This document shows positions 1 through 64,000 of a DNA stretch of 64,000 bases, in pieces; position 1 is the first letter of the stretch, and each line of letters opens with the position of its first letter. This DNA is from Anolis carolinensis (Eukaryota). The notes under the pieces are model-generated. The model was not told the origin of the DNA and searched no databases. It saw only the letters and a list, made by a program, of their open reading frames with translations. The position numbers and the translations under genes are program-made. Location of the stretch: contig NC_085844.1 in NCBI RefSeq assembly GCF_035594765.1, positions 89,729,923 through 89,793,922 of the forward strand, written 5' to 3'.

Positions 1-339
1 AGAATCCCCGGAGCGAATGAGCCACGAGGCTGACTGCAGGCTCTTTTCATTCAGGACGTCCTACCAGCCCCTCCCCCTGGTTTAACGTGCTCTCTGATTG
101 GCCACAAGGTGCCAACAACACGCTAGGTTGCCCCAGTGCCATTAAACAAGTTTGGGTGATTTGCAAAAGCATTTTTTAAAAACGAAAAAAAAGGCGCCAT
201 AACGGAAAACGGCCAATCGCGGTTCGAAACCGCAATATCCAGGAGTGTGGACAACCAAGGTTCAATATTGCTTCAAAACTAACGAAAATAACGAATCAAT
301 AACGGTAAACGGGGAAAACGAATTATTTGAGCAAGCCTA
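1..339 (+). mobile_element. Right end of a non-autonomous hAT-like element
   Basis: Ends in GCAAGCCTA with AACG-rich subterminal repeats, like the right end of 58082-60759. Confidence 0.45.
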
Positions 340-900
340 ATGTAGATATTAAAAAGCATGGGGGACAGAATGGAACCTTGCGGGACCCCACAGGTCAAAG
401 GCCAGGGGTCCGAGCAGGTGTCCCCCAGCTTCACCATCTGGGATCAGCCCTCCAGGAAGGACTGGAGCCACTGCAAAGCAGTACCCCCAAGGCCCATCCC
501 GGAGAGCTGTCCCAGAAGGATACCATGGTTGATGGTCTCGAAAGCTGCTGAGATGTCTAAGAGAACCAACAGGGACACACTCCCCCTGTCAAGCTCTCTA
601 CGGAGGTCATCCACCAAGGCGAACAAAGCCATCTCAATGTCATGACCAGGCCTGAAGCCAAACTGGAATGGGTCAAGATAATCGGTTTCATCCAAGAATC
701 CCTGGAGTTGAGAGGCCACCACATGCTCCAGAACCTTGCCTAAGAATGGGAGGTTTGAAATTTGTCGATAGTTCGATAGAATAGAGGAATCAAGGGATGC
801 CTTTTTTAGAATAGGTCTAATAGTTGCCTGTTTCAGGCTGGATGGAAAATGCCCTTGTTCCAGTGATGAACTGATAATTCTCAAAAACCAATCAACCAAC
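340..900 (-). mobile_element. L2-clade LINE fragment (RT domain)
   Basis: ORF 444-899: SNLPFLGKVLE, DPFQFGFRPGH, LLDISAAFETINH. Confidence 0.9.
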
Positions 901-1716
901 CCCTCCCCTCTTTCACCATTAGGAGAGGGAAGCAGCAGGAAGAAAGCAGAGTTCTCTGGGGAACAGACTGAGAAAGCACAGAATTCTGGGAAATGTAGTT
1001 TGGGAAGGAAGGTGCCTTATGCCAGAAAATTCAAAAGGCCATACCCTAAACTGCATTTTACCAGAATTCCGTTCAGCATCAGAAAGCCCCAATCAGAAGA
1101 GGGGAGAGATTTGTCCCTCCATAGAAGCAGCCAACCAGAATTCCAATAAATTGTTGAATCTGCAAAGAGGAGGAGTGAATGGTCATTCTAGTAAGTAAAT
1201 CTCTGTGCTGAGCTGGGAATAAACCCCTAAATGGAAATTCTATTGGTTAATATGAGAGACATTCAATGAGATAGCTGTTGTGGCTTCTTAAAAAAAGGTT
1301 TTTTTGTCAAAAAATTAAAAATCCCTAAAATCAGTATGAATTTTTCTGAAAGTTGGGGGAATGATTCCCTTTTATCTTGTGTTATTTTATAGAAAAGTCA
1401 ATGGGGATAGCTCTTGCAGTTTTTGTTTAAAATATTGTGTATATAAACTTTAAAAATTCCCCAAAAATCTGTGGATAAGTGAAACATTCTGAAATTTGAT
1501 GGGCTAATGTGTTCTACCATTGAAGCAAGTTTCACCTCAATAACTGTAAAAATGAGGGAGAAAGGAGCCCCTGAATTTTCCGCACTTGCTCAATTACTAT
1601 AATGAAAAGTAACAACATTTCACTATTGATACTTTAGAAACACTTTAGAAATAAAACACCGGCACCCCTAATTTTGTAATGAGTTTTAAAACTTTTTTCA
1701 TTGATTGCACAACCTA
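901..1716 (-). mobile_element. Left-end part of a hAT-like non-autonomous element related to 58082-60759
   Basis: Reverse complement starts TAGGTTGTGCAATCAATGAAAAAA, versus TAGGCATGTCCGATCAATGAAAAAA at 58082; internal similarity continues. Confidence 0.6.
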
Positions 1717-2729
1717 ATAGAGACATAAATATCAATCTCTCTTTTCTTTTATTAGTTAAGCATTGTGAATAGATAAACCATGTGTTTCTTCTTGATCAAC
1801 TTGTCTGTCCTTTTTACATCTTAGACCTAGCATAGAAATGTAAAGAATATTCAAGTGTTTATCCTCAGTAAAAGTGATAATTATCTGAAAACATTTCCTT
1901 AAAAACCCTCAGTTATCTTGCAATATTTATTTATTTATTTCCTCATTTAGGAGAGTAAACAGATTGATGTATTTTTTTAAAAAAAAATCAATAACAGGAA
2001 AAACACATGAGATTATTAGCATAGAGCTTATAGTTTTGCACAAGTTATTCTTGATCATTTTTGCTCAAAATTCAGGGAAATTGTACAAAGCATTGTTTAG
2101 CAATATTTTAATTAAAACAGTCCCAATGTAAAAACTTGAATATGAATCAAACTCATATAATGTTCCCCAGGAAAGAGAACACTTCTAAAATATTTGATTT
2201 TTGTGTAAAAGAATTAAATTATATCCTTCTAGTAACATGTATCTGTGCTACAGTTTAAAACTACAGGCATCTGTTTTTTGCCAGTGATGCTCTTAATTTG
2301 ATGAGTGGGGGATAGTATTGCATAGCTGATTTAAATTAATTGTTCAACAAAATTAATAGAAATATATCAACATTTGAAAACATTTAATGTCACCAATGAT
2401 TTGTCCAGGATGGCTGTGTGGCTGGGGAGTAGACTAGATGGCCTTTTACATTCTCTTCTAATTCTTAGATTCTACCCCAACAATTTAAAAATTGATGCCT
2501 TTTTTAAAAAGGCTATTTCTTGTCAGTGAAGAGAGCAGGCCTTAACATGCCTAGAATGAAACCAACTTATAGTACTCCAATACTAACATTTGCGTATACA
2601 GCATTATTTTGAAGCAATATGTGAATCACATTAAAAACTATTCTGTTTTAGATTAAGAATTATCCACATAACAAATAGTTATTCAAAACATGTGCTTGTA
2701 ATCTTACCTGTTCACTTTGTCTTTTACAG

Positions 2730-2741
2730 GCGCAAATATAA
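2730..2741 (+). CDS. Gene 0: terminal micro-exon (A-Q-I-stop) of an upstream CFH/CFHR-family gene; 3'UTR to ~3200
   Basis: Acceptor ttcactttgtcttttacag|GCG CAA ATA TAA. Flanks (~2490-3205) are an inverted paralog of gene C's last exon region (~50455-51135). Same micro-exon layout as genes A and B. AATAAA at 3153. Confidence 0.65.
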   Translation, partial: AQI

Positions 2742-3483
2742 GGAATGGGGAGAAGTCTACAAGGAAGATTTTTAGCAAACATGTCACCATCAGAAAATAT
2801 AGATGAATTATCTTTAATAGCTTAAAATTACTCTATATAATTGAAATTAACATTATTCAAAGATTATACACAGCTACTTTTAATGGTCAGTGAACCTTTT
2901 AATGGACAAATAGTTTTTAGAAAACAAAACTCCAATATTTATAAAGTGTGAAGTTATTGGAAGCATAGGAGTAGCCCATTTTAAATTTCCAAACAATCAA
3001 GTGTTTTGAAAGAGGAAAAATAAACCAAAAGCTGAAAACATATCTAATGTGAGTGTGCACTCATAACGGGGTTTAACAGGCTAAAAAATACAGTAGCTTT
3101 ATATAATTTTAGTAGTTACATTTTGTTTGTAAGATGTTTGTGTATTTTGAAAAATAAAATAAAAAGCACCTATTTGCAAAAGTGATTTTCTTTATTGCTG
3201 CAAAACTGTAAGGCCCTCCAATTCAGCTTTGGAAGAACCAGAATCATTTGTCTGACACGTTTATGGACAACTGGGATGGAGGGAAGTTGTTTAGAGAAAC
3301 AGAGATAAAAGTCTGTGAAAACTTAGAAACGGGAACCAGAAACTGGGTGGAGATAGGGGATAGAAAATTGATTGCTTTGGGAATGAATTTACATTGGAAT
3401 GTGGGATGGTAAAGAAACCACGTCAAAGAGAAGCATACTATAAAGACAAGGGCAATCAGGAGAATGTCAGAACTAGCTTTCTT

Positions 3484-4410
3484 TTGGGTTGCTGTGAGTT
3501 TTCGGGCTGTATGGCCATGTTCCAGAAGCATTCTTTCTTGACGTTTCGCCCATATCTATGGCAGGCATCCTCCACACTGCTTTCAGAGTGTTGTTCTTTA
3601 TTTACTATTCTAATTTTTGAGGGGGGTTTTTTAATATTGGTGCCCAGATTTTATTCATTTTCATGGTTTCCTACTTTCTGTTGAAATAGTCCACATGCTT
3701 GTGGATTTCAATGGCTTCTCTGTGTAGTCTGACATGATAGTTGTTGGAGTGGTCAAGCATTTCCGTGTTCTCAAATAATATACTGTGTCCATCAAGTGCT
3801 CTGCTATGGCTGACTTCTCTGGTTGAATTAGTCTGCAGTGCCTTTCATGTTCCTTGATTTGTATTTGGGCAACGCTGCGCTTGGTGGTCCCTATGTAGAC
3901 TTGTTCACAGCTGCATGGTATACAGTAGACTCCTGTAGAGGTGAGAGGATCCCTCTTGTCTTTTGCTGAACGTGGCATTTGTTGGATTTTCTTAGTGGGT
4001 CTGTAGATAGTTTGTAGTTTGTGTTTCCTCATCAGATTCCTTAATCAGTCAGTGGTTCCCTTGATGTATGGTAAGAACACTTTTCCTCTGGGTGGATCTT
4101 TGTCTTTACTCTCATGGCTTGTTCTTGAAAATGAACAAAATCTGTCTACCAGTATTTAAAAAAAACTCTCAAATAAGGACAGTAAATAAAGAACAACAGG
4201 GGAATGAATAAATCAGGACTAGCTAATACCTCCCAACAAAGGATTCCCCCAGACAAGAATCATACAGGCCTTGAAACTGCAAGGCTTTGCAATGCTAATC
4301 AAGATGATTAATTGCAACATTCACACTTGCCTCCAATAGACAAGAGTTCTTTCTCCCACCCTGGATTTTCCAGAGACATATAAACCTCCCTTGCCTAGTT
4401 TCCAAAAAAA
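3484..4410 (-). mobile_element. Degraded, rearranged Penelope-like element (terminal repeat, GIY-YIG fragment, inverted 3' segment from ~4128)
   Basis: ORF 3661-4032 GVYCIPCSCEQVYIGTTKR matches the 42887-44632 ORF; 4128-4410 matches the same family in the opposite orientation. Confidence 0.88.
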
Positions 4411-5041
4411 GCTCCATTTGCAAAAGTGATTTTTGCAACTTATTGGAGATAAACATCTCCATGAGTTGACATATCCCAGCTTCCGCTGTTCGATTTGCTA
4501 ATATGCCTATACACATATTTGACCCCTGGTTGGTTAAAAACATTTTATTTATATTTAACAATTATATTGTGGAAATTACATTATTAATTAAGATAAAATA
4601 AAAATCATTTGTATGATTGCTTCCCCTTCCTTCCCGTTCCCAAATCAATCAATCTATCTGTCTGTCTGTCTGTGTGTGCATAAAACACATTTACTTCAGA
4701 ACAATGCCTACTATAATTGCTCCCCATTACACTATTTCCCTTCTTCCCCTCTCCCCTCCCATTGTAGTGACAACCTGTCCTTTGGGTTGAAGGTATTCAT
4801 ATACAACCTTACCCTTCCTCTCAGTAAAACATTCACCCATTCTTCCTTCCAACACAAGAATCATTATCTAAAATTACAAGAAAAATGTCTAACAAATACT
4901 ACCTCTCTCACACTGATTATTTCATTCAAGAATTGATGCTTTCTGCTGCCAAAACTCAGGATGCAGATGCTCTAGGGCAACAGTGATCGTCTACTTTCAG
5001 TTCTTCCTAGACTCCCAGCTATTGTACTTCATAAAATAACA

Positions 5042-5360
5042 TAGAGAGGAAGGAGAAAGCTTGTTTTCTGCTGCCCTGGAGACTAGGATGCGGAACAATG
5101 GCTTTAAACTACAGGAAAAGAGATTCCACCTGAACATCAGGAAGAACTTGCTCACTGTGAGGGCTGTTCGGCAGTGGAACTCTCTCCCCCGGACTGTGGT
5201 GGAGGCTCTTTCTTTGGAGGCTTTTAAGCAGAGGCTGGATGGCCATCTGTCGGGGGTGCTTTGAATGCGATTTCCTGCTTCTTAGCAGCGGGTTGGACTG
5301 GATGGCCCATGAGGTCTCTTCCAGCTCTATTATTCTATGATTCTAAGATTCTATGATTCT
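5042..5360 (+). mobile_element. CR1 LINE 3' end
   Basis: RFHLNIRKNLLTVRAVRQWNSLP...FKQRLDGHL and an (ATTCTATG)n tail. Confidence 0.92.
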
Positions 5361-6077
5361 ACAGAGCCCACATTGTGTTCCCATTGTCCTGTTATCAAGT
5401 GTGATAGAAAATGCCATACCACCACTAGGGTTGAGTCAGATCCCACTATAATTAGATCAGATTTTGCCTGTGAAATTTGAGGGGTGTGTATATTTCATAA
5501 CAAAGAGAAAAAAATGGCCCTCATCACTTGCTCATTAGATTATATTGAATGGTGGCTTTCATGTTAGTGGAGCAGTGCATCTATTCTGACTTATAATCCA
5601 AAATCCATATCCAAACTGCAGAACTAACCCATATATAGGCTCATCACCTTCCAATGTGGGTTTATAACCTAGAGCAAAATCAATCTTCCCCTAGAAGCCA
5701 CCAGCTGCTATTCCCCCATTATTTCTAGACTACTGATGCACAGCAAAATAAACTAGTCATAAGTTAATATATTTAGTAGGATAGCTTTCTTCTTTTTATG
5801 TCCAGGTGGTAATATAATATCAATTGCTGAAATAGCACTTTGATCATTGATTCCAGAACTGCACCACAAAACCCAGCAATTTTACTGAAAGGTTTTTCGC
5901 CCCACATCAAGTTTGTGACCAGGATTCCAGTAATGTCATGGTCAGGTTGCCAAAAACAACAGCAGATAACCAATTACATCAGGTTAGAAAATACAATAAA
6001 ATGAAAGACCTTTGGAGTGTATGTGTTGTTGAAAGAGAAGATCGTGTTTGGCAGATCTGGGAAGACTCTTCAAGACT

Positions 6078-6141
6078 ATGAGGAACTGGCTGATCTGTAT
6101 TGTCCTGTTTCTTGTATGGACATGCTGCATTTCCCAAGGTA
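6078..6141 (+). CDS. Gene A exon 1: signal peptide MRNWLICIVLFLVWTCCISQG
   Basis: ATG, hydrophobic core, donor A|gtaagt. Same 64-nt length and similar sequence to gene B exon 1. Confidence 0.8.
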
Positions 6142-9100
6142 GTAAGTTATGAAGAAAAATGGGAATATTCAATTTAAAGAGGAAATTGTTGGGGAATACA
6201 TTATAAAAATGTTGCTTTTATGAGGCTTCTAGTGAAAAGGAATTAATTCAATGTTATATTGAATATTCCAACATTAAGTGAAAACATTACTTTTCAATAA
6301 AGCCAGTGGGATTTAACTGATTCCTTTGAAAATATACATGATATTACACTGTTTAACCTTCCACTCCACCTTTAATAGCAGCACAAGCATTTTACTGACA
6401 GTGCAGTTTATTCCCCTTTCTATTCCCAGCTCTCTTCCAAGACTTCAACTGTTAGGTCAAAACAAAACTCATACAAGCTACTTCACTCAGATTAGCTCCT
6501 TCGAATCCTAGTAGTTACCTGTTAAAATGTGGTCATGAGGAATAAGATTTCTAAATCCCATCTTATCTAGTTGAATAGTCTATATTTTGTCAAAATTTAT
6601 CCTGACAACACTGGGAGAGATGACATGAAACTTTTGTGTCAGAGTGCTTCAAAACGGAGAATTCTCTGCAAACAATGCTGATCTGAAAAACCTATGTTGC
6701 AATGAATAATTTCAGTAGTTTTCTTGAAGAAAGTATTCAAAAACCATACTTTTTTAAAGGCTATTCGCAGTGCAGGAGGCGTTCTATGTATTCTGCTGGA
6801 AAATGTGATTTCAATGCAATAACACTAATTTCTGTGCAGAAAATGCTGTTTTATGGACAAAAAATGCCCTTTTCTATGCAAATCAACCATGTCCATTTTA
6901 GCAAAAGTGAATAGATCTGTGATGGGCATTTAACGAGAAAAGCACACATTTTTAAAGAGTTTTCTGATTTTTTTTTCAGATAATTCTTTCTTTTTTTTAG
7001 TACCAACTGTCTTGTTAGTTAATTGCATCCTCAATCAACTGTAATATTTTGCTCTAATAGTCTTCAGCCATGCTGTTTTGTATATGACCATGCAATGTTT
7101 CAATTCCCCTTTCTATATGTTTTGGTTTAAAAACCATATGCGCTTAAATCTTTATTTATTTATTTATTTATTTACAATATTTCTTTCCCGCTTTTCTCAA
7201 CCCCAAAAGGGACTCAAGGCAGCTTTACATATTGGCAGCTATTCGATGCCTTAAACACAATACAAAGTTAAATGGACATTTAAAATAGAATAATAAGATA
7301 CAATTAAAACAATTAGAGACATTTAAAAACCATGCAATAACAATTAATCACCAGATCCACAAGCCTAATCTGGACTGTTCCTATATTCATAGGCCTGGTC
7401 ACAAAGCCACATTTTTACTCTCTTATGAAAGATCCAGAGGGAGGGGACTAATCTAATATCCCTGGGCAGGGAGTTCCATAGCCGAGGGGCAACCACTGAG
7501 AAGGCCCTGTCTCTCATCCCCACCAATTGCACCTGTGAAGAAGGTAGGACCAAGAGCAGGACCTGCCCGGATGGTCTTAAAGTCTGTGATGGTTCATAAA
7601 AGAAGATACATTCAGTCATGTAAGCTGTGCCAGAACCGTTTAGGGCTTTATAAGCCAAAGACAGCACTTTGAATTATGCTCGGTAGCAGACTAGCAGCTA
7701 GTGGAACTGACACAACAAGCGGGTTGTATGCTCCCTTTACACCGTTCTGGTGAGCAATCTGGCTGCCACCTGTTGAACCATTTGAAGTTTCTGAGCAGTC
7801 TTCAAAGGCAACCCCACATACAGCATGTTGCAGTAATCTATTTGAGATATAGCCAGAGTGTGGACTAAGTATGTATATTGAAATGATTGGACTCTCCCTG
7901 CCATTATCCATATAATAGGGTAGAGAGGTCTAGGTGGCGTCACTATTTATTAGCTGCTATTCATATTTTGGAAGGTAAAAGGAAGAGGGATCGACCAAGG
8001 GAAAGATGGATGGATGGCATCCTTGAAGTGACTGGCTTGACAGTGAAGGAGCTGGAGGTGGCAATGGACAAAAAGGACCTCTGGCGTGGGATGATCCATG
8101 AGGTCATGAAAAGTCGGAAGCAACTGAATGAATAAACAACAACATTCATCTTTTACTAGTTACATTTAATGTCTCCAGGTGTATAACCTAGGATCTTTCC
8201 ATTGTATGAAAAAGAGGTGCAGAAAATGACCGTATATTTTGGCTGTTCTTAAGGGATAAATATTTGCTTTTGCAGACCTTTTCAAACTCATTTATCTATA
8301 TGAGACTGCCTAGATTTCAATGGGGATTACCTGAGATTGTATTATTGAGATGTGTCTTTCAGCTGCATATGGTAAATGATTTCTCCTATACTTTGTCCTT
8401 TTTAAAATCCAAAACGTAACCTACTTTGTGGATAGCCTTTGTATCATTTCTTTTGATTTCCTGTTTAGACATTGTACTACTTTACCATGATGTACAGGAA
8501 TACTATAATATAATTACTCCATAATCAAATATATCATTGTAGATCTTGAAATGCCATGTGGCCGTCCGCCTGCCATTCAACATGGAGATATTTTAGAGCT
8601 TCTTAAAGCAGATTATTCATCAGGTGAAATCGTGACATACAAATGCCAACCATTCTATGTAATAAGAGGATCATCGGAAGTACATTGTGTGAATGGTAAT
8701 TGGACAGAATTGCCAGTATGTATAGGTATGGGGAAAACTTTACTCTTCCACTTTATTATTGTTTTGCAGTCTGCTATAAATGTGAGAGTATGTGGATTTC
8801 ATGGTTTGAGAATGCTGCTAAGTGATGCTCACATTACAGAAAGGATGATTTCCCTAATTCCTTCAGGGAAATACAGTGTGAAGTAATGTTCAGAAATGTT
8901 TCTTCAAAGTGGCACTAGAGCTGCAAAGGGGAATGGGAATTAATGGAGACCATCTCATAACCATTTTTTGTCCAATGTGGAGTCTCTAATGGAATGGCCA
9001 ATTTTGTTAGAATTCTGTCATTTTAGTTTTCAATGGAGCTGATTTACTAAAAAAAAAAAATTTAGATTCCTGAGATGGTACAGTGGCCATTCTATTAAGA

Positions 9101-12100
9101 AGCAGTCACTTTATATGATTTGGGGTTCTCTTAAAGATAGGTATGATTCCTGAGCACAGCTCTATAGAACTCTCTCCTAGGCAAGCTTCATCAAACAGAA
9201 TGACAAAAATACCCAAAGATTTAAAGTGACTTTTCTGCCTACAACTGCCAAAGTGGCTTTCCACATTTTTTGAGGCAGTTAGTGCTTATGAACATTCCAT
9301 GCTTATGCTTGCTCTAAATTCAAGAAAAGCATGTGGATGTATGAAAACATTCTGTAAACTATCTAACCAGAACCATCATCCTGTACATTCATATACAGTA
9401 GAGTCTCACTTATCCAGCATAAACAGGCTAGCAGAACATTGGATAAGCAAAAATGTTGAATAATAAGGAGGGATTAAGGACAAGCCTATTAAACGTCAAA
9501 TTACATTATGATTTTACAAATTAAGCACCAAAACATCATGTTTTATAACATTTTTATGACAGAAAAAGCAGTTCAATACACAGTAACATTATATAGTAAT
9601 TACTATATTTACAAATTTAACACCAAAACATTGCAATGTATTGAAAACATTGACTACAAAAACATTGGCTACTAACAAATTGACTACAAATAAAGATAGA
9701 ATTGAATTTAAATCCATAAAAGGTTCAGTCCTTGCTGCCTAGAGAAACAGCTGTGGATCCAGGCGGGAAGCAGACTGCGTTGGATAATCCAGAACGTTTG
9801 ATAAGCAAATGTTGGATAAGTGAGACTCTACTGTAGCTAAAACAAATATCTTCATATAAAATAGGTCATGCCAGGACTTATGATTCTGACAGCAATTTTG
9901 CAGGCCACAAAGTCCATATTGCTTTTCTGTAACATAATTATGTATTATGTGCAGAACGTTAGTTAAAATTCCTTTCTAGCCATGCCTATGGGTTGCAAAT
10001 ATGTCAATGCAACACATAGGATGGCTGCACAATCTCTAATCAATTTAAGCAAAACAATGAAAACCCAAGTAACTTGCTAGACTAGGAGTATGATTCTTTT
10101 TGGTAGTGCAATAACTACCAGGTTCAATTTCTGGAGAAATTAAGATCCAGCTAGGGAACTGAGTAATTTAACTTGTTGAAAAGCTGCATTTGGTGAATAA
10201 AAGCTGCATTTGGTGAATAAATTTTGAAGAGATTACACTTGATCTCACAAACAGAGTAATTAAGAGACAGGCAGAAATGGAATAATGAGCCTCATGCCCA
10301 TATACAGGGTCTAGTGTGGAAAGTGCATACAAAGTGACTTTAATTGATACTGAACTAGCAATAAATGAACATACACATATATAATGTATGAATTCTAATG
10401 TAAAAAAACTCAAATCAGAAGTAGACTCTCCTTTTCAGCTTCTAGAAACAAATTAGAAAGATGTTGGATAGCAGGACTGGTAAAGAAGGTCTTCCCGAAA
10501 ACTTGTAGAATTACAGCCAAGAAGAGTAAATACAATTGCCTATTACAAAGCAGTCACCACATTCTGGATCAGGCAGTATCATCTTTGTACATTCTGGATC
10601 AGGCAGTATCATCCTCCACATTAGCACTTTTAACGTTTGAGGATTTGATTATTCACAGATAAGATTTAAAATGTTCTGTCCAGGAGTCTCTGTTTCTCGA
10701 GTGCAGGGGTTCCCAACCTTTGGTCCTCCAGTTGTCTTAGGCCCCTTCTACACTGCCATAGAAAATCCAGATTATCTGCTTTGTACTGGGTTATATGGCA
10801 GTGTAGACTCATACAATCCAGTTGAAAGCATGTGGATTATCTGATTTGATAATCTGGGTTATATGGCAGTGTAGAAGAGGCATTAGCCTTAAACTCCCAG
10901 AAATCCCAGCTAGGAATTGTGGGAGCTGAAGTCCAAAATACCAAAGGACCAAAATACCTGGAGGAACCACTGCTGTAGTGTGACTATAGTCAACTTCTTT
11001 CAGCCATACTGGATGATTGGTGGTTTCTAGGATTTTTTAAATACATTATTGCAATTCTGTGGTCAGATTCCAGCAAACGTTGGCCATAGTGTCATGCTGG
11101 AAGACCTGGAAATTGCTAGAAAGTTATCCTCTCAGCTAAAATATTGCAATCTATATATATAAAAGAGTAATGGCATCAGGGCAGTGGACAAAACAACAAA
11201 AGTACAGGCCCCCCAACCTCAAAATTTGACAACACAACCCATCATCCATGGCACTAGGTTGATACAACAAAAAGAAAAGAAAAATAAAGTCCTAATTAGA
11301 GAGAGAGTAATAATTGTTTTTATCCAATTGCTGCCAGTTAGAGTGCTAAGCTCCGCCCACTTGGTTTCCTAGCAACCTACTCAGCTCACGGGACAGGCAC
11401 AGTTAGGCCTCACTTAGGCATTTTCCATAGATTATCTGATTTTAACTGGATTAAATGGCAGTGTAGACTCAAGGCCCTTCCACACAGCTATATTACCCAT
11501 TTATAATCTTATATTATCTGCTTTGAACTGGATTATCTTGAGTCCACACTGCCAGATAATTCACTTCAGTGTGCATTTTATACAGCTGTGTAGAAGGGGC
11601 CTCATATAATCCAGTTCTAAGCAGATATAAGATTATAAATATACAGTAGAGTCTCACTTATCCAACATAAACAGGCCGGCAGAGCGTTGGATAAGTGAAT
11701 ATGTTGGATAATAAGAAGAGATTCAGAAAAAGCCTATTAAACATCAAATTAGGTAATGATTATACAAATTAAGCACCAAATATCATGTTATACAACAAAT
11801 CTGACAGAAAATGTAGTTCGATACTCAGTAATGCTATGTTGTAATTACTGGATTTACAAATTTAGCACCAAAATATCACAATGAATTTAAAACACTGACT
11901 ACAAAACATTGACTACTAAAAGGCAGACTGCGTTGGATAATCCAGAACTTTGGATAAGCAAATGTTGGATAAGTGAGATTCTACTGTAATATGAAATAAT
12001 TACTGTGGTAATCCAGAACAACCCAATTCTGCAATGGAGGACACAATCCAAGCACGCCCAACAGATGGCCACCCAGCCTCTCAATAATAATAAGAATAAG

Positions 12101-12521
12101 AATATCGTACAATCCTAAGGTTAGCAGACACCCCTAAGGATCACCCAGTTCAACTTCCTTATATCATGCAGGAGGACACAATCCAACCACTCCTGACAGA
12201 TGGCCATCCAATATCTGCACAATAATAACACACATCGAATCATAGCATCAGACAGTTAGGAGACACACCTAAAGGCCATCCACTCCAACTCAACTCTGCC
12301 ATGGAGGACACAATCCAAGCACTCCCAACAGATGGCCACCCAACCTCTCAATACTAATACTACTACTAATAATAATAATAACATCATACAATCCTAAGGT
12401 TTGGAGTTACCCCTAAGGGTTATCCAGATCAACTTCCTTCTACCATGCAGGAGGACACAATCCAAGCGCTCCTGACAGATGGCCATCCAGCCTCTACATA
12501 ATAATGATGATGATGAAGATG

Positions 12522-12569
<48 letters not shown>

Positions 12570-14132
12570 GAAGCATAGAATCCAAGAGTTTGGAGAGACT
12601 CCTAGGGGCCATCCAGCCCAACCCTTTCTACTATGCAGCTGGACACAACCCAAGCTTTCACAACACATGGACAACGTATAAATACTATACAATACTAAAG
12701 GTAAAGGTAAAGGTTTTCCCATTTCCATCTCCATTTCTAAGCCGAAGAGCCGGCGTTGTCCGTAGACACCTCTAAGGTCATGTGGCCGGCATGAATGCAT
12801 GGAGCGCCCTTACTTTCCTGCCGGAGCGGTACCTATTAATCTACTCACATTTGCATGTTTTTGAACTGTTAGGTTGGCAGGAGCTGGAGCTAACAGCATC
12901 CACTCACGCCGCTCCCGGGGTTTGAACCAGGGACCTTTTGGTCTCCAGCTCAGTGCTTTAACGCACTTCGCCACCGGGGCTCCTTATACAATACTACACA
13001 GGGACATAGACCCCCTCTATCCTCACCACTTTCACAGTACACAAATAACCAAATGCATACTAAACATAAAGACAACCATACAACAGACATTCAATACTAC
13101 CACTACCTCAACAAGTTCTCACCAACACCACCAGACAACGCCACAGCAACGCGTGGCCGGGCACAGCTAGTTTCTAATAAATTAACAATAATTATTCAAC
13201 TGTAACGGCAAACAACTTTCAAGAACACATAAACTCAAAAAGGGAGGAAACACACACCCAAGAGACAAAAAACAAAATAAGAATAAAAGGGAGGGGATTA
13301 ATGTGTGGGTCGGAAGAGGAAAGAACCCAAAAAAACCCATTAGCCTTCTCCCCTATCATTCACTTTGAAGCAGCATTTTTTGGAGAAACTGGTCTGCAGA
13401 GTTTCAAGAGTTTTTGCATATCTGAATCCCAAATAGCCACAGCCTACTATTTGGCCCGGTCTTCCAGGAAGTTGACTATCAATTCATAGGTGGAGAGGAC
13501 TATAGTTGTGTTGGGGATCTGCTGCATGAGTTGGGCAAAGAGTCCTCAGTAGAAGACCAGGTAACTCTCCTCCCAAAAGATTAGCTGCGCTGTCTGGACA
13601 AACATCTTGTATTTCATGGATATTCCATGCCTCTCATGACAGTGAATATGGAGAGCTGACTGTTTTTACTTATTTTAAACAGTCTTTGCCAGTGTTCTGT
13701 AAATGTAGTGTTTGTTGCATGATAAGCTGTTCATACTTGCTAATAGCATACTTTCATGAAATGGGAACCTCCACTGTTCAATCAATCTATAAAAAATTAT
13801 TTGACTTTCTCCTCCTCTAGATCCTTGTATAGTAACTGTAGAAGAAATGAATCGCAACAACATCCAGCTGAAATGGAGAGAAATCGAAAAGCTATATATG
13901 AAATCCAGGGACATGGTAGAATTTTCCTGCAAAGATGGTTTTGAGCCACATCCATTGTCTTACATGTTCAGGCAACGTTGCATTGAAGGCCATTTGGTAT
14001 ATCCAAACTGCATACCGGTATGTCTTTTTTGCCATGATAGAGTGGTCTGACACCATGTTTTGGGTTAGATGGAATAACTAGAACTTTATGTAACCAATAT
14101 GAGTTTCCTACTTGGCATGTAGGAAAAGGGGT

Positions 14133-14184
<52 letters not shown>

Positions 14185-14805
14185 GCTTTATTTTTGTACC
14201 CCTCCTCAATTTCCCTGAAGGGACTCAGGGTGGCCTACATATGGAAAAGTTCAATGGCTTCCAGATCAACTCATGCTCAAGCAGGGCATTCAGCAACAGA
14301 AGTCTGATAGACATCTGGCAATGGAGGCACTCTGCAGATGTTCAAACTGCAAATTAGTCCCTCTCCACCAACCATCCAGTGACCGTCTGGCTTTCTTTGT
14401 CCCTAAGTCAGGGGTTCTCAAACATTTTCAGTCACAGAGCCCTTTTTGAAGCAAAAGTTTCTTGTTGATACCCAAGAAATGATTATATATTGTATATTAT
14501 GTTATGTTTTATATATAATGTATACATATCAGGCATGGGCAAACGTTTGGACACATTGCATTTTAAAATTTGACAGACAGGTCAGGCCAGTGGCAAATGG
14601 ATAGAGAATGTCTGTGTGAACTATTTGAAAAAATGAACAAATTCCTATGCACACTGCAGATATCTCATTTGTGGTGCAAAAAAGAAAACAAAGGAAAGAA
14701 TGATACAAGATTTAAAATAAAGAACAATTTTAGTGGAATACCCCAGGGGCCATCCAATCTAACTCTAATCAAAGCACCCCTAACAGATGGCCACCCAGTC
14801 TTTGC

Positions 14806-14872
<67 letters not shown>

Positions 14873-15238
14873 GCAACTCCAGACACCATCCAATACAACC
14901 CCAAGGACTCCCCAGAGCACACTTTGAGAACCGCTGTTCTAAAGTTCAAAAGATAGAATAATAGCAATGGGAATAAAATGACTGGTAGCAATTTCAGCAT
15001 ATATCTATAAAGTGTTTAGTAAAAGCATCTCATTATTTTCACTGTTTTATGTTAATTCTTGTGTACAGAATCAATATAATAGGATGATTTGTAAATAAAA
15101 ACAATGCCTTCTATATTTTGTTTCAGATCAACATATGTGTTTAAAAGCAGTAGTGTAATAAATCAATTCATGCAACTTCTTCATCTTCTTCTTCATATTA
15201 TTATATTGTTATTTCTTTGTATTTAACAGGCAACTTAA
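6078..15238 (+). CDS. Gene A: two-SCR factor H-related secreted protein, 150 aa; join(6078-6141,8543-8725,13821-14017,15230-15238)
   Basis: Signal-peptide exon, SCR19-like and SCR20-like exons, then GCA ACT TAA. All introns GT-AG with phases 1,1,0; 453 nt with no internal stop. Confidence 0.82.
7150..7870 (-). mobile_element. L2 LINE 3' fragment
   Basis: DYCNMLYVGLPLK and RAFSVVAPRLWNSLP; (AAAT)n tail. Confidence 0.88.
7968..8145 (+). mobile_element. RTE/BovB LINE 3' end
   Basis: EGKRKRDRPRERWMDGILEVTG; (CAA)n tail. Confidence 0.85.
8543..8725 (+). CDS. Gene A exon 2: sushi domain, FH SCR19-like (CGRPPAIQHGD...YKCQPFY...CVNGNWTELPVCI)
   Basis: Four Cys plus Trp; ttgtag acceptor, G|gtatgg donor; 183 nt, phase 1/1. 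Confidence 0.93.
9396..9833 (+). mobile_element. Tc1/mariner-superfamily MITE
   Basis: TIR CAGTAGAGTCTCACTTATCCA with TA flanks; copies at 11644, 17494 and 56079. Confidence 0.9.
10704..10975. mobile_element. Nested MITEs: hAT-like outer element with a palindromic Harbinger-like insert (~10740-10882)
   Basis: Outer CAGGGGTTCCC...GGAACCACTG; inner GGCCCCTTCTACACTGCCATA...TATGGCAGTGTAGAAGAGGC with TTA flanks. Confidence 0.6.
11644..11986 (+). mobile_element. Tc1/mariner MITE inside the Helitron
   Basis: Same TIRs and TA flanks as 9396-9833. Confidence 0.88.
12699..12985 (-). mobile_element. Sauria SINE inside the Helitron
   Basis: (ACCTTT)n tail and body matching 35791-36123. Confidence 0.85.
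13821..14017 (+). CDS. Gene A exon 3: sushi domain, FH SCR20-like (PCIVTVEEMNRNNIQLKWREIEKLY...YPNCIP)
   Basis: NNIxLxW..KLY..VEFxC signature; ctcctctag acceptor, CCG|gtatgt donor; 197 nt. Confidence 0.93.
14133..14183. repeat. (AAC)n microsatellite; others are (AAT)n ~12522-12569, ~14806-14872, ~25298-25343; (TTTC)n ~19412-19450; (AAAG)n ~35610-35675; (AT)n ~45043-45085
   Basis: Directly visible; these explain the poly-N/I/L/Y/KERK ORFs. Confidence 0.95.
14410..14935. mobile_element. hAT-like composite MITE with internal (AAT)n
   Basis: CAGGGGTTCTCAAAC...TTTGAGAACCGCTG ends; TSD not clean. Confidence 0.5.
15230..15238 (+). CDS. Gene A terminal micro-exon (A-T-stop); AATAAA at 15412 and 15439
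   Basis: tttctttgtatttaacag|GCA ACT TAA, nearly the same context as gene B's tttgtgtttaacag|GCA TAT TGA. Confidence 0.7.
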   Translation, partial: AT

Positions 15239-16716
15239 CGAGAAGAGCAGAACACACAATTTCAGTAATGTATTTGGTCTTTCAGAGTCACTATTGATCA
15301 CATCAAATCAACATGCTTTTGCAAATATGTATATATGGACAGAAACCAGCCAAGGGGATAATCAGATGGAGCAGTGGACGCTGAAACCATAATATAAGTG
15401 GATTACTTTGAAATAAAATAGTGCAATGTTCTATATGAAATAAACATATATCACTCTGTGACCAATAGGATAACAGTAACACTCTCTCCAAGTTCTACTA
15501 TCTATTTCTAAGCTCAGTTCCAAAATAATCGAACAGTCTGGTTCATTCAATAGTTAAAAATCTGCAGCTCTCACTTTCTCTCTCTTTCTAATCATTAAGA
15601 AATTTGACCTTTATTTATGGTTAACTGCCTTCATGTTAACCTCAACTTATGAATGAGAGACATATAAGTCACCCTGTTATCAAGAGCCATACTCAGGTCT
15701 TGCAAACTCACGACCATGGCTTTCTTGATTGAGCCTATCTACCAGTAATGTGTTCCTCCCCTCCTACTGCTTTCTTCCTTAACATGCATTTTTGTTCAAT
15801 TACCCTTTTTTTCTTCCGTTCTCCTTTCCTTCTTTCTTATTGGATATGGAGAAATTGCTGATTATATGGGCACTTTATATATAATTGATAGTTTTTACTT
15901 TCTCTTCAACTTCATTGTAAGACTGTTTGCAGTTAGAACAGCTAGGAAACTGAATCATTGATCTTTGAGTTACAGTACATTGCCTATATATGTGCATTGC
16001 ATTGCTTTGGTTTTGCTAAATGATTATGGAGTTCCAATATTCTCATGTGGGCATCAAAATCTACATTATCATTTCTGTATTCAACATTGTATTTCAATAA
16101 ACCATTACATTTGTTTCAGTTATAATTCTACGTCTGTTTTTGTATGATTTGCTGGGGGGAAAATTCAACCTGAAATTAGCCATAACTATTCACAACTGAC
16201 TCCCAAGCAAAATGGGGAACGGTTGCTATGATTATTGAGTAATCACCTTACCATATTGACAGATTTCCCAGTCGTAGGACACCTCAGCCTCTTTTCAAGC
16301 ATGGAGAGGACATGTCCCAAGGTTGAAAAGAGGCTGAAATGTTTTGAAAGGAGAGAACCCTGAACAAGGGCCAGCAATTGTGTTCAGAGCTTCTACCTCT
16401 TATCACACTTTACTCCCATCTTTACAACTGAAAACCAGATGGGATGGGAACCATCAAAGGTTTCCTGTCCTGTTTCATTGCCCACCCATCAGCAGTCTCT
16501 TATATCCGATGGGGTTTGATGCAGAACAATATGATCCCATGGAAAGAAATGGTTTTAACCTGGATCATTGTCTCTTGTATCCTATGGGGTTTGGAGCAGA
16601 ACCATAGAATCCCATGGAAAGAACTGGTGTCAGTCTCCTTTAATGTAAGGGGCTTTGGGCAGGGCAGGGGGTCTTTTGGTTATTGGATATTGTTGTTTCT
16701 CCTGATTTACAAAAAG

Positions 16717-17059
16717 TAATACTGACCTTGTGATCAATGTAGGATGAATGTATTGAAAGCTCTTAAGTTTTCATATGTGAGTGTGATAGGAGGCAGAACT
16801 CCAAACGGGGCAATCCTCTCCCTTAAAGGGGCAGTCACCATGCTTTTCCCTCTCAATGTGACGAGGTGGTGATTGATAGTCTAACATACATTTGACTATC
16901 AATCACTACCTCATCATATTGAGAGGGGAAAGCATGGGTGACTGCCCCTTTAAGGGAGAAAATTGCCCCGTTTGGAGTTCTGCCTCCCATCACACTCACA
17001 TATGGAAACTTAAGAGCTTTCAATACATTCATCCTACATTTATCACAAGGTCAGTATTA
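16717..17059. repeat. Long near-perfect palindrome (~165-bp arms, ~12-nt loop), probably a foldback MITE
   Basis: TAATACTGACCTTGTG...GATAGTC / GACTATC...CACAAGGTCAGTATTA. Confidence 0.9.
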
Positions 17060-17493
17060 TTTTTTTATTTTACTGTAGTCCATATAAATGCTATATGGAA
17101 TATATCAATACAATTTGGCTATTCATCCTTTGCTCACCTAACATTCAGAGAAAATAGCAATACAGTATATGGAAGCCTTTTTGTGGTTAGCAATTTAAAA
17201 AACTGCATTCAGGCTTTGCAAAACGAAATCCTACACGGAAATATTTTAGTCCTTTCTAAGCTGTAGAATGGGGATGAAAAAATTGATGGAAAGATGCCTA
17301 CAAATTGTGGGTAGCCTAGTGATAATTTTTGCAACTTTTGGAAAAGAAGAATTTTATTTGGTTTATATCCTTTTTTATTGCACAATGACATCTTATCAAA
17401 TAAAGAATAAACATACAAGCACCACAGAGGAGACATTTCTCTCTTCTGCCTTTGAACAACAACAAAAACAACACCCTTTCCCTCTTAGGAATA

Positions 17494-17816
17494 CAGTAGA
17501 GTTTCACTTATCCAAGCTAAATGGGCTGGCAGAAGCTTGGATAAGCGAGTATCTTGGATAATAAGGAGGGATTAAGGAGAAGCCTATTAAACATCAAATT
17601 AGGTTATGATTTTACAAATTAAGCACCAAAACATCATGTTATACAACAAATTTGACAGAAAAAGTAGTTCAATATGCAGTAATGCCACATAGTAATTACT
17701 GTATTTATGAATTTAGCACCCAAAAATCACGATATATTGAAAACATTGACTACAAAAATGCATTGGATAATCCAGAACGTTGGATAAGTTAATGTTGGAT
17801 AAGTGAGACTCTACTG
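17494..17816 (+). mobile_element. Tc1/mariner MITE
   Basis: Same TIR family with TA flanks. Confidence 0.9.
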
Positions 17817-18705
17817 TACTTATTAATGAGAAGAAAAGTAGTAGAGTATATCCAAATGGCCAAGATGGCATAAGGGGAGGAATCAAAGATGAATTTACTT
17901 GAAAATGGACACTGGCCTTTGAGTATTTAAAGTATTTAAAAAAGAAGGCAAAAATAGATTTTGAAATAGCCTAATGGGGGATTTATTAGTGTAATGATAA
18001 GGACAGATTTTTGTTAGATACTAGTTCCATTTGATGTGATGTTGGAAGTCATGTGTGGTGTTTCACGCGTGGGAATAGGGAGACAGTGGGATAGGAAAAC
18101 AATACTTATATTTTGATATTTTGATTGTTGAATCTTGAAGATTGTATGTTGTTGCTGTTGTAGGTTCTCATATTACACAATAAAAATTATACAAAAAATT
18201 ATCAAAATTTTTTTAAAGGTAGTTACCAAGGCTGGAAGCTTGGGCTTCAACCAATCTGAGAAGCAGGACACTTGCTCTGAGAATTTACCCGACGGGTAAA
18301 AAATGCCACCCCACCCCCAAGCATAATTCAGGGGGAAATAAAGAAATGCTTTTTACAAAAGGGTATGATAGTTGAATTTCTGGAAACTCTTGAGTATCCT
18401 GTGACTTAGGGATAGTCTGAATAGCTGGATCAGGTCCAAATGGAACAAGGCATCGTTGTTCTTTCCCTGCACTTAGGAACACAGAAAAGGGATAGATCCT
18501 AGCAGGAAGAAGAGGGAAATTCCCCTACTTCTTCCTGATTGTATGGGCACCTTGTTCCAACACTGGCAGGAGTGCCTGTGTTACCAATTGACGTCCCCTT
18601 TTTCTTTTCCGATATCCAAAGGGGGTATCCAGAGCTGCTCTGGGTCCACCGGGGCTTCACTGCCCAATATAGGTCAGCCTCTGGTCTACAACTGCAAATA
18701 TATAG

Positions 18706-19042
18706 AGTTGCTGTGAGTTTTTCGGGCTATATGGCCATGTTCCAGAAGCATTCTCTCCTGACGTTTCACCCACATCTATGGCAGGCATCCTCAGAGGTTG
18801 TGGGGTCTGTTGGAAACTAGGCAAATGGGGTTTCTATATCTGTGGAATGTCCAGGTGGGAGATAGAACTCTTGTCTGTTTGAGGCAAGTTTGAATGTTGC
18901 AATTGGCCACCTTGATTAACATTGAATGGCTGTCATAGATGTGGGTGAAACATCAGGAGAGAATGCTTCTGGAAAATAGCCATACAGTCTGGAAAACAGC
19001 AACCTAGTTATTCCAGCCATGAAAGCCTTCGACAACACATTG
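18706..19042. mobile_element. Short Penelope insertion with inverted terminal-repeat halves
   Basis: 18706-18925 matches 42680-42880; 18930-19042 is the same repeat in opposite orientation. Confidence 0.85.
18757..18797 (-). ncRNA. Minimal type I hammerhead ribozyme motif (Penelope-derived)
   Basis: CCU-CUGAGGA-U-GCCUGC-loop-GUGGGU-GAAAC-GUC-AGG. Confidence 0.65.
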
Positions 19043-19411
19043 CAAATACATAGTATGGCTTTAATCACCCTGTAGTCACTCTCTTTGAACTGTAACTTGC
19101 AGGATCTTTCCATTCCCCAGTTAAAAACATTGTAAAAGAAACTCCTATGAAATAAATGGAGTTATTATAAGATGTTGGGTGATTTTAAGGCACATACTGT
19201 ACATACATCTCAGACCTGTAGCCTTGGAATGCAATTCCCATAATTCTTTAGATTTGTTGAGGTAGTCAACGTTTTTCTTCACTATGTGCACCTTTATCAT
19301 TTTAAAACGTGGCTTTAACAACCAAATGCTCCATATATCCTTATGTTGCCTGAGTTTCACCACCATTTTTTCACACCATGCCACATTTGCTTCTTTTCTT
19401 TTCTTTTTCCC

Positions 19412-19450
<39 letters not shown>

Positions 19451-20013
19451 TTTTGCTATGTTAATAGCAAACAAAGAAGAAAAATGATTACTGGAAAGGG
19501 AGGCATGACCTTTAAAACCCTATCTGATTTATTTGCTGATGGTTTGTGAACTTTATGTTGCAATAGGTTTGTGTTGACATGCTGCCATACCTATTACTAA
19601 TCTGGATATGTGGGAAAAGCTTTCATCATTCTTGTTTTATCATTCAGCTAAACCTTTGCTTATAATGATATGAAGTGTTTTTTTAACTGATAAAGAGTAT
19701 TTTTTTAAAAAAAATAGGTTCAGTAGGGGAAAATCTGTAAGATTCGGTTACAGATAATTAAAATATTGCAAGTGGTGCTTCCTTTTGGAAAGTGGGTCAT
19801 AAATTTTGTCCATTAAATACTAACTTGTATTTAGGATTGTAATATAACTGTTTCAATGGACAACCTCAGAAACCTGGGGGTCAGGGAATTTCTAATAGTA
19901 TAATGTATGTATTAATTTGTTATATGTGGTTTATGTAGTGTGTAATCTGTTTATTTGGCTATATGATGTTTTTGTTTAATGATATGTAATTTTTGCCGCT
20001 TTTAACCATTTAA

Positions 20014-20412
20014 CCAAAAGGTCCCAGGTTCAAACCCCGGGAGCGGCGGGAGTGGCCACTGTTAGCTCCAGCTTCTGCCAACTTAGCAGTTTGAAAATGT
20101 GCCAATATGAGTAGATCAATAGGTACCACTCCGGCGGGAAGGTAACGGCGCTCCATGCAGTCATGCCGGCCACATGACCTTGGAGGTATCTACAGACAAC
20201 GCTGGCTCTTCGGCTTAGAAATAGAGATGAGCACGAACCCCCAGAGTCAGACATGACTGGACTTAACGTCAGGGGGCTGGATGGCCATCTCTTGGGGGTG
20301 CTTTGAATGAGATTTTCCTCCTCCTTGCAGGGGATTGGACTGGATGGCCCATGAGGTCTCTTCCAACTCTACGATTCTATGATTCTATGAAACCTTTACC
20401 TTTACTTTTACC
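20014..20412 (+). mobile_element. 5'-truncated Sauria SINE with a CR1 3' tail (~20275-20389) nested before its ACCTTT tail
   Basis: SINE body match; TTAACCATT repeated on both flanks; insert ends in ATTCTATG repeats. Confidence 0.82.
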
Positions 20413-20664
20413 TTAACCATTGTACGCTGCTTTAAATCCCACCCATGGAAGAAAAGCGGAATATAAATAAATAAATAAATAAATAATACAAGCAACAACA
20501 GAATTTATTTACTTGTATTTCATCATTGTTTAATTAGTTAATGTATATCTCACTTTTTCCCAGCAAGGAGCGAAGCCATACATTAACAAACACAAGAGTA
20601 TTAACATATATATATTTAAAAATACCATAATTCTGTTTAAAAAAAAAACACAAGTTAAGAATAA

Positions 20665-20964
20665 TGGTACTGTTCATTTTCTGAGCAGAGGCCACAAAGG
20701 GGCACTAGAGAGAGAAATATAGTCCATTTTACAGGAGGGAAGGAGTTGTTCCCATGCTGTCTCTCAATTTTATTGGTTATCCCCCCCCCTCCATGTCATA
20801 CATGAGAGTTGTTTCCATGATGGGGACATGGGTGGGTGGATTGACAGGAAAACAGGGGGAAATGGTTTAACTCCTTCAACCTACCCTCCACCCCTGTAAA
20901 ATGGACTGTCCTTCTCTCTCTAGCGCCCCCTTGTGGCCTCTGCCCAGATTTTGGAACAGTACCA
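20665..20964. mobile_element. MITE with ~70-bp TIRs, each containing a CTCF-like motif
   Basis: TGGTACTGTTC...CCATTTTACAGG / CCTGTAAAATGG...GAACAGTACCA. Confidence 0.8.
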
Positions 20965-21007
20965 AAATATTTTTAAATGCACTGAAAACAACAAAGCAAC
21001 AGACATG

Positions 21008-21620
21008 CTGCTGCTCAGTCATTTAGTCGTCTCCGACTCTTCATGACATCATGGACCAGTCCATGCCAGAGCTCCCTGTCGGCCGTCACCGCCCCCAATT
21101 CCTTCAAGGTCAACCCAGTCACTTCAAGGATACCATCCATCCATCTCGCCCTTGGTCGGCCTCTCTTCCTTTTTCCTTCCATTTCCCCCAGCATCGTGAT
21201 CTTTTTCAAGCTTTTCTGTCTCCTCATGATGTGGCCAAAATACTTCAGCTTTGCCTCTAATATCCTTCCCTCCAGTGAGCAGCCGGGCATTATTTCCTGG
21301 AGGATGGACTGGTTGGATCTTCTTGCGGTCCAAGGCACTCTCAGGATTTTCCTCCAGCACCACAGTTCAAAAGCATCTCTCTTCCTTCGCTCAGCCTTCC
21401 TTATGGTCCAGCTCTCGCATCCATAGGTTACTATGGGAAATACCATTGCTTTGACTATGCGGACCTTCTTTGCCAGTGTGATGTCTCTGCTCTTCACTAT
21501 TTCGTCAAGGTTGGCCATTGCTCTCCTCCCAAGAAGTAAACATCTTCTGATTTCCTGACTGCAGTCTGCATCTGTAGTGATCTTCGAGCCTAGAAATATA
21601 AAGTCTGTCACTGCCTCCAC
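21008..21620 (-). mobile_element. RTE/BovB LINE 3' fragment
   Basis: ORF 21015-21653: FIFLGSKI, VTYGCESWT, LKYFGHIMRR, GRPRARWMD. Confidence 0.93.
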
Positions 21621-22244
21621 CCTTTTAAAATTCACCCTTTTAAAAATCTCCATCTGCTAGAAGAAATTAAAAATCAAAGGTCTAGTTAAATATAAAGTTA
21701 TCTGTCTCCTGTTGGACATTCTCAGCTGAAATCCTACATGGGGAGATGGACAATAAAGATTTTCTCCAGTGGAACTCTGCTCTCCCTTCCCTTTCCCACA
21801 AGAGTCATCTTCTGTCTGATCTCCCTGGCATGGCCATTAGGGAGGCAATGTTAGGGAGATCAGGGGAGATTCAGGGTGACCAGGAGAGATTCAGGGTGGC
21901 TGGGTAGAAGCTGGTAAAAATCTGTTTATGTTCTTATACTGCATGCATGCCAACAAAGACTGTTACTACACCAGCCAAAAAACTCAGAACTATCTTGCTC
22001 CAGAGCTATCACATATGCAGCATGCAGAGTCCACAGTCCTTTAGGAGTCCTACTAAGTTGACAGAGCATAGGCACTGATGTCCTGTCCTCCTAAGGGCCC
22101 TATCACAACTGTAAGCAGCTCCCCTGCAGATGCCATGCTGGTAACATTGCATCTGTTGAAGTCACAACAGGGTGCCCAGACCTGTGATCATCAGAAGCAA
22201 TGGCCCCAGTAAGGGTCTGCTGGTTTGCTTCCTGGAGCAGCTTC

Positions 22245-23001
22245 TGGCTGACTTGACCATGGTGGTCCATGCTCTGGTTACCTCAAGGATGGATTACTGT
22301 AATGCGCTCTAGGTGGGGCTGCCCTTGAAGACGGTCCGGAAACTGCAGTTGGTAGAACGGTCGGCAGCTAGGTTACTAACTGGAGCTGCTTACAGGGAGC
22401 GGTCAACCCCCTGTTCAAGTGGCTCCACTGGCTGCCGATAATATTCCAGGCCCAATTCAAGGTGTAGGTTATTACCTATAAAGCTCTAAACGGTTCAGGA
22501 CCTGCCTATCTTCATGACTGCGTCGTCCCCTATGAACCCACCCGATTGCTGAGATCCTCCGGGGAGGCCCTCCTCTCACTTCCACCCTCCTCACAACTGC
22601 GTTTGGTGGGGATGAGAGAGAGCGCCTTCTCGGCCGTGGCTCCCCAATTCTGGAACTCCCTCCCCAGGGAGATTAGGTTGGCTCCCTCTCTACCTTCCTT
22701 CAGGAAGCAACTGAAGACTTGGATGTTTCGGCAGGCCTTCGGAGATAGTCATTAATTAATCAGGCCCAGTGGGTTCTTAATAATTTATCCTGTTTTTATT
22801 ACAGTCTTACCATTTATGTGTTTTAAATGAAATTTTTATCCTGTATTGTTGTTTATATTGATATATTGTATTATTGTTTTATCTTTTTATATTGTGATTG
22901 TATTGTGTTGCTTATATTTTGTTCTTATGTTGTTTGGGCCACTGCCCCATGTAAGCCGCCCCGAGTCCCCGTGGGGAGATGGTGGCGGGATATAAATAAA
23001 G

Positions 23002-23053
<52 letters not shown>
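22245..23053 (+). mobile_element. L2 LINE 3' fragment with (TAT)n tail
   Basis: Highly similar to the 59014-59780 copy in opposite orientation. Confidence 0.9.
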
Positions 23054-23055
<2 letters not shown>

Positions 23056-23180
23056 GTAAAAACCCTTAAAAAGACTCTGAATTGCCCCGATCGTTTGCAC
23101 CGCCACAAAGAGTGAGATGGTTCTGTAGCTTTTGGGAAGCTCTACTGCACCCCTGTCTTTTTAAAAGTGTGGGACGTTAT

Positions 23181-23984
23181 CAGAGGCGGTCCAACCATAA
23201 GGCGAAATAGGCATTTGCCTGTGGCGCCATCATCCCGGGGGCACCAACGTCCTGGGAGGAGGGCACCACTCTCCACCTCCTTCTCTTTCGGGCCTTCCAG
23301 CGGCCGTGCTGGGCCGCCCGGCCAGCGCAGACCCACCTTCGCACCACGCAAGCCCACCTTTGGGGCCTTCAGAGATTGTGAGGTCTGTAGGAACTTGGAA
23401 GCTAGGTATGTGGGGTTTATATATCTGTAGAAGGTCCAGGGTGGGAGAAAGAACTTTTCTTTGAAGCAGGTGTGAATGTTGTAATTAATCACCTTGATTA
23501 GCATTTAATGGCCCTGTGGCTTCAAGGCCTGGCTTCTTCTTGCCTGGGAGAATCTTTTTTTGGGAGGAGTTAGCTGTCCCTGATTGTTTACTGTCTGGAT
23601 TTCTTCTGTTTTCAGAGTGTTGTTCTTTATTTATTGTCCTGATTTTAGAGTTTTTTTTAATACTGAGGGCTATTTGGGTTATCTAAGTCCACACTGCCCT
23701 ATATCCCTGTTCAATGTTTAGTGCTAAATTTGCAAATATAGTAATTCCTACATAACATTACCATGTATTGAACTGCTTTTTCTATTGATTTGTTGTAAAA
23801 CATGATGTTTTGGTGCTTAATTTTTAAAATCATAATGTAATTTGATGTTTTATAGGCTTTTCCTTTATACTTCCTTATTATCCAACATTTTCGCTTATCC
23901 AACGCTTTTATTTTTCAGTGATTGGTTTGGGGGGCGCCAAAATTCTGTTCGCCTACACTTGAAAAATACCTAGGGCCGGCTCTG
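23181..23984. mobile_element. Composite non-autonomous hAT element carrying Penelope and Tc1-MITE fragments
   Basis: TIR CAGAGGCGGTCC / GGGCCGGCTCTG; exact 8-bp TSD GACGTTAT. Confidence 0.88.
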
Positions 23985-24439
23985 GACGTTATGAAAAATT
24001 AGCCCTGTGCATCATGTGGACAGCTCGGAGTCCACTGACCGCCATCCATTCTCATTTGCACATGTAGATGGTCCCTAAAAACACTTTAGACATTGCACAA
24101 AAATCTGTTTGATTGAAAAAAAACACAAAAAGCTGCTGAACCAGAAGGCCATTTGGAAATATTTGTCTGATGTTCACTGATGGGTAATCATCAGCTTTAA
24201 TCATTCAGGTCAAAACTTCCCAGACCTTTTGTAAATAGCTTTGGGTTAATGTACCTCATTTCCATAAGCCTTCCCCCCTCTTTTGTTAAACTATTAAGCA
24301 AACTGCGGCAGCACACAAATAGAAGGGAAAATTCATAAAAACCAAATGAGAGCACTTTGTGAAATCATCCTCTGAAATAATTACTAACTGGAAGTAAAGA
24401 TTCTACTTTACAGACCAGTTGTAAGTTGTCTGGATCACT

Positions 24440-24503
24440 ATGAATTGCTGGCTGGTCTGTTCCATTGTATTTCTGCTGTCAGGATGTTGTATCTCACAAG
24501 ATG
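24440..24503 (+). CDS. Gene B exon 1: signal peptide MNCWLVCSIVFLLSGCCISQD
   Basis: Hydrophobic leader; donor G|gtaaga; paralogous to gene A exon 1. Confidence 0.82.
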
Positions 24504-25297
24504 GTAAGACATTTTTCCTAAGAGGAAATTCTTACTTCTAGAAATGTTATGTGTGTTTCTATGTGTATGTGTGAACGGAGAGGGGGTGTTACAAAAAATG
24601 TTGCTTAGTTTTCTTCCCTGAAAATTGAAAAAAATCTGGATTATGGAACATTTCTACTTAAAATGTTGAATTTATAATAAAGTAATATTTTATTCAAAAG
24701 AAAAGACAAAGTAGTAAAAATGATAATACATAAAGCATTTTATAATATCTAAAATGGTATAATAACATTCATTCATTCATTCATTTGCAGTAGCTGACAG
24801 CATTGTAATTCCTGGTCTTAATTTTCTTTTCTCGGTTCTTTTTATGGGACTGATTGCTTTAGGCCTGGCACTAGGGAGAACCAGAGGAGGAAAAATATTA
24901 CTTTAATTGTTTTCTAGTTTTTATGATTCCATCTGTTTACATTGTTCAAAACCCATCAAGTTGATTTCCGATCCATAAGGAGAGATTTCCAACTCACCCT
25001 ATTTTCAACAACCCTGCTCCAGGCCATGGCTTCCTTGACTGAGAGTGTAACTTTTGGTATTTTGAGTCAAAATGGGGTGAATCAGCTCCACAGTGGTGGC
25101 ATGATTTGTTATAAGGTGGCCTTGAACTTACTCCAACAAGCCAGAACCCAACTAGCAATGATCACCCAGAAGATCTTTTCATCTGTTTTATTTGGGGTTA
25201 TGATGTTGTGCTTTTGTGTCATGTAATTTCTGGGTTTTTGTAACCATTGTTCACCACTTTGAATCCCACCCATGGAAGAAAAGCAGGGTAGAAATGA

Positions 25298-25347
<50 letters not shown>

Positions 25348-28300
25348 CAACAACAACAACAACTGCCCCAAGACAGTGGAATGACATCAATATTACAAAA
25401 CTAAACGAGTCATCAGAATTCAAGAGAGAACCGAAGACCCATTTCTTCTGACATGTTTACCCAGCCAATTTTAAACCATGATTTTGAAATTTACATTCTA
25501 TCATTATTGTATTTTAATATTTGTATGATGTGTTGTCCAAGGCTTTCATGGCTGGGATCACATTTTAATATGTGCATTTAATAGAGATATATGCATTTTG
25601 TATGCATTTTTGGTGATGTGTTTCAAGTTGTGAAGAGAGGTGGATAACAAGTCATTGTTGTTGAACATCCATACGTAATAACAATTGTACAATTTCTTGT
25701 TCATATTTCTTGGTCCTATTTGAATGTTAAATGTGTGTAATTCAATCTTCACTTCTATATCTTACTCTGAATTGATGTGCTTCAATTTACAGGCAGTCCC
25801 CAAGTTATGAACAAGATAGGTTCTATAGGTTTGTTCTTAAGTTGAATTTGTATGTAAGTCTGAACAGGTACATTTTTTAAATGTAACTCCAGCCAAATAT
25901 ATATGCATATTAGCTGTGGTTAGTATAGGGAAGAGTTGACAGCCCTGTGGTTTTTGTTTTGCTGTCTGTGCCCCTATTCAGAAGATTTCACCTTACTTTC
26001 TGTCCCTGTGGAAATTGGAGTTGGTGATAAAGCTTCAGGGGAGACACCTTTTCCCTATGATAGCTCTTCCAGGAGTTAATTTCCCTTCTGAGCAGTAGAT
26101 TTCTCTTGCTTCCTGTTGTCTCGCCCCAGTTCTTAACTAGAAGCCGTTTGTAAGTTAGATGTTTGTAACTTAGGGACTGCCTGTACTTATGTATTCTCTA
26201 GAGGTGGATTCATGATTAGTGTTGTAGTAGAGCCTGTGGGTAATGTTACAAACAGTAGTATGGGTGCCAGAAGGGGGGAAAGGGTTACTCGGGAGCAGGA
26301 ATCTGATGATGAGCAGCAGAGAAAGAGGATCCGGGACATACTTACAGCACCTACAGATGAGGAGTCATTTGAAGGATTCTCTAGGGATGATAATGTTGCA
26401 GACAGTAGTTGTGGTGCCAGAAGGGGGAAAAGGGTTACCCGGGAGCAGGAATCTGATGATGAGCAGCAGAGAAAGAGGATCCAGGACATAGTTACAGCAC
26501 CTACAGATGAGGAGTTGTTTGAGGGATTCTCTGGGGACGATGGGTCAATGAGTGAAGGAGAAGAAGGAGACACCATGGATTGGACTAAGATAAGAAAAGT
26601 GCAAGGTATTTGTGAGGCGCCATCAACTAGTGATACCTTTATGGGGTTCTCTGGGGGTGAAGACTGGCAATCAGGGGGTCCAACTGATTCTTGGGGGGAT
26701 CTTGACAGGAGATGGAGGAATTGGAGGGAAAGTCAAGGGAATTCATGTGAAGAGCTGGGAGCAGCTGCGAGGGATAGTGATGGGGCAGTGGTCAATTCAT
26801 CTTTGGATGATGGTTTGTAGATAAAAGTGGGTTCAGGGGTGAGGAGTCTTTGCAGAAGGCAAGTTGCTGATGTGCGTTCGTGTGCTGTGTATTGGTAAAG
26901 ATTCTTGTAGACTTGCTGTTGCCTGTTTCGTGTTCGGCATTGGATTTGGATCTGCAGTTTGGACCTGGACCGGTTTGGCTAAAAACGCTGCTTCTGTGGA
27001 CACTGGAGCGACGCTGTTTTGGATTTCTCCTGCTTCAACGCTGGACTTCGGCTGATGACGCTTCTCTTCCCGCGACTCTTTTTGTTAACCATTTGTGTAC
27101 TGTGCCTTTTTGTTTTGCCTCAGAGTGCTTTGTTTGACTTGTTGCTCTTTGCATCCAGTTAATCTGGATTACATTTCTGTTAACCTTTTGGACCAGGTCT
27201 CGTTTGGTTTTTTGAGTTTTGACCAGTGGAACTGCATTTTAGTGTCTCTGCATTCCTTTCTTTTGTTTTAATAAACTCTGTTTTGAAGTCACTTTTAAGT
27301 TTGGCCCTTTAAGGCATCTGTGACTCCAACAATTAGTCAGTATTACTAAACTGAGAATGGTGGGTGTACTATTCATTTCCAACCCCAAGAGAGCATCTTA
27401 GTAATATATATATAACATCCCAATTTTTCTTCTTTAGAAACAATCGTCTGTGTCCTCTTTGACATACCTAATGGGTTTTTTATGGAATCAAGTGGGAGTT
27501 TTAATATTAGTAATACAACAACCTATGGCTGCCAGACTGGCTTCACAACTTTGCAAGGACTACACAGAGGAGAGACAACGTGTCTTCTAGATGGATGGGT
27601 ACCCAAACCAGAATGTATCAGTAAGTGCCTTCAATTAAATGAGTTTTTTTCCCTCAGACCCCATGTAGACTGCCATATAATACAGTTTCAGAATCCAGTT
27701 TAACTGCATTAATTAATTAATTAACTGTTGTTTTTGTGACGTATGCTAGGGAGAGCATTTAATTTCATTGTACAATGACAGTACATTTATTCTATTAAAC
27801 TGGATTATATGGCAGTGTACACTTATATGATCCATTTAAAAGGGTTAAACTGCATTCTCAAATTACATTTTATGTTAGTCTACAAGGGGCCCTGGTAAGT
27901 GAAAGTAAATTAGCATCCTTAAGGACTGTCATCCACAGCATATTGAAATCTGATATTGGATAGCAGTGAAAATCTTACTGATTTAGCAGAGAAACAATTA
28001 TGTGAAATTTTGAAAGTCATTACATGTGAAAACTATTTTCCAAATATTAGCTATGGAACAAATTCTGGCATTTTCTCAGACCCAATAATGAAGACAAGCC
28101 CTAGAAATCATCAAAGAGGTGTATGCCATAAACGTTTTAACTGGTGCTTCACTGTGATGTGCATTAATGACACTAAAACAACATGTTGTAGACATTATTT
28201 ATAAATTCCTCGCATAGTGCACTTGTGCACCATGTGATAAATTCAAATATGTTTCTGAATATTTCACCATGGGTTTAGTTATGGTAAAAGACTTATGTGA

Positions 28301-31300
28301 AGTTCAGTTGACCCTATTGAAGCTGCTCCCCAATTGGATAAAGACTTTTTTTATAGCCCAATTCATTTCTGCCAGTCAGATGCCAATTCTGCTCCTGAAA
28401 TGTGCTGCCTGGCTCATGTCACTCAGTAGGAAACCAGAGAGGCCTTGCATAAGGCTAGGAAAATCCACTTCCCCTGTGTGTCCTCTGTTAACTCTACTAA
28501 CTTGTACTTTTCAGAATATGCCAAAAGCTTTCACAGGCCAAACTCCAAGCACAGAGAATAATTTAAGATATAGTTAAGATACAGCTAGCCAAAGGATGGC
28601 CTTCAAAAACGATGAGCGATTGGCTTCTACAGGAGTAAAGCTCTGGAACTCTGGAAATGTTGTGTTTACTAGACTGTGCTTTGTAGAAACCAACCAACAT
28701 ATTATTTATGTGGGAAAACTTCAGTGGTTAATCATCCTGGCCTAGATCTTGTTCCAGAAATTTATTGCAACCCTTTGCATGGCAGAGGGTTGGGACGAAT
28801 GACTTTTGTGTTCTCTTCCAATTCTATGACTATATTATTTCATGATTCTACGAATCTAATTATTTGCTGGTGAAACCAGTTTCTCCCAAACCAATTCTGA
28901 ATCAACCTAGCAGTCAGGGTTGAGCAGCCCTTAGGGTCTCTGCTAATTATTTAACTATAAGTAAGGTTACATTTAAAAAGAGATAATATAGGATTCTGGC
29001 AGCTGTACAATTTTCAAACTTATTGTAATATTTTTGTATATTTGTATATTTTAAATTCTGTGCTAGTGCTTTTATGTCAAGCCACTTTGAGTCCCCTTTG
29101 AGGAGGTAAAGCAGAGAATAATAATAATAATAATAATAAGAAGAAGAAGAAGAAGAAGAAGTTGCATTAATAAGACCTGTATTTTTGTTTTCTTAGAGAC
29201 GTGCCCAAAGCCAGTGGACGAGAACATTATCTTCAGCACAACTAAACCAGTTGCATTACTGGAGGAAAAACTGATCTTTGAATGTACAGATGGACATGAA
29301 ACCATTAACCAGAAAAGAGGTGGTCAAGCAGTATGCACATTGAAAGGATGGAGCCCAAAGCCTCAGTGCCTATGTAAATTAACACAATATTGTTGTTGTG
29401 TAATAAAATTGAAAGTTTTGATTAATTGTTATAAACAAGTGGTTGCCAAAAGGTGTAGCATTTTCAGATGATGCCTTCATTTTTAGTTAATTTATTGGTA
29501 GCATACTTATTTTCTATATAAATGTTCTTATTTAAATTTCTTTCCTATTCATATTTATATACATAGGCAGGCAGCAATGTGAGGAAGTAGACTTAAGGTG
29601 CAATTACACTGTAGAGTTAATGCTGTTTGATGACATTTTTGCTGTCATGGCCCAGGGTTATGGAATCATGGCAACTGTAGTTTGATGCATCACCGACACT
29701 CTTGGGCAAAGAAGACGAAAGAAGTTATAAAAATACAACTTCTGTTATTCCATAGAATTAATGCAAGGCAGTTAAAGAAGAGTCAAACTGCATCAATTCT
29801 ACAGTGAAATGCACACATCTTATTAACGTATGTAGTTTCTTTTTATTTTACACTAGCTAAACCTGGCCATGCTCTCCTGTGGCTCAGTATGATATGTACT
29901 GAATCTGAATAAAAGTATTGTAGCGAACATAGATTCACCAAGAAAACACATCAATCAATTCAATTCCCTGCCTTTCATTGCTATGTCTATGTGGAATGTA
30001 TAGAAACGAAGGAAAAAGAGTTTCCTCCCCCAAAAAATCATTTTTATTGTAATGCTAGTGAATTGTCTACATTATTGGTGTGTCTTTATTCTGCATATAC
30101 ATTAAGATCAGATGATTTACCAACTCTGGAGCATACAACGTATAATTGCCCATGAGAGATGCATTTATTTTCCAATTTCAAACCACACACTTGCAAAGAT
30201 TGCCCCTGTGTTATATTGATAGTCATCACGAATGCAAGGCATATTGGTAATTGAAGTCATTTGAATTCGAATGTCATCTCATTAAGAATAAGTGGTATTC
30301 CCAAGGCAATCACACCCAACTCCTCCGTGTATGTAGAGTTAGCCATGTTGGGTCTGTGTGCCAAGTTTGGTCCAAATTCGTTGTCGGCTGGGTTTAGTGC
30401 ACTCTAGATATGGGTGAACTACAACTGCCGTAATCAAGGTCAATTCCAACATACTACAGCAGTATGTTCAGCGGGTCATGGGGGTTCTCTATGCCAAGTT
30501 TGGTCCCAATCCATTGTCAATGGGGGCACAATTTCTCTGGATGCAGGTGAACTGTAACTCCTGTAAATCAAAGTCAAGATCCCCCAGATTTTTCCAGTGT
30601 TTTCTGTTAGTTATGGGGAGTCTGTGTGCCTAAGTTTGTCCAGGTCCATCATTTGTGTGGGTCTCTGTGGTCTGTTGAAGTTGGAGCTAATCAGGGGAAG
30701 GTACTGCAAATCCCATCATTCTTGGTCCATCCTCCTATCAGCACCAGGATGTGAAGTGGGTAATGGGGTGTCTGTTTGCCAAATATAGTCCATGTCCATC
30801 ATTCGTGGGGGTTGCTGTGATGTGTGGGAGCCGATTTGGGTGAAGGTACTTCAGATTCCATCATTCATGCTCTGTCCTCCTCTATCTGCACCAGGACTGT
30901 AAAGTGGGTCATGGGGATCTGTGTGCCTGGTTTGGTCCTGTTCTGTCATTGGTGCAAGTCACAGTGGTCTGTGGGAGCTGAAGTTATTGAATATACTGCA
31001 TATCCCATCATCTGTGGTTCTCCCTCTGCCAAACTCATTTTACTATAAAAAACACACATATTGGATGCAACGTTTTGTCAAAATTTCAAGTCAATCAACT
31101 GACTACTTTTCAAGTTCTGCGTGCACAAATATATGCAGGTTGTATTTTTATATATAAAGATATGCATTCACCTATAGAGAGGGGATCATATGCTACACTG
31201 TTTTCAAATCAGATTTATTTTCATTTGCAAACATTGCAGGTGGATGTTAAGCTCCTTTTTCTAAAATACAGTTTACAAATTTAAAATGTCTTGCTGTATC

Positions 31301-34300
31301 TTTTCTTCAGCTATAGAATGTGAAATACCTATTCTGGAGCATGGAAGCATTCATCCAAGAAAAGATCAATATGTGAACAGAGATGTGGTAAAATTTTCCT
31401 GCATCAGAGGATACACAAGAGTTGGTTCTGACTCTGCACAGTGTTATCATTTTGGATGGTCCCCACAACCTCCAACTTGTAAAGGTACACATTTCTTCTT
31501 AGGCTGCTTACAAAATAGCTGTCAATGTATGTGGTATTCTTAAGGTATCCTTCCTGATTTTTGTGACCTGCTTTCCATATTTTACCCAGATTTGTCTTGC
31601 AATATGATTGTCACATATTTGCATTAAAATACTACTTGGAGAATACACACCCTCAGCTATTCCAAGACCCTTCTCATGCAAGATTTGAGAAAAAGATATT
31701 TGGTCTTCCAGATGCTTTTGACTTCATTGCTAAGATGCCATAGACAAAACTCCCTTGTTTTGTACTAAGTTTGGATTTTTTTAAAAAAAATAGTTTTTAT
31801 TGCATTTTTTCAGTTTACAAATAAACAAGAGAGTCTAAGGGGAGCACAAAAGAGAAGGGAATTAGGGAAAGAAAGGTGGGGTGGAAAGGGAGGAGGGGGA
31901 GGGGAGTAGGAGTTGGGTATCCAAATATGAGTGGGGGGAAGGGGTTTGGATATGGGACGGTGAGTTGGGAAGGGTTGAGGGGTGGAGGTCATTAACAGAC
32001 TCCCTGGGAAGGCGTCCCTAATCAAAGAAGGGAAAAAGTGTGGGGGAGTGACTTCCAATCTTCAATCTTCCATTGCGTATCGTCTTCGTTACACTTCTTC
32101 ATTGAGATATTTCTCCAAGTTTGACCAGTCCATTTTTCTAGTCGAATAGCCATTATACTTTTTGGTCCAGTAAGTCAATTTATCCATGTTTTTAATGTCT
32201 AGGAGCCTCTCTAGCCACATATATTTGGTAGGTTTATTTAATCCTTTCCAATTCCTAGCTATTACTAATCTCGCTGCTGTCACTGCTTATGTAAATATTT
32301 TTTCTTTATTCTCTTTTTCTTTAAAGAAATTTGTTTCTCCACTAGTTGGTATATTGAGTAAGCCTAAGGTAAAATTCAGGTTTAAAATCAAATTCCATGT
32401 TTAATAGTTTTTTACATTCCAAATGAACATTTTTCCAGTAGTCGTTAGTTATTTTACAGTTCCACCACATGTGGAAGTACGAGCCCACATGTTCTTTAAA
32501 CCATCAGCATTTATTATCAAGATTACTATACAAGTTTGGAAATTTCATTTGGTTCAAAATACAGCAGCCAGATTGGTTACAGGAACATCTAGGAGTGAGC
32601 ATATTACACCTATCCTAACGTCACTCCATTGGCTGCCAATTAGTTTCTGGGCAAGGTACAAGGTGTTGGTTTTGACCTTTAAAGCCCTTCATGGTTTGGG
32701 TTCAGGTTACCTAAAGGATCTCCTTCTCCCATACAATCCACCCTGAACACTTATGTCCTCTGGAGGGTGGTTACTCCAACCAGCCAGAAGCTGACTGGTG
32801 ACTGTCGCCCAGAAGACCTTTTCATTGGCTGCCCCAAGACTGGAACACCCTTCCAGAAGAGTTCCTACAGGTTAAATGAGCTGTTGGAATTTAAAAAAAC
32901 ATCTAAAGACCAGCAGTTCTACCCAGCCAGTTTTTAAGCAAGTGTCATTTGTTTAATCTTTGTTTTGTGTATTTTAATATGTATTTTATAGAAATACATT
33001 TTAATATATATCTTTTATAGAAATACATTTTCATATCTATATATGTGGGATTTTACAATGTTTATGTATTTTAGTTACTGTATATACTCGAGTATAAGCC
33101 TAGTTTTTCAGTCCTTTTTTAGGACTGAAAAAAAACCTCCTCGGCTTATACTCGGGTGAGGGTCCTGGTGGGCTTATATTTAGGTTGGCTTATACTCAAG
33201 TATGGTATATTTATTTTTTTCTCTATTATTATTGATATTGTTACATTTATTATTTTACTCTATTTTTATTATCATTAATGCATTTATTATTTTACTCTAT
33301 TTATTATTACATTTATTATTTCACTCTATTATAATTAAAAGGATACATAAGCACATTTACATTGAAGATGAGAATAATGATTTAATCAGAGTTGAACAGT
33401 CATATCTTAAATTACAATTTGATGTAAAGATTCAAAAACATTTAGACTACTGATGCCTCAATTAATGTAATTTTATTAGTATCTTGGCTTATACTGGAGT
33501 AAATGTTTCCCAGTTTTTTGTTGTAAAACTAGGTGCCTCGGCTTATATTCGAGTTGGCTTATACTCGGGTATATACTTGTATTCTGTAACCTGCCGTAAG
33601 CCATGAGGAGAGGTGGGTAAGAAATAAAATTATTATTGTTTTTGTTATTGTTATTGTTATTACTCTTGAGTACAAGTGCAGGTTTCATCTTCCATTGTTT
33701 CTATACATTTTTGTTGAGATACAGAAATAGGATAATGTTCCCCTTATCATGCACTTAAATAGCTTCAAACTTAACACAATATTTCTTCTTTCTAGAAAAG
33801 GTTACCCCTTGTCAACAACCACCCAGGATTTCACATGGCAATCTTATTGGTGACCTTCATGAAGAATATCAGCATGGGGAGAAGATGGCTTATGAGTGTG
33901 ATGCCCGTTTTGGAATGGTTGGATCAAGCACTGCAGAATGTGTTGATGGAGAATGGATGTTTTTGCCATCATGCATAGGTAGAGGACCCATAAGTTAGAG
34001 TCATGAGGCCACTGAATCTTATCTATTAACTCTGAAGTTCTGTCTAAACTGGCTAATTAAAAGAGAATAGGGGAAGGAAAACAAACAGAATACATTCTTG
34101 GTAGGATGTACATTTCTTATTGAGTACTGCCAGAGAGCACTTGTTTCCACATAGATGAAGATTTTATGTGATGATTAAATAAAGGCATGAAGGCTTCTGT
34201 TACAAATTTTTGCACTAAAATCTTTTTGCATATTTGATTTTTTGTATCTATTTAAGTTCTGGTATAGAAAGACATTTTAAAAATATATAAAAAAATACAT

Positions 34301-35611
34301 ATGGTAGCGCTCTATGCTTTAAAATATTAAGGCAACGGCAAACCAAATGATGTTTAAACACATCCCAAGGTTCCTACACAACACTTTGTAGTCCATCTAG
34401 AAGATAGCCTAAATTGTTGAAAGAAGTTTGAAGATTTTAAGAAAAAACACATGAGAGTTTACTTTCGATGTGATATGTTCCTAAATATGTTCCTAAACCA
34501 TAAGATTTTTTGCCAGATTTATTCAAAGGGATTGTGATCTGTCCAAGGTTGAACCATTTACTAATTAAATATACATTTTCATGGCCATTTAACTTTCTCG
34601 GGAAACTTGCAAAATCCCCAAATTTTCATAATAAAAAGAAACATCTATATTTTATGATAAATTTGAGTACTCTGATAAACTGGGACTGGCAGTTAATGCT
34701 TGAAAAGATTGCTTAGTCCTTGAAAACAATTGAGAAATGTGCTGGAGAAGAAAAATGTTAGAGCTGGTAAATCCCAGTGAGACATAGACTAAACAGTGTT
34801 GTTGTATGTCTTTCGGGCTGTGTGGCCATGTTCCAGAAGTATTCTCTCCTGACGTTTTGCCCACATCTATGGCAGGCATCCTCAGAGGTTGTGAGGTGTG
34901 GAACATGGCCACACAGTCAGAAAGACATACAACAACCCTGTGATCCCGGCCATGAAAGCCTTCGACAACACATAGACTAAACAGTGTTTGATTAGCTACT
35001 CAGTAAATTTCCAAATCTCATTTAAAAAGACCAGTGTTAGGTTTCAATTATTTGTGACTAATAATAAGGAAAAGTTAATATTTTGATTGACTACCTGTTG
35101 TTTTCAACAGAGGAAGAAAAAACGTGTGGACCACCTCCCAGTATCACAAATGGACATCCTGTCATTGTTGACAACAAAAACACACATTGGCATGGTGAAA
35201 CTGTGGAATATGTTTGTGATCAAACCTTTGTCATTCTTGGGACCAACCCAGCCAGGTGCCTTCGGGGACAATGGGAGGTACCTTCATGTACAGGTAAGTT
35301 TGCTATTTAGAAACCAACTAGGTATCATAAACCAGAGACTTTCAAGCTGACTTCTTCCTGCATTTGAATCCTTAGATGGTGCAGCAAAATGTAGACGTCC
35401 AAAGAATGCAAAATTTGTACCATATGCTCCTCTTACAAAGATGTTTGACAATGGTAGAGCTGTAAACTATATGTGTGGTTCCAGTCTTCATACAACAAAA
35501 TGTAATCATGGAAAATGGTCACCGGAACCAGAATGCAAAGGTATGGTTTTGTATGTTCTATCCAAGTCGCTGGTTTCTAAAGCACAGTGAGAGATGGGGC
35601 CACCAGGAGGA

Positions 35612-35675
<64 letters not shown>

Positions 35676-38600
35676 AAATACTTCAGGGTTGTCATCTTGA
35701 TTGATTGCCTGGTGAGGTATAGTTTGTCAAAAATGAGATCATTTAGCAGTGTCTGATATATTCTTTTTTAAGGATATTTACATCTGTCATGGGCCCCTGG
35801 TGGTGGCGCAGTGTATTAAAGTGCTGAGCTGCTGAACTTGCAGACCGAAAGGTCCCAGGTTCAAACCCCGGGAGTGGAATGAGCGCCCGCTGTTAGCTCC
35901 AGCTCCTGCCAACCTAGCAGTTCGAAAACATGCAAATGTGAGTAGATCAATAGGTAACACTCCGGCGGGAAGGTAACGGCGCTCCATGAAGTCATGCCAG
36001 CCACATGACCTTGGAGGTGTCTACGGACAATGCCGGCTCTTCGGCTTAGAAATGGAGATGAGCACCAACCCCAGAATCGGTCACGACTAGACTTAACACC
36101 AGGGGAAAACCTTTAACTTTACCTACATCTGTCATTAAGGGCGGGAAAGACAATATAGTCACACAGGAACCAGAGCAGCAGCTGGCAAAGCTACTAACAT
36201 TATAGTTAGGTATTTTGCTCTTGCAAGCTCATCACATTGGTAAATTTCACAGCTGTAGAACACTTCACCTATGCAGCCAGCATAGAGGCCCCCAGATCTC
36301 ATCACATGATGCACAGCTACTTCCGGTGGAGATCTGTGCTGGCTGAGTTGGCAAAGTGTTCCACGATGGGGAAATCTGAACATGGAAGACTACTCATGTT
36401 CAGATTTAAAATGCTGGGGACAGAACGGGAGCATGCCGGGAAGGTACGCTTTTCTGCGGGTAATGGGCAAGCAGGTGATGCAGGTGGTACTTTTAAAATA
36501 AAAATTGAAATGAAATCAATTTTATCACAAATGTTACATTAAGTTAAGTTTGCCATTTTGTCTTGATCTGCTTTTAATTAATATATTTCAATATGAATAT
36601 CAAGTCAATATAGAGTTTATGGTATGCTACAGTATAAAGCATAGTATTTGTTAAATCTGATTTAATACTAATTCTTTATTAACTAGAAACTATGTTATCT
36701 AGCATCTACCAATCCAATGGATGCCAGTTAACTCAGAGTTCACTGCATCATATTAATGAATTAAAAATAATGAAATAATCTGTTCTTTAAGTTGTTTCTC
36801 ATAATCTTGTTTGCTTGGCTTTTAGTTAAAGAATTTTGTCCACCACCCCCTCAGCTTCCAAATGCTATCAATGAAATTGAGATGAAAAACTACAATAGTG
36901 GTGAAGAGATAAGCTTCACATGCAAGGAACATTTTCTTCTTCAAGGTCCACAAAAAATATTGTGCAAAGATGGAAGTTGGCAGACACCCCCACGCTGTGT
37001 AGGTTTGTATTACATATGTTTGCTTTCATTTGTAAAAATTGTCTGTCAAGAGAAAAATAAAAATGTCAATGTGACAAAAATGTCTTTCATGTACTATATA
37101 TGCATGCACTTAGATGCTTGATGGAATAGAAACCAAGTGATGAACATACTCCTATAAGGTGGCTTGTAACTGAACCTGAAGACTCCATAAACTAAAAAAA
37201 ATCATCTTTATTTGATACTGTCCATTGTTTGCATTCATTAATGATATGAAAATACAATGTTAAGAAATATGGAGGAAAAGGATTGGTTTTTGCTTTTCAT
37301 AGCTCGCTATGATAGGAAACCTTTTAAATTTAAGTTTTACATTTTAGCTTTTTTGAAAAGAAATGACCAAGGATAAAATTTCTGATTTTGTTAAATCCTT
37401 CAAAATTATTTGAAAACAAATTATCCCCCATCTACATTAAATACATTGAGTAGATGCAGTCATTTCCATCATAAAGGACCATGATTTATTCTTAGTTTGG
37501 AATATGCAGCTATAATGGTTGAAGGAATTTGAAAATTGTCAGTGGGTGCAACAAATGATGAGTATCAGTTTTACATCTGGTGGCCACTGCTAAGCTATGG
37601 ACAAGAGGGTGAAAGTAAGTGCCATCCCCTGTTCTTGGGCTGCCTAATCTTGGTGAGAGTGATAAGGCTATATGAACAGCTGTAGCCAGGGCCGTAGCCA
37701 GAAAAAAATTTCGGGAGGGGTTTTGAAAATTTGGGGGGGGGGGGGGTTGAACCCCTAGCACATACCCCTCCCCGCTACAAACCTGTCAATATCTGCTTGA
37801 GATAGTGCCTGGAGGGACTCTTAATGTTTTGCATCTCATAGACTTAGCATGGGGATTTGGTTAACCAGTTAAAATTCATGAGTAAACGAGATTTTTTTTT
37901 TACTTGAAAAATTTCGGGGGGGGGGGTTGAACCCCTAAACCCCCCCCCTCGCTACAGGCCTGGCTGTAGCCACTTTTTAGTGTCTCTATCCATACAGTAT
38001 TCCTCATTGCTGATCTAGAGTACTCTAGATCAGCATCAATGTATGTGGCCTACATTCATAGGCTTGCTGACTGTCCCCATTATGTATGGGAACTTCCAAT
38101 GAGTATCCTGGATATTCTTACTTTAATCTATCTTTTCCAGTAGGATGCCAATATGGCCTTAGCCTGTTTGAACAATGTCCTTGTATTCAATATATATGTG
38201 TTGTATCTGGGGCTGTCTTCGGCCAGATTTACACCAAAGAACCAGCCACATGTAGATAAAGACAAACTTTTAAAAGTTACAGAGTTAAAGCTAGTTTAGC
38301 TTTTTGCCAGGTACTTTTAAAGGTTAAATATTATGTACCTTCAGCATAAAAAACTTTGTGAATATTATGAAAGCATGGTGGATCAAAGTCTTCATGCCTT
38401 TCTTTTCAGGACCTCATCACAAAGGCCCATGGATTTGCCATGATGTATGGCAAATCCATAGGCTCCCAGTGGCAAGCCCTGCATCACATGACTTGCCTTT
38501 TCCCCCATCCCAGGGTGAAAGTGTTGCCACTCAGCTTCCCCCTATTGCTAGTAAGGCAACACTGGAAGGATCCTGTGTTGCTGCAGATGCAGCATACGCT

Positions 38601-41600
38601 GCTTGCTTTCCCCGTTTCTGGACGGAGCCCAACTGAAAGTACACATACATCATGTAATGAGCTCCATCCTGAAAAGAGATAACAAGTAGCGTAGGACGGG
38701 TGAAGTAGTCTGTTTGACAAGGTTGTAAGATTTACAATTTTTATAAAAAGGGAAACCAAGAATGAAAACTGGGCAAAACTAACAAAATGAGAAAGCAGTA
38801 GTGGAATGAAAAAGTACAAATGAAGAAGCATTAATGAACATATACTTGAATTTGTTTCATTTTAATTGGAATGAGAATCTGAGTTTGAAGTGTGTTTGAC
38901 CCCAGAAGGACTGGAACTATGGCAACCAACTTCTTTTTAGGCAGGCAAAATAGAGAGAGACTTAACTAGCCATCATGTTCCTTCATCCATCTCCTTTGAA
39001 ACTATTTTTGTTTGATTACTTTGGACACTGGAGTGAACTCCGGCAAAATTTTTGCAAGAGTACTGACATTATCTAGAATTTTTGTGGGTAAGAATTTCGG
39101 ATATTGGGGCAGCAAGCCAGCTTGAATGATACAGAAAGTGAGGTAGACTATTTCTGGGTTCCAACATGTTGAACACAGATAAGCTTCCTATAGCATTTCT
39201 TCCTTGGTCTAGATGGTCCATGAGGTCTCTTCCAACTCTATTATTCTATGATTCTATGATTCCTGTCCTTTTCTCTCCACAGCAAGTAAGATTCTGTATA
39301 TACTTATACCATGCTTTCAATGCTGGCAGAGGAAGAATTGTTTGAGGCTGCAGACAATGCGATCACTGTTGCCCGTTTTTGGTCAAAAGATATTTAGCCA
39401 CTTGTGCTCCTTCTAGTTTTATCAGATTTATACTAATGTATGCAATGCTTTTGATATGAAATAAATAAAATAAATGTTGGCAGATGCTAGAAAAATACTG
39501 ATATTAAAACAAGAAAGCCACTTTCCAGATTTCTAGTTATATTTAATTCATGTCATACCACTGTATATAATTTATGTTTTTTTTCTTTGTTGTAACAAAA
39601 TCAAAGATGAAATCTTGATGTTCTTGCTTCACAAAAGTGCATTTCTAGCAAGTAAAGGTAAATTTTGATTGTCAAGGTGTTGTTGGACTGCAACTCCTGT
39701 GCTGGCTTGGATGGATAAGAGTTGTAGTACAACACTATCTGAGAGGCCTGAGATAACCATTTTTAGTTTTTGAGGATGTGTGTGCATGTTAGAGGATTTG
39801 TAACAGCAATTGAAATAATCTAATGGCTCCACTTTCTTGGTTCAATGACCATAGAGGCAGAAGGAAGATGTGGTCGCCCACCTTCTATAGAAAATGGAGA
39901 TGTTGCAGACACTCTAATGACAGACTATATGTCAGGTGCAACAGTACACTATAAATGTTTACTTTTCTACCGAATGGAAGGAGTCCCAGCAGTACATTGT
40001 CACAATGGTACCTGGACAGAAAGGCCAAGGTGCACAGGTATAAAAAGAATAGATATTCATTATTGTTTTATGTTGAAAATTCCAAAATATTTTGCAATCA
40101 ATGTGGTGTCATTCTATAAATCAAAGTTGGTTTCATATAATTACAAATGGAGAAAACTAAATTATGAAACAAAAGGTAGTCATCACTAGGCAAACTATCC
40201 CTGATTCTAATTCTGCAAATTTTGGTAGAGACTAATCAAACTCTTATGAATAAAATTTCTTCAGCCACTACAAGTAGCAAACTGTATGTCCAGAATATTT
40301 ACATGCATAAGCAAATAGATCTGACCCATACGTGCTATGTCAAAAAGATTGAGTTTTTCCTTCTTCAGATGAAATTTACCAAAATGTATCCTTCCAGCTG
40401 CCAGCTCCATTATTCAGTTTGAATTCTTGGGGAAATTAAAGTTTTAGGAAAGAAAATACTGCACAATATATGACAGTGTTCAGCCCTAAAGAATAGAGCT
40501 GTGGCAGATGGGTTAAGAGGGGCCATTCTTGGGTTGAGAGCTTGATGGGATCAAAGTCGTTTCTTCTCACAGACCCAGCTTGGCCCTCCTTTTGGAATTT
40601 TACTTGATCTTATTGCCAGTTTTCCAATGGGGAACTGCTTGACCTTTAATGTCTTGTGGGATGACATGGACAAGTGTCAGCTGCCAACCTTAATGGCCAA
40701 AAGGAAGAGGAAAAAGGAAATTTATGAAATGTATCACTTCTCCCCACTTCCTTAAATTCTTCCTTTTGCAATTATATTGATCGAAATGTTTTTGTGCAAC
40801 TTCACACACACACAACACATGTTCGCTCACATTTATTCATATGTAATTTGAAAAAGAAAAGGAGGAATCTTGATGCCTTTCATTTCTTCCTGATGAGAAA
40901 TTGAAAGATACATTCATGTTTTCATTAATGTTATTAATCAAATTGATTTTTAAAAAAAATAATTTAAAAAACAATCAGTTGATACAGCCTTCTGAACACT
41001 CCTGAAGACTTATTGGAGGAAGGCCAGTAATTCAGATCAATTATTTATTATTTACAGTATTTATATTCCGCCCTTCTCACCCCGAAGGAGACTCAGGGCG
41101 GATCACATTATGTACATATAGGGCAAACATTCAATGCCCATAAACACATCGAGACAGAGACAACAGACAGACAGACGCAGAGGCAATTTAACCTTCTCCT
41201 GAGGGGATGTTCAATTCTGGCCACAGAGGGGAGCAGCGGCTTCATCATCCACTCTGATGGCACTTCCTCACTTCCTCATTCCAATGTTGTAAATTAGTTA
41301 AACTTGCCTCCCCACTTTTTATAAGTGGTACCTTATTTCCTACTTGATAGATGCAACTATCTTTCAGGTTGCTAGGTCAGCAACAAGCAAGGGCTATATT
41401 TTATTTTTAATTGACGGGTGCTTACCCCGCCACGGGCTGGCCTCGAACTCATGACCTCATGGTCAGAGTGATTTATTGCAGCAGCTGTTTACCAGCCTGC
41501 GCCACAGCCCGGCCCCTCAAGTGCATATAAGAAAAACATGATACAAAGAGAATGAACTGAATTTTTGCAACTTGAAATTCTAGTTTCTTACACACATGCC

Positions 41601-41692
41601 TAGTATGTATGAGACCCAGAGCCACCCCTGATGAACAAAATGAATTAAAATACTCACCTCTACGTTTTTATAAAAATGTTTGTTTTTTGTAT

Positions 41693-41742
<50 letters not shown>

Positions 41743-44700
41743 TACCTCCCTCTCCCTCCTTGTGACCTCATGGCGGGGACAGGACTGCTCTTCCACCACC
41801 ACCCCCAACTCCCCATCGGCCTCCCTCTCTCAAACCCATTCTCAAACCAGTGATCTACTCAGCTGGTGGAGGATGAGGCCCTGAAGAGCATTTATATTTT
41901 ACTAATTCCACTGGGTTGTTCAGTCACATGAATTTACTATGAATTTTTGTATCTAATCAAGTGGCATCTTTTTTCACCAGAGGCTTGTACAATAACAGAA
42001 GAAGACATGAGTTATAACAATATAAGCCTGAAGTTGGCAGTGGGTCCAAAACTGTATATAGAATCTGGAGAAACAGCAGAGTTTATCTGCAAAAAGGGCT
42101 ATCAGGCAAATCCAACCTCCTCTCCATTCAAAGCACTCTGTATTGCAGGCAAGATGGAGTATCCCATATGCATAGAGGTATGTATATAACAGTCAATCAT
42201 AATAGTTTACAATTCAAGATAGTTTCCTTGATTCATTAATGGAGCTATATAAGCGGTCAAAACCCAAATGTCAGTATAAATTATGTCTGCAAAAATCAGC
42301 AAGCAGAAAATACATTGCATTGTTGAAGGCTTTAATGGCTGGAATCACTGTTCTGATTTACAAACAAATTCACCTTAAGAACAAACACCCCAGAGGGTAC
42401 ATTTCTCTCCAATCTCTATATAGAAATCAATATATATATTAGAGGTATGCAAATAAATTGGATGTCATCGTAAGTCATAGTAAATTCACTAAAACTGTGC
42501 ATATGAATTGATATTCGAAATATGCAGGAAAGGTGGAAGGGGAATTCAGAAACTGAAACACTCACCAATCATTTTTGTTAATGTTCTGTAACATTCGGAT
42601 ATCTCCCAAGGAAAGTTACTTTTCAGTATAAGCATAAAGCAATGTGTTGTCGAAGGCTTTCATGGCCGGGATCACAGGGTTGTTGTATGTCTTTCGGGCT
42701 GTGTGGCCATGTTCCAGAAGCATTCTCTCCTGACGTTTCGCCCACATCTATGGCAGGCATCCTCAGAGGTTGTGAGGTATGGAGAAAACTAAGCAAAGAG
42801 GTTAATATATATCTGTGGAAAGTCTAGGGTGAGAGAGGTCAGTGTGAATGTTGTGTAGTTAATCACTTTAATTAGCATTGAAAAGCTTATCTGCTGTCTT
42901 CTTCCTGCCTCTGGGGCATCCTTTGTTTAGAGTCGTTAACTGCCCTTGATTGATTCATGTCTGGAAATCCTCTGTTTTCAGAGTATTGCTTTTTATTTAC
43001 TGTTCTGATTTTTGAGTTTTTTAATACTGGTAGCCAGATTTTGTTCATTTTCATGGTTTCTTCCTTTCTGTTGAAGTTGTCCACATGCTTGTGGATTTCA
43101 ATGGCTTCTCTGTGTAGTCTGACATGATAGTTGTTAGAATGGTCCAGCATTTTTGTGTTCTCAAATAGTATTCTGTGTCCAGGCTGGTTCATCAAATGCT
43201 CTGCTATGGCTGATTTCTCTGGTTGAATTAGTGTGCAGTGCCTTTTCTGTTCTTTGACTCTTGTTTGGGCGCTGCGTTTGGTGGTCCCTATGTAGACTTG
43301 TCCACAGCTGCACGGTATCCGGTAGACTCCTGCAGAAGAGAGAGGATCCCTCTTGTCCTTCGCTGACCGTAGCATTTGTTGGATTTTCTTCGTGGGTCTG
43401 TAGATAGTTTGTAGGTTGTGCTTCTTCATCAGCTTCCCTATGCGGTCAGTAGTTCCCTTGATGTATGGTAAGTACACCTTTCCTCTGGGTGGATCTTTGT
43501 CTTGACTCTCATGGCTTGTTCTTGGCCTTGCAGCTCTTCTGATGTCTGTGGTGGAGTATCCATTGGCCTGTAGAGCCCAGTTTAGGTGGTTGAGTTCACC
43601 TTGGAGGAAGTGAGGTTCGCAGATTCTTTGTGCACGGTCTGTCAGGGCTTTGATTGTGCTCCTTTTTTGACTTGGGTGATGGTTGGAGTTTTTATGAAGG
43701 TATCTATCTGTGTGTGTAGGTTTTCTGTAAACTGTGTGGCCCAATTGTTGATTGGGTTTGCGGATGACCAGAACATCTAGAAATGGCAGTTTTCCTTCCT
43801 TTTCTTTTTCCATGGTGAATTGGATGTTTGGGTGGATGCTGTTAAGATGGTCCAGGAACTTGCTGAGTTCTTCCTCTCCATGGCTCCAAATTGTGAAGGT
43901 GTCATCTACGTATCTGAACCAAACAGTTGGCTTTTTTGGTGCTGTTTCTAGGGCCTGTTTTTCAAAGTATTCCATATAGAAATTTGCTACTACTGGGCTG
44001 AGAGGGCTCCCCATGGCCACTCCATCCTTCTGTTCATAGAATCCAGTGTCCCACTGAAAGTAGCTAGTGGTGAGGCAATGGTGAAACAGGGCTGTGATGT
44101 CTTCTGGGAAGTTTTGTTTGATTAGTGTGAGGGTGTCAGCTACTGGGACTTTGGTAAAAAGGGACACCACATCAAAGCTGATCAGGATGTCCTTGGTGCT
44201 TAGATTGAGGTTGCTGATCTTTTCTATAAAGTGTGTAGAGTCCTTGATATAATGTGCAGTGAGCCCAATGTGGGTTTGTAGCTGTGTAGCCAGAAATTTT
44301 GCAAGGTTGTAAGTCGGCGATCCAATGGCACTTACAATGGGTCTGAGTGGGATGGAGTCCTTGTGGATTTTGGGGAGTCCGTAAAGCCTGGGTGGGAGGG
44401 CTTCTGATTTGCACAGCTGTTGGCGTATGTCAAAGTTAATGGAGGAGTTCTTGATTAGAGTGTTCGTTTTTCTGGTGATTTTGTTAGTGGGGTCTTGTTT
44501 CAGTTTCTTGTAAATTGTGGGATCTAGAAGTTGTCTGATTTTTTCTTTGTATTGTTTTGTTTCCATGATTACTGTGGCATTCCCCTTGTCAGCTGGAAGA
44601 ATGATGATTTCAGGATAAAGCAACTTTGCCAAGAGAACATAAAGTGTTTAAAATCCAATCATTTTTTTTTGTATTAGGGCTGTGCAAAAATTATAAAAAG

Positions 44701-44833
44701 GATAATAAATCATAGGTGCTTTTTTAAATCCATATTTATGACCCAATTTACAACCCTCCAGAGCCACCCCTGTTGAACACAAATGAATTAAAACACTCAC
44801 CTCTGAGTTTTTGTAAAAATGTTTGTTTTTGTA

Positions 44834-44881
<48 letters not shown>

Positions 44882-45039
44882 GCCTCCCTCTCCCTCCTTG
44901 TGCTCTTGCAACAGGGGCAGGACTGCTCTCTCCCCTCAACTCTTTATCAGCCTCCCTTTCTCAGTGATCCATTAGGCTGGTGGAGGATGAGGCCCAGAGA
45001 GGGCTGCAAGCAGGCTTTACAATTATATGACCTGTCCCC

Positions 45040-45086
<47 letters not shown>

Positions 45087-45199
45087 CCAATGGTGGGTAT
45101 TACACATTAAACTGTAGCCATGCAAATGTAGGTTTCACAAAGTCTATGCATGAAAATTTATATCTTCATTATTTCCTTTGTGTTTAACAGGCATATTGA
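24440..45199 (+). CDS. Gene B: nine-SCR factor H-related protein, 564 aa; join(24440-24503,27438-27620,29197-29373,31311-31484,33796-33978,35111-35293,35376-35540,36826-37002,39855-40037,41981-42177,45191-45199)
   Basis: Leader exon, nine sushi exons joined by phase-1 introns, then a phase-0 intron and terminal micro-exon. All GT-AG; 1695 nt open. Confidence 0.85.
25790..26183. mobile_element. Tc1/mariner (Tigger/pogo-like) MITE
   Basis: TA|CAGGCAGTCCCCAAGTTA...TAACTTAGGGACTGCCTG|TA. Confidence 0.88.
26220..27331 (+). mobile_element. Solo LTR (1112 bp) in gene B intron 1
   Basis: TGTTGTAG...CTCCAACA termini; 5-bp TSD ATTAG; TATA-like GATAAAA at 26820; AATAAA at 27270; internal 150-bp tandem duplication. 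Confidence 0.87.
27438..27620 (+). CDS. Gene B exon 2: sushi, FH SCR8-like (DIPNGFFMES...GCQTGFTT...TTCLLDGWVPKPECI)
   Basis: Sushi consensus; tctttag acceptor, A|gtaagt donor; 183 nt. Confidence 0.92.
27655..27894. mobile_element. Degenerate palindromic MITE (family of the 10740-10882 insert)
   Basis: CTGCCATATAA...TTATATGGCAGTGTA motifs; imperfect inverted ends. Confidence 0.5.
29197..29373 (+). CDS. Gene B exon 3: sushi, FH SCR9-like (KTCPKPVDEN...FECTDGHE...VCTLKGWSPKPQCL)
   Basis: Sushi consensus; ttcttag acceptor, T|gtaaat donor; 177 nt. Confidence 0.9.
29853..31160 (-). mobile_element. Non-autonomous Helitron with internal minisatellite
   Basis: Minus strand: A|TCTTTATATATAAAA start; GCCAC..ATGGC hairpin and CTAG|T end; repeated GTGCCAAGTTTGGTCC units. 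Confidence 0.78.
31311..31484 (+). CDS. Gene B exon 4: sushi, FH SCR10-like (ECEIP...RKDQY...KFSC...QCYHFGWSPQPPTCK)
   Basis: KDQY, KFSC and QCYHFG motifs match FH SCR10; canonical splice sites; 174 nt. Confidence 0.95.
31785..32510 (-). mobile_element. L1/Tx1-clade LINE 3' end
   Basis: TAARLVIARNWK..PT...W ORF2 C-terminal motif; A-rich tail. Confidence 0.75.
32534..32940 (+). mobile_element. L2 LINE 3' fragment
   Basis: LVQNTAARLVTG...HITPILTSLHWLPI...KVLVLTFKALHG. Confidence 0.88.
33078..33579. mobile_element. Tc1/mariner (Tc2/pogo-like) MITE
   Basis: GTATATACTCGAGTATAAGCC / GGCTTATACTCGGGTATATAC with TA flanks. Confidence 0.82.
33796..33978 (+). CDS. Gene B exon 5: sushi, FH SCR11-like (PCQQPPRISHGN...EEYQHGE...ECVDGEWMFLPSCI)
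   Basis: Not in the ORF track; translated by hand. CVDGEW motif; ttctag acceptor, G|gtagag donor; 183 nt. Confidence 0.93.
   Translation, partial: KRLPLVNNHPGFHMAILLVTFMKNISMGRRWLMSVMPVLEWLDQALQNVLMENGCFCHHA
34798..34972. mobile_element. Mini Penelope insertion with inverted halves
   Basis: 38-bp inverted repeat; flanked by the direct repeat ACATAGACTAAACAGTGTT. Confidence 0.87.
35111..35293 (+). CDS. Gene B exon 6: sushi, FH SCR12-like (EEKTCGPPPSITNG...CLRGQWEVPSCT)
   Basis: Sushi consensus; caacag acceptor, G|gtaagt donor; 183 nt. Confidence 0.93.
35376..35540 (+). CDS. Gene B exon 7: short sushi, FH SCR13-like (KCRRPK...FDNGRAVNYMC...HTTKCNHGKWSPEPECK)
   Basis: Translated by hand; shortened domain like FH SCR13; follows an 82-bp intron; 165 nt. 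Confidence 0.9.
35791..36123 (+). mobile_element. Full-length Sauria SINE
   Basis: Pol III A box TGGCGCAGTGT and B box GGTTCAAACCC; ACCTTT tail; 12-bp TSD TACATCTGTCAT. Confidence 0.92.
36826..37002 (+). CDS. Gene B exon 8: sushi, FH SCR14-like (CPPPPQLPNA...NYNSGEE...CKDGSWQTPPRCV)
   Basis: CPPPPQxPN and CKDGxWQ motifs; 177 nt. Confidence 0.94.
37687..37962. mobile_element. hAT MITE
   Basis: CAGGGCCGTAGC / GCTACAGGCCTG; exact 8-bp TSD GCTGTAGC. Confidence 0.88.
39855..40037 (+). CDS. Gene B exon 9: sushi, FH SCR19-like (GRCGRPPSIENGD...CHNGTWTERPRCT)
   Basis: Sushi consensus; 183 nt like the paralogous exons in A and C; acceptor is weak. Confidence 0.92.
41041..41517 (-). mobile_element. 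tRNA-derived SINE with L2-like 3' tail
   Basis: Minus-strand head GGGCCGGGCTGTGGCGCAG with B box GAGTTCGAGGCC; tail GAGAAGGGCGGAATATAAAT(AAAT)n. Confidence 0.75.
41616..41887 (+). repeat. ~260-bp (CT)n-containing repeat, second copy at 44758-45000
   Basis: Both copies run CCAGAGCCACCCCTG...(CT)n...GCTGGTGGAGGATGAGGCCC. Confidence 0.85.
41981..42177 (+). CDS. Gene B exon 10: sushi, FH SCR20-like (ACTITEEDMSYNNISLKL...KLY...MEYPICIE)
   Basis: 197 nt; phase-0 donor GAG|gtatgt. Confidence 0.93.
42729..42769 (-). ncRNA. Minimal type I hammerhead ribozyme motif in the Penelope terminal repeat
   Basis: CCU-CUGAGGA-U-GCCUGC-CAUAGAU-GUGGGC-GAAAC-GUC-AGG: intact core, 6-bp stem II, 3-bp stem I, palindromic ACGU at stem III. 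Confidence 0.72.
42887..44614 (-). CDS. Penelope RT plus GIY-YIG endonuclease ORF (N-terminally truncated)
   Basis: ADKGN, LYGLPKIHK, SFDVVSLFT, GVAMGSPLSP, RYVDD, LPFLD, GVY..VYIG..R, REAIEI. The MAKLLY start in the ORF track comes from flanking DNA. Confidence 0.93.
   Translation of the reverse strand, partial: PEIIILPADKGNATVIMETKQYKEKIRQLLDPTIYKKLKQDPTNKITRKTNTLIKNSSINFDIRQQLCKSEALPPRLYGLPKIHKDSIPLRPIVSAIGSPTYNLAKFLATQLQTHIGLTAHYIKDSTHFIEKISNLNLSTKDILISFDVVSLFTKVPVADTLTLIKQNFPEDITALFHHCLTTSYFQWDTGFYEQKDGVAMGSPLSPVVANFYMEYFEKQALETAPKKPTVWFRYVDDTFTIWSHGEEELSKFLDHLNSIHPNIQFTMEKEKEGKLPFLDVLVIRKPNQQLGHTVYRKPTHTDRYLHKNSNHHPSQKRSTIKALTDRAQRICEPHFLQGELNHLNWALQANGYSTTDIRRAARPRTSHESQDKDPPRGKVYLPYIKGTTDRIGKLMKKHNLQTIYRPTKKIQQMLRSAKDKRDPLSSAGVYRIPCSCGQVYIGTTKRSAQTRVKEQKRHCTLIQPEKSAIAEHLMNQPGHRILFENTKMLDHSNNYHVRLHREAIEIHKHVDNFNRKEETMKMNKIWLPVLKNSKIRTVNKKQYSENRGFPDMNQSRAVNDSKQRMPQRQEEDSR
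45191..45199 (+). CDS. Gene B terminal micro-exon (A-Y-stop)
   Basis: atttcctttgtgtttaacag|GCA TAT TGA; homologous to gene A's terminal exon. Confidence 0.7.
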   Translation, partial: AY

Positions 45200-45564
45200 G
45201 TGAATCTGAAGAAGTATACAGCAGCTGCTTATAAACAACACAATTTTCCAAACATCATTTTTGTTTTTTGTTTTTTCAAAAAGCCATATTAATTGATTTT
45301 TTAGTTATATTTTCAATAGGTAATAGATAGATGTTAAAGAGGTTGGTGGCTCTGTTGCTTTGGGTTCATTAATCCATGCTGAGCTTTTACAAGAACAAGA
45401 TTAGTCTTGTGCATTTGTATGGAATTGTCTGTTTCTATTTGTACTATTTGTATGGCCCCATTTCCATTTCTGTCTACTATGAATGGAAATGGGCACCTAT
45501 TCAAATGGGCTTTTCCATCCAAGGTTTGAAAAAAACAAAGATTTTTCTGGCCTTGGGCGACAAA

Positions 45565-45895
45565 ATGCTAGGGCCTGCCAGCGAGGGCCTACGAGCACCA
45601 AGCACTCAATGGCTCATAGGTCCGGCTCGTACGGCCTACAGTCAAGCACCCAACTGTAGGTCCGGCAGGCAGGGCCTACAAGTGCCAAGCGCTTGATGGC
45701 TCATAGACCTGGCTCACAGGGCCTACAATAAAGTGCTGAGTGCTCGATACTTGACTGTAGGCCCTGCAAGCTGAGCCTACAAGCCATTGAGTGCTGAGCA
45801 CTCGAATGTAGGCCCTATGAGCCGGGCCTATGAGTGCCGAGTGCCCAGTGCTTGGCTGTAGGCCCTGCCAGCCAGGGTCTACAGCCAAGCACCAA
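45565..45895. repeat. GC-rich array of GGGCCTAC/GTAGGCCC units arranged as an inverted repeat
   Basis: Left-half units are reverse complements of right-half units; centre ~45740. Confidence 0.75.
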
Positions 45896-48880
45896 AAATC
45901 AGCCAGCCAAACAGCTATCATTCCCCTTTTCCTTTTGTTTCATTGCTTCTTTCGTTCTCAGGGGGGTTATACTGTTCTGTGCCATCTGAATGGATGGAAT
46001 GCTACAAAACCACAATAGAAATAGAGGAAACAAGATTTGGGCCCTACTCTACTCTAGGTTTTACAGGCACTACCCAATGTGCTGAATCTATTTTGGAGAC
46101 AGAATTTGTAACCTTGAACAGCTTCCACAAAGTTCAAGAGTAGCTCTCATGAAATACAGCATGGTTTTGGTTCCCCAAATTAACTTGATTGTAGGCCCTG
46201 CGAGCCAGTTCCTCTGGCTTTATCTTTGTAAATTGTTAGAATGGGTCTTGATTCTGTGAAAGAATGTGAAAATTTACACCCCTGAGTAGACAGTTGTCTT
46301 TCACTGTTGACTTATTTTGAGTGCTGTTATGTATGCCACATGCTGATGTCACAGTTTTTCAGCCATCTTCTTATGCCCCAGTAATGAGCTGTAACTGCTC
46401 ATGTGCTGTGATAACCGATCTCAAACTATAAGCTTTTAAACTCTTTTTGAGAGGTTCATAACAATTCACAATAATCAAAACTCATGGAGAAAGAGATTGG
46501 TACTAAGTGGGTTATGACTTCATGGAACATTGATGAAACATTACAAAAAAATTTGAGAAAATTTTGAAGTAAAACAAACCTGAAAATGTTATATAGTTGG
46601 AAGATATATTAAAATAAATACCTATGTTGCATTATGAACTTTATACTGAAGCTTTAACATGTCTTGTGCATGCATACACAACAACAAGGGGTGCATATAT
46701 GTGTCAGATACCTTAGACAACTGGTCTTTAGACAACTAGTGGGTGCTTTTTAGAGCTGAGATGGCCAGTTCCCACTCCCAGATCATTTATGAGCTGAACT
46801 CTTCCTCTGGGCACACCAAAACAATCCATTTTTTTTTTCAAAATGGTGACTAGAAATGATGCCATTTTGAGATGAACTTTCGGGAAATAGAGATACTGCG
46901 GATGATGATGAATTTTTACACATTCAGATTTTTGATATCAAAAACATGAGAAAATTTCAAATTTTTGAGGGGAAAATTGGAGTAGTAGATATTTCAAAGA
47001 CAAAAAAAAATGGAGACCAGAGTATGGATGGGAACCTCACTTTCATTACACTTGGTTGAGAAATAGGGTCAAGGTGGGATGGGGCATTGCAATGTAAATA
47101 AGAAATCTGGGGGGGGGGGGGCTATTGTAATATGTTATTTTGTATGAGACCAACCAAATTTGCTATGACATATTTATATTGTAATGATTTTATCAACACC
47201 AAGGAACCTTGCCTTCAAAAAGAGAAAAATGTTTTTTTCAATACAGAGGTAACTCTTTTCTCTGGCAAATTCCAGGTGCAGGTGCAAAATAAGAATGATT
47301 CAACTGTATGCCAGTCTGTTTTAGTGATAAATTTTATTTTGTAAATAGCTGAATCATATTCTGTACTGGTTTGCTGACTTTTGTTCCCTACTACAAATGC
47401 TGTAAATGCAATATTATGTGCCCAGGATCACCTCATCATATGTTATGGCGCTGTTGTCGAGTCACGATACCCCCCACCCCCAAAAAAGATGTATAGTTCA
47501 CCCAAGACTCCGTAACAAATATATGTTTTTTTCCCTATTTTTGAATAGTTTGAATAGCTGTCAAATTATTTAAGACATCTTGCTTCGTCTGTATGTTTAT
47601 GCTTGTATGCTTGTACCTTTGAAGCATCTCACTCATACTTGCATCCTTTTTGGTCGAACTGAATAAACCTCTTTGGCTTGACTTCAACCTGGCGAGTTGT
47701 TCTTCTGTCCTGGCTTTTTTGGTTTAGCATATGCTCACCAGGCACGTATCCCTTTATCCACAGTCTTAGCTTAAATTCACTAGAGCCAGAACCTGAGAAA
47801 TATCCTCATCAACAAGAATTCATAGATACATTTTGTGCTGGTCACATAGACCTTAATAAAAATGTCTGTGTAACTCTGAAATTCTAGAAAACCAAGTAAT
47901 GAGCCTTAGAATAAACTTCATGTCTCTTGACCAATGCTATGAGTGATTGAATTAGGCTTGGTAGTTTCCTTGGTCAAAGTTATTGTTTAACACCTGTTTA
48001 CCTTCCTGTTCAGTTTCAGGGCTCATCTTAGCTTTCAGGGTTCATCACATCTGGGAGAATAAAGAAGGACTGATATTTTAGTCATACCCTACACCTTGAC
48101 AAGTAGAAGTGTTTCTGAGTGCACTCCAACTTCAGAATTTCCTTCCATTTCAATAGATCAGGGGTGATCAACACATGGCCAATAGTTGAGAAAATTTTCC
48201 TATATGTTTTTTTTCTTGTAAACTGCACATAAAGATGATAAAGATTTTTCTTAGTCCATATTATCCCCCCCCAAAAAAAAAAAAAGAATCTGTGGCCAAA
48301 GTTCAGATGGAGTGGCATTGAATCCAATCTCTTTCAGCCTAAGACACTGGGTTACTCTGGCTCTGATTTTGTGCCAGATGGTTCTGTGTTCTACAGTTGA
48401 CACATCTTTGAGTTAAGATGGAACTGCCAATGTATTTCATTTTTAAAAGGTATAGGCTTTCATAGGCTAGTGCTAGTTCTTCATATGCCTTTGTAAAAAA
48501 AAGGGGGAGGGGGGGGGGAGAGATTAAATTTCTGGTGACTAAATTGCAAACTGTACCGTTCCAGGCTAGGATAATCAGATTGACAGGCTTTAAAGATAGG
48601 CAATAATCGATGCAGGAATTTCTTATATTAAGAGGAAAAAATATTCATTCTAAAGGTTCAGAAAAAGTGCTGAAAATCACAAGTCTGTGAGTATCCTACT
48701 TTTTATGCAGGAGGAACAAATGGCATATGTTAGAACAATGTGTTTTTTAGCTCACTTTATCTGTTTCAGCTGGCATCTCATAACATTTTTGGCAAATTTC
48801 TATTTTCAATGTAATGCTCTCAACACTCAGGACACATGCAGCTAACTTCAACATAGTCAAGGTGACTCAATTCAAGTTAG

Positions 48881-50455
48881 ACTGAAACACCAAAATGTTT
48901 TCCTTTTAATTTTAAAATCTGTAGGTATTATATAAAAAATTAATCATTATTTTCAAAACAGTGGGGAACTATTTTTAACATATTTTGTTGAGTTCAATTT
49001 TTCACCTGCTCTAGACTTCAGTAGGCATGCTGATTTCAAAACTGCAGTTAGTTTTCTTCTATCACATTGAGTTTTTTTCTCTATAGCTATCGTAAAGCTA
49101 GGGGCCCCTGGTGGCACAGTGTGTTAAAGTGCTGAGCTGCTGAACTTGTGGACCAAAAGGTCCCAGGTTCAAATCCCAGGAGTGGAATGAGCGCCCGCTG
49201 TTAGTCCCAGCTACTGCCAACCTAGCAGTTTGAAAACATGCAAATGTGAGTAGATCAATGGGTACCGCTCCGGAGGGAAGGTAACGGCGCTCCATGCAGT
49301 CATGCCGGCCACATGACCTTGGAGATGTCTATGGACAATGCCAGCTCTTCGGCCTAGAAATGGAGATAAGCACCAACCCCCAGAGTTGGTCACGACAAGA
49401 CTTAACGTCAGGGGAAATCTTTGCCTTTACTTATCTTAAAGCTACCACTCTAGACTGGATCAAGGGAAGCACTAGTGTTCTTCTATTGGCTTAGAACAAA
49501 TCGCCTTTAAGTGGGAAGGAGTGGGGGATGACTTTGGAAATCAGACAAAAGTTCATATATGTCCAGGCTATTTGATTCCACATGAAACAGTGTGATGAGA
49601 GCTTGTGTGCCACTCTATATAGTGAATTGTATTCCAAAGTGTAGTCCAAGTCTTTGTCTGTATAAAAGGAGTTTGCAAAAAAAATATTTTCATGTGTACT
49701 TATTTCTTTTCCTATGTCTGCCTCTGCTATTTCACGTCGTAAGTGCCTAAACAACCTTGATTCATTTTGTTGTATCTTTGATAGTTCCCACCATTCCCAG
49801 TCAAAGGACAAACAGTGCAATTTTCAGGCAAGTCTGTTTAGCATATTTTAAAGTATAGTTTGGTAATCAAGATAAGTCTTCGTCCCCTCACAAGGTGTGC
49901 AAGCAGTGTGTCAAGAGTTTACGGATGTGGATGAAGGGAATATGTGATAAATTGTCATTTGGTATACTATGGTTTGACGAGAACTCAGAGATCATTCAAG
50001 GGACTGTTACTTTTGTAAAGTGAAAACATCAGGATATAACAAGAAAAATAAATGTAAAATAGAGTATCCTAGTCTACCGTCAGCTATACGCACAGTCCCT
50101 CATTCTGCTGAAATCGCAGTTCCAGTTTTCATTGAACTACCCTCTTCCGAAAAACAGGAATATGGTGAAGAACAAAATGACAGCAACAATGAAGATTTTG
50201 AAATTGAAGATGACTCAGTTCGTAAAATAATAACCCCTCTGCCCACTTTTACAGTGTTGAGTGTCAAATGTTAACAAGTTCAGTTAAATATATAACTGGA
50301 TCTAACACAAAAAATGACAAGGGATCAAACCTTTGTATGGGCATATTGGAAAGCAAATTGAACAACAGAAGCTGGGATGTGTCAACTCAGACATTGACTC
50401 TGATACTTATCTTCAATAAGTATACACGTTTCAAGCTTAAAGGATATCGTGGTTG
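48881..50455 (+). mobile_element. Internally deleted Chapaev3 (CMC) DNA transposon; transposase N-terminal pseudogene ~49714-50225; boundaries approximate
   Basis: Hand translation across frameshifts: RRKCLNNLDSFC, FGNQDKSSSPHKVCKQC, RDHSRDCYFC, IEYPSLPSAIRTVPH. Confidence 0.78.
49101..49431 (+). mobile_element. Sauria SINE inserted in the Chapaev3 element
   Basis: A and B boxes; near-perfect TSD TATC(G/T)TAAAGCTA. Confidence 0.9.
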
Positions 50456-50909
50456 TTTTGCAGCAGTAAAGAAAATCACTTTTGCAAATAGGTGCTTTTT
50501 ATTTTATTTTTCATAATGCATAAACATCTTACAAACAAAATGTAACTACTGAAATTACATACAGCTACTGTGTTCTTAACCTGTTGAACCTCATTCCCAG
50601 TTCACATGCACAGTGCATGCATTTTCAGCTTCAGGTGATTTTTTCTCCTTTCAATAGGCTTGCTTGTTTGGAAATTGAATTACATTTATAACTTCACCTT
50701 TTACAAATATTGGAGTTTTGTTTTCTAAAAAATACATGTTAACTAAAAGGTTCACAGTTCAGTAAAAGTATATGTGTAATATATAATCTTTGAAAAATGT
50801 ATTTGCAATTATATAGAGTAATTTTAAGCCATTGAAGATAATTGAACTATATTTTCTGTTGATGACATGCTCATTAAAAATCTTGTCCACTTCTCCCCAT
50901 TCCTTATAT

Positions 50910-50915
50910 TTATAT
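50910..50915 (-). CDS. Gene C terminal micro-exon (I-stop); 3'UTR to ~50460 with AATAAA near 50498-50508
   Basis: ctttgtatttttcag|ATA TAA; paralogous to the gene 0 terminal exon. Confidence 0.65.
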   Translation of the reverse strand: M

Positions 50916-53900
50916 CTGAAAAATACAAAGTGAATGGGTAAGATTACAAGCCCAGATTTTGAATAACTATTATTTATGTTTAATGCAATTCACAAATTGC
51001 TTAAAATAATGCTTGTATACACAAATAATAGTATAGTACTATAAGTTGCTTTCAAGATCTAGGCATGCTAAGCCAACTGTTACTGCTCTCTTTTCACTGA
51101 CAAGAAACAGACTATTTTCAAAAAAGGCTTCAACTTGTATATGATTGGGGTCAAATCATAGAGTTGGAAGGGAACATAAGGGCCATCCAGTCCAATCTTT
51201 TGCCACCCAGGGAGGCACAATCAAAGCACTGTGAATAGATGTCCATACAGCCTCTGCTTAACGACCTCCAGAGAGTGAGACCCCATTACTCCAAGGAAGC
51301 ATATTCTACTGTCAAGTAGCTTTAATCACCAGAAACTTGTTCTAATGTTTATGTGCAAATTCTTTTTCTGCAATGTAGTGTAATAGGTTTGCTGTTTCTT
51401 AATATTTAATATGTTTGAATGAGTTTAAAACTGTTCAAAGTTAATGTTTTTAAGTGAATCCTTGTATTACACATTGTTCTACTAGTTTGTTTTGATATAC
51501 CCTTTAAGTCAGTCTGGGTTTCACATGAATAAAAAAAACCAGAATATAAGGAAAGTCAGTCAACCAATTATATAAAGTGGCCTAAAAGAAATAAAAAACC
51601 TGTCATTGTGGACAGTGTTCATCTTATGTGAAAATAAAGAGTCCAGATGTTGATACTTTCCAGTATTATTCACATTTTAGCATCAATGCCTTTTTTTAAA
51701 AGAAAAGAAAAAAAATACAAATATCCTTTCTTCATTTGTTCAAACCAATCAATTAAATAGTTTATTGTACTAGTCCAAGGCCATGACAAAAAGGTACAGG
51801 TGCAGGGTGCACAGAGTAGTACCCTCAAAGCAAACAGAAAGCAAAAGATAGCAAACATAGGTGAGCTTCATGCTTGCACAAAGAGCAAAAATAATGTGAA
51901 TTATTGTTACTGGGGGAGAGTTACATCTCTGTAACAGTTGATGGCAATTTTATCTAGCTCTATCTTCCTGATCTTTTTTGCAGAGAAAGCAAAGAGGGCC
52001 ACTTTATATACTACATAATCATTTGAGTTGCTTAGTAAAAACCGAACCATTTCTACAACATAGTTGTCATTGCCATTTATCTGCAGAGGTTTCAAATATC
52101 ATTCTCTCGGGTCACTAGACAAAGGGCAGTTTAGCATGTAGTACACAGTGCCTTTCACCCGACTGGCTACAAATGCAAAGTCTGTTTTCCAATGGCACAT
52201 TATGATAATGCCAATCAAATACTGTGGAGGGCATTTACTTGGAATTGCAGTTAAGTGAAGGCAATTCTTAAGGAGGATGGCTTATGTTTAGTCAGATATC
52301 TGGCTCTAAAATATTCAGATTTCAACAAGGGGAACCATGGGGAGAATTTGGTGTTCTTGTTTGACTGCAGAACCCTTCTTGAATCAGTCCAAAATAGCCA
52401 GTCTCTTAATTGCCTCTTATTCGTATCCAAGGCAGAATTAACTATGAGAGGTTGTTGCTGTGTAGAAGATTTTCTAAACTTATTTTGCAGTGTCGATGGT
52501 TGCTTATTTCCAAGTAACAATGCTGGAAGACGGTTACTTGGTAGAGTGGCATTTCATTTAAAGTATCTTAATTGGGCACTATCTACTTTTGTCTTGAATG
52601 AGGTACACAGAAGGGCTGTGGGAGTTCTAGTTGGGAGATAATAGAGTTTTTGGAGGAATAATAAAAAAAGTTATTATCTAAGCCCCAAATTTTTGTACTG
52701 TATAACATCTGTACCAACACTTTGCTACTGAAGATTTTTAGAGCAAGTCTAATTAATGGACCGCCCTGAGTGTGGAAAAATTTCATCAAAGCTGCTATTG
52801 TTTTCTCAGCTTTCAACCTCACTGCTTCCTTGTGACATTTCCAGGAAAGAGATTCACTAAAAACAATTCCCAGATTGTTATACCTGGTGCAGTGTTTGCC
52901 AAAAACCATAACCTTGGTCTTTGAGTAATTTATTAACAGATTTTCCTCTTAGCAGTAGGTACTGAAAGCCTTTAGAAGATTTTTAAGACCCAATTGAGAG
53001 ACAGATGAGCACTGTATCATTTGCATACACCAGGATGAAAATCTTTCTGTTCCTGAATACTGGTGACGGAGAGTCAGTTTTAGCCAAAGAAGGCACTAAA
53101 TCATTCATATAGATGTTGAAAAGAGTAGGGCCAGTAAGCATCCCTGTTTTACTCCCCGTGTTGTTGGAAAAGCTTCTGTCCGAGAACCATTTCTGCCAAC
53201 TCTGACACTCATTTCTGTGTTGGTGTATAGTGCGTGTATCAATCTTAATAGTCTGCAATCAATAACAGAATTCCATAGCTTTCACCATCATCTCATTCTG
53301 TTAATGGAATCAATGGCAGCAGAAAGATCAATGAAAGCAACAAAAACATGTTTGTCCCCCCCCTTGGTATATTTCTTTATGATATGATTTAGTGTGAAAG
53401 ATTGATCTATGGTGCTATATTCACTTTTGAACTCTGCTTGCTCTATTGTTTTTCTTGTAGCCAGTCTGTCAGTTTAAGAAGTAGATGTTGAGCATATAGC
53501 TTTGAAGTGATGTTGAGAAAGCTAACTGGATGATAGTTTTGAGGGTCATTTCTCCATATCCTGTCCTACTAGTACGGGCTATGCATCAGGACACCAGCAC
53601 ACCCATTTCTTTTAAAACAAATCCATAATTGCATTGATGTGAGCTTTTCAGACTACATGGCCATGTTCCAATAGGAGAGAATGCTACTGGAATATGGCCA
53701 CACAGCCTGGAAAACTCACTGCAACCCAGTGATTCTGGCCATGAAAGCCTTTGACAATACAAATCCATAGTTCTTCATAAGCTATATAATCAAAGCTTTT
53801 GCTTTCCCTAGAATAAACAAAAATGAATTCTTCTGCCATGGCTATTCCACTGTTATAGTTAAATTGCAATATACTTACACGTATGCATCGTGGATATTCA

Positions 53901-56900
53901 AATGTGTCATTGACACATCGTACTCTGAATTCAGGTGAAGATGGATGTGGACGGTAGCCCCATTTACAGGCAAATTCTGCTACATCTCCAGCTGTGAAAT
54001 ATAATTTGTCCTTCCCAGTCCACCTCAGCCTTATATTATTGCGTTCCATGTCTTCTTGACTTGCTGTACATGGAACTGCAGAAAGACATAAGGTATGGAC
54101 TCCTCTGTGAATATGTCATGTTCTTCAGTTGTGTCCTGAATTCTTGTGCTGTACCTTGCTGAAGCTTGAACTGTGGTGATAATCTTATGACTACTACACT
54201 TTTTAACTCTTAAACCTTAGATAATTACTCTGTGAACACTTGGTGTTTGACTCAGACTGCAAACGCAGCTACTGTTTCTGCTTGCTCCTGAACCAGCATT
54301 TGCAGTACTCCCAATGATAATGAATCTTTGTGTGTGACTTCAGCTGTCTTTATGGTTGAACTTGGACCTGGAAATGGCCAAGTGTTTAAGTTATTGTTTT
54401 AAGTCAAATAGTTCTGACACAAGCCTAGTGTTCTTTGGTTAACCTTTATCTAGATGCAGACAGAATGAATAATAGGAACACATGCCCAAGAGACATCAAT
54501 CATTTCCACCCCAGCTGTATCCCAAGTTGGTATACTCAACTACAGATCAAGTCAAGGTCAAAGATCAAAGCAAAATGGCAGCTGTTTTATAGGTCACTGT
54601 TTTGGATCTGACCAGCAGCACTTTCATGCCAAGGGGATTGTTTAAAAGGCTGTCTAGGTTGAGCAATGAAGAGAGAGAGGAATTGCATAAATACCGGTAC
54701 TCATTTTGCATCTTAGTTCTATGATAGTATAATTTTATTCATATTCAGTCATCTTCTTCTGTGAACAACAAGCAAGTGTATTCTGGACAAGGGAATATAC
54801 TGTGCACCCAAACCTGCAATTCTAACTGGCAGATATGCAGTTGTCAACCTAATAGAGTAATAGATCACAGATAAACCATAAAAATAATTTTATTTTTAGA
54901 CAAATCAGTAAAAGAAAGAGTATGATAGAGATAAAAAGAACACTAGAACTTGATCAACCTCACATAAAGCTGTAGTAATGTCATGCACTTTGGTGATTAC
55001 GTACCTATTTCTGTGATGCATAAATAATGAATAAAACCTGCTTTTTCACATGTATTGCTCATTCATTTATAGTATCTTGTAACTGAATTTGGTCTTCCTC
55101 ACCTTCCTCTTTTTCCCATTGAGAGATAGGATACAGTATCCATTAAGATTACAATGGGAGTTCAGGAAAAGAAATGGTTTCTATTTGTATAATATACATT
55201 GAATTGTTCAGAACTCTTAATATATACCCGCTGACCTAATTTCTTCAACACAAAACTTCATTGCTAAGTGGCCAATGATGCAAACTAAGGTGAGGAACTG
55301 TTAAACTTAACTTCAGACCTTAAGCATATTTTACATTGGACTAATTTTCAATATAAGCTCCATTCTCGTCTTTGCAGAGTGTTCTGAATTAAAAAAAAAC
55401 AAAGAAGCGGAATATGCTAGGCCTCCAAATCCATTTTAGTATTATTGCTCTCATCATGTAGATGAGAGCCTTTACTGAAAGGAGAGCTTTGCCTATATTC
55501 CCAATGGTATTAAACAAAATCAGGTTTCCCAATGGAAGTAAGAGTGTAATTTGTAGGACAAAATCTCCTGTTCAGCCCCACTGTTCTCCCAATGAGGATG
55601 GAAATGGAGATAGAAGGAGAGAATCCCTTTGGGTAGAGATTCAACATGCATCATAAGAAAATGTATAGGGCTACAATTATTATAAAGTTCAGTGACACTG
55701 GAAGTACAAAACATGGATCCTATAAATCCAAGAAATATTTAACTTTCTGTCTATGCTGTCTAACTTTCTGCACTATGAAGTACCAACCAGTGGTGTAGAT
55801 TCTCCCCATGCCTTCAACCAAGATTACAGAAGTAATCAAAACACTTTGTGACAAATAAGGAAGGCATATGAAGGCAGCTTTATCCATGTATGTCTTACAC
55901 TAAGAAGGCAACTTCACTTCCAGTATGTGACCTGCAACAACCTTTCCAACTCCATCATTCTGAAGGCATTGTTTTGAGTACGTGTAACATGAAATAGTTA
56001 TAAGTGTATGCTTCTATTATGTAGAATTCATACATTTTTTTCAATGACTAAATAAATCTATTAAAGCCATGACATATACAGTAGAGTCTCACTTATCCAA
56101 CACTCACTTATCCAACGTTCTGGATTATCCAATGCATTTTTGTAGTCAATGTTTTCAATATATCATGATATTTTGGTGCTAAATTTGTAAATACGTTAAT
56201 TACTACATAGCATTACTGCTTATTGAACTACTTTTTCTGTCAAATTTGTTGTATAACATGATGTTTTGGTGCTTAATTTGTAAAATCATAACCTAATTTG
56301 ATGTTCAATAGGCTTTTCCTTAATGCCTCCTTATTATCCAACATATTCGCTTATCCAACGTTCTGCCAGCCCATTTATGTTGGATAAGTGAGACTCTACT
56401 GTAAATGAATTTTACTTTTTTCTGTATTTACAAGATCTATACCATTAACTGTTATGAAGTCTTGAAATTATTCTCATACCTATGCACTTTGGGGTGTCCG
56501 ACCAATGGCCATTTTGACAACTTACTGCTGCATTTCCTTCCATGTTGTAGAAACGTTGGCATTTGTATATCACACGTTCACCTGATTTATATTCATCTTT
56601 TAAAAGATCAATAATATCTCCATTTTCAATAGAAGGTGGGCGGCCACATTTTTCTACATTAGCTTTAGAAAAGAATTGAACACTGAATCAGAAAACAGCA
56701 TTTTTCCTCATAACATTCAATATGATTGCAAATAGTATGAGAACACATATCCTTCCCCACTGTTACAGATATGAAAAAGGAAAATAAGGGGAAATACTAT
56801 TCATTTTTAAGAATGGAAATCAAACCATCCATGTTTGTTAGTGAAGTATGGACAATCAATTAACAACAACAATTACTAATGATGATTCTCATTTTTATTC

Positions 56901-59900
56901 TTTTTCAGGTATGAATGACATCTATTTGTCCTTTGCTTAAGAGTTTGAACAGACCGCACAGTTGCTTTTGTGTCAATAGGATTTCAACAAATCTGCATTT
57001 TGCTTCTCTGTTTACTCCCAGTGTTTATCTTGTTCCTATCCACTTTTGAAGAGTACTTTTAGTACCTATTATATATTAGTTTTACGTAGTAGCTTCTGCA
57101 TAAACCTAGAATAGTGCATGCAAGACTTTGACTTTTTTTGGCCACCATTTTACTTTGCTCAGAACACTTGCCCACTATAATTAAGCACTTCCATTTCATC
57201 TATAACCACCATTTTCATTAAGCCTATAAGGCTCACTGATGGGATTCCACCTGATCTAGTTTTCATTTCTGTGTATTTATAGGTATCTAAGACTGGAAAT
57301 GAATGGGCAGACAATCTGTATTCAATTTATAAATTTGATTTCTGATGCATATATTTTCAATAGGGGAGGAGGGCAAAACGGGTAAGATGTAGGGAATGTA
57401 TACTTCCATAATTTCTAACTGGACCTTTAATATATTTGAACCTTTTGAATGCACACACAGCTGCACTGAGGGTCCATGCATGAGTGTTATAACAAGCCAG
57501 GAATTTTATGTTATCAGTAGTCTCCAATTCTGTGCACAACAGGAAAGTCAAGCAAACTGTTTCAGAACGTGTTATGATGTCAAGCATCAGTAATGAAGTA
57601 GGCTTGACATCTTGGATTTTTCTAGATCCATTAATCAAAGGTTTCCAACTTAAATATTTGAATAATTCTGCCAAAATATAACATGTCACAAATATCTGCT
57701 TAGGCTATCCAAATTTAACCTTAAATACAAAATTTTCAATCCACACATATTCAATTCACACACATTCATTAACTGAAAATGGTCTAATGAACAGATAACC
57801 ATGAACAACATAGATATCATCCCATAAAGCACAAGTAACATGTACTTTCTGTCATGGCATTGTGTGTAGTATGGGGAAAATATGATCATTCTTTTTTTCC
57901 AACACTCCTTATAATTCACTGCAGCAGTGGGAACAAGTTCGTTTGGTTCATATAACTAAATTCAAACCAATTCAACTAATATTTTCTTAATGAAGAAACA
58001 AAATAGAATCCAAACGTCATGCTTGTCAAATGTAGTGAAACGGTTTGCTGATTAAAATGAAATCTGTACTAAAATACATATTAGGCATGTCCGATCAATG
58101 AAAAAAATATTTCAATTCTTGTTTCTAAATTAGGGGGCGCTTCGAAATAGAAACTATTTCTGATTTTTTTCACCCAAAAATTTCGAATATTTCTGAAAAT
58201 TTGTAATGATTCTAAATGTTTCTAAAATGTCGGGTGCGCACGCGCAATCACCAAAAAAATGGCACCCAGGGGGGACATTTACAGGGCTCTCCCGCCCTCA
58301 TTTCTGGAGCTATCCTCATAAAATTTGATACAGTGGGAGAACACATTCAACACTCTTAGCTCAACAAATTGCAGAACGTTTCCTGTATCCTACGATTTTT
58401 GGCGAATTTTTATAACTTTTAATAATACACTATTTTTTAATATTTGAAGAAACCTGTTCCTGGTTTGAAAGTTTTATTTCCTGTTCAATTGGGTTTTTAT
58501 CACTATGAAATGGACCAGTGACCACACCAAGCAACTAGAAATTCCCTTGTTATATTTTTAAGCAAGAAGGGCACTGGAAATCAATGGTGTGTATTCCTAT
58601 GTGATCCCACATGCAACAAACGTGATGCCTTGCCTTCCTTTTTTTAATGTACCAGTGACCAACCTGGCCAATGCTCTGGCAAGGTGTGCAAAGAAACTTT
58701 GAAAACTAGAAATTCCCTTGTTATATTTTTAAGCAAGAAGGACACTGCAAATCAAAGGTGTCTCTGGCTATGTGATCCCACAAACCTCAAAGGCAATGCC
58801 TTGCCTTCCTTTGGAAATGTACTTGTGAGCAAGCTGGCCAATGCCCTGGCAAGGAGTGCACAGATACTTTGAAAATTATAAATTCCCTTGCTATATTTGT
58901 AAGCAAGAACTCTGGAAATCAATGGTGTCTCTGGCTATGTGATCCCACAAGCCTGAAAGGCAATGCCTTCTTAATGAAATAGACTGCTGATTCTGCAAAG
59001 GTAATAATATTAATAAATAAAACTTTATTTATACCCCGCCACCATCTCCCCGTGGGGACTCGGGGCAGCTTACATGGGGCAGAGGCCCAAACAACACAAG
59101 GACAAAATATAAGCAACATAATACAATCACAATATAAAACAGATAAAACAGTAATGCAATATATCAATTAAAACAACAATACAGAATAAAAAATTACATT
59201 AAAAACACATAAAACGTAAGACCATAATAAATACAGGATAGATTATTAAAAACCCTCTGGGGCTGATTAATTAATGACTATCTCCGAAAGCCTGCTGAAA
59301 CATCCAAGTCTTCAGTTGTTTCCTGAAGGAAGGTAGAGAGGGAGCCAACCTAATCTCCCTGGGGAGGGAGTTCCAGAGTCCGGGGCCACGGCCGAGAAGG
59401 CCCTCTCTCTCGTCCCCACCAAACGCAGTTGTGAGGAGGGCGGAAGCGAGAGGAGGGCCTCCCTGGAAGATCTCAGCGACCGGGTGGGTTCATAGGGGAC
59501 GACGCGGTCACAAAGATAGGCAGGTCCCGAAGCGTTTAGAGCTTTATAGGTAATAACCTGCACCTTAAATTGGGCCCGGAATATAATCGGCAGCCAGTGG
59601 AGCTGCCTAAACAGGGGGGTTGACCTCTCCCTATAAGCAGCTCCAGTTAGTAACCTGGCTGCCGACCGTTGTATCAACTGGAATTTCTGGACCGTCTTCA
59701 AGGGCAGCCCCACGTAGAGTGCGTTAGAGTAATCCATCCTTGAGGTAACCAGAGCGTGGACCACCATGGCCAAGTCAGACTTCTCGAGGTACGGTCGCAG
59801 TTGGCGCACTAGTTTTAGCTGTGCAAAGGCCCTCCCGGCCACCTCCCACACCTGAGCATCAAGTGACAGTGATGAGTCCAGGAGGACCCCCAAGCTGCGG

Positions 59901-62900
59901 ACCTGCACCTTCAGAGGGAGTGTGACCCCATCAAGCACAGGTAGCCACCCTATGCCCCGATCGGCCTTAACGACTGACCTGGAGGACCTCTGTCTTGTCA
60001 GGATTGAGCTTCAGCTTGTTGGCCCTCATCCAACCCATTACAGCGGCCAGGCACTGGTCTAGGGTCCGAGGGGCTTCCTTGGATACTATGATCCAGCAAG
60101 AACTATTCTTAACGAAATTGAAAGCTAGATAATTTTATTAATAATATGGAAAAAATATAACTCTGGAATTCACAGCTCTAAATAGCTGAGCACTACCCAA
60201 AATTAACACACTCACAAGAGAAGGAACCAGCAACAAAACCCTAACCCTTTCTCCAAACCCCTCTGTGAGAACAGCCAGATCGGGCCCCTTCACCCTCTCT
60301 CTCCCTCAAGACATGAGGTTTGCTTGCTTTCCATTTGCAGACCACCACCCTCTCCGCACAAAACCCAGCTCAGAATGGCTCGCCCAGGCTACACAATGGG
60401 CTTTTATGGCAATCTTCCATGTGGACGCAGAGGACCCTAGCCCCCATCTTTGTGTCCATCGTGGAAGCTTCTGATTGGCTGGGGAGCGGCAGCCATGTTA
60501 GGCTGCGCCAAGCTCCCATTCAAGGTAGGTTGCAGAAACAAAAATTTTAAAAATATATTTTAAAAAATATATTTTAAAAAATTTTGGTGGGAAAAAATTA
60601 ACGAAACATTAAGAGACAATTAGAGAATGGGCCAACGATGGTTCAAATTACATTGCTGGTTGCGCTGTGAGACAACGTCTCGGAATGCGTCTCAAAAAAG
60701 CAAGAACAATCCAATATAAATCCGATATACGATTCAAAACGATTTTTTGGACATACCTAATACATATCTAATGTAGTCAAAGAAATATAAACAGAAAGCA
60801 TGTTTCAGGAGAAATATATATGTACATGACATTTCAGCAAAGTTTTTAACCAAATAAATTTCAAACAGTAGTGATACAGAATGAATTTGTGCATCAACAC
60901 AATTTGAAAATTGCAGATATCAAATTACAGGATTCTTCATCTTTAGTTTGGCAAGAAAGAGCATTTACTCATAAAGTCAACAGTACTGGAAAAGGCCAAC
61001 AGTAATCTAACCAATAAATCTAACCCATATTGTGCTCTAAGGCTTGGATACCCAAATGGACTTGTATCAATCCATGTAATTCAGACAAACAGACCATAAA
61101 TATATTATCACAAAATACAAGGCACAATTTATACAAGCCTTTCAAACCCCTTCATGCTAGGAAAGAGGAGAGATGATTGGGGGGAAAGTTTCTCAAGTTG
61201 TAAGAAACTTGAATTAGAAGAATCCTAGATGGATGGGAATTTTAACAGAGAGTTATTCTCTACAAAAAAAATTACATGTGCAATTTTTCACATGCAACAT
61301 GCACAGAAAAAAATTGCAAAAAAGAACATTTTGTATGCAGGACACATTTTCTCTTTTGAAAATAATATTTCGACACAGAAATATCAATTCCTTTATAGAA
61401 AAATTGAATGTGAATTAAGTGTTTTCTGCATAAAAATATTATTTCAATGCAAAAATATTAATTCATGTTCAAAATGTGTTTTACTGCACAGAAATATGAA
61501 TGCTGACCTCAGCTATTGATTTTGGCAAGCAAGATTTGAGCATTCTTATATCCCTTGCAATCCTGGATAACAGACAAAATGGAAGGTACGTCACTCTATG
61601 CCACATAAGTTCAACTACATGTTGGATGACCTGACCTCAAGTTGGTAGGTCAAAGGCCATCTTTAACCATTGCTAAAAATCATGGGAGACATTTCTTATC
61701 ACTTTTGAGAAGCTATTCAAGAATCTACCTAGAAAAAAAGAAAACGTCCATTTCCATTTGTACCTCACTTTCAAGATATATCAGAATGGGATCAAATACC
61801 TCTGCACTGGGGTGCTTCTGACCATTGCTTCTTTAAACACGTTATTGTACGAGATCCAGAAATATAGTATCCATTGTCACACTGATACTCCATGGTTTCA
61901 TTAGGTGAATACTTTTGCTTTTTATTTCCTCGAAGCTGACCATGCAGAATGTCAGGTGGAGGAGGACATCCATCTACTTCAGATATGATTTGAAAAACAG
62001 AAGCATTATCTATAAATTGGTAATTACTGTTTTTCTGAAGCCTTATATTAGCAAACCTCTTACCTCCGTTAACACAATTGGATTGCATTTCCAGGCCTAT
62101 TAAACACATCTTTCGATTATCCCAATCTGAAAAGGACTTTCCCTGTTAGTCCTTTGCCATCCCACTTTTTTAGCTGCTTTAAAAATGTACATCCCCCCTC
62201 CTTTGTCCACTCATCTTCTGCTTACTTCAATTCCTGCAAACTTAGATTATAGTGCAAAAGTAGCTTGCACTCAATTAGTTCAGCAAGGATGGAATCTTGC
62301 ACTTCCCCTGAAGATTTAGCCAAAAGCATACTGAAACAACCTCTTCATTGGAAAGTTACAAATATGTAACCTATAGTTATGCACTCACAGTGGTTTCATA
62401 CTCATGATCCCTATGCATTCCCCAATTTTGGAGATAAGCTTCCTATTTGCCACATACAGGGCAGCTGCCACTGTTGGAAGGGAGTCTCTTCCTCTGTTGA
62501 TTGGAAATCAACTGACTGAGATTAACGCTTCCCCTCCATACATATGCAATTCATCAATATGCAATCTTTGGTGCAAGGGTGATATGCAAAAGAGAAAGAG
62601 AAAGTTGCTTTCTAGTAAGTAGGAACTGGGAGGATTAGGAAGGAAGTCATTACATAGCTGCATAGTTATGGTGCTTATATATTCATAATTTCCCAATAGA
62701 ATGACCATGAATAGTTACTGAAATAGTAATCAACAAAACTGTGAGTACTGAGCATCAGGAGCTAGTCTGAAACTCATAGAAATTGTTCAAGGACAGCAAC
62801 ACTCATGATATTGCCATATTACTGGTCAATGAGTCTTGTATTAGTAATGTATGGCACTAATACATCTCATCCATGGCAGCAATTTCATTATCCACCCCCT

Positions 62901-63401
62901 CCCAACACAGGGAAAAAGAATTGCCTGTGATGAGAGATGGCTCACTTAGAATTGGAATCCACATGGAAATTCAGTAGATGGATTCCTTTTGCGGTGGTTC
63001 GTTTTTGTCATCTGTCATTTTCTATTTGTCTTTCAAATGATAGCTTCAGAGGCTGTAATGGTGAAATGTGCATCTATCTTTACTTCAGAAATTGTTAAAC
63101 ATGCATTAGAAGTTTGGAGAACCTTGTGTCTCTTTCCTTCCAGCTCCTCCCATTTCCCTTTCTTTTTCTTCTCAATGCTTCCCACTGAACCTTTGTAATA
63201 GGATTTGGAAATATTTATCCATACCTTCACATGTTGGTGGTTCAGACCATGCCTTATTATCACATCTTACAATTTTTGGTCCAAATATTTCAAAACCTTC
63301 ATGACATTCATAACGCACCTCTTGGCCAGGAAGATAGACTTGGGATCTAGCTACAAGAATATCACCATTAGCAACTACAGGAGGTTCTCTGCAAGTTACA
63401 T
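50910..63401 (-). CDS. Gene C (5'-partial): complement factor H or FH-like protein, last four SCRs; complement(join(50910-50915,53879-54075,56480-56662,61800-61973,63225-63401))
   Basis: Four sushi exons plus terminal micro-exon. Last domain LRWTGKDKLY..EFACKWGYR is much closer to FH SCR20 (LRWTAKQKLY..EFVCKRGYR) than to F13B. Gene continues past the window. Confidence 0.82.
51155..51372 (-). mobile_element. Old CR1 3' fragment
   Basis: Reverse complement of a CR1 tail (AATCATAGAGTTGGAAGGG...GGCCATCCAGTCCAA). Confidence 0.7.
52060..53560 (-). mobile_element. Degraded non-LTR retrotransposon RT (possibly RTE-X-like)
   Basis: Frameshifted motifs: STIDQSFTL, VAFIDLSAAID, GPTLFNIYMNDL, ILVYANDTVLI, NLGIVF...W.CH. 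Confidence 0.75.
53638..53760. mobile_element. Mini Penelope terminal-repeat remnant with inverted halves
   Basis: TGGCCATGTTCCA / TGGAATATGGCCA; ends CATGAAAGCCTTTGACAATAC; ACAAATCCATA repeated near both flanks. Confidence 0.7.
53879..54075 (-). CDS. Gene C sushi exon, FH SCR20-like (PCTASQEDMERNNIRLRWTGKDKLY...FEYPRCIR)
   Basis: tttctgcag acceptor, CGT|gtaagt donor; 197 nt. Confidence 0.94.
56079..56401 (-). mobile_element. Tc1/mariner MITE, ~80 bp from a gene C splice donor
   Basis: Same TIR family with TA flanks. Confidence 0.9.
56480..56662 (-). CDS. Gene C sushi exon, FH SCR19-like (EKCGRPPSIENGD...YKCQRFY...CQNGHWSDTPKCI)
   Basis: Not in the ORF track; translated by hand; 183 nt; G|gtatga donor. 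Confidence 0.93.
58533..58970 (+). repeat. ~171-bp tandem repeat, about 2.5 copies
   Basis: AAATTCCCTTG(T/C)TATATTT..AAGCAAGAA recurs at ~58538, 58710 and 58881. Confidence 0.85.
59014..60082 (-). mobile_element. L2 LINE 3' fragment
   Basis: ORF 59312-59938: VRSLGVLLDSSL, HALVTSRMDYSN, LHWLPI. Confidence 0.92.
61800..61973 (-). CDS. Gene C sushi exon (DGCPPPPDILHG...YQCDNGY...TCLKKQWSEAPQCR)
   Basis: Sushi consensus; tandem AAG/TAG acceptor (start 61976 or 61973); G|gtattt donor. Confidence 0.92.
63225..63401 (-). CDS. Gene C sushi exon, FH SCR18-like (DVTCREPPVVANG...VRYECHEGFEIFG...WSEPPTCE)
   Basis: ccccatttag acceptor, G|gtatgg donor; 177 nt. Confidence 0.93.
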
Positions 63402-64000
63402 CTAAATGGGGAGACAATACAAAAAAGAAAGACCTTTATTAATGTTTTGTAAAAACAAAAACTCACTCAGTACTTTTATTATAATGGAGAAAAATAAAGA
63501 TTCCAAGGCTTTTTAGCAAAAAAAAAAATGTCTACAATGCCTGAATGTCAATATGTAGCAGTGCAAAGAGGATTCCACTGAACTGATTCTACCATTCTTT
63601 GGTGCACATACATTTGAAGTTTGGAGTATGAATAGTTGCAGATTGTGGATGAGGAGAGTATGAATGTGCTTTATGTCCCATTTAAATACATAAAAATTGC
63701 TTGGAAGGGGCTACTGTTAAAAGGACATCACATGAAAGAAAAATAGAAACTTTTGGTCTGAATTTGTATGTTGACTGCTATGTGAACTATGGATTGATTA
63801 TTATGGTCATTAAGCATCTAGAGCGCTTCCGGACAGTGCCAACATCCATGCCAAAGTGGGTTTAAAAAACCCAATTTGGTGCTGATTCCCATCCCCACCC
63901 CCAACAAAAACGGACTTTCTGGAAAGGGGGTGTCTAGATGCCATCTTGACAACTACTAGGATAGCATCTAGCCACCCTGAATCACCAAAAAACAAGCCTT

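Follow-up and report, generated by a model that had tools for sequence, protein, structure and literature searches.

Can the C-terminal module of factor H (FH), the pair of CCP (sushi) domains 19 and 20, be made as a secreted protein on its own? This question is raised by a small gene, which we call gene A, in a stretch of 64,000 nucleotides of Anolis carolinensis (GCF_035594765.1, NC_085844.1, positions 89,729,923 to 89,793,922), here termed the window, for which the original prediction had proposed a signal peptide followed only by FH SCR19-20. The factor H-related proteins (FHRs) of human and mouse contain at least four CCPs each, and several of them are dimeric. The roles of FHRs are disputed, and most of the work on them comes from humans and mice. 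In the literature covered here, they are listed for fish, rodents and humans only (PMC5610720), and a survey of Cfh copies gives three in the anole, as a count only (PMC7768046).

Gene A lies on the + strand and comprises four exons, which encode a signal peptide, two CCP/sushi domains and two terminal codons, and its splice sites are canonical throughout. The coding part of exon 1 (6078..6138) begins with the ATG at 6078 and encodes a hydrophobic signal peptide of 20 residues; its last base opens the following codon (phase 1). It is followed by tandem donors (6139..6143), a GT at 6139, which is used in assembled contigs, and a GTAAGT at 6142, which are 3 nt apart and both in phase; the latter, chosen in the original prediction, has the same position as the donor of gene B. 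Exon 2 (8543..8725, phase 1-1) is a CCP/sushi exon at the position of FH CCP19 (Pfam Sushi, E 1.7e-10) and contains four Cys residues, the conserved Trp and an N-W-T sequon. Exon 3 (13821..14017, phase 1-0) is CCP20-like and ends with ...CIP, and the GTATGT-type donor that follows it is common to the CCP20-like exons of genes A, B and C. The last exon (15230..15445) provides the codons for A and T and the stop codon (15236-15238), and continues as 3'UTR with AATAAA at 15412 and 15439. The exon positions and phases that had been predicted hold, while the first donor moves from 6141 to 6138 and the length from 150 to 149 aa, with the junction reading ...CISQ-D-LEMPC when the donor is cut at 6138|6139. 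The deduced mature product after removal of the signal peptide is a secreted protein of about 129 residues with two CCP domains. It had also been claimed that introns 1 and 2 hold no other sushi exon, and this was confirmed with a local sushi HMM and tblastn, which revealed no further sushi-like ORF in 1-8508, 8884-13804 and 14048-24000 (all matches E>1).

In order to assign the two domains, the exons of gene A were searched singly, and the Anolis sagrei orthologue XP_060630525.1 was used as a proxy for the structure prediction, the fold search and the whole-protein homologue search. Both exon 2 and exon 3 align without gaps, to human FH CCP19 and FH CCP20, respectively. When exon 2 alone was compared with the human FH domains, it scored 37.5-39.9 bits with CCP19, 50.4 bits with CCP11 and 40.9-43.3 bits with CCP18. 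Since these scores are no better for CCP19 than for CCP11 or CCP18, the CCP19 label rests on the position of the domain and on the two-domain fold. The best single-domain PDB match of exon 3 was FHR-2 CCP4 with 58 bits, FH CCP20 reached about 54 bits, and the score against Pfam Sushi_2 was 22.4 bits (cut-off 22.1). The AlphaFold (AF2) model of the A. sagrei orthologue has a pLDDT of 89.3, and all of its top 35 PDB matches in Foldseek were FH19-20 or C-terminal pairs of FHRs (35/35; TM up to 0.94, rmsd 1.1-2.4 Å), which bears out the claim that the two sushi domains represent the FH SCR19-20 pair. The best fold match was the FHR-2:C3d complex 9n1z (TM 0.93). We also considered exon 3 as a domain of F13B, which in mammals lies beside the FH cluster and has CCP20-like sushi domains 8 and 10. 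The top whole-chain PDB score of 68.5 bits indeed came from two domains of F13B, but they gave only 37 and 29 bits as single domains and a fold TM of 0.35, and this assignment was rejected; F13B differs as well in having ten sushi domains and another function.

Gene A shares with the FHR family the CCP-only build, a phase-1 signal-peptide exon, an FH19-20-like pair without CCP1-4, and a location in an FH/FHR cluster. The expected lack of regulatory and dimerisation domains was found, in that neither CCP1-4 nor the dimerisation domains of FHR-1/2/5 are present and exon 1 is spliced straight to exon 2. The N-terminal CCP1-2 module that defines the dimeric FHR-1, -2 and -5 is thus missing, and the CCP19-like domain is the first of the mature protein.

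The gapless alignments to human FH further showed that the equivalents of D1119, Q1139, Y1142, W1157, W1183, V1197 and R1215 are kept in gene A, as had been proposed. Among them, D1119, Q1139 and Y1142 correspond to C3d/TED contacts and are located in the CCP19-like domain; Q1139 and Y1142 lie within the C3d interface, and a D1119G/Q1139A mutant serves as a probe of this interface (PMC5096715). The CCP20-like domain is different from that of human FH. The S1191 equivalent is Met in both gene A and its A. sagrei orthologue, and R1203, R1206, R1210 and K1186 are replaced by D, E, L and I, respectively, with loss of most basic residues of the heparin patch, while K at 1182 and R at 1215 are retained; the net charge of the domain is 0. 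Gene A therefore does not contain the combination of Ser1191 and basic CCP20 residues that characterizes the host-surface module of FH, and the sialic-acid/GAG recognition suggested in the original prediction is not supported. Because of the Met at the S1191 site and the neutral CCP20, host sialic acid and GAGs are probably not read as they are by human FH, in which S1191L abolishes sialic-acid binding (PMC7959842). Sauropsid CCP20 domains, including that of Zootoca CFH, are generally near neutral, and thus the human site for sialic acid and polyanions may not carry over to these animals. Genes B and C carry Ile and Phe at the S1191 position, and the pattern of Met in gene A and Ile/Phe in B and C parallels that of Ser in human FH and Leu in FHR-1, which hints at a convergent loss of self-recognition in FHR-type paralogues. 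Judged from these residues, the gene A protein probably resembles FHR-1, with its Leu at the 1191 site, more than FH.

A search for orthologues in squamates, as the original prediction had advised, identified the 150-aa RefSeq model XP_060630525.1 of A. sagrei, which is 88% (exon 2) and 89% (exon 3) identical to gene A and ends with ...CIPET. The two pair with each other in both domain trees (FastTree, 55 and 62 residues), with support of 0.83 and 0.98. The trees resolve only this pair and conflict at deeper nodes: the CCP20 of Podarcis is placed with gene B instead of gene A, and the CCP20 of gene A groups with a marsupial F13B-like protein (support 0.57). We accordingly limit orthology, as far as these sequences indicate it, to the two anoles, and do not claim it for two-CCP genes across squamates. 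A. carolinensis and A. sagrei split less than 50 My ago (PMC9596491), and both have kept an intact ORF together with all 8 Cys and the Trp residues; the amino-acid divergence of about 12% over this time is fairly fast. Similar architectures are predicted elsewhere. The 151-aa model XP_077784472.1 of Podarcis muralis has the same four-exon plan as gene A and shares with it the 15 bases that precede the last exon (15215-15229 in gene A, including the AG acceptor). The 168-aa RefSeq model XP_063154463.1 of Candoia aspera has the layout of a signal peptide, a CCP19-like domain and a CCP20-like domain, whereas models of Varanus and Erythrolamprus repeat the module as 19-20-20-20 and 19-20-19-20. 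The squamate two-CCP models, 147-170 aa in length, are labelled 'complement factor H-related protein 2(-like)' and are automatic predictions without a published or experimental description. The architecture is therefore less new than had been implied, as RefSeq already predicts it in A. sagrei, Podarcis muralis and Candoia aspera, and the CCP19-20-only layout is a new architectural variant of the FHR family that is already in public annotation but was previously unstudied.

To follow the transcripts, we placed assembled contigs from sequencing runs, which were taken as RNA by guess, on positions 5950-11949. In the contigs of runs X4 and X8, which come from two studies, position 6138 is linked directly to 8543 and the intron has GT..AG ends, which confirms the splice between the signal-peptide exon and exon 2 with a donor 3 nt upstream of the 6141 donor that had been predicted; among the joints listed for these contigs, none starts at 6141. 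A second GT..AG joint (6135 -> 7972; with the cut shifted by +3, 6138 -> 7975), with depths of 11.4 and 12.3, connects exon 1 to a TE-derived alternative exon on the + strand of intron 1 (7975..8135), which has no Pfam match. Since this exon contains an in-frame stop at 8133-8135, the isoform is non-productive. Depth was 16-38 for the intron contigs and 16-24 for the joint contigs, and as the two are about equally deep, spliced gene A mRNA is not clearly dominant. Runs X21 and X24 gave only repeat-derived contigs over 5950-11949. The other two junctions, 8725/13821 and 14017/15230, are predicted from four observations: the positions of the unitig breaks (8570 and 8696) agree with branch points for k=31, the RefSeq model of A. 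sagrei has a matching layout, the donors behind the CCP20-like exons of genes A, B and C are conserved, and the acceptor of the last exon is shared with Podarcis muralis.

Based on these observations, we suggest that gene A is very probably a real secreted FHR with two CCPs. The chances are about even for the whole explanation, in which a transcribed and spliced two-CCP member of the FH/FHR cluster acts as a competitor of FH, and the competitor mechanism itself is proposed more tentatively. According to this mechanism, the gene A protein would bind surface-fixed C3b/iC3b/C3d via its CCP19 face and would thereby occupy the docking site of the FH C-terminus. In this way it would compete with FH on opsonised surfaces as a monomeric 'deregulator' of the FHR type. 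Since it has no CCP1-4, it is expected to be unable to regulate complement by itself. Competition with FH is known for the FHRs of both human and mouse (PMC5610720), and the affinity of monomeric FH18-20 for C3b is in the low micromolar range (PMC7959842); a monomer with Met at the 1191 site may be a weak competitor.

Gene A can be compared with the human FHRs and with a laboratory reagent. Like human FHR-1 and FHR-2, its product is predicted to be secreted, consists only of CCPs, is encoded in an FH cluster, has its last two CCPs homologous to FH CCP19-20 and does not contain FH CCP1-4, and it shares with FHR-1 a bulky hydrophobic residue at the S1191 position. However, there are four CCPs in FHR-2 and five in FHR-1, in each case including the N-terminal CCP1-2 dimerisation module. 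Because gene A has neither N-terminal domains nor a free cysteine, a monomer is expected. Its identity with human FHR-1 and FHR-2 is only about 40-45%, and no human FHR is its orthologue. In domain content and predicted fold, the gene A protein equals the recombinant FH19-20 or FH18-20 fragment that displaces FH from C3b-coated or host surfaces (PMC7959842). That fragment keeps S1191 and the basic CCP20 patch and binds sialic acid and heparin, whereas gene A has Met at 1191 and D/E/L at 1203/1206/1210; gene A is also a natural gene with its own signal peptide. If the proposal is true, the C-terminal module of FH can be put to use by itself in vivo, and a natural monomeric CCP19-20-only protein would separate C3d/TED occupancy from the avidity that dimerisation confers.

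We need to consider whether the two-CCP product is the main product. It is very unlikely that the CCP19-20 exons serve chiefly as alternative 3' exons for a larger FH-type transcript starting upstream of the window, or that exon 1 mainly serves another gene, with the two-CCP product as a minor form. Such an arrangement would fit the short distance of 6 kb between gene A and the start of the window, a contig with exon 1 that extends at least 637 nt upstream of 5950, and a depth on exon 1 far above that on exon 2. One contig also links the end of exon 1 (6138) to another CCP exon, G-EITCEPPNIA, which is absent from the window and has no match in the 58 kb downstream. However, the A. carolinensis paralogue XP_008118185.1 starts with a near-identical signal peptide followed by exactly GEITCEPPNIA, and this contig was therefore rejected as a sign of a longer gene. 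The 6138/8543 joint in two studies and the RefSeq models of 150 aa (A. sagrei) and 151 aa (P. muralis) also argue against a larger transcript, as does the finding that no gene is called within 10 kb upstream of the Podarcis mini gene. A related concern is that gene A might be a transcribed but functionless remnant, namely a partial FH-type duplicate that kept its signal-peptide, CCP19 and CCP20 exons and is now drifting with low expression and poor splicing. The intron coverage equal to the joint depth and the stop added by the TE-derived exon are consistent with this explanation, and so is the alteration of the ancestral donor sequence, which left the tandem GTs. In comparison with XP_008118185.1, identity is 95% for the signal-peptide exon (to its N-terminus) but falls to only about 50% for the CCP exons, a contrast that a patchwork locus would be expected to show. 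The gene A protein was not found in a collection of 5.8 billion proteins searched with the A. sagrei orthologue, which returned only itself, and the dN/dS of 0.59 between Podarcis muralis and P. lilfordi comes from 4 non-synonymous and 2 synonymous changes, too few to tell it from 1. Nevertheless, a remnant is unlikely, since the reading frame, the splice sites and all structural residues survived in both anoles, the four-exon plan is intact in Podarcis, the Candoia model has the same domain layout, the C3d-contact residues are retained and the predicted fold of the A. sagrei orthologue is confident.

A different role for an intact protein is that of a decoy. Pathogen proteins that capture FH through CCP19-20, such as those of the Borrelia OspE type, would bind the gene A protein instead, and the microbe would lose its protection from complement, as no regulatory domains come with the decoy. 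In solved complexes, Borrelia OspE and FhbA indeed dock on FH19-20, and 4j38, 5nbq and 6zh1 are among the fold matches described above. Several Borrelia genospecies are killed in lizard serum, and host range is under the influence of host complement (PMC5644625). In addition, the recurrence of two-CCP or CCP19-20-repeat models in several squamate lineages, the birth-and-death pattern of the family, which is typical of host-pathogen conflict, and the fairly fast divergence of the two anole proteins are in line with such a role. However, binding of the gene A protein by a reptile pathogen is hypothetical, and we regard the decoy as quite unlikely. The decoy and competitor models are compatible and do not exclude each other.

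Both roles could be combined in a broader proposal, which we consider rather unlikely. Squamates might maintain a minimal class of FHRs, consisting of CCP19-20-only monomers and, in some lineages, tandem repeats of the module, as dedicated decoys or competitors that would occupy C3d/TED or microbial FH-binding proteins without regulation and would thereby adjust how efficiently complement kills host-adapted pathogens. In Anolis, this class would be represented by gene A, which, if the class is real, would offer a natural experiment on the 'deregulation' hypothesis of FHRs without dimerisation.

The longer factor H-like genes B and C lie in a cluster with gene A in the window, and both carry the same C-terminal module. 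In gene B (24440..45200, + strand), a signal-peptide exon (24440-24499) is accompanied by nine or more CCP exons (27449-40033) and one CCP20-like exon (41986-42174); a putative last exon lies immediately downstream of 45190. For gene C (50900..64000, - strand), whose 5' end is outside the window, CCP exons were placed at 63393-63229, 61968-61804 and 56648-56484 and the CCP20-like exon at 54073-53882, and a putative last exon is located close to 50915. The identity of gene C with the A. carolinensis 'CFHR1 isoform X3' is 98% over three exons but 76% in the CCP20 exon.

The window (GC 38%, no N) contains three factor H (FH) family genes, and the four exons of gene A (6078-15238, forward strand), a mini FH-related gene encoding a signal peptide and CCP19-like and CCP20-like domains, were found at the positions originally predicted, with all splice sites canonical. 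Exon 2 (8543-8725, +) matched Pfam Sushi with an E-value of 1.7e-10, and exon 3 (13821-14017, +) gave single-domain matches to FHR-2 CCP4 (58 bits) and FH CCP20 (about 54 bits); F13B, which leads the whole-chain list for exon 3 only via two matching domains (37 and 29 bits), was rejected. When we scanned positions 1-24000 with a sushi HMM trained on the 15 CCP exons of the window, and with tblastn alongside, no further sushi pieces were found and all others had E>1. The claim that gene A contains no other sushi exon thus stands, except for badly decayed exons, which are invisible to such scans.

Contigs from sequencing runs were aligned to 5950-11949, aimed at the unusual junction between the signal peptide and CCP19. 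X4 and X8 are runs from two studies, used as Logan contigs and labelled RNA by guess; they give no expression levels, starts or ends, and the joints described here are those among the joints listed. In each of X4 and X8, one contig splices position 6138 to 8543 across a GT..AG intron, and therefore the donor in use is AAG/GTAGTA at 6138/6139. The predicted splice is thereby joined directly, at a donor 3 nt upstream of the proposed 6141/6142, a position that corresponds to the donor of gene B. Both donors are phase 1, and with 6138/6139 the product reads ...CISQ-D-LEMPC and has 149 aa instead of the 150 aa first proposed. Unitigs end at 8570 and start at 8696, exactly where k=31 branching at the proposed splice sites would break them, which is indirectly consistent with the exon 2 acceptor and the 8725 donor; the covered span stops before 13821 and 15230, the acceptors of junctions 8725/13821 and 14017/15230. 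Runs X21 and X24 gave only repeats over this stretch. In X4 and X8, intron contig depth was similar to joint depth, and the exon 1 contig runs on upstream past 5950. No contigs aligned to the first kilobase of intron 1 (6150-7149) in these runs, and what remains of introns 1 and 2 (7181-11150) was covered at about splice-joint depth; the data do not distinguish a repeat filter from unspliced RNA or DNA carry-over as the source of this uneven coverage.

The end of exon 1 is also joined to 7975, the start of an exon that derives from a TE and runs into an in-frame stop at 8133-8135, and to a CCP exon starting G-EITCEPPNIA. The TE tail in intron 1 (7975-8135, +) forms an alternative exon with the frame ...GRPRERWMDGILEVTGL... 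to the stop, so that about 53 unrelated residues follow the signal peptide. The G-EITCEPPNIA exon is absent from the window, and XP_008118185.1 ('CFHR1 isoform X3', A. carolinensis; P0162) starts exactly with it and has a signal peptide 95% identical to that of gene A. We therefore assign this exon to a paralogue whose first exon is near-identical, and rejected it as part of gene A. At 6078-6138 the signal-peptide exon is 95% identical to P0162 residues 1-21, while the CCP exons of gene A reach only about 50% identity with any paralogue, a contrast suggesting that the 5' end of gene A is a patchwork or arose by recent gene conversion. Since exon 1 is near-identical to that of a paralogue, read depth over it is not assignable to gene A.

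When we searched 1.84 billion cluster representatives with exon 3 using phmmer, 294 matches were obtained, and the closest was XP_060630525.1 ('complement factor H-related protein 2', A. sagrei), which has 150 aa, the gene A architecture, an end reading ...CIPET and 88-89% identity in both CCP exons. Proteins modelled as a signal peptide followed by two CCPs also exist in Podarcis muralis (151 aa), P. lilfordi (147 aa) and Candoia aspera (168 and 170 aa). The P. muralis mini-gene (locus L001) has four exons as in gene A, and 7 kb downstream of it a longer sushi gene lies in the same orientation, an arrangement like that of genes A and B. In domain trees gene A paired with the A. sagrei protein with support of 0.83 and 0.98; the trees resolve this pair but no deeper orthology. 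In some squamates the terminal CCP19-20 module is multiplied in tandem in RefSeq models, with CCP19-20-20-20 after the signal peptide in Varanus komodoensis (P0007) and CCP19-20-19-20 in Erythrolamprus reginae (P0038).

The 15 bases before the last exon are identical between the Podarcis mini-gene and gene A. This acceptor motif, with the sequence CTTTGTATTTAACAG or one close to it, occurs at 15215-15229, 45177-45190 (+) and 50916-50929 (-) and at 13964-13978 of L001. It also flags a candidate last exon in each of genes B and C; for gene C the predicted last residue is 'I', fitting the ...CIRI end of A. carolinensis models. Each of the three FH-family genes in the window, like the Podarcis mini-gene, appears to close with a last exon of its own that holds 1-2 codons. 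Because the motif is common to them, we regard such an exon as characteristic of the family in these lizards, and this supports the predicted exon 4. In human CFH the stop codon sits in the CCP20 exon.

The A. sagrei orthologue was modelled as a proxy for gene A from a 30-row alignment (pLDDT 89.3). Its 35 best PDB matches in a Foldseek search were without exception FH19-20 or FHR C-terminal pairs, reaching a TM of 0.94, with an rmsd of 1.1-2.4 Å over about 122 residues, and other CCP pairs went down to about 0.4. FH CCP11 and CCP18 score equal to or better than CCP19 for exon 2 alone; despite this, the fold match of the modelled orthologue settles the predicted module identity as a pair. Residues were mapped from gapless alignments to human FH, with residue numbers in the established FH scheme, compared with the alignments. 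The mapping bears out the proposed equivalents of D1119, Q1139, Y1142, W1157, W1183, V1197 and R1215, and K1188, L1189, Y1190 and E1198 are also kept. Gene A carries N1117H, R1182K, T1184R, K1186I, S1191M, R1203D, R1206E, R1210L, H1212Y and W1219I, and its CCP20 net charge is 0. Ser is usual at 1191 (Zootoca CFH, A. carolinensis models P0113 and P0099, the examined bird and turtle proteins); the residue is Met in gene A, Ile in gene B and Phe in gene C. The C3d interface includes Q1139 and Y1142 (PMC5096715), and S1191L abolishes sialic-acid binding of human FH and FHR-1 (PMC7959842).

Most likely, the gene A product is a secreted two-CCP monomer and would act as an FHR-type competitor of FH. 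Its CCP19 face would bind surface-fixed C3b/C3d, the protein would be incapable of regulation, and host sialic acid would probably not be read, a combination that leads to the competitor reading. The analysis shows gene structure, first splice, fold and residue pattern, and from these we infer ligand binding, FH competition and any physiological effect alike. In its logic such a protein would resemble FHR-1 more than the FH C-terminus, and it would have no avidity from dimerisation. The FH18-20 monomer has low micromolar C3b affinity, and weakly or non-sialic-acid-binding constructs raised complement activity on host-like cells only slightly (PMC7959842). A decoy for microbial FH-binding proteins is a rival that is compatible with competition. 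Gene A might also be a transcribed remnant that is drifting. The Podarcis dN/dS is 0.59, a value from six changes, too few to decide, where non-coding divergence is 0.039. The two anoles diverged less than 50 My ago (PMC9596491), and both retain an intact ORF, intact splice sites, all eight Cys and the Trp residues, which argues for constraint on the sequence. Alternatively, the exons might mainly serve other transcripts.

With two CCPs, gene A falls below the four of FHR-2, the smallest human FHR, and we found no smaller architecture described. Our literature search found no reptile FHR papers; one survey counted three Cfh copies in the anole (PMC7768046), and a review-style introduction names only fish, rodents and humans as having FHRs (PMC5610720). 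The protein type is already predicted by public annotation in A. sagrei, Podarcis and Candoia.

In gene B a signal-peptide exon (24440-24499, +) is followed by no fewer than nine CCP exons (27449-40033, +) and then by a CCP20-like exon (41986-42174, +). Its C-terminal module (39869-42174, +) has Leu at the Q1139 and W1183 equivalents and Ile/Ala at 1191/1197, resembling Leu/Ala of human FHR-1, and by these residues gene B may have lost FH-type C3d and sialic-acid contacts. A 202-aa ORF in its first intron (26212-26820, +) had no Pfam match. Immediately 3' of the CCP20-like exon, within the would-be last intron, lies a 581-aa ORF (42887-44632, -) with a reverse-transcriptase domain (RVT_1, E 8.7e-14). 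Gene C, on the reverse strand with its 5' end outside the window, has CCP exons at 63393, 61968 and 56648 and a CCP20-like exon at 54073-53882. Three of its exons are 98% identical to XP_008118185.1, whereas the CCP20 exon (53882-54073, -), downstream of them, is 76% identical to P0162/P0113, which have Ser at the 1191 equivalent where gene C has Phe; possible explanations for this divergence are an allelic difference, a paralogue, or gene conversion affecting that exon.

What the first reader, a model, noticed from the sequence alone, without database searches (positions are those of the whole stretch)
26212..26820. Solo LTR with a 202-codon acidic ORF carrying three FxGF motifs
Seen: the frame is open from the first LTR base (26220) and stops right at the TATA-like GATAAAA (26820), so it fills the putative U3. 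It encodes DEESFEGF, DEELFEGF and SDTFMGF. The 150-bp internal duplication (~26240-26539) is exactly 50 codons and preserves frame. Established: acidic-FxGF is the motif that MLL1, JPO2/CDCA7L and PogZ use to bind the LEDGF/p75 integrase-binding domain and related TFIIS N-terminal domains; U3-encoded ORFs exist (MMTV sag, the HIV nef overlap). Inference: the parent retrotransposon may encode a multivalent chromatin-tethering tail or accessory protein in its LTR. Caveat: purine-rich DNA can be stop-poor by chance.
Basis: partly seen in the sequence, partly recalled or inferred. Interest (0 to 1): 0.72.

Follow-up and report, generated by a model that had tools for sequence, protein, structure and literature searches.

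The report
Retrotransposon integrase tail mimicking LEDGF partners
This is a leftover end-repeat of a lizard jumping gene whose open frame is, in its close relatives, the conserved tail of the insertion enzyme; the tail carries repeated motifs matching those that host proteins use to bind the chromatin reader LEDGF, so it is predicted to bind LEDGF and would likely steer insertions into active genes, as HIV does by a different route.

Summary
Confirmed and extended. 26220-27331 is a solo LTR (ATTAG target duplication) of a high-copy Ty3/Gypsy family of Tf1/sushi type in an anole genome. The 199-codon U3 frame is not a stand-alone gene. In related elements it continues pol/integrase in frame across the polypurine tract (26 of 30 loci), and this clade has no chromodomain. 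The tail is under purifying selection between families (dN/dS 0.26-0.36, against 0.56-0.60 within families). Its unit (basic helix, 8-residue acidic linker, FxGF) has the spacing of JPO2's LEDGF-binding motif. A profile of the unit returns the LEDGF IBD-JPO2 structure as top PDB hit (E=0.003). A distant Gypsy lineage, teleost where named, carries 1-3 such units after the integrase GPY/F domain (23 of 24 hits, query-biased). Complex prediction with anole LEDGF gave weak support only (0.49; best control 0.01). Against: no internal region was found for the window's own subfamily; one abundant sister family lacks FxGF; binding and targeting are untested. No earlier report turned up in my paper searches, but three primary LEDGF-motif papers were not held. 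The scan's notes held no match.

The parts
26215..26219 (+). 5' copy of the 5-bp target-site duplication ATTAG
   Evidence: sequence
26220..27331 (+). Solo LTR of a Tf1/sushi-type Gypsy retrotransposon (subfamily 'A'), TGTTG...CAACA
   Evidence: TSD; 40 scored of 1031 candidates; 286 exact matches of a 24-base LTR-start pattern, 0 for the control
26221..26820 (+). U3 frame, 199 codons plus stop: C-terminal tail of pol/integrase in the parent clade; a non-coding relic in this solo copy (inferred)
26241..26540 (+). Two tandem 150-bp (50-codon) units; 1-3 units in other copies
26269..26328 (+). Two basic clusters separated by an acidic spacer (RRGER...RKR), bipartite-NLS-like; repeated at 26419-26478
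   Evidence: sequence; only a non-significant hit to an importin-binding peptide (3ukw, E=0.4); NLS role inferred
26320..26379 (+). TIM/IBM-like unit 1: RKRIRDIL helix, TAPTDEES acidic linker, FEGF
26470..26529 (+). TIM/IBM-like unit 2: RKRIQDIV, TAPTDEEL, FEGF
26590..26649 (+). Degenerate unit 3 in the same register (VQGIC, 8 residues, FMGF); linker Ser/Thr-rich rather than acidic; present in families A and B, absent in C, E and F
26581..26727 (+). Further conserved Trp motifs of unknown role (W121; W165-x-x-W168-R169)
   Evidence: invariant or nearly invariant across families including F
26818..26826 (+). Stop codon overlapping the TATA-like TAGATAAAA
   Evidence: sequence; a similar box lies about 30 bp before the R start in families B, E and F
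26852..26862 (+). Inferred start of R (5' end of the transcript), GCAGAAGGCAA, complementary to the self-priming PBS of subfamily B
27270..27275 (+). AATAAA poly(A) signal
   Evidence: sequence
27332..27336 (+). 3' copy of the TSD ATTAG
   Evidence: sequence
27437..27620 (+). Host sushi (CCP) exon about 105 bp downstream; the LTR lies in the same orientation, in what is likely an intron of a complement factor H-like gene (gene name inferred)
   Evidence: sushi-like exons; Pfam Sushi on two other exons; GT..AG joint 27620-29197 in run X1

Best explanation
The U3 frame is, in close relatives of this solo LTR, the in-frame C-terminal tail of a chromodomain-less Gypsy integrase, and its repeated helix-acidic-FxGF units are predicted to mimic host TND-interacting motifs and likely bind LEDGF/p75 (or HRP2), which would tether integration to H3K36-methylated, transcribed chromatin. 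Shown: the solo LTR; the Tf1/sushi-type parent clade; the frame continuity with integrase; the absence of a chromodomain; protein-level selection on the tail and on F/G/F; motif geometry equal to JPO2's. Inferred: the tail is translated only from the 3' LTR of full-length genomic RNA; it stays attached to integrase; CK2-type phosphorylation of the linker tunes affinity; 150-bp duplications raise valency; the tail replaced the chromodomain as the targeting device. This window's copy is a neutrally decaying relic.
For: 26 of 30 loci found with an integrase C-terminal peptide have the PPT|LTR junction in frame with the GPY/F domain; 3 are shifted and 1 has no LTR. Elements with LTR pairs 99.5% and 99.6% identical carry the tail inside 1214- and 1219-aa pol frames. 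Pfam finds PR, RT, RH, IN and SH3 but no Chromo in 3 of 3 clade pols, and Chromo in 2 of 2 outgroup pols. dN/dS is 0.26 for A-B (CI 0.17-0.38), 0.33 for A-C, 0.36 for B-C and 0.30 for E1-E2, against 0.60 and 0.56 within A and B. A-B differences by codon position are 0.24/0.21/0.43, but flat within A. At the F, G, F columns, between-family comparisons are 36% synonymous and 6% non-synonymous, against 14% and 58% elsewhere; identity is 0.94 against 0.44, P about 0.003. A profile of 16 lizard units gives 6EMO (LEDGF IBD-JPO2 motif 1) as best of 7 PDB hits, E=0.0029, next 0.4. The definition (helix, acidic linker of 8-16 residues, FxGF; FxGF particular to LEDGF/HRP2 ligands) is met (PMC9987994). 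The host has LEDGF-family exons. A distant Gypsy lineage has the same unit after GPY/F. Predicted complex: score 0.49, best of 3 controls 0.01, partner pLDDT at least 59, runs agreeing in at least 89% of contacts, tool verdict weak support. That mark was reached by 51 of 78 solved and 2 of 108 mismatched pairs, but at 0.60 or under by only 5 of 78 solved pairs and by all 4 of 180 mismatches that passed. In eukaryotes it was reached by 39 of 65 solved and 2 of 126 unrelated pairs. A like complex (6EMO) is solved, so the pass may come from memory.
Against: No internal region, PBS or PPT junction was found for subfamily A itself. Continuity rests on B (about 72% nt, 57-58% aa) and on C-F. Family F lacks FxGF and keeps only the helix and acidic run, yet makes up 17 of the 30 loci, has LTR pairs 97-99% identical and nests inside the clade; the motif is therefore dispensable for transposition. 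No insertion-site test against genes was possible. The chromosome spread does not favour small chromosomes: 79 of 286 LTR starts lie on C1 (20% of bases), and none of the 150 listed matches lies beyond C6 (ranking bias possible). A single-sequence search with the distant-lineage tail did not find 6EMO, nor did the window ORF alone. That lineage was retrieved with a query containing the motif. Chromodomain-bearing relatives also run about 85-90 codons into their LTR without FxGF, so read-through into U3 predates the motif.
Confidence: 0.62

Rival explanations
1. The tail is a real TND ligand but does not choose the insertion site. It recruits LEDGF/HRP2 or another TND protein for intasome stability, nuclear retention or escape from silencing, possibly after protease release from integrase.
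For: All sequence evidence for mimicry fits equally. Family F keeps only the helix and acidic part, which PMC9987994 says suffices for other TNDs. There is no positive evidence on insertion sites.
Against: The position at the integrase C-terminus, where relatives have a chromodomain, is where known targeting domains sit (PMC3059260 passages; PMC7459421 abstract).
Confidence: 0.2
2. The tail is an acidic disordered extension kept for a bipartite nuclear localisation signal and for the Trp motifs; FxGF resembles LEDGF ligands by coincidence.
For: The basic residues (R67, R84, K85) and W121 are invariant even in family F, while FxGF is lost there. A weak hit to an importin-binding peptide (E=0.4).
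Against: F, G and F are conserved with synonymous change. The helix-to-FxGF spacing equals JPO2's in both lineages. In several distant-lineage proteins FxGF is the very C-terminus.
Confidence: 0.11
3. A stand-alone U3 accessory gene (like MMTV sag), translated from ATG 26260 on a spliced or subgenomic RNA.
For: The Met is present in A and B. No A-type internal region was found.
Against: The Met is absent in C, E and F. It lies about 590 bp upstream of the inferred transcription start. The frame is fused to pol in 26 of 30 loci.
Confidence: 0.05
4. A chance stop-poor frame, or conservation at DNA level as an enhancer.
For: U3 is purine-rich. Within subfamily A, changes are flat across codon positions.
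Against: 0 of 5000 shuffles are open. Third-position excess and low dN/dS between families. The flat pattern within A is what decay after insertion predicts.
Confidence: 0.02

Closest known systems
[quoted passage not shown]
   Same: gag and pol (PR-RT-RH-IN-SH3 Tf2-like), 5-bp TSD, self-priming PBS, and RT sister to chromodomain-bearing elements of the same genome (PMC6317226 passages)
   Different: No chromodomain; instead a 138-205-codon tail in U3 with 1-3 full helix-acidic-FxGF units
Plant CRM group A elements (CR motif)
   Same: [quoted passage not shown]
   Different: CR motif not compared here; it is linked to centromeres and its partner was unknown in that paper. Here the motif points to a named host partner
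TND-interacting motifs / LEDGF IBD-binding motifs of JPO2 (CDCA7L), MLL1, IWS1
   Same: Helix, acidic S/T-containing linker and FxGF; the same 8-residue spacing as JPO2 motif 1; multiple copies as in JPO2 and IWS1
   Different: Encoded by a mobile element; binding not measured
Lentiviral integrase-LEDGF tethering
   Same: The same host domain and the same predicted outcome, insertion into transcribed genes (PMC9987994)
   Different: HIV integrase uses a pre-folded dimer cleft and LEDGF D366, not a disordered motif (PMC6382798 passages)
Ty1 integrase targeting domain (and Ty5's)
   Same: A short C-terminal motif binds a host factor; in Ty1 it lies in the linker of a bipartite NLS and mutants keep their integration frequency (PMC7459421 abstract and section headings)
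   Different: The partner is Pol III subunit AC40; Copia superfamily
PogZ
   Same: A transposase-derived protein known to bind the LEDGF IBD (recalled; the name co-occurs with IBD in the listing)
   Different: A domesticated DNA-transposon gene, not a retrotransposon integrase

Membership tests
Solo LTR | TG...CA termini with one TSD pair and no internal region | tested here: met
Ty3/Gypsy | pol order PR-RT-RH-IN, with GPY/F (SH3) domain | tested here: met
   sister elements; not directly for subfamily A
Tf1/sushi group | Self-priming PBS complementary to the transcript's 5' end | tested here: met
   11-base complement about 30 bp after the TATA-like box, covarying across B, E and F; B's target sequence is in the window at 26852
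Tf1/sushi group | RT groups with named reference elements (sushi-ichi, Tf1) | not tested
   No named references in the tree; it groups with chromodomain-bearing elements of the same genome, support 90/80
Chromovirus in the strict sense | Chromodomain at the integrase C-terminus | tested here: not met
   no Chromo in 3 of 3 clade pols; loss inferred from a midpoint-rooted tree
TIM / LEDGF IBM | Short helix with aliphatic or aromatic anchors | tested here: inconclusive
   anchor pattern aligns with JPO2; helicity not modelled, no interface given
TIM / LEDGF IBM | Acidic linker of 8-16 residues with S/T | tested here: met
   8 residues in units 1-2 with T-D-E-E, a CK2-type pattern (recalled consensus); unit 3 weakly acidic
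TIM / LEDGF IBM | FxGF | tested here: met
   absent in family F
TIM / LEDGF IBM | Measured binding to a TND | not testable with these tools
   only a weak predicted complex
U3-encoded accessory gene (sag/nef type) | Separate frame with its own conserved start | tested here: not met
   fused to pol; ATG not conserved
Endogenous retrovirus | Retroviral pol, env and tRNA PBS | tested here: not met
   Gypsy-type gag/pol, self-priming PBS, pol runs directly into the LTR

The most novel reading that the evidence does not exclude
Vertebrate Gypsy retrotransposons have, at least twice independently (a lizard chromovirus clade that lost its chromodomain, and a distant lineage found in teleosts), evolved multivalent host-mimicking TIM/FxGF tails on integrase that hijack LEDGF/HRP2 to integrate into transcribed genes. 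This is a third solution to LEDGF tethering beside lentiviral integrase and host IBMs, and its valency is tuned by in-frame LTR duplications.
Probability: 0.45. Interest if true: 0.88.

Novelty: new variant of a known kind. Interest (0 to 1): 0.76.

Why it matters
LEDGF tethering of integration is described for lentiviruses, through a folded surface. A retrotransposon using the host-type disordered motif would show convergent capture of the same chromatin reader. It would name a host partner for vertebrate Gypsy integrases and explain how a chromovirus lineage coped with losing its chromodomain. The genome supplies a natural experiment: coexisting families with a chromodomain, with FxGF units, and with the helix alone. 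This makes target-site switching directly testable from existing insertions.

Tried and rejected
Pfam of the ORF: nothing significant. Single-sequence searches with the ORF: 0 hits among longer proteins and 0 in PDB. The integrase-core search returned one unrelated ERV-type family in the three loci I read. A first PBS pattern for a tRNA-type primer gave 13 matches, none convincing: most of the flanking bases were TSDs. A same-strand pair 11.9 kb apart on C4 was two separate insertions with no Gypsy frame between them. The PPT pattern gave one true junction (subfamily B, L122) among 12 distinct places. No subfamily-A PBS junction among 7 matches. The indel tally (U3 36 of 69 events in frame; R/U5 3 of 66) is not used as a test, because most in-frame events are the same two shared events counted repeatedly; 10 frame-breaking events fall in one G run near 26694-26699. 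The distant-lineage tail and the chromodomain-clade tail gave nothing significant in PDB. ESM Atlas was unavailable. Sequencing runs: no RNA holder listed on record; contigs of four runs showed a spliced host joint in X1 and no GT..AG joint involving the LTR among the joints listed, and cannot show LTR expression. The integrase tree was the quick version only. Tesina 2015, Sharma 2018 and Cermakova 2021 were not held; their text and supplementary motif lists could mention transposon-encoded motifs.

Full report
OBSERVATION. The element is a solo LTR at 26220-27331 (1112 bp, TGTTG...CAACA) between two ATTAG copies. FEGF, FEGF and FMGF are at 26368, 26518 and 26638. The 150-bp duplication is 91% identical. 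Of 5000 dinucleotide shuffles none was open in a forward frame; with one unit removed 3 of 5000 were. The LTR lies about 105 bp before a sushi exon that is spliced to the next one in one run's contigs. The host is an anole: a LEDGF pseudogene piece is 95% identical to Anolis proteins.

FAMILY. The genome holds hundreds of copies: 1031 candidates, 40 scored, and 286 exact matches of a 24-base LTR start. Of the 30 best DNA copies, 17 have a perfect 5-bp TSD and none showed a PBS or PPT flank. Copies carry one, two or three 150-bp units. Within this subfamily (A), differences are flat across codon positions, 0.058/0.063/0.066: the copies are decaying neutrally from parents with an open frame. A divergent subfamily B (about 72% nt, 57-58% aa) was found by protein search.

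PARENT. One B-type LTR is preceded by a G-rich PPT and a Gypsy integrase GPY/F domain. Searching with that peptide gave 30 loci, which I sorted by eye into families B to F. In 26 of 30 the junction (..GATAG|TGT.., read D-S-V) is in frame with integrase; 3 are shifted and 1 lacks the LTR. Young members have LTR pairs 98.5-99.6% identical, and two carry the tail at the end of uninterrupted 1214- and 1219-aa pol frames. Pfam finds PR, RT, RH, IN and Tf2-like SH3 but no chromodomain in 3 of 3 such pols, and a chromodomain in 2 of 2 other Gypsy pols. The PBS is not a tRNA complement. Eleven bases pair with a site about 30 bp behind the TATA-like box, and the pair covaries among B, E and F. This is the self-priming of the Tf1/sushi group (PMC6317226, passages). 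B's target sequence is at window 26852-26862, which places the transcription start there and the whole ORF in U3. The frame can thus be read only from the 3' LTR of a full-length RNA, and the ATG at 26260 (absent in C, E and F) is upstream of the LTR's own start. In the RT tree (32 rows, midpoint root, no named references) the 12 clade rows group at 98/99, sister to chromodomain elements at 90/80. Loss of the chromodomain is inferred. No internal region of subfamily A itself was found in four searches.

SELECTION. Pairwise Nei-Gojobori on copies with open frames (13 A, 5 B, 2 C, 2 E1, 4 E2; chosen for being open): dN/dS A-B 0.26 (0.17-0.38), A-C 0.33, B-C 0.36, E1-E2 0.30, against 0.60 and 0.56 within A and B, which I take as the method's neutral baseline. 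Third positions differ about twice as often as the first two between A and B. At F100, G102 and F103, between-family comparisons are 57% identical, 36% synonymous and 6% non-synonymous, against 28/14/58% in 112 other columns; identity is 0.94 against 0.44 (P about 0.003 for three random columns). Basic residues and four tryptophans are as well conserved, so the tail holds more than this motif.

THE MOTIF. PMC9987994 (first sixth of the text and passages) defines TIMs as a helix with aliphatic anchors, an 8-16-residue acidic linker and an optional FxGF. It states that all known LEDGF and HRP2 partners have FxGF, that several proteins carry multiple TIMs, and that lentiviral integrases hijack these domains; 'transpos' occurs 0 times in it. 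The lizard unit is [RK]-[RK]-[IL]-x-[DE]-[IL]-[LF], eight residues, FxGF. A profile of 16 units searched against 177,635 PDB sequences gave 7 hits at E<=10. The best was 6EMO, LEDGF IBD-JPO2 motif 1, E=0.0029, with the same spacing; the next was at 0.4. The anole IBD (P0003 401-490) with the window's unit 1 scored 0.49 against a best control of 0.01, with partner pLDDT at least 59 and runs agreeing in at least 89% of contacts: weak support. The mark was reached by 51 of 78 solved and 2 of 108 mismatched pairs, but at 0.60 or under by 5 of 78 solved pairs and all 4 of 180 passing mismatches. Peptides and disordered chains were not calibrated, and a like complex is solved.

SECOND LINEAGE. The same profile against 1.84 billion representatives gave 8 hits: four are this clade's tail (three named Anolis), two look unrelated, one (P0127) is unclear, and P0128 is a different Gypsy integrase end with two units after its SH3 domain. 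A search with that region returned 24 longer proteins; 23 have FxGF after the GPY motif, in one to three copies, and in each of the 23 FxGF occurs nowhere else in the protein. The query contained the motif, so 23 of 24 is not a frequency. All 8 rows with a species name are teleosts. They form a separate clade (100/100) far from all lizard elements. A profile of their units scores each of 8 lizard tails above all 200 shuffles, weakest for family F. Chromodomain elements without FxGF lie between the two groups, which favours independent gain, but the tree has no outgroup.

AGAINST. Family F lacks FxGF yet is abundant (17 of 30 loci) and fairly young, so the motif is not needed to transpose; Ty1 targeting mutants likewise keep their frequency (section heading in PMC7459421). 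Insertion sites could not be tested without annotation, and the spread over chromosomes leans to the largest ones. Read-through into U3 also occurs in chromodomain elements. Single-sequence PDB searches did not find the LEDGF complex. Nothing shows that the tail stays on integrase.

MECHANISM. Shown: the tail is encoded as the end of pol and is kept by selection. Inferred: after protease processing, integrase carries one to four helix-acidic-FxGF units that dock on the LEDGF or HRP2 TND, whose PWWP domain reads H3K36me2/3, so the intasome is held on transcribed genes. An overlapping basic-acidic-basic stretch may serve nuclear import. This solo copy makes no such protein.

COMPARISON AND NOVELTY. 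[quoted passage not shown] The partner has a precedent in lentiviruses, which bind it through a folded cleft (PMC6382798, passages). I found no report of a retrotransposon integrase with a host-type FxGF motif in ten full-text searches, seen as listings only. Six bore directly on this and four on background. The library lacks most subscription papers, and three primary papers were not held. The scan's notes had no sequence match; two word matches describe separate accessory genes in other genomes and did not bear on this.

VERDICT. Real feature; new variant of a known kind. Integrase tail about 0.93; true TND ligand about 0.75; LEDGF-type targeting as a whole 0.62. Interest 0.76.

Noticed in passing
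L134, L138-L140, L144-L146, L203, L204 (G000): Chromodomain-bearing Gypsy elements also run pol about 85-90 codons into the 3' LTR. Their tail has DEEENLGF/DEDENMGF and ends in RRSARIAA, reminiscent of the HMGN nucleosome-binding core (recalled, untested). PDB gave nothing significant.
   Followed up: partly
P0128, P0130-P0154: A non-chromoviral Gypsy lineage, with one long gag-pol frame in the complete members, has 1-3 helix-acidic-FxGF units after GPY/F. All 8 rows with a species name are teleosts, and 7 of them carry the motif. Whether the tail lies in the LTR is unknown.
   Followed up: partly
P0127: A metagenome protein with two helix-acidic units (one ending W-K-G-F) upstream of a stretch that resembles Gmr1-type Gypsy pol (recalled; no Pfam hit). 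Possibly a third placement of the motif.
   Followed up: no
L083:5303-6439, L017, L036, L181, L194: LTRs of these Gypsy families are repeatedly found inserted in, or fused with, each other's LTRs (a family F LTR inside an A LTR; chromodomain-clade tails spliced into F and D LTRs).
   Followed up: no
L192:3-4559: Another Gypsy lineage (1519-aa frame) ends shortly after the GPY/F domain with neither chromodomain nor tail, and groups with a chromodomain element in the RT tree: a second likely chromodomain loss.
   Followed up: no
L084-L113: A young, high-copy ERV-type family (1187-aa pol frame in most listed copies, env-like frame downstream) dominates the integrase-core search. Unrelated to this LTR.
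   Followed up: no
L218 (G000:C2, 143.72 Mb): A processed pseudogene of PSIP1/LEDGF with a stop inside the IBD.
   Followed up: partly
window 8638-40033 (+) and 53684-63312 (-): At least 9 sushi-like exons on + and 3-4 on -: two converging complement factor H-like genes.
   Followed up: no
window 42887-44647 (-), 21015-21656 (-), 59312-60010 (-): A 586-aa RT frame (Pfam RVT_1; Penelope-like by recall) and fragments of LINE-type elements.
   Followed up: no
P0121, P0122, P0124: Gene predictions for Anolis already include these LTR tails as 'uncharacterized' proteins or fused to LINE RT; probably annotation artefacts.
   Followed up: no
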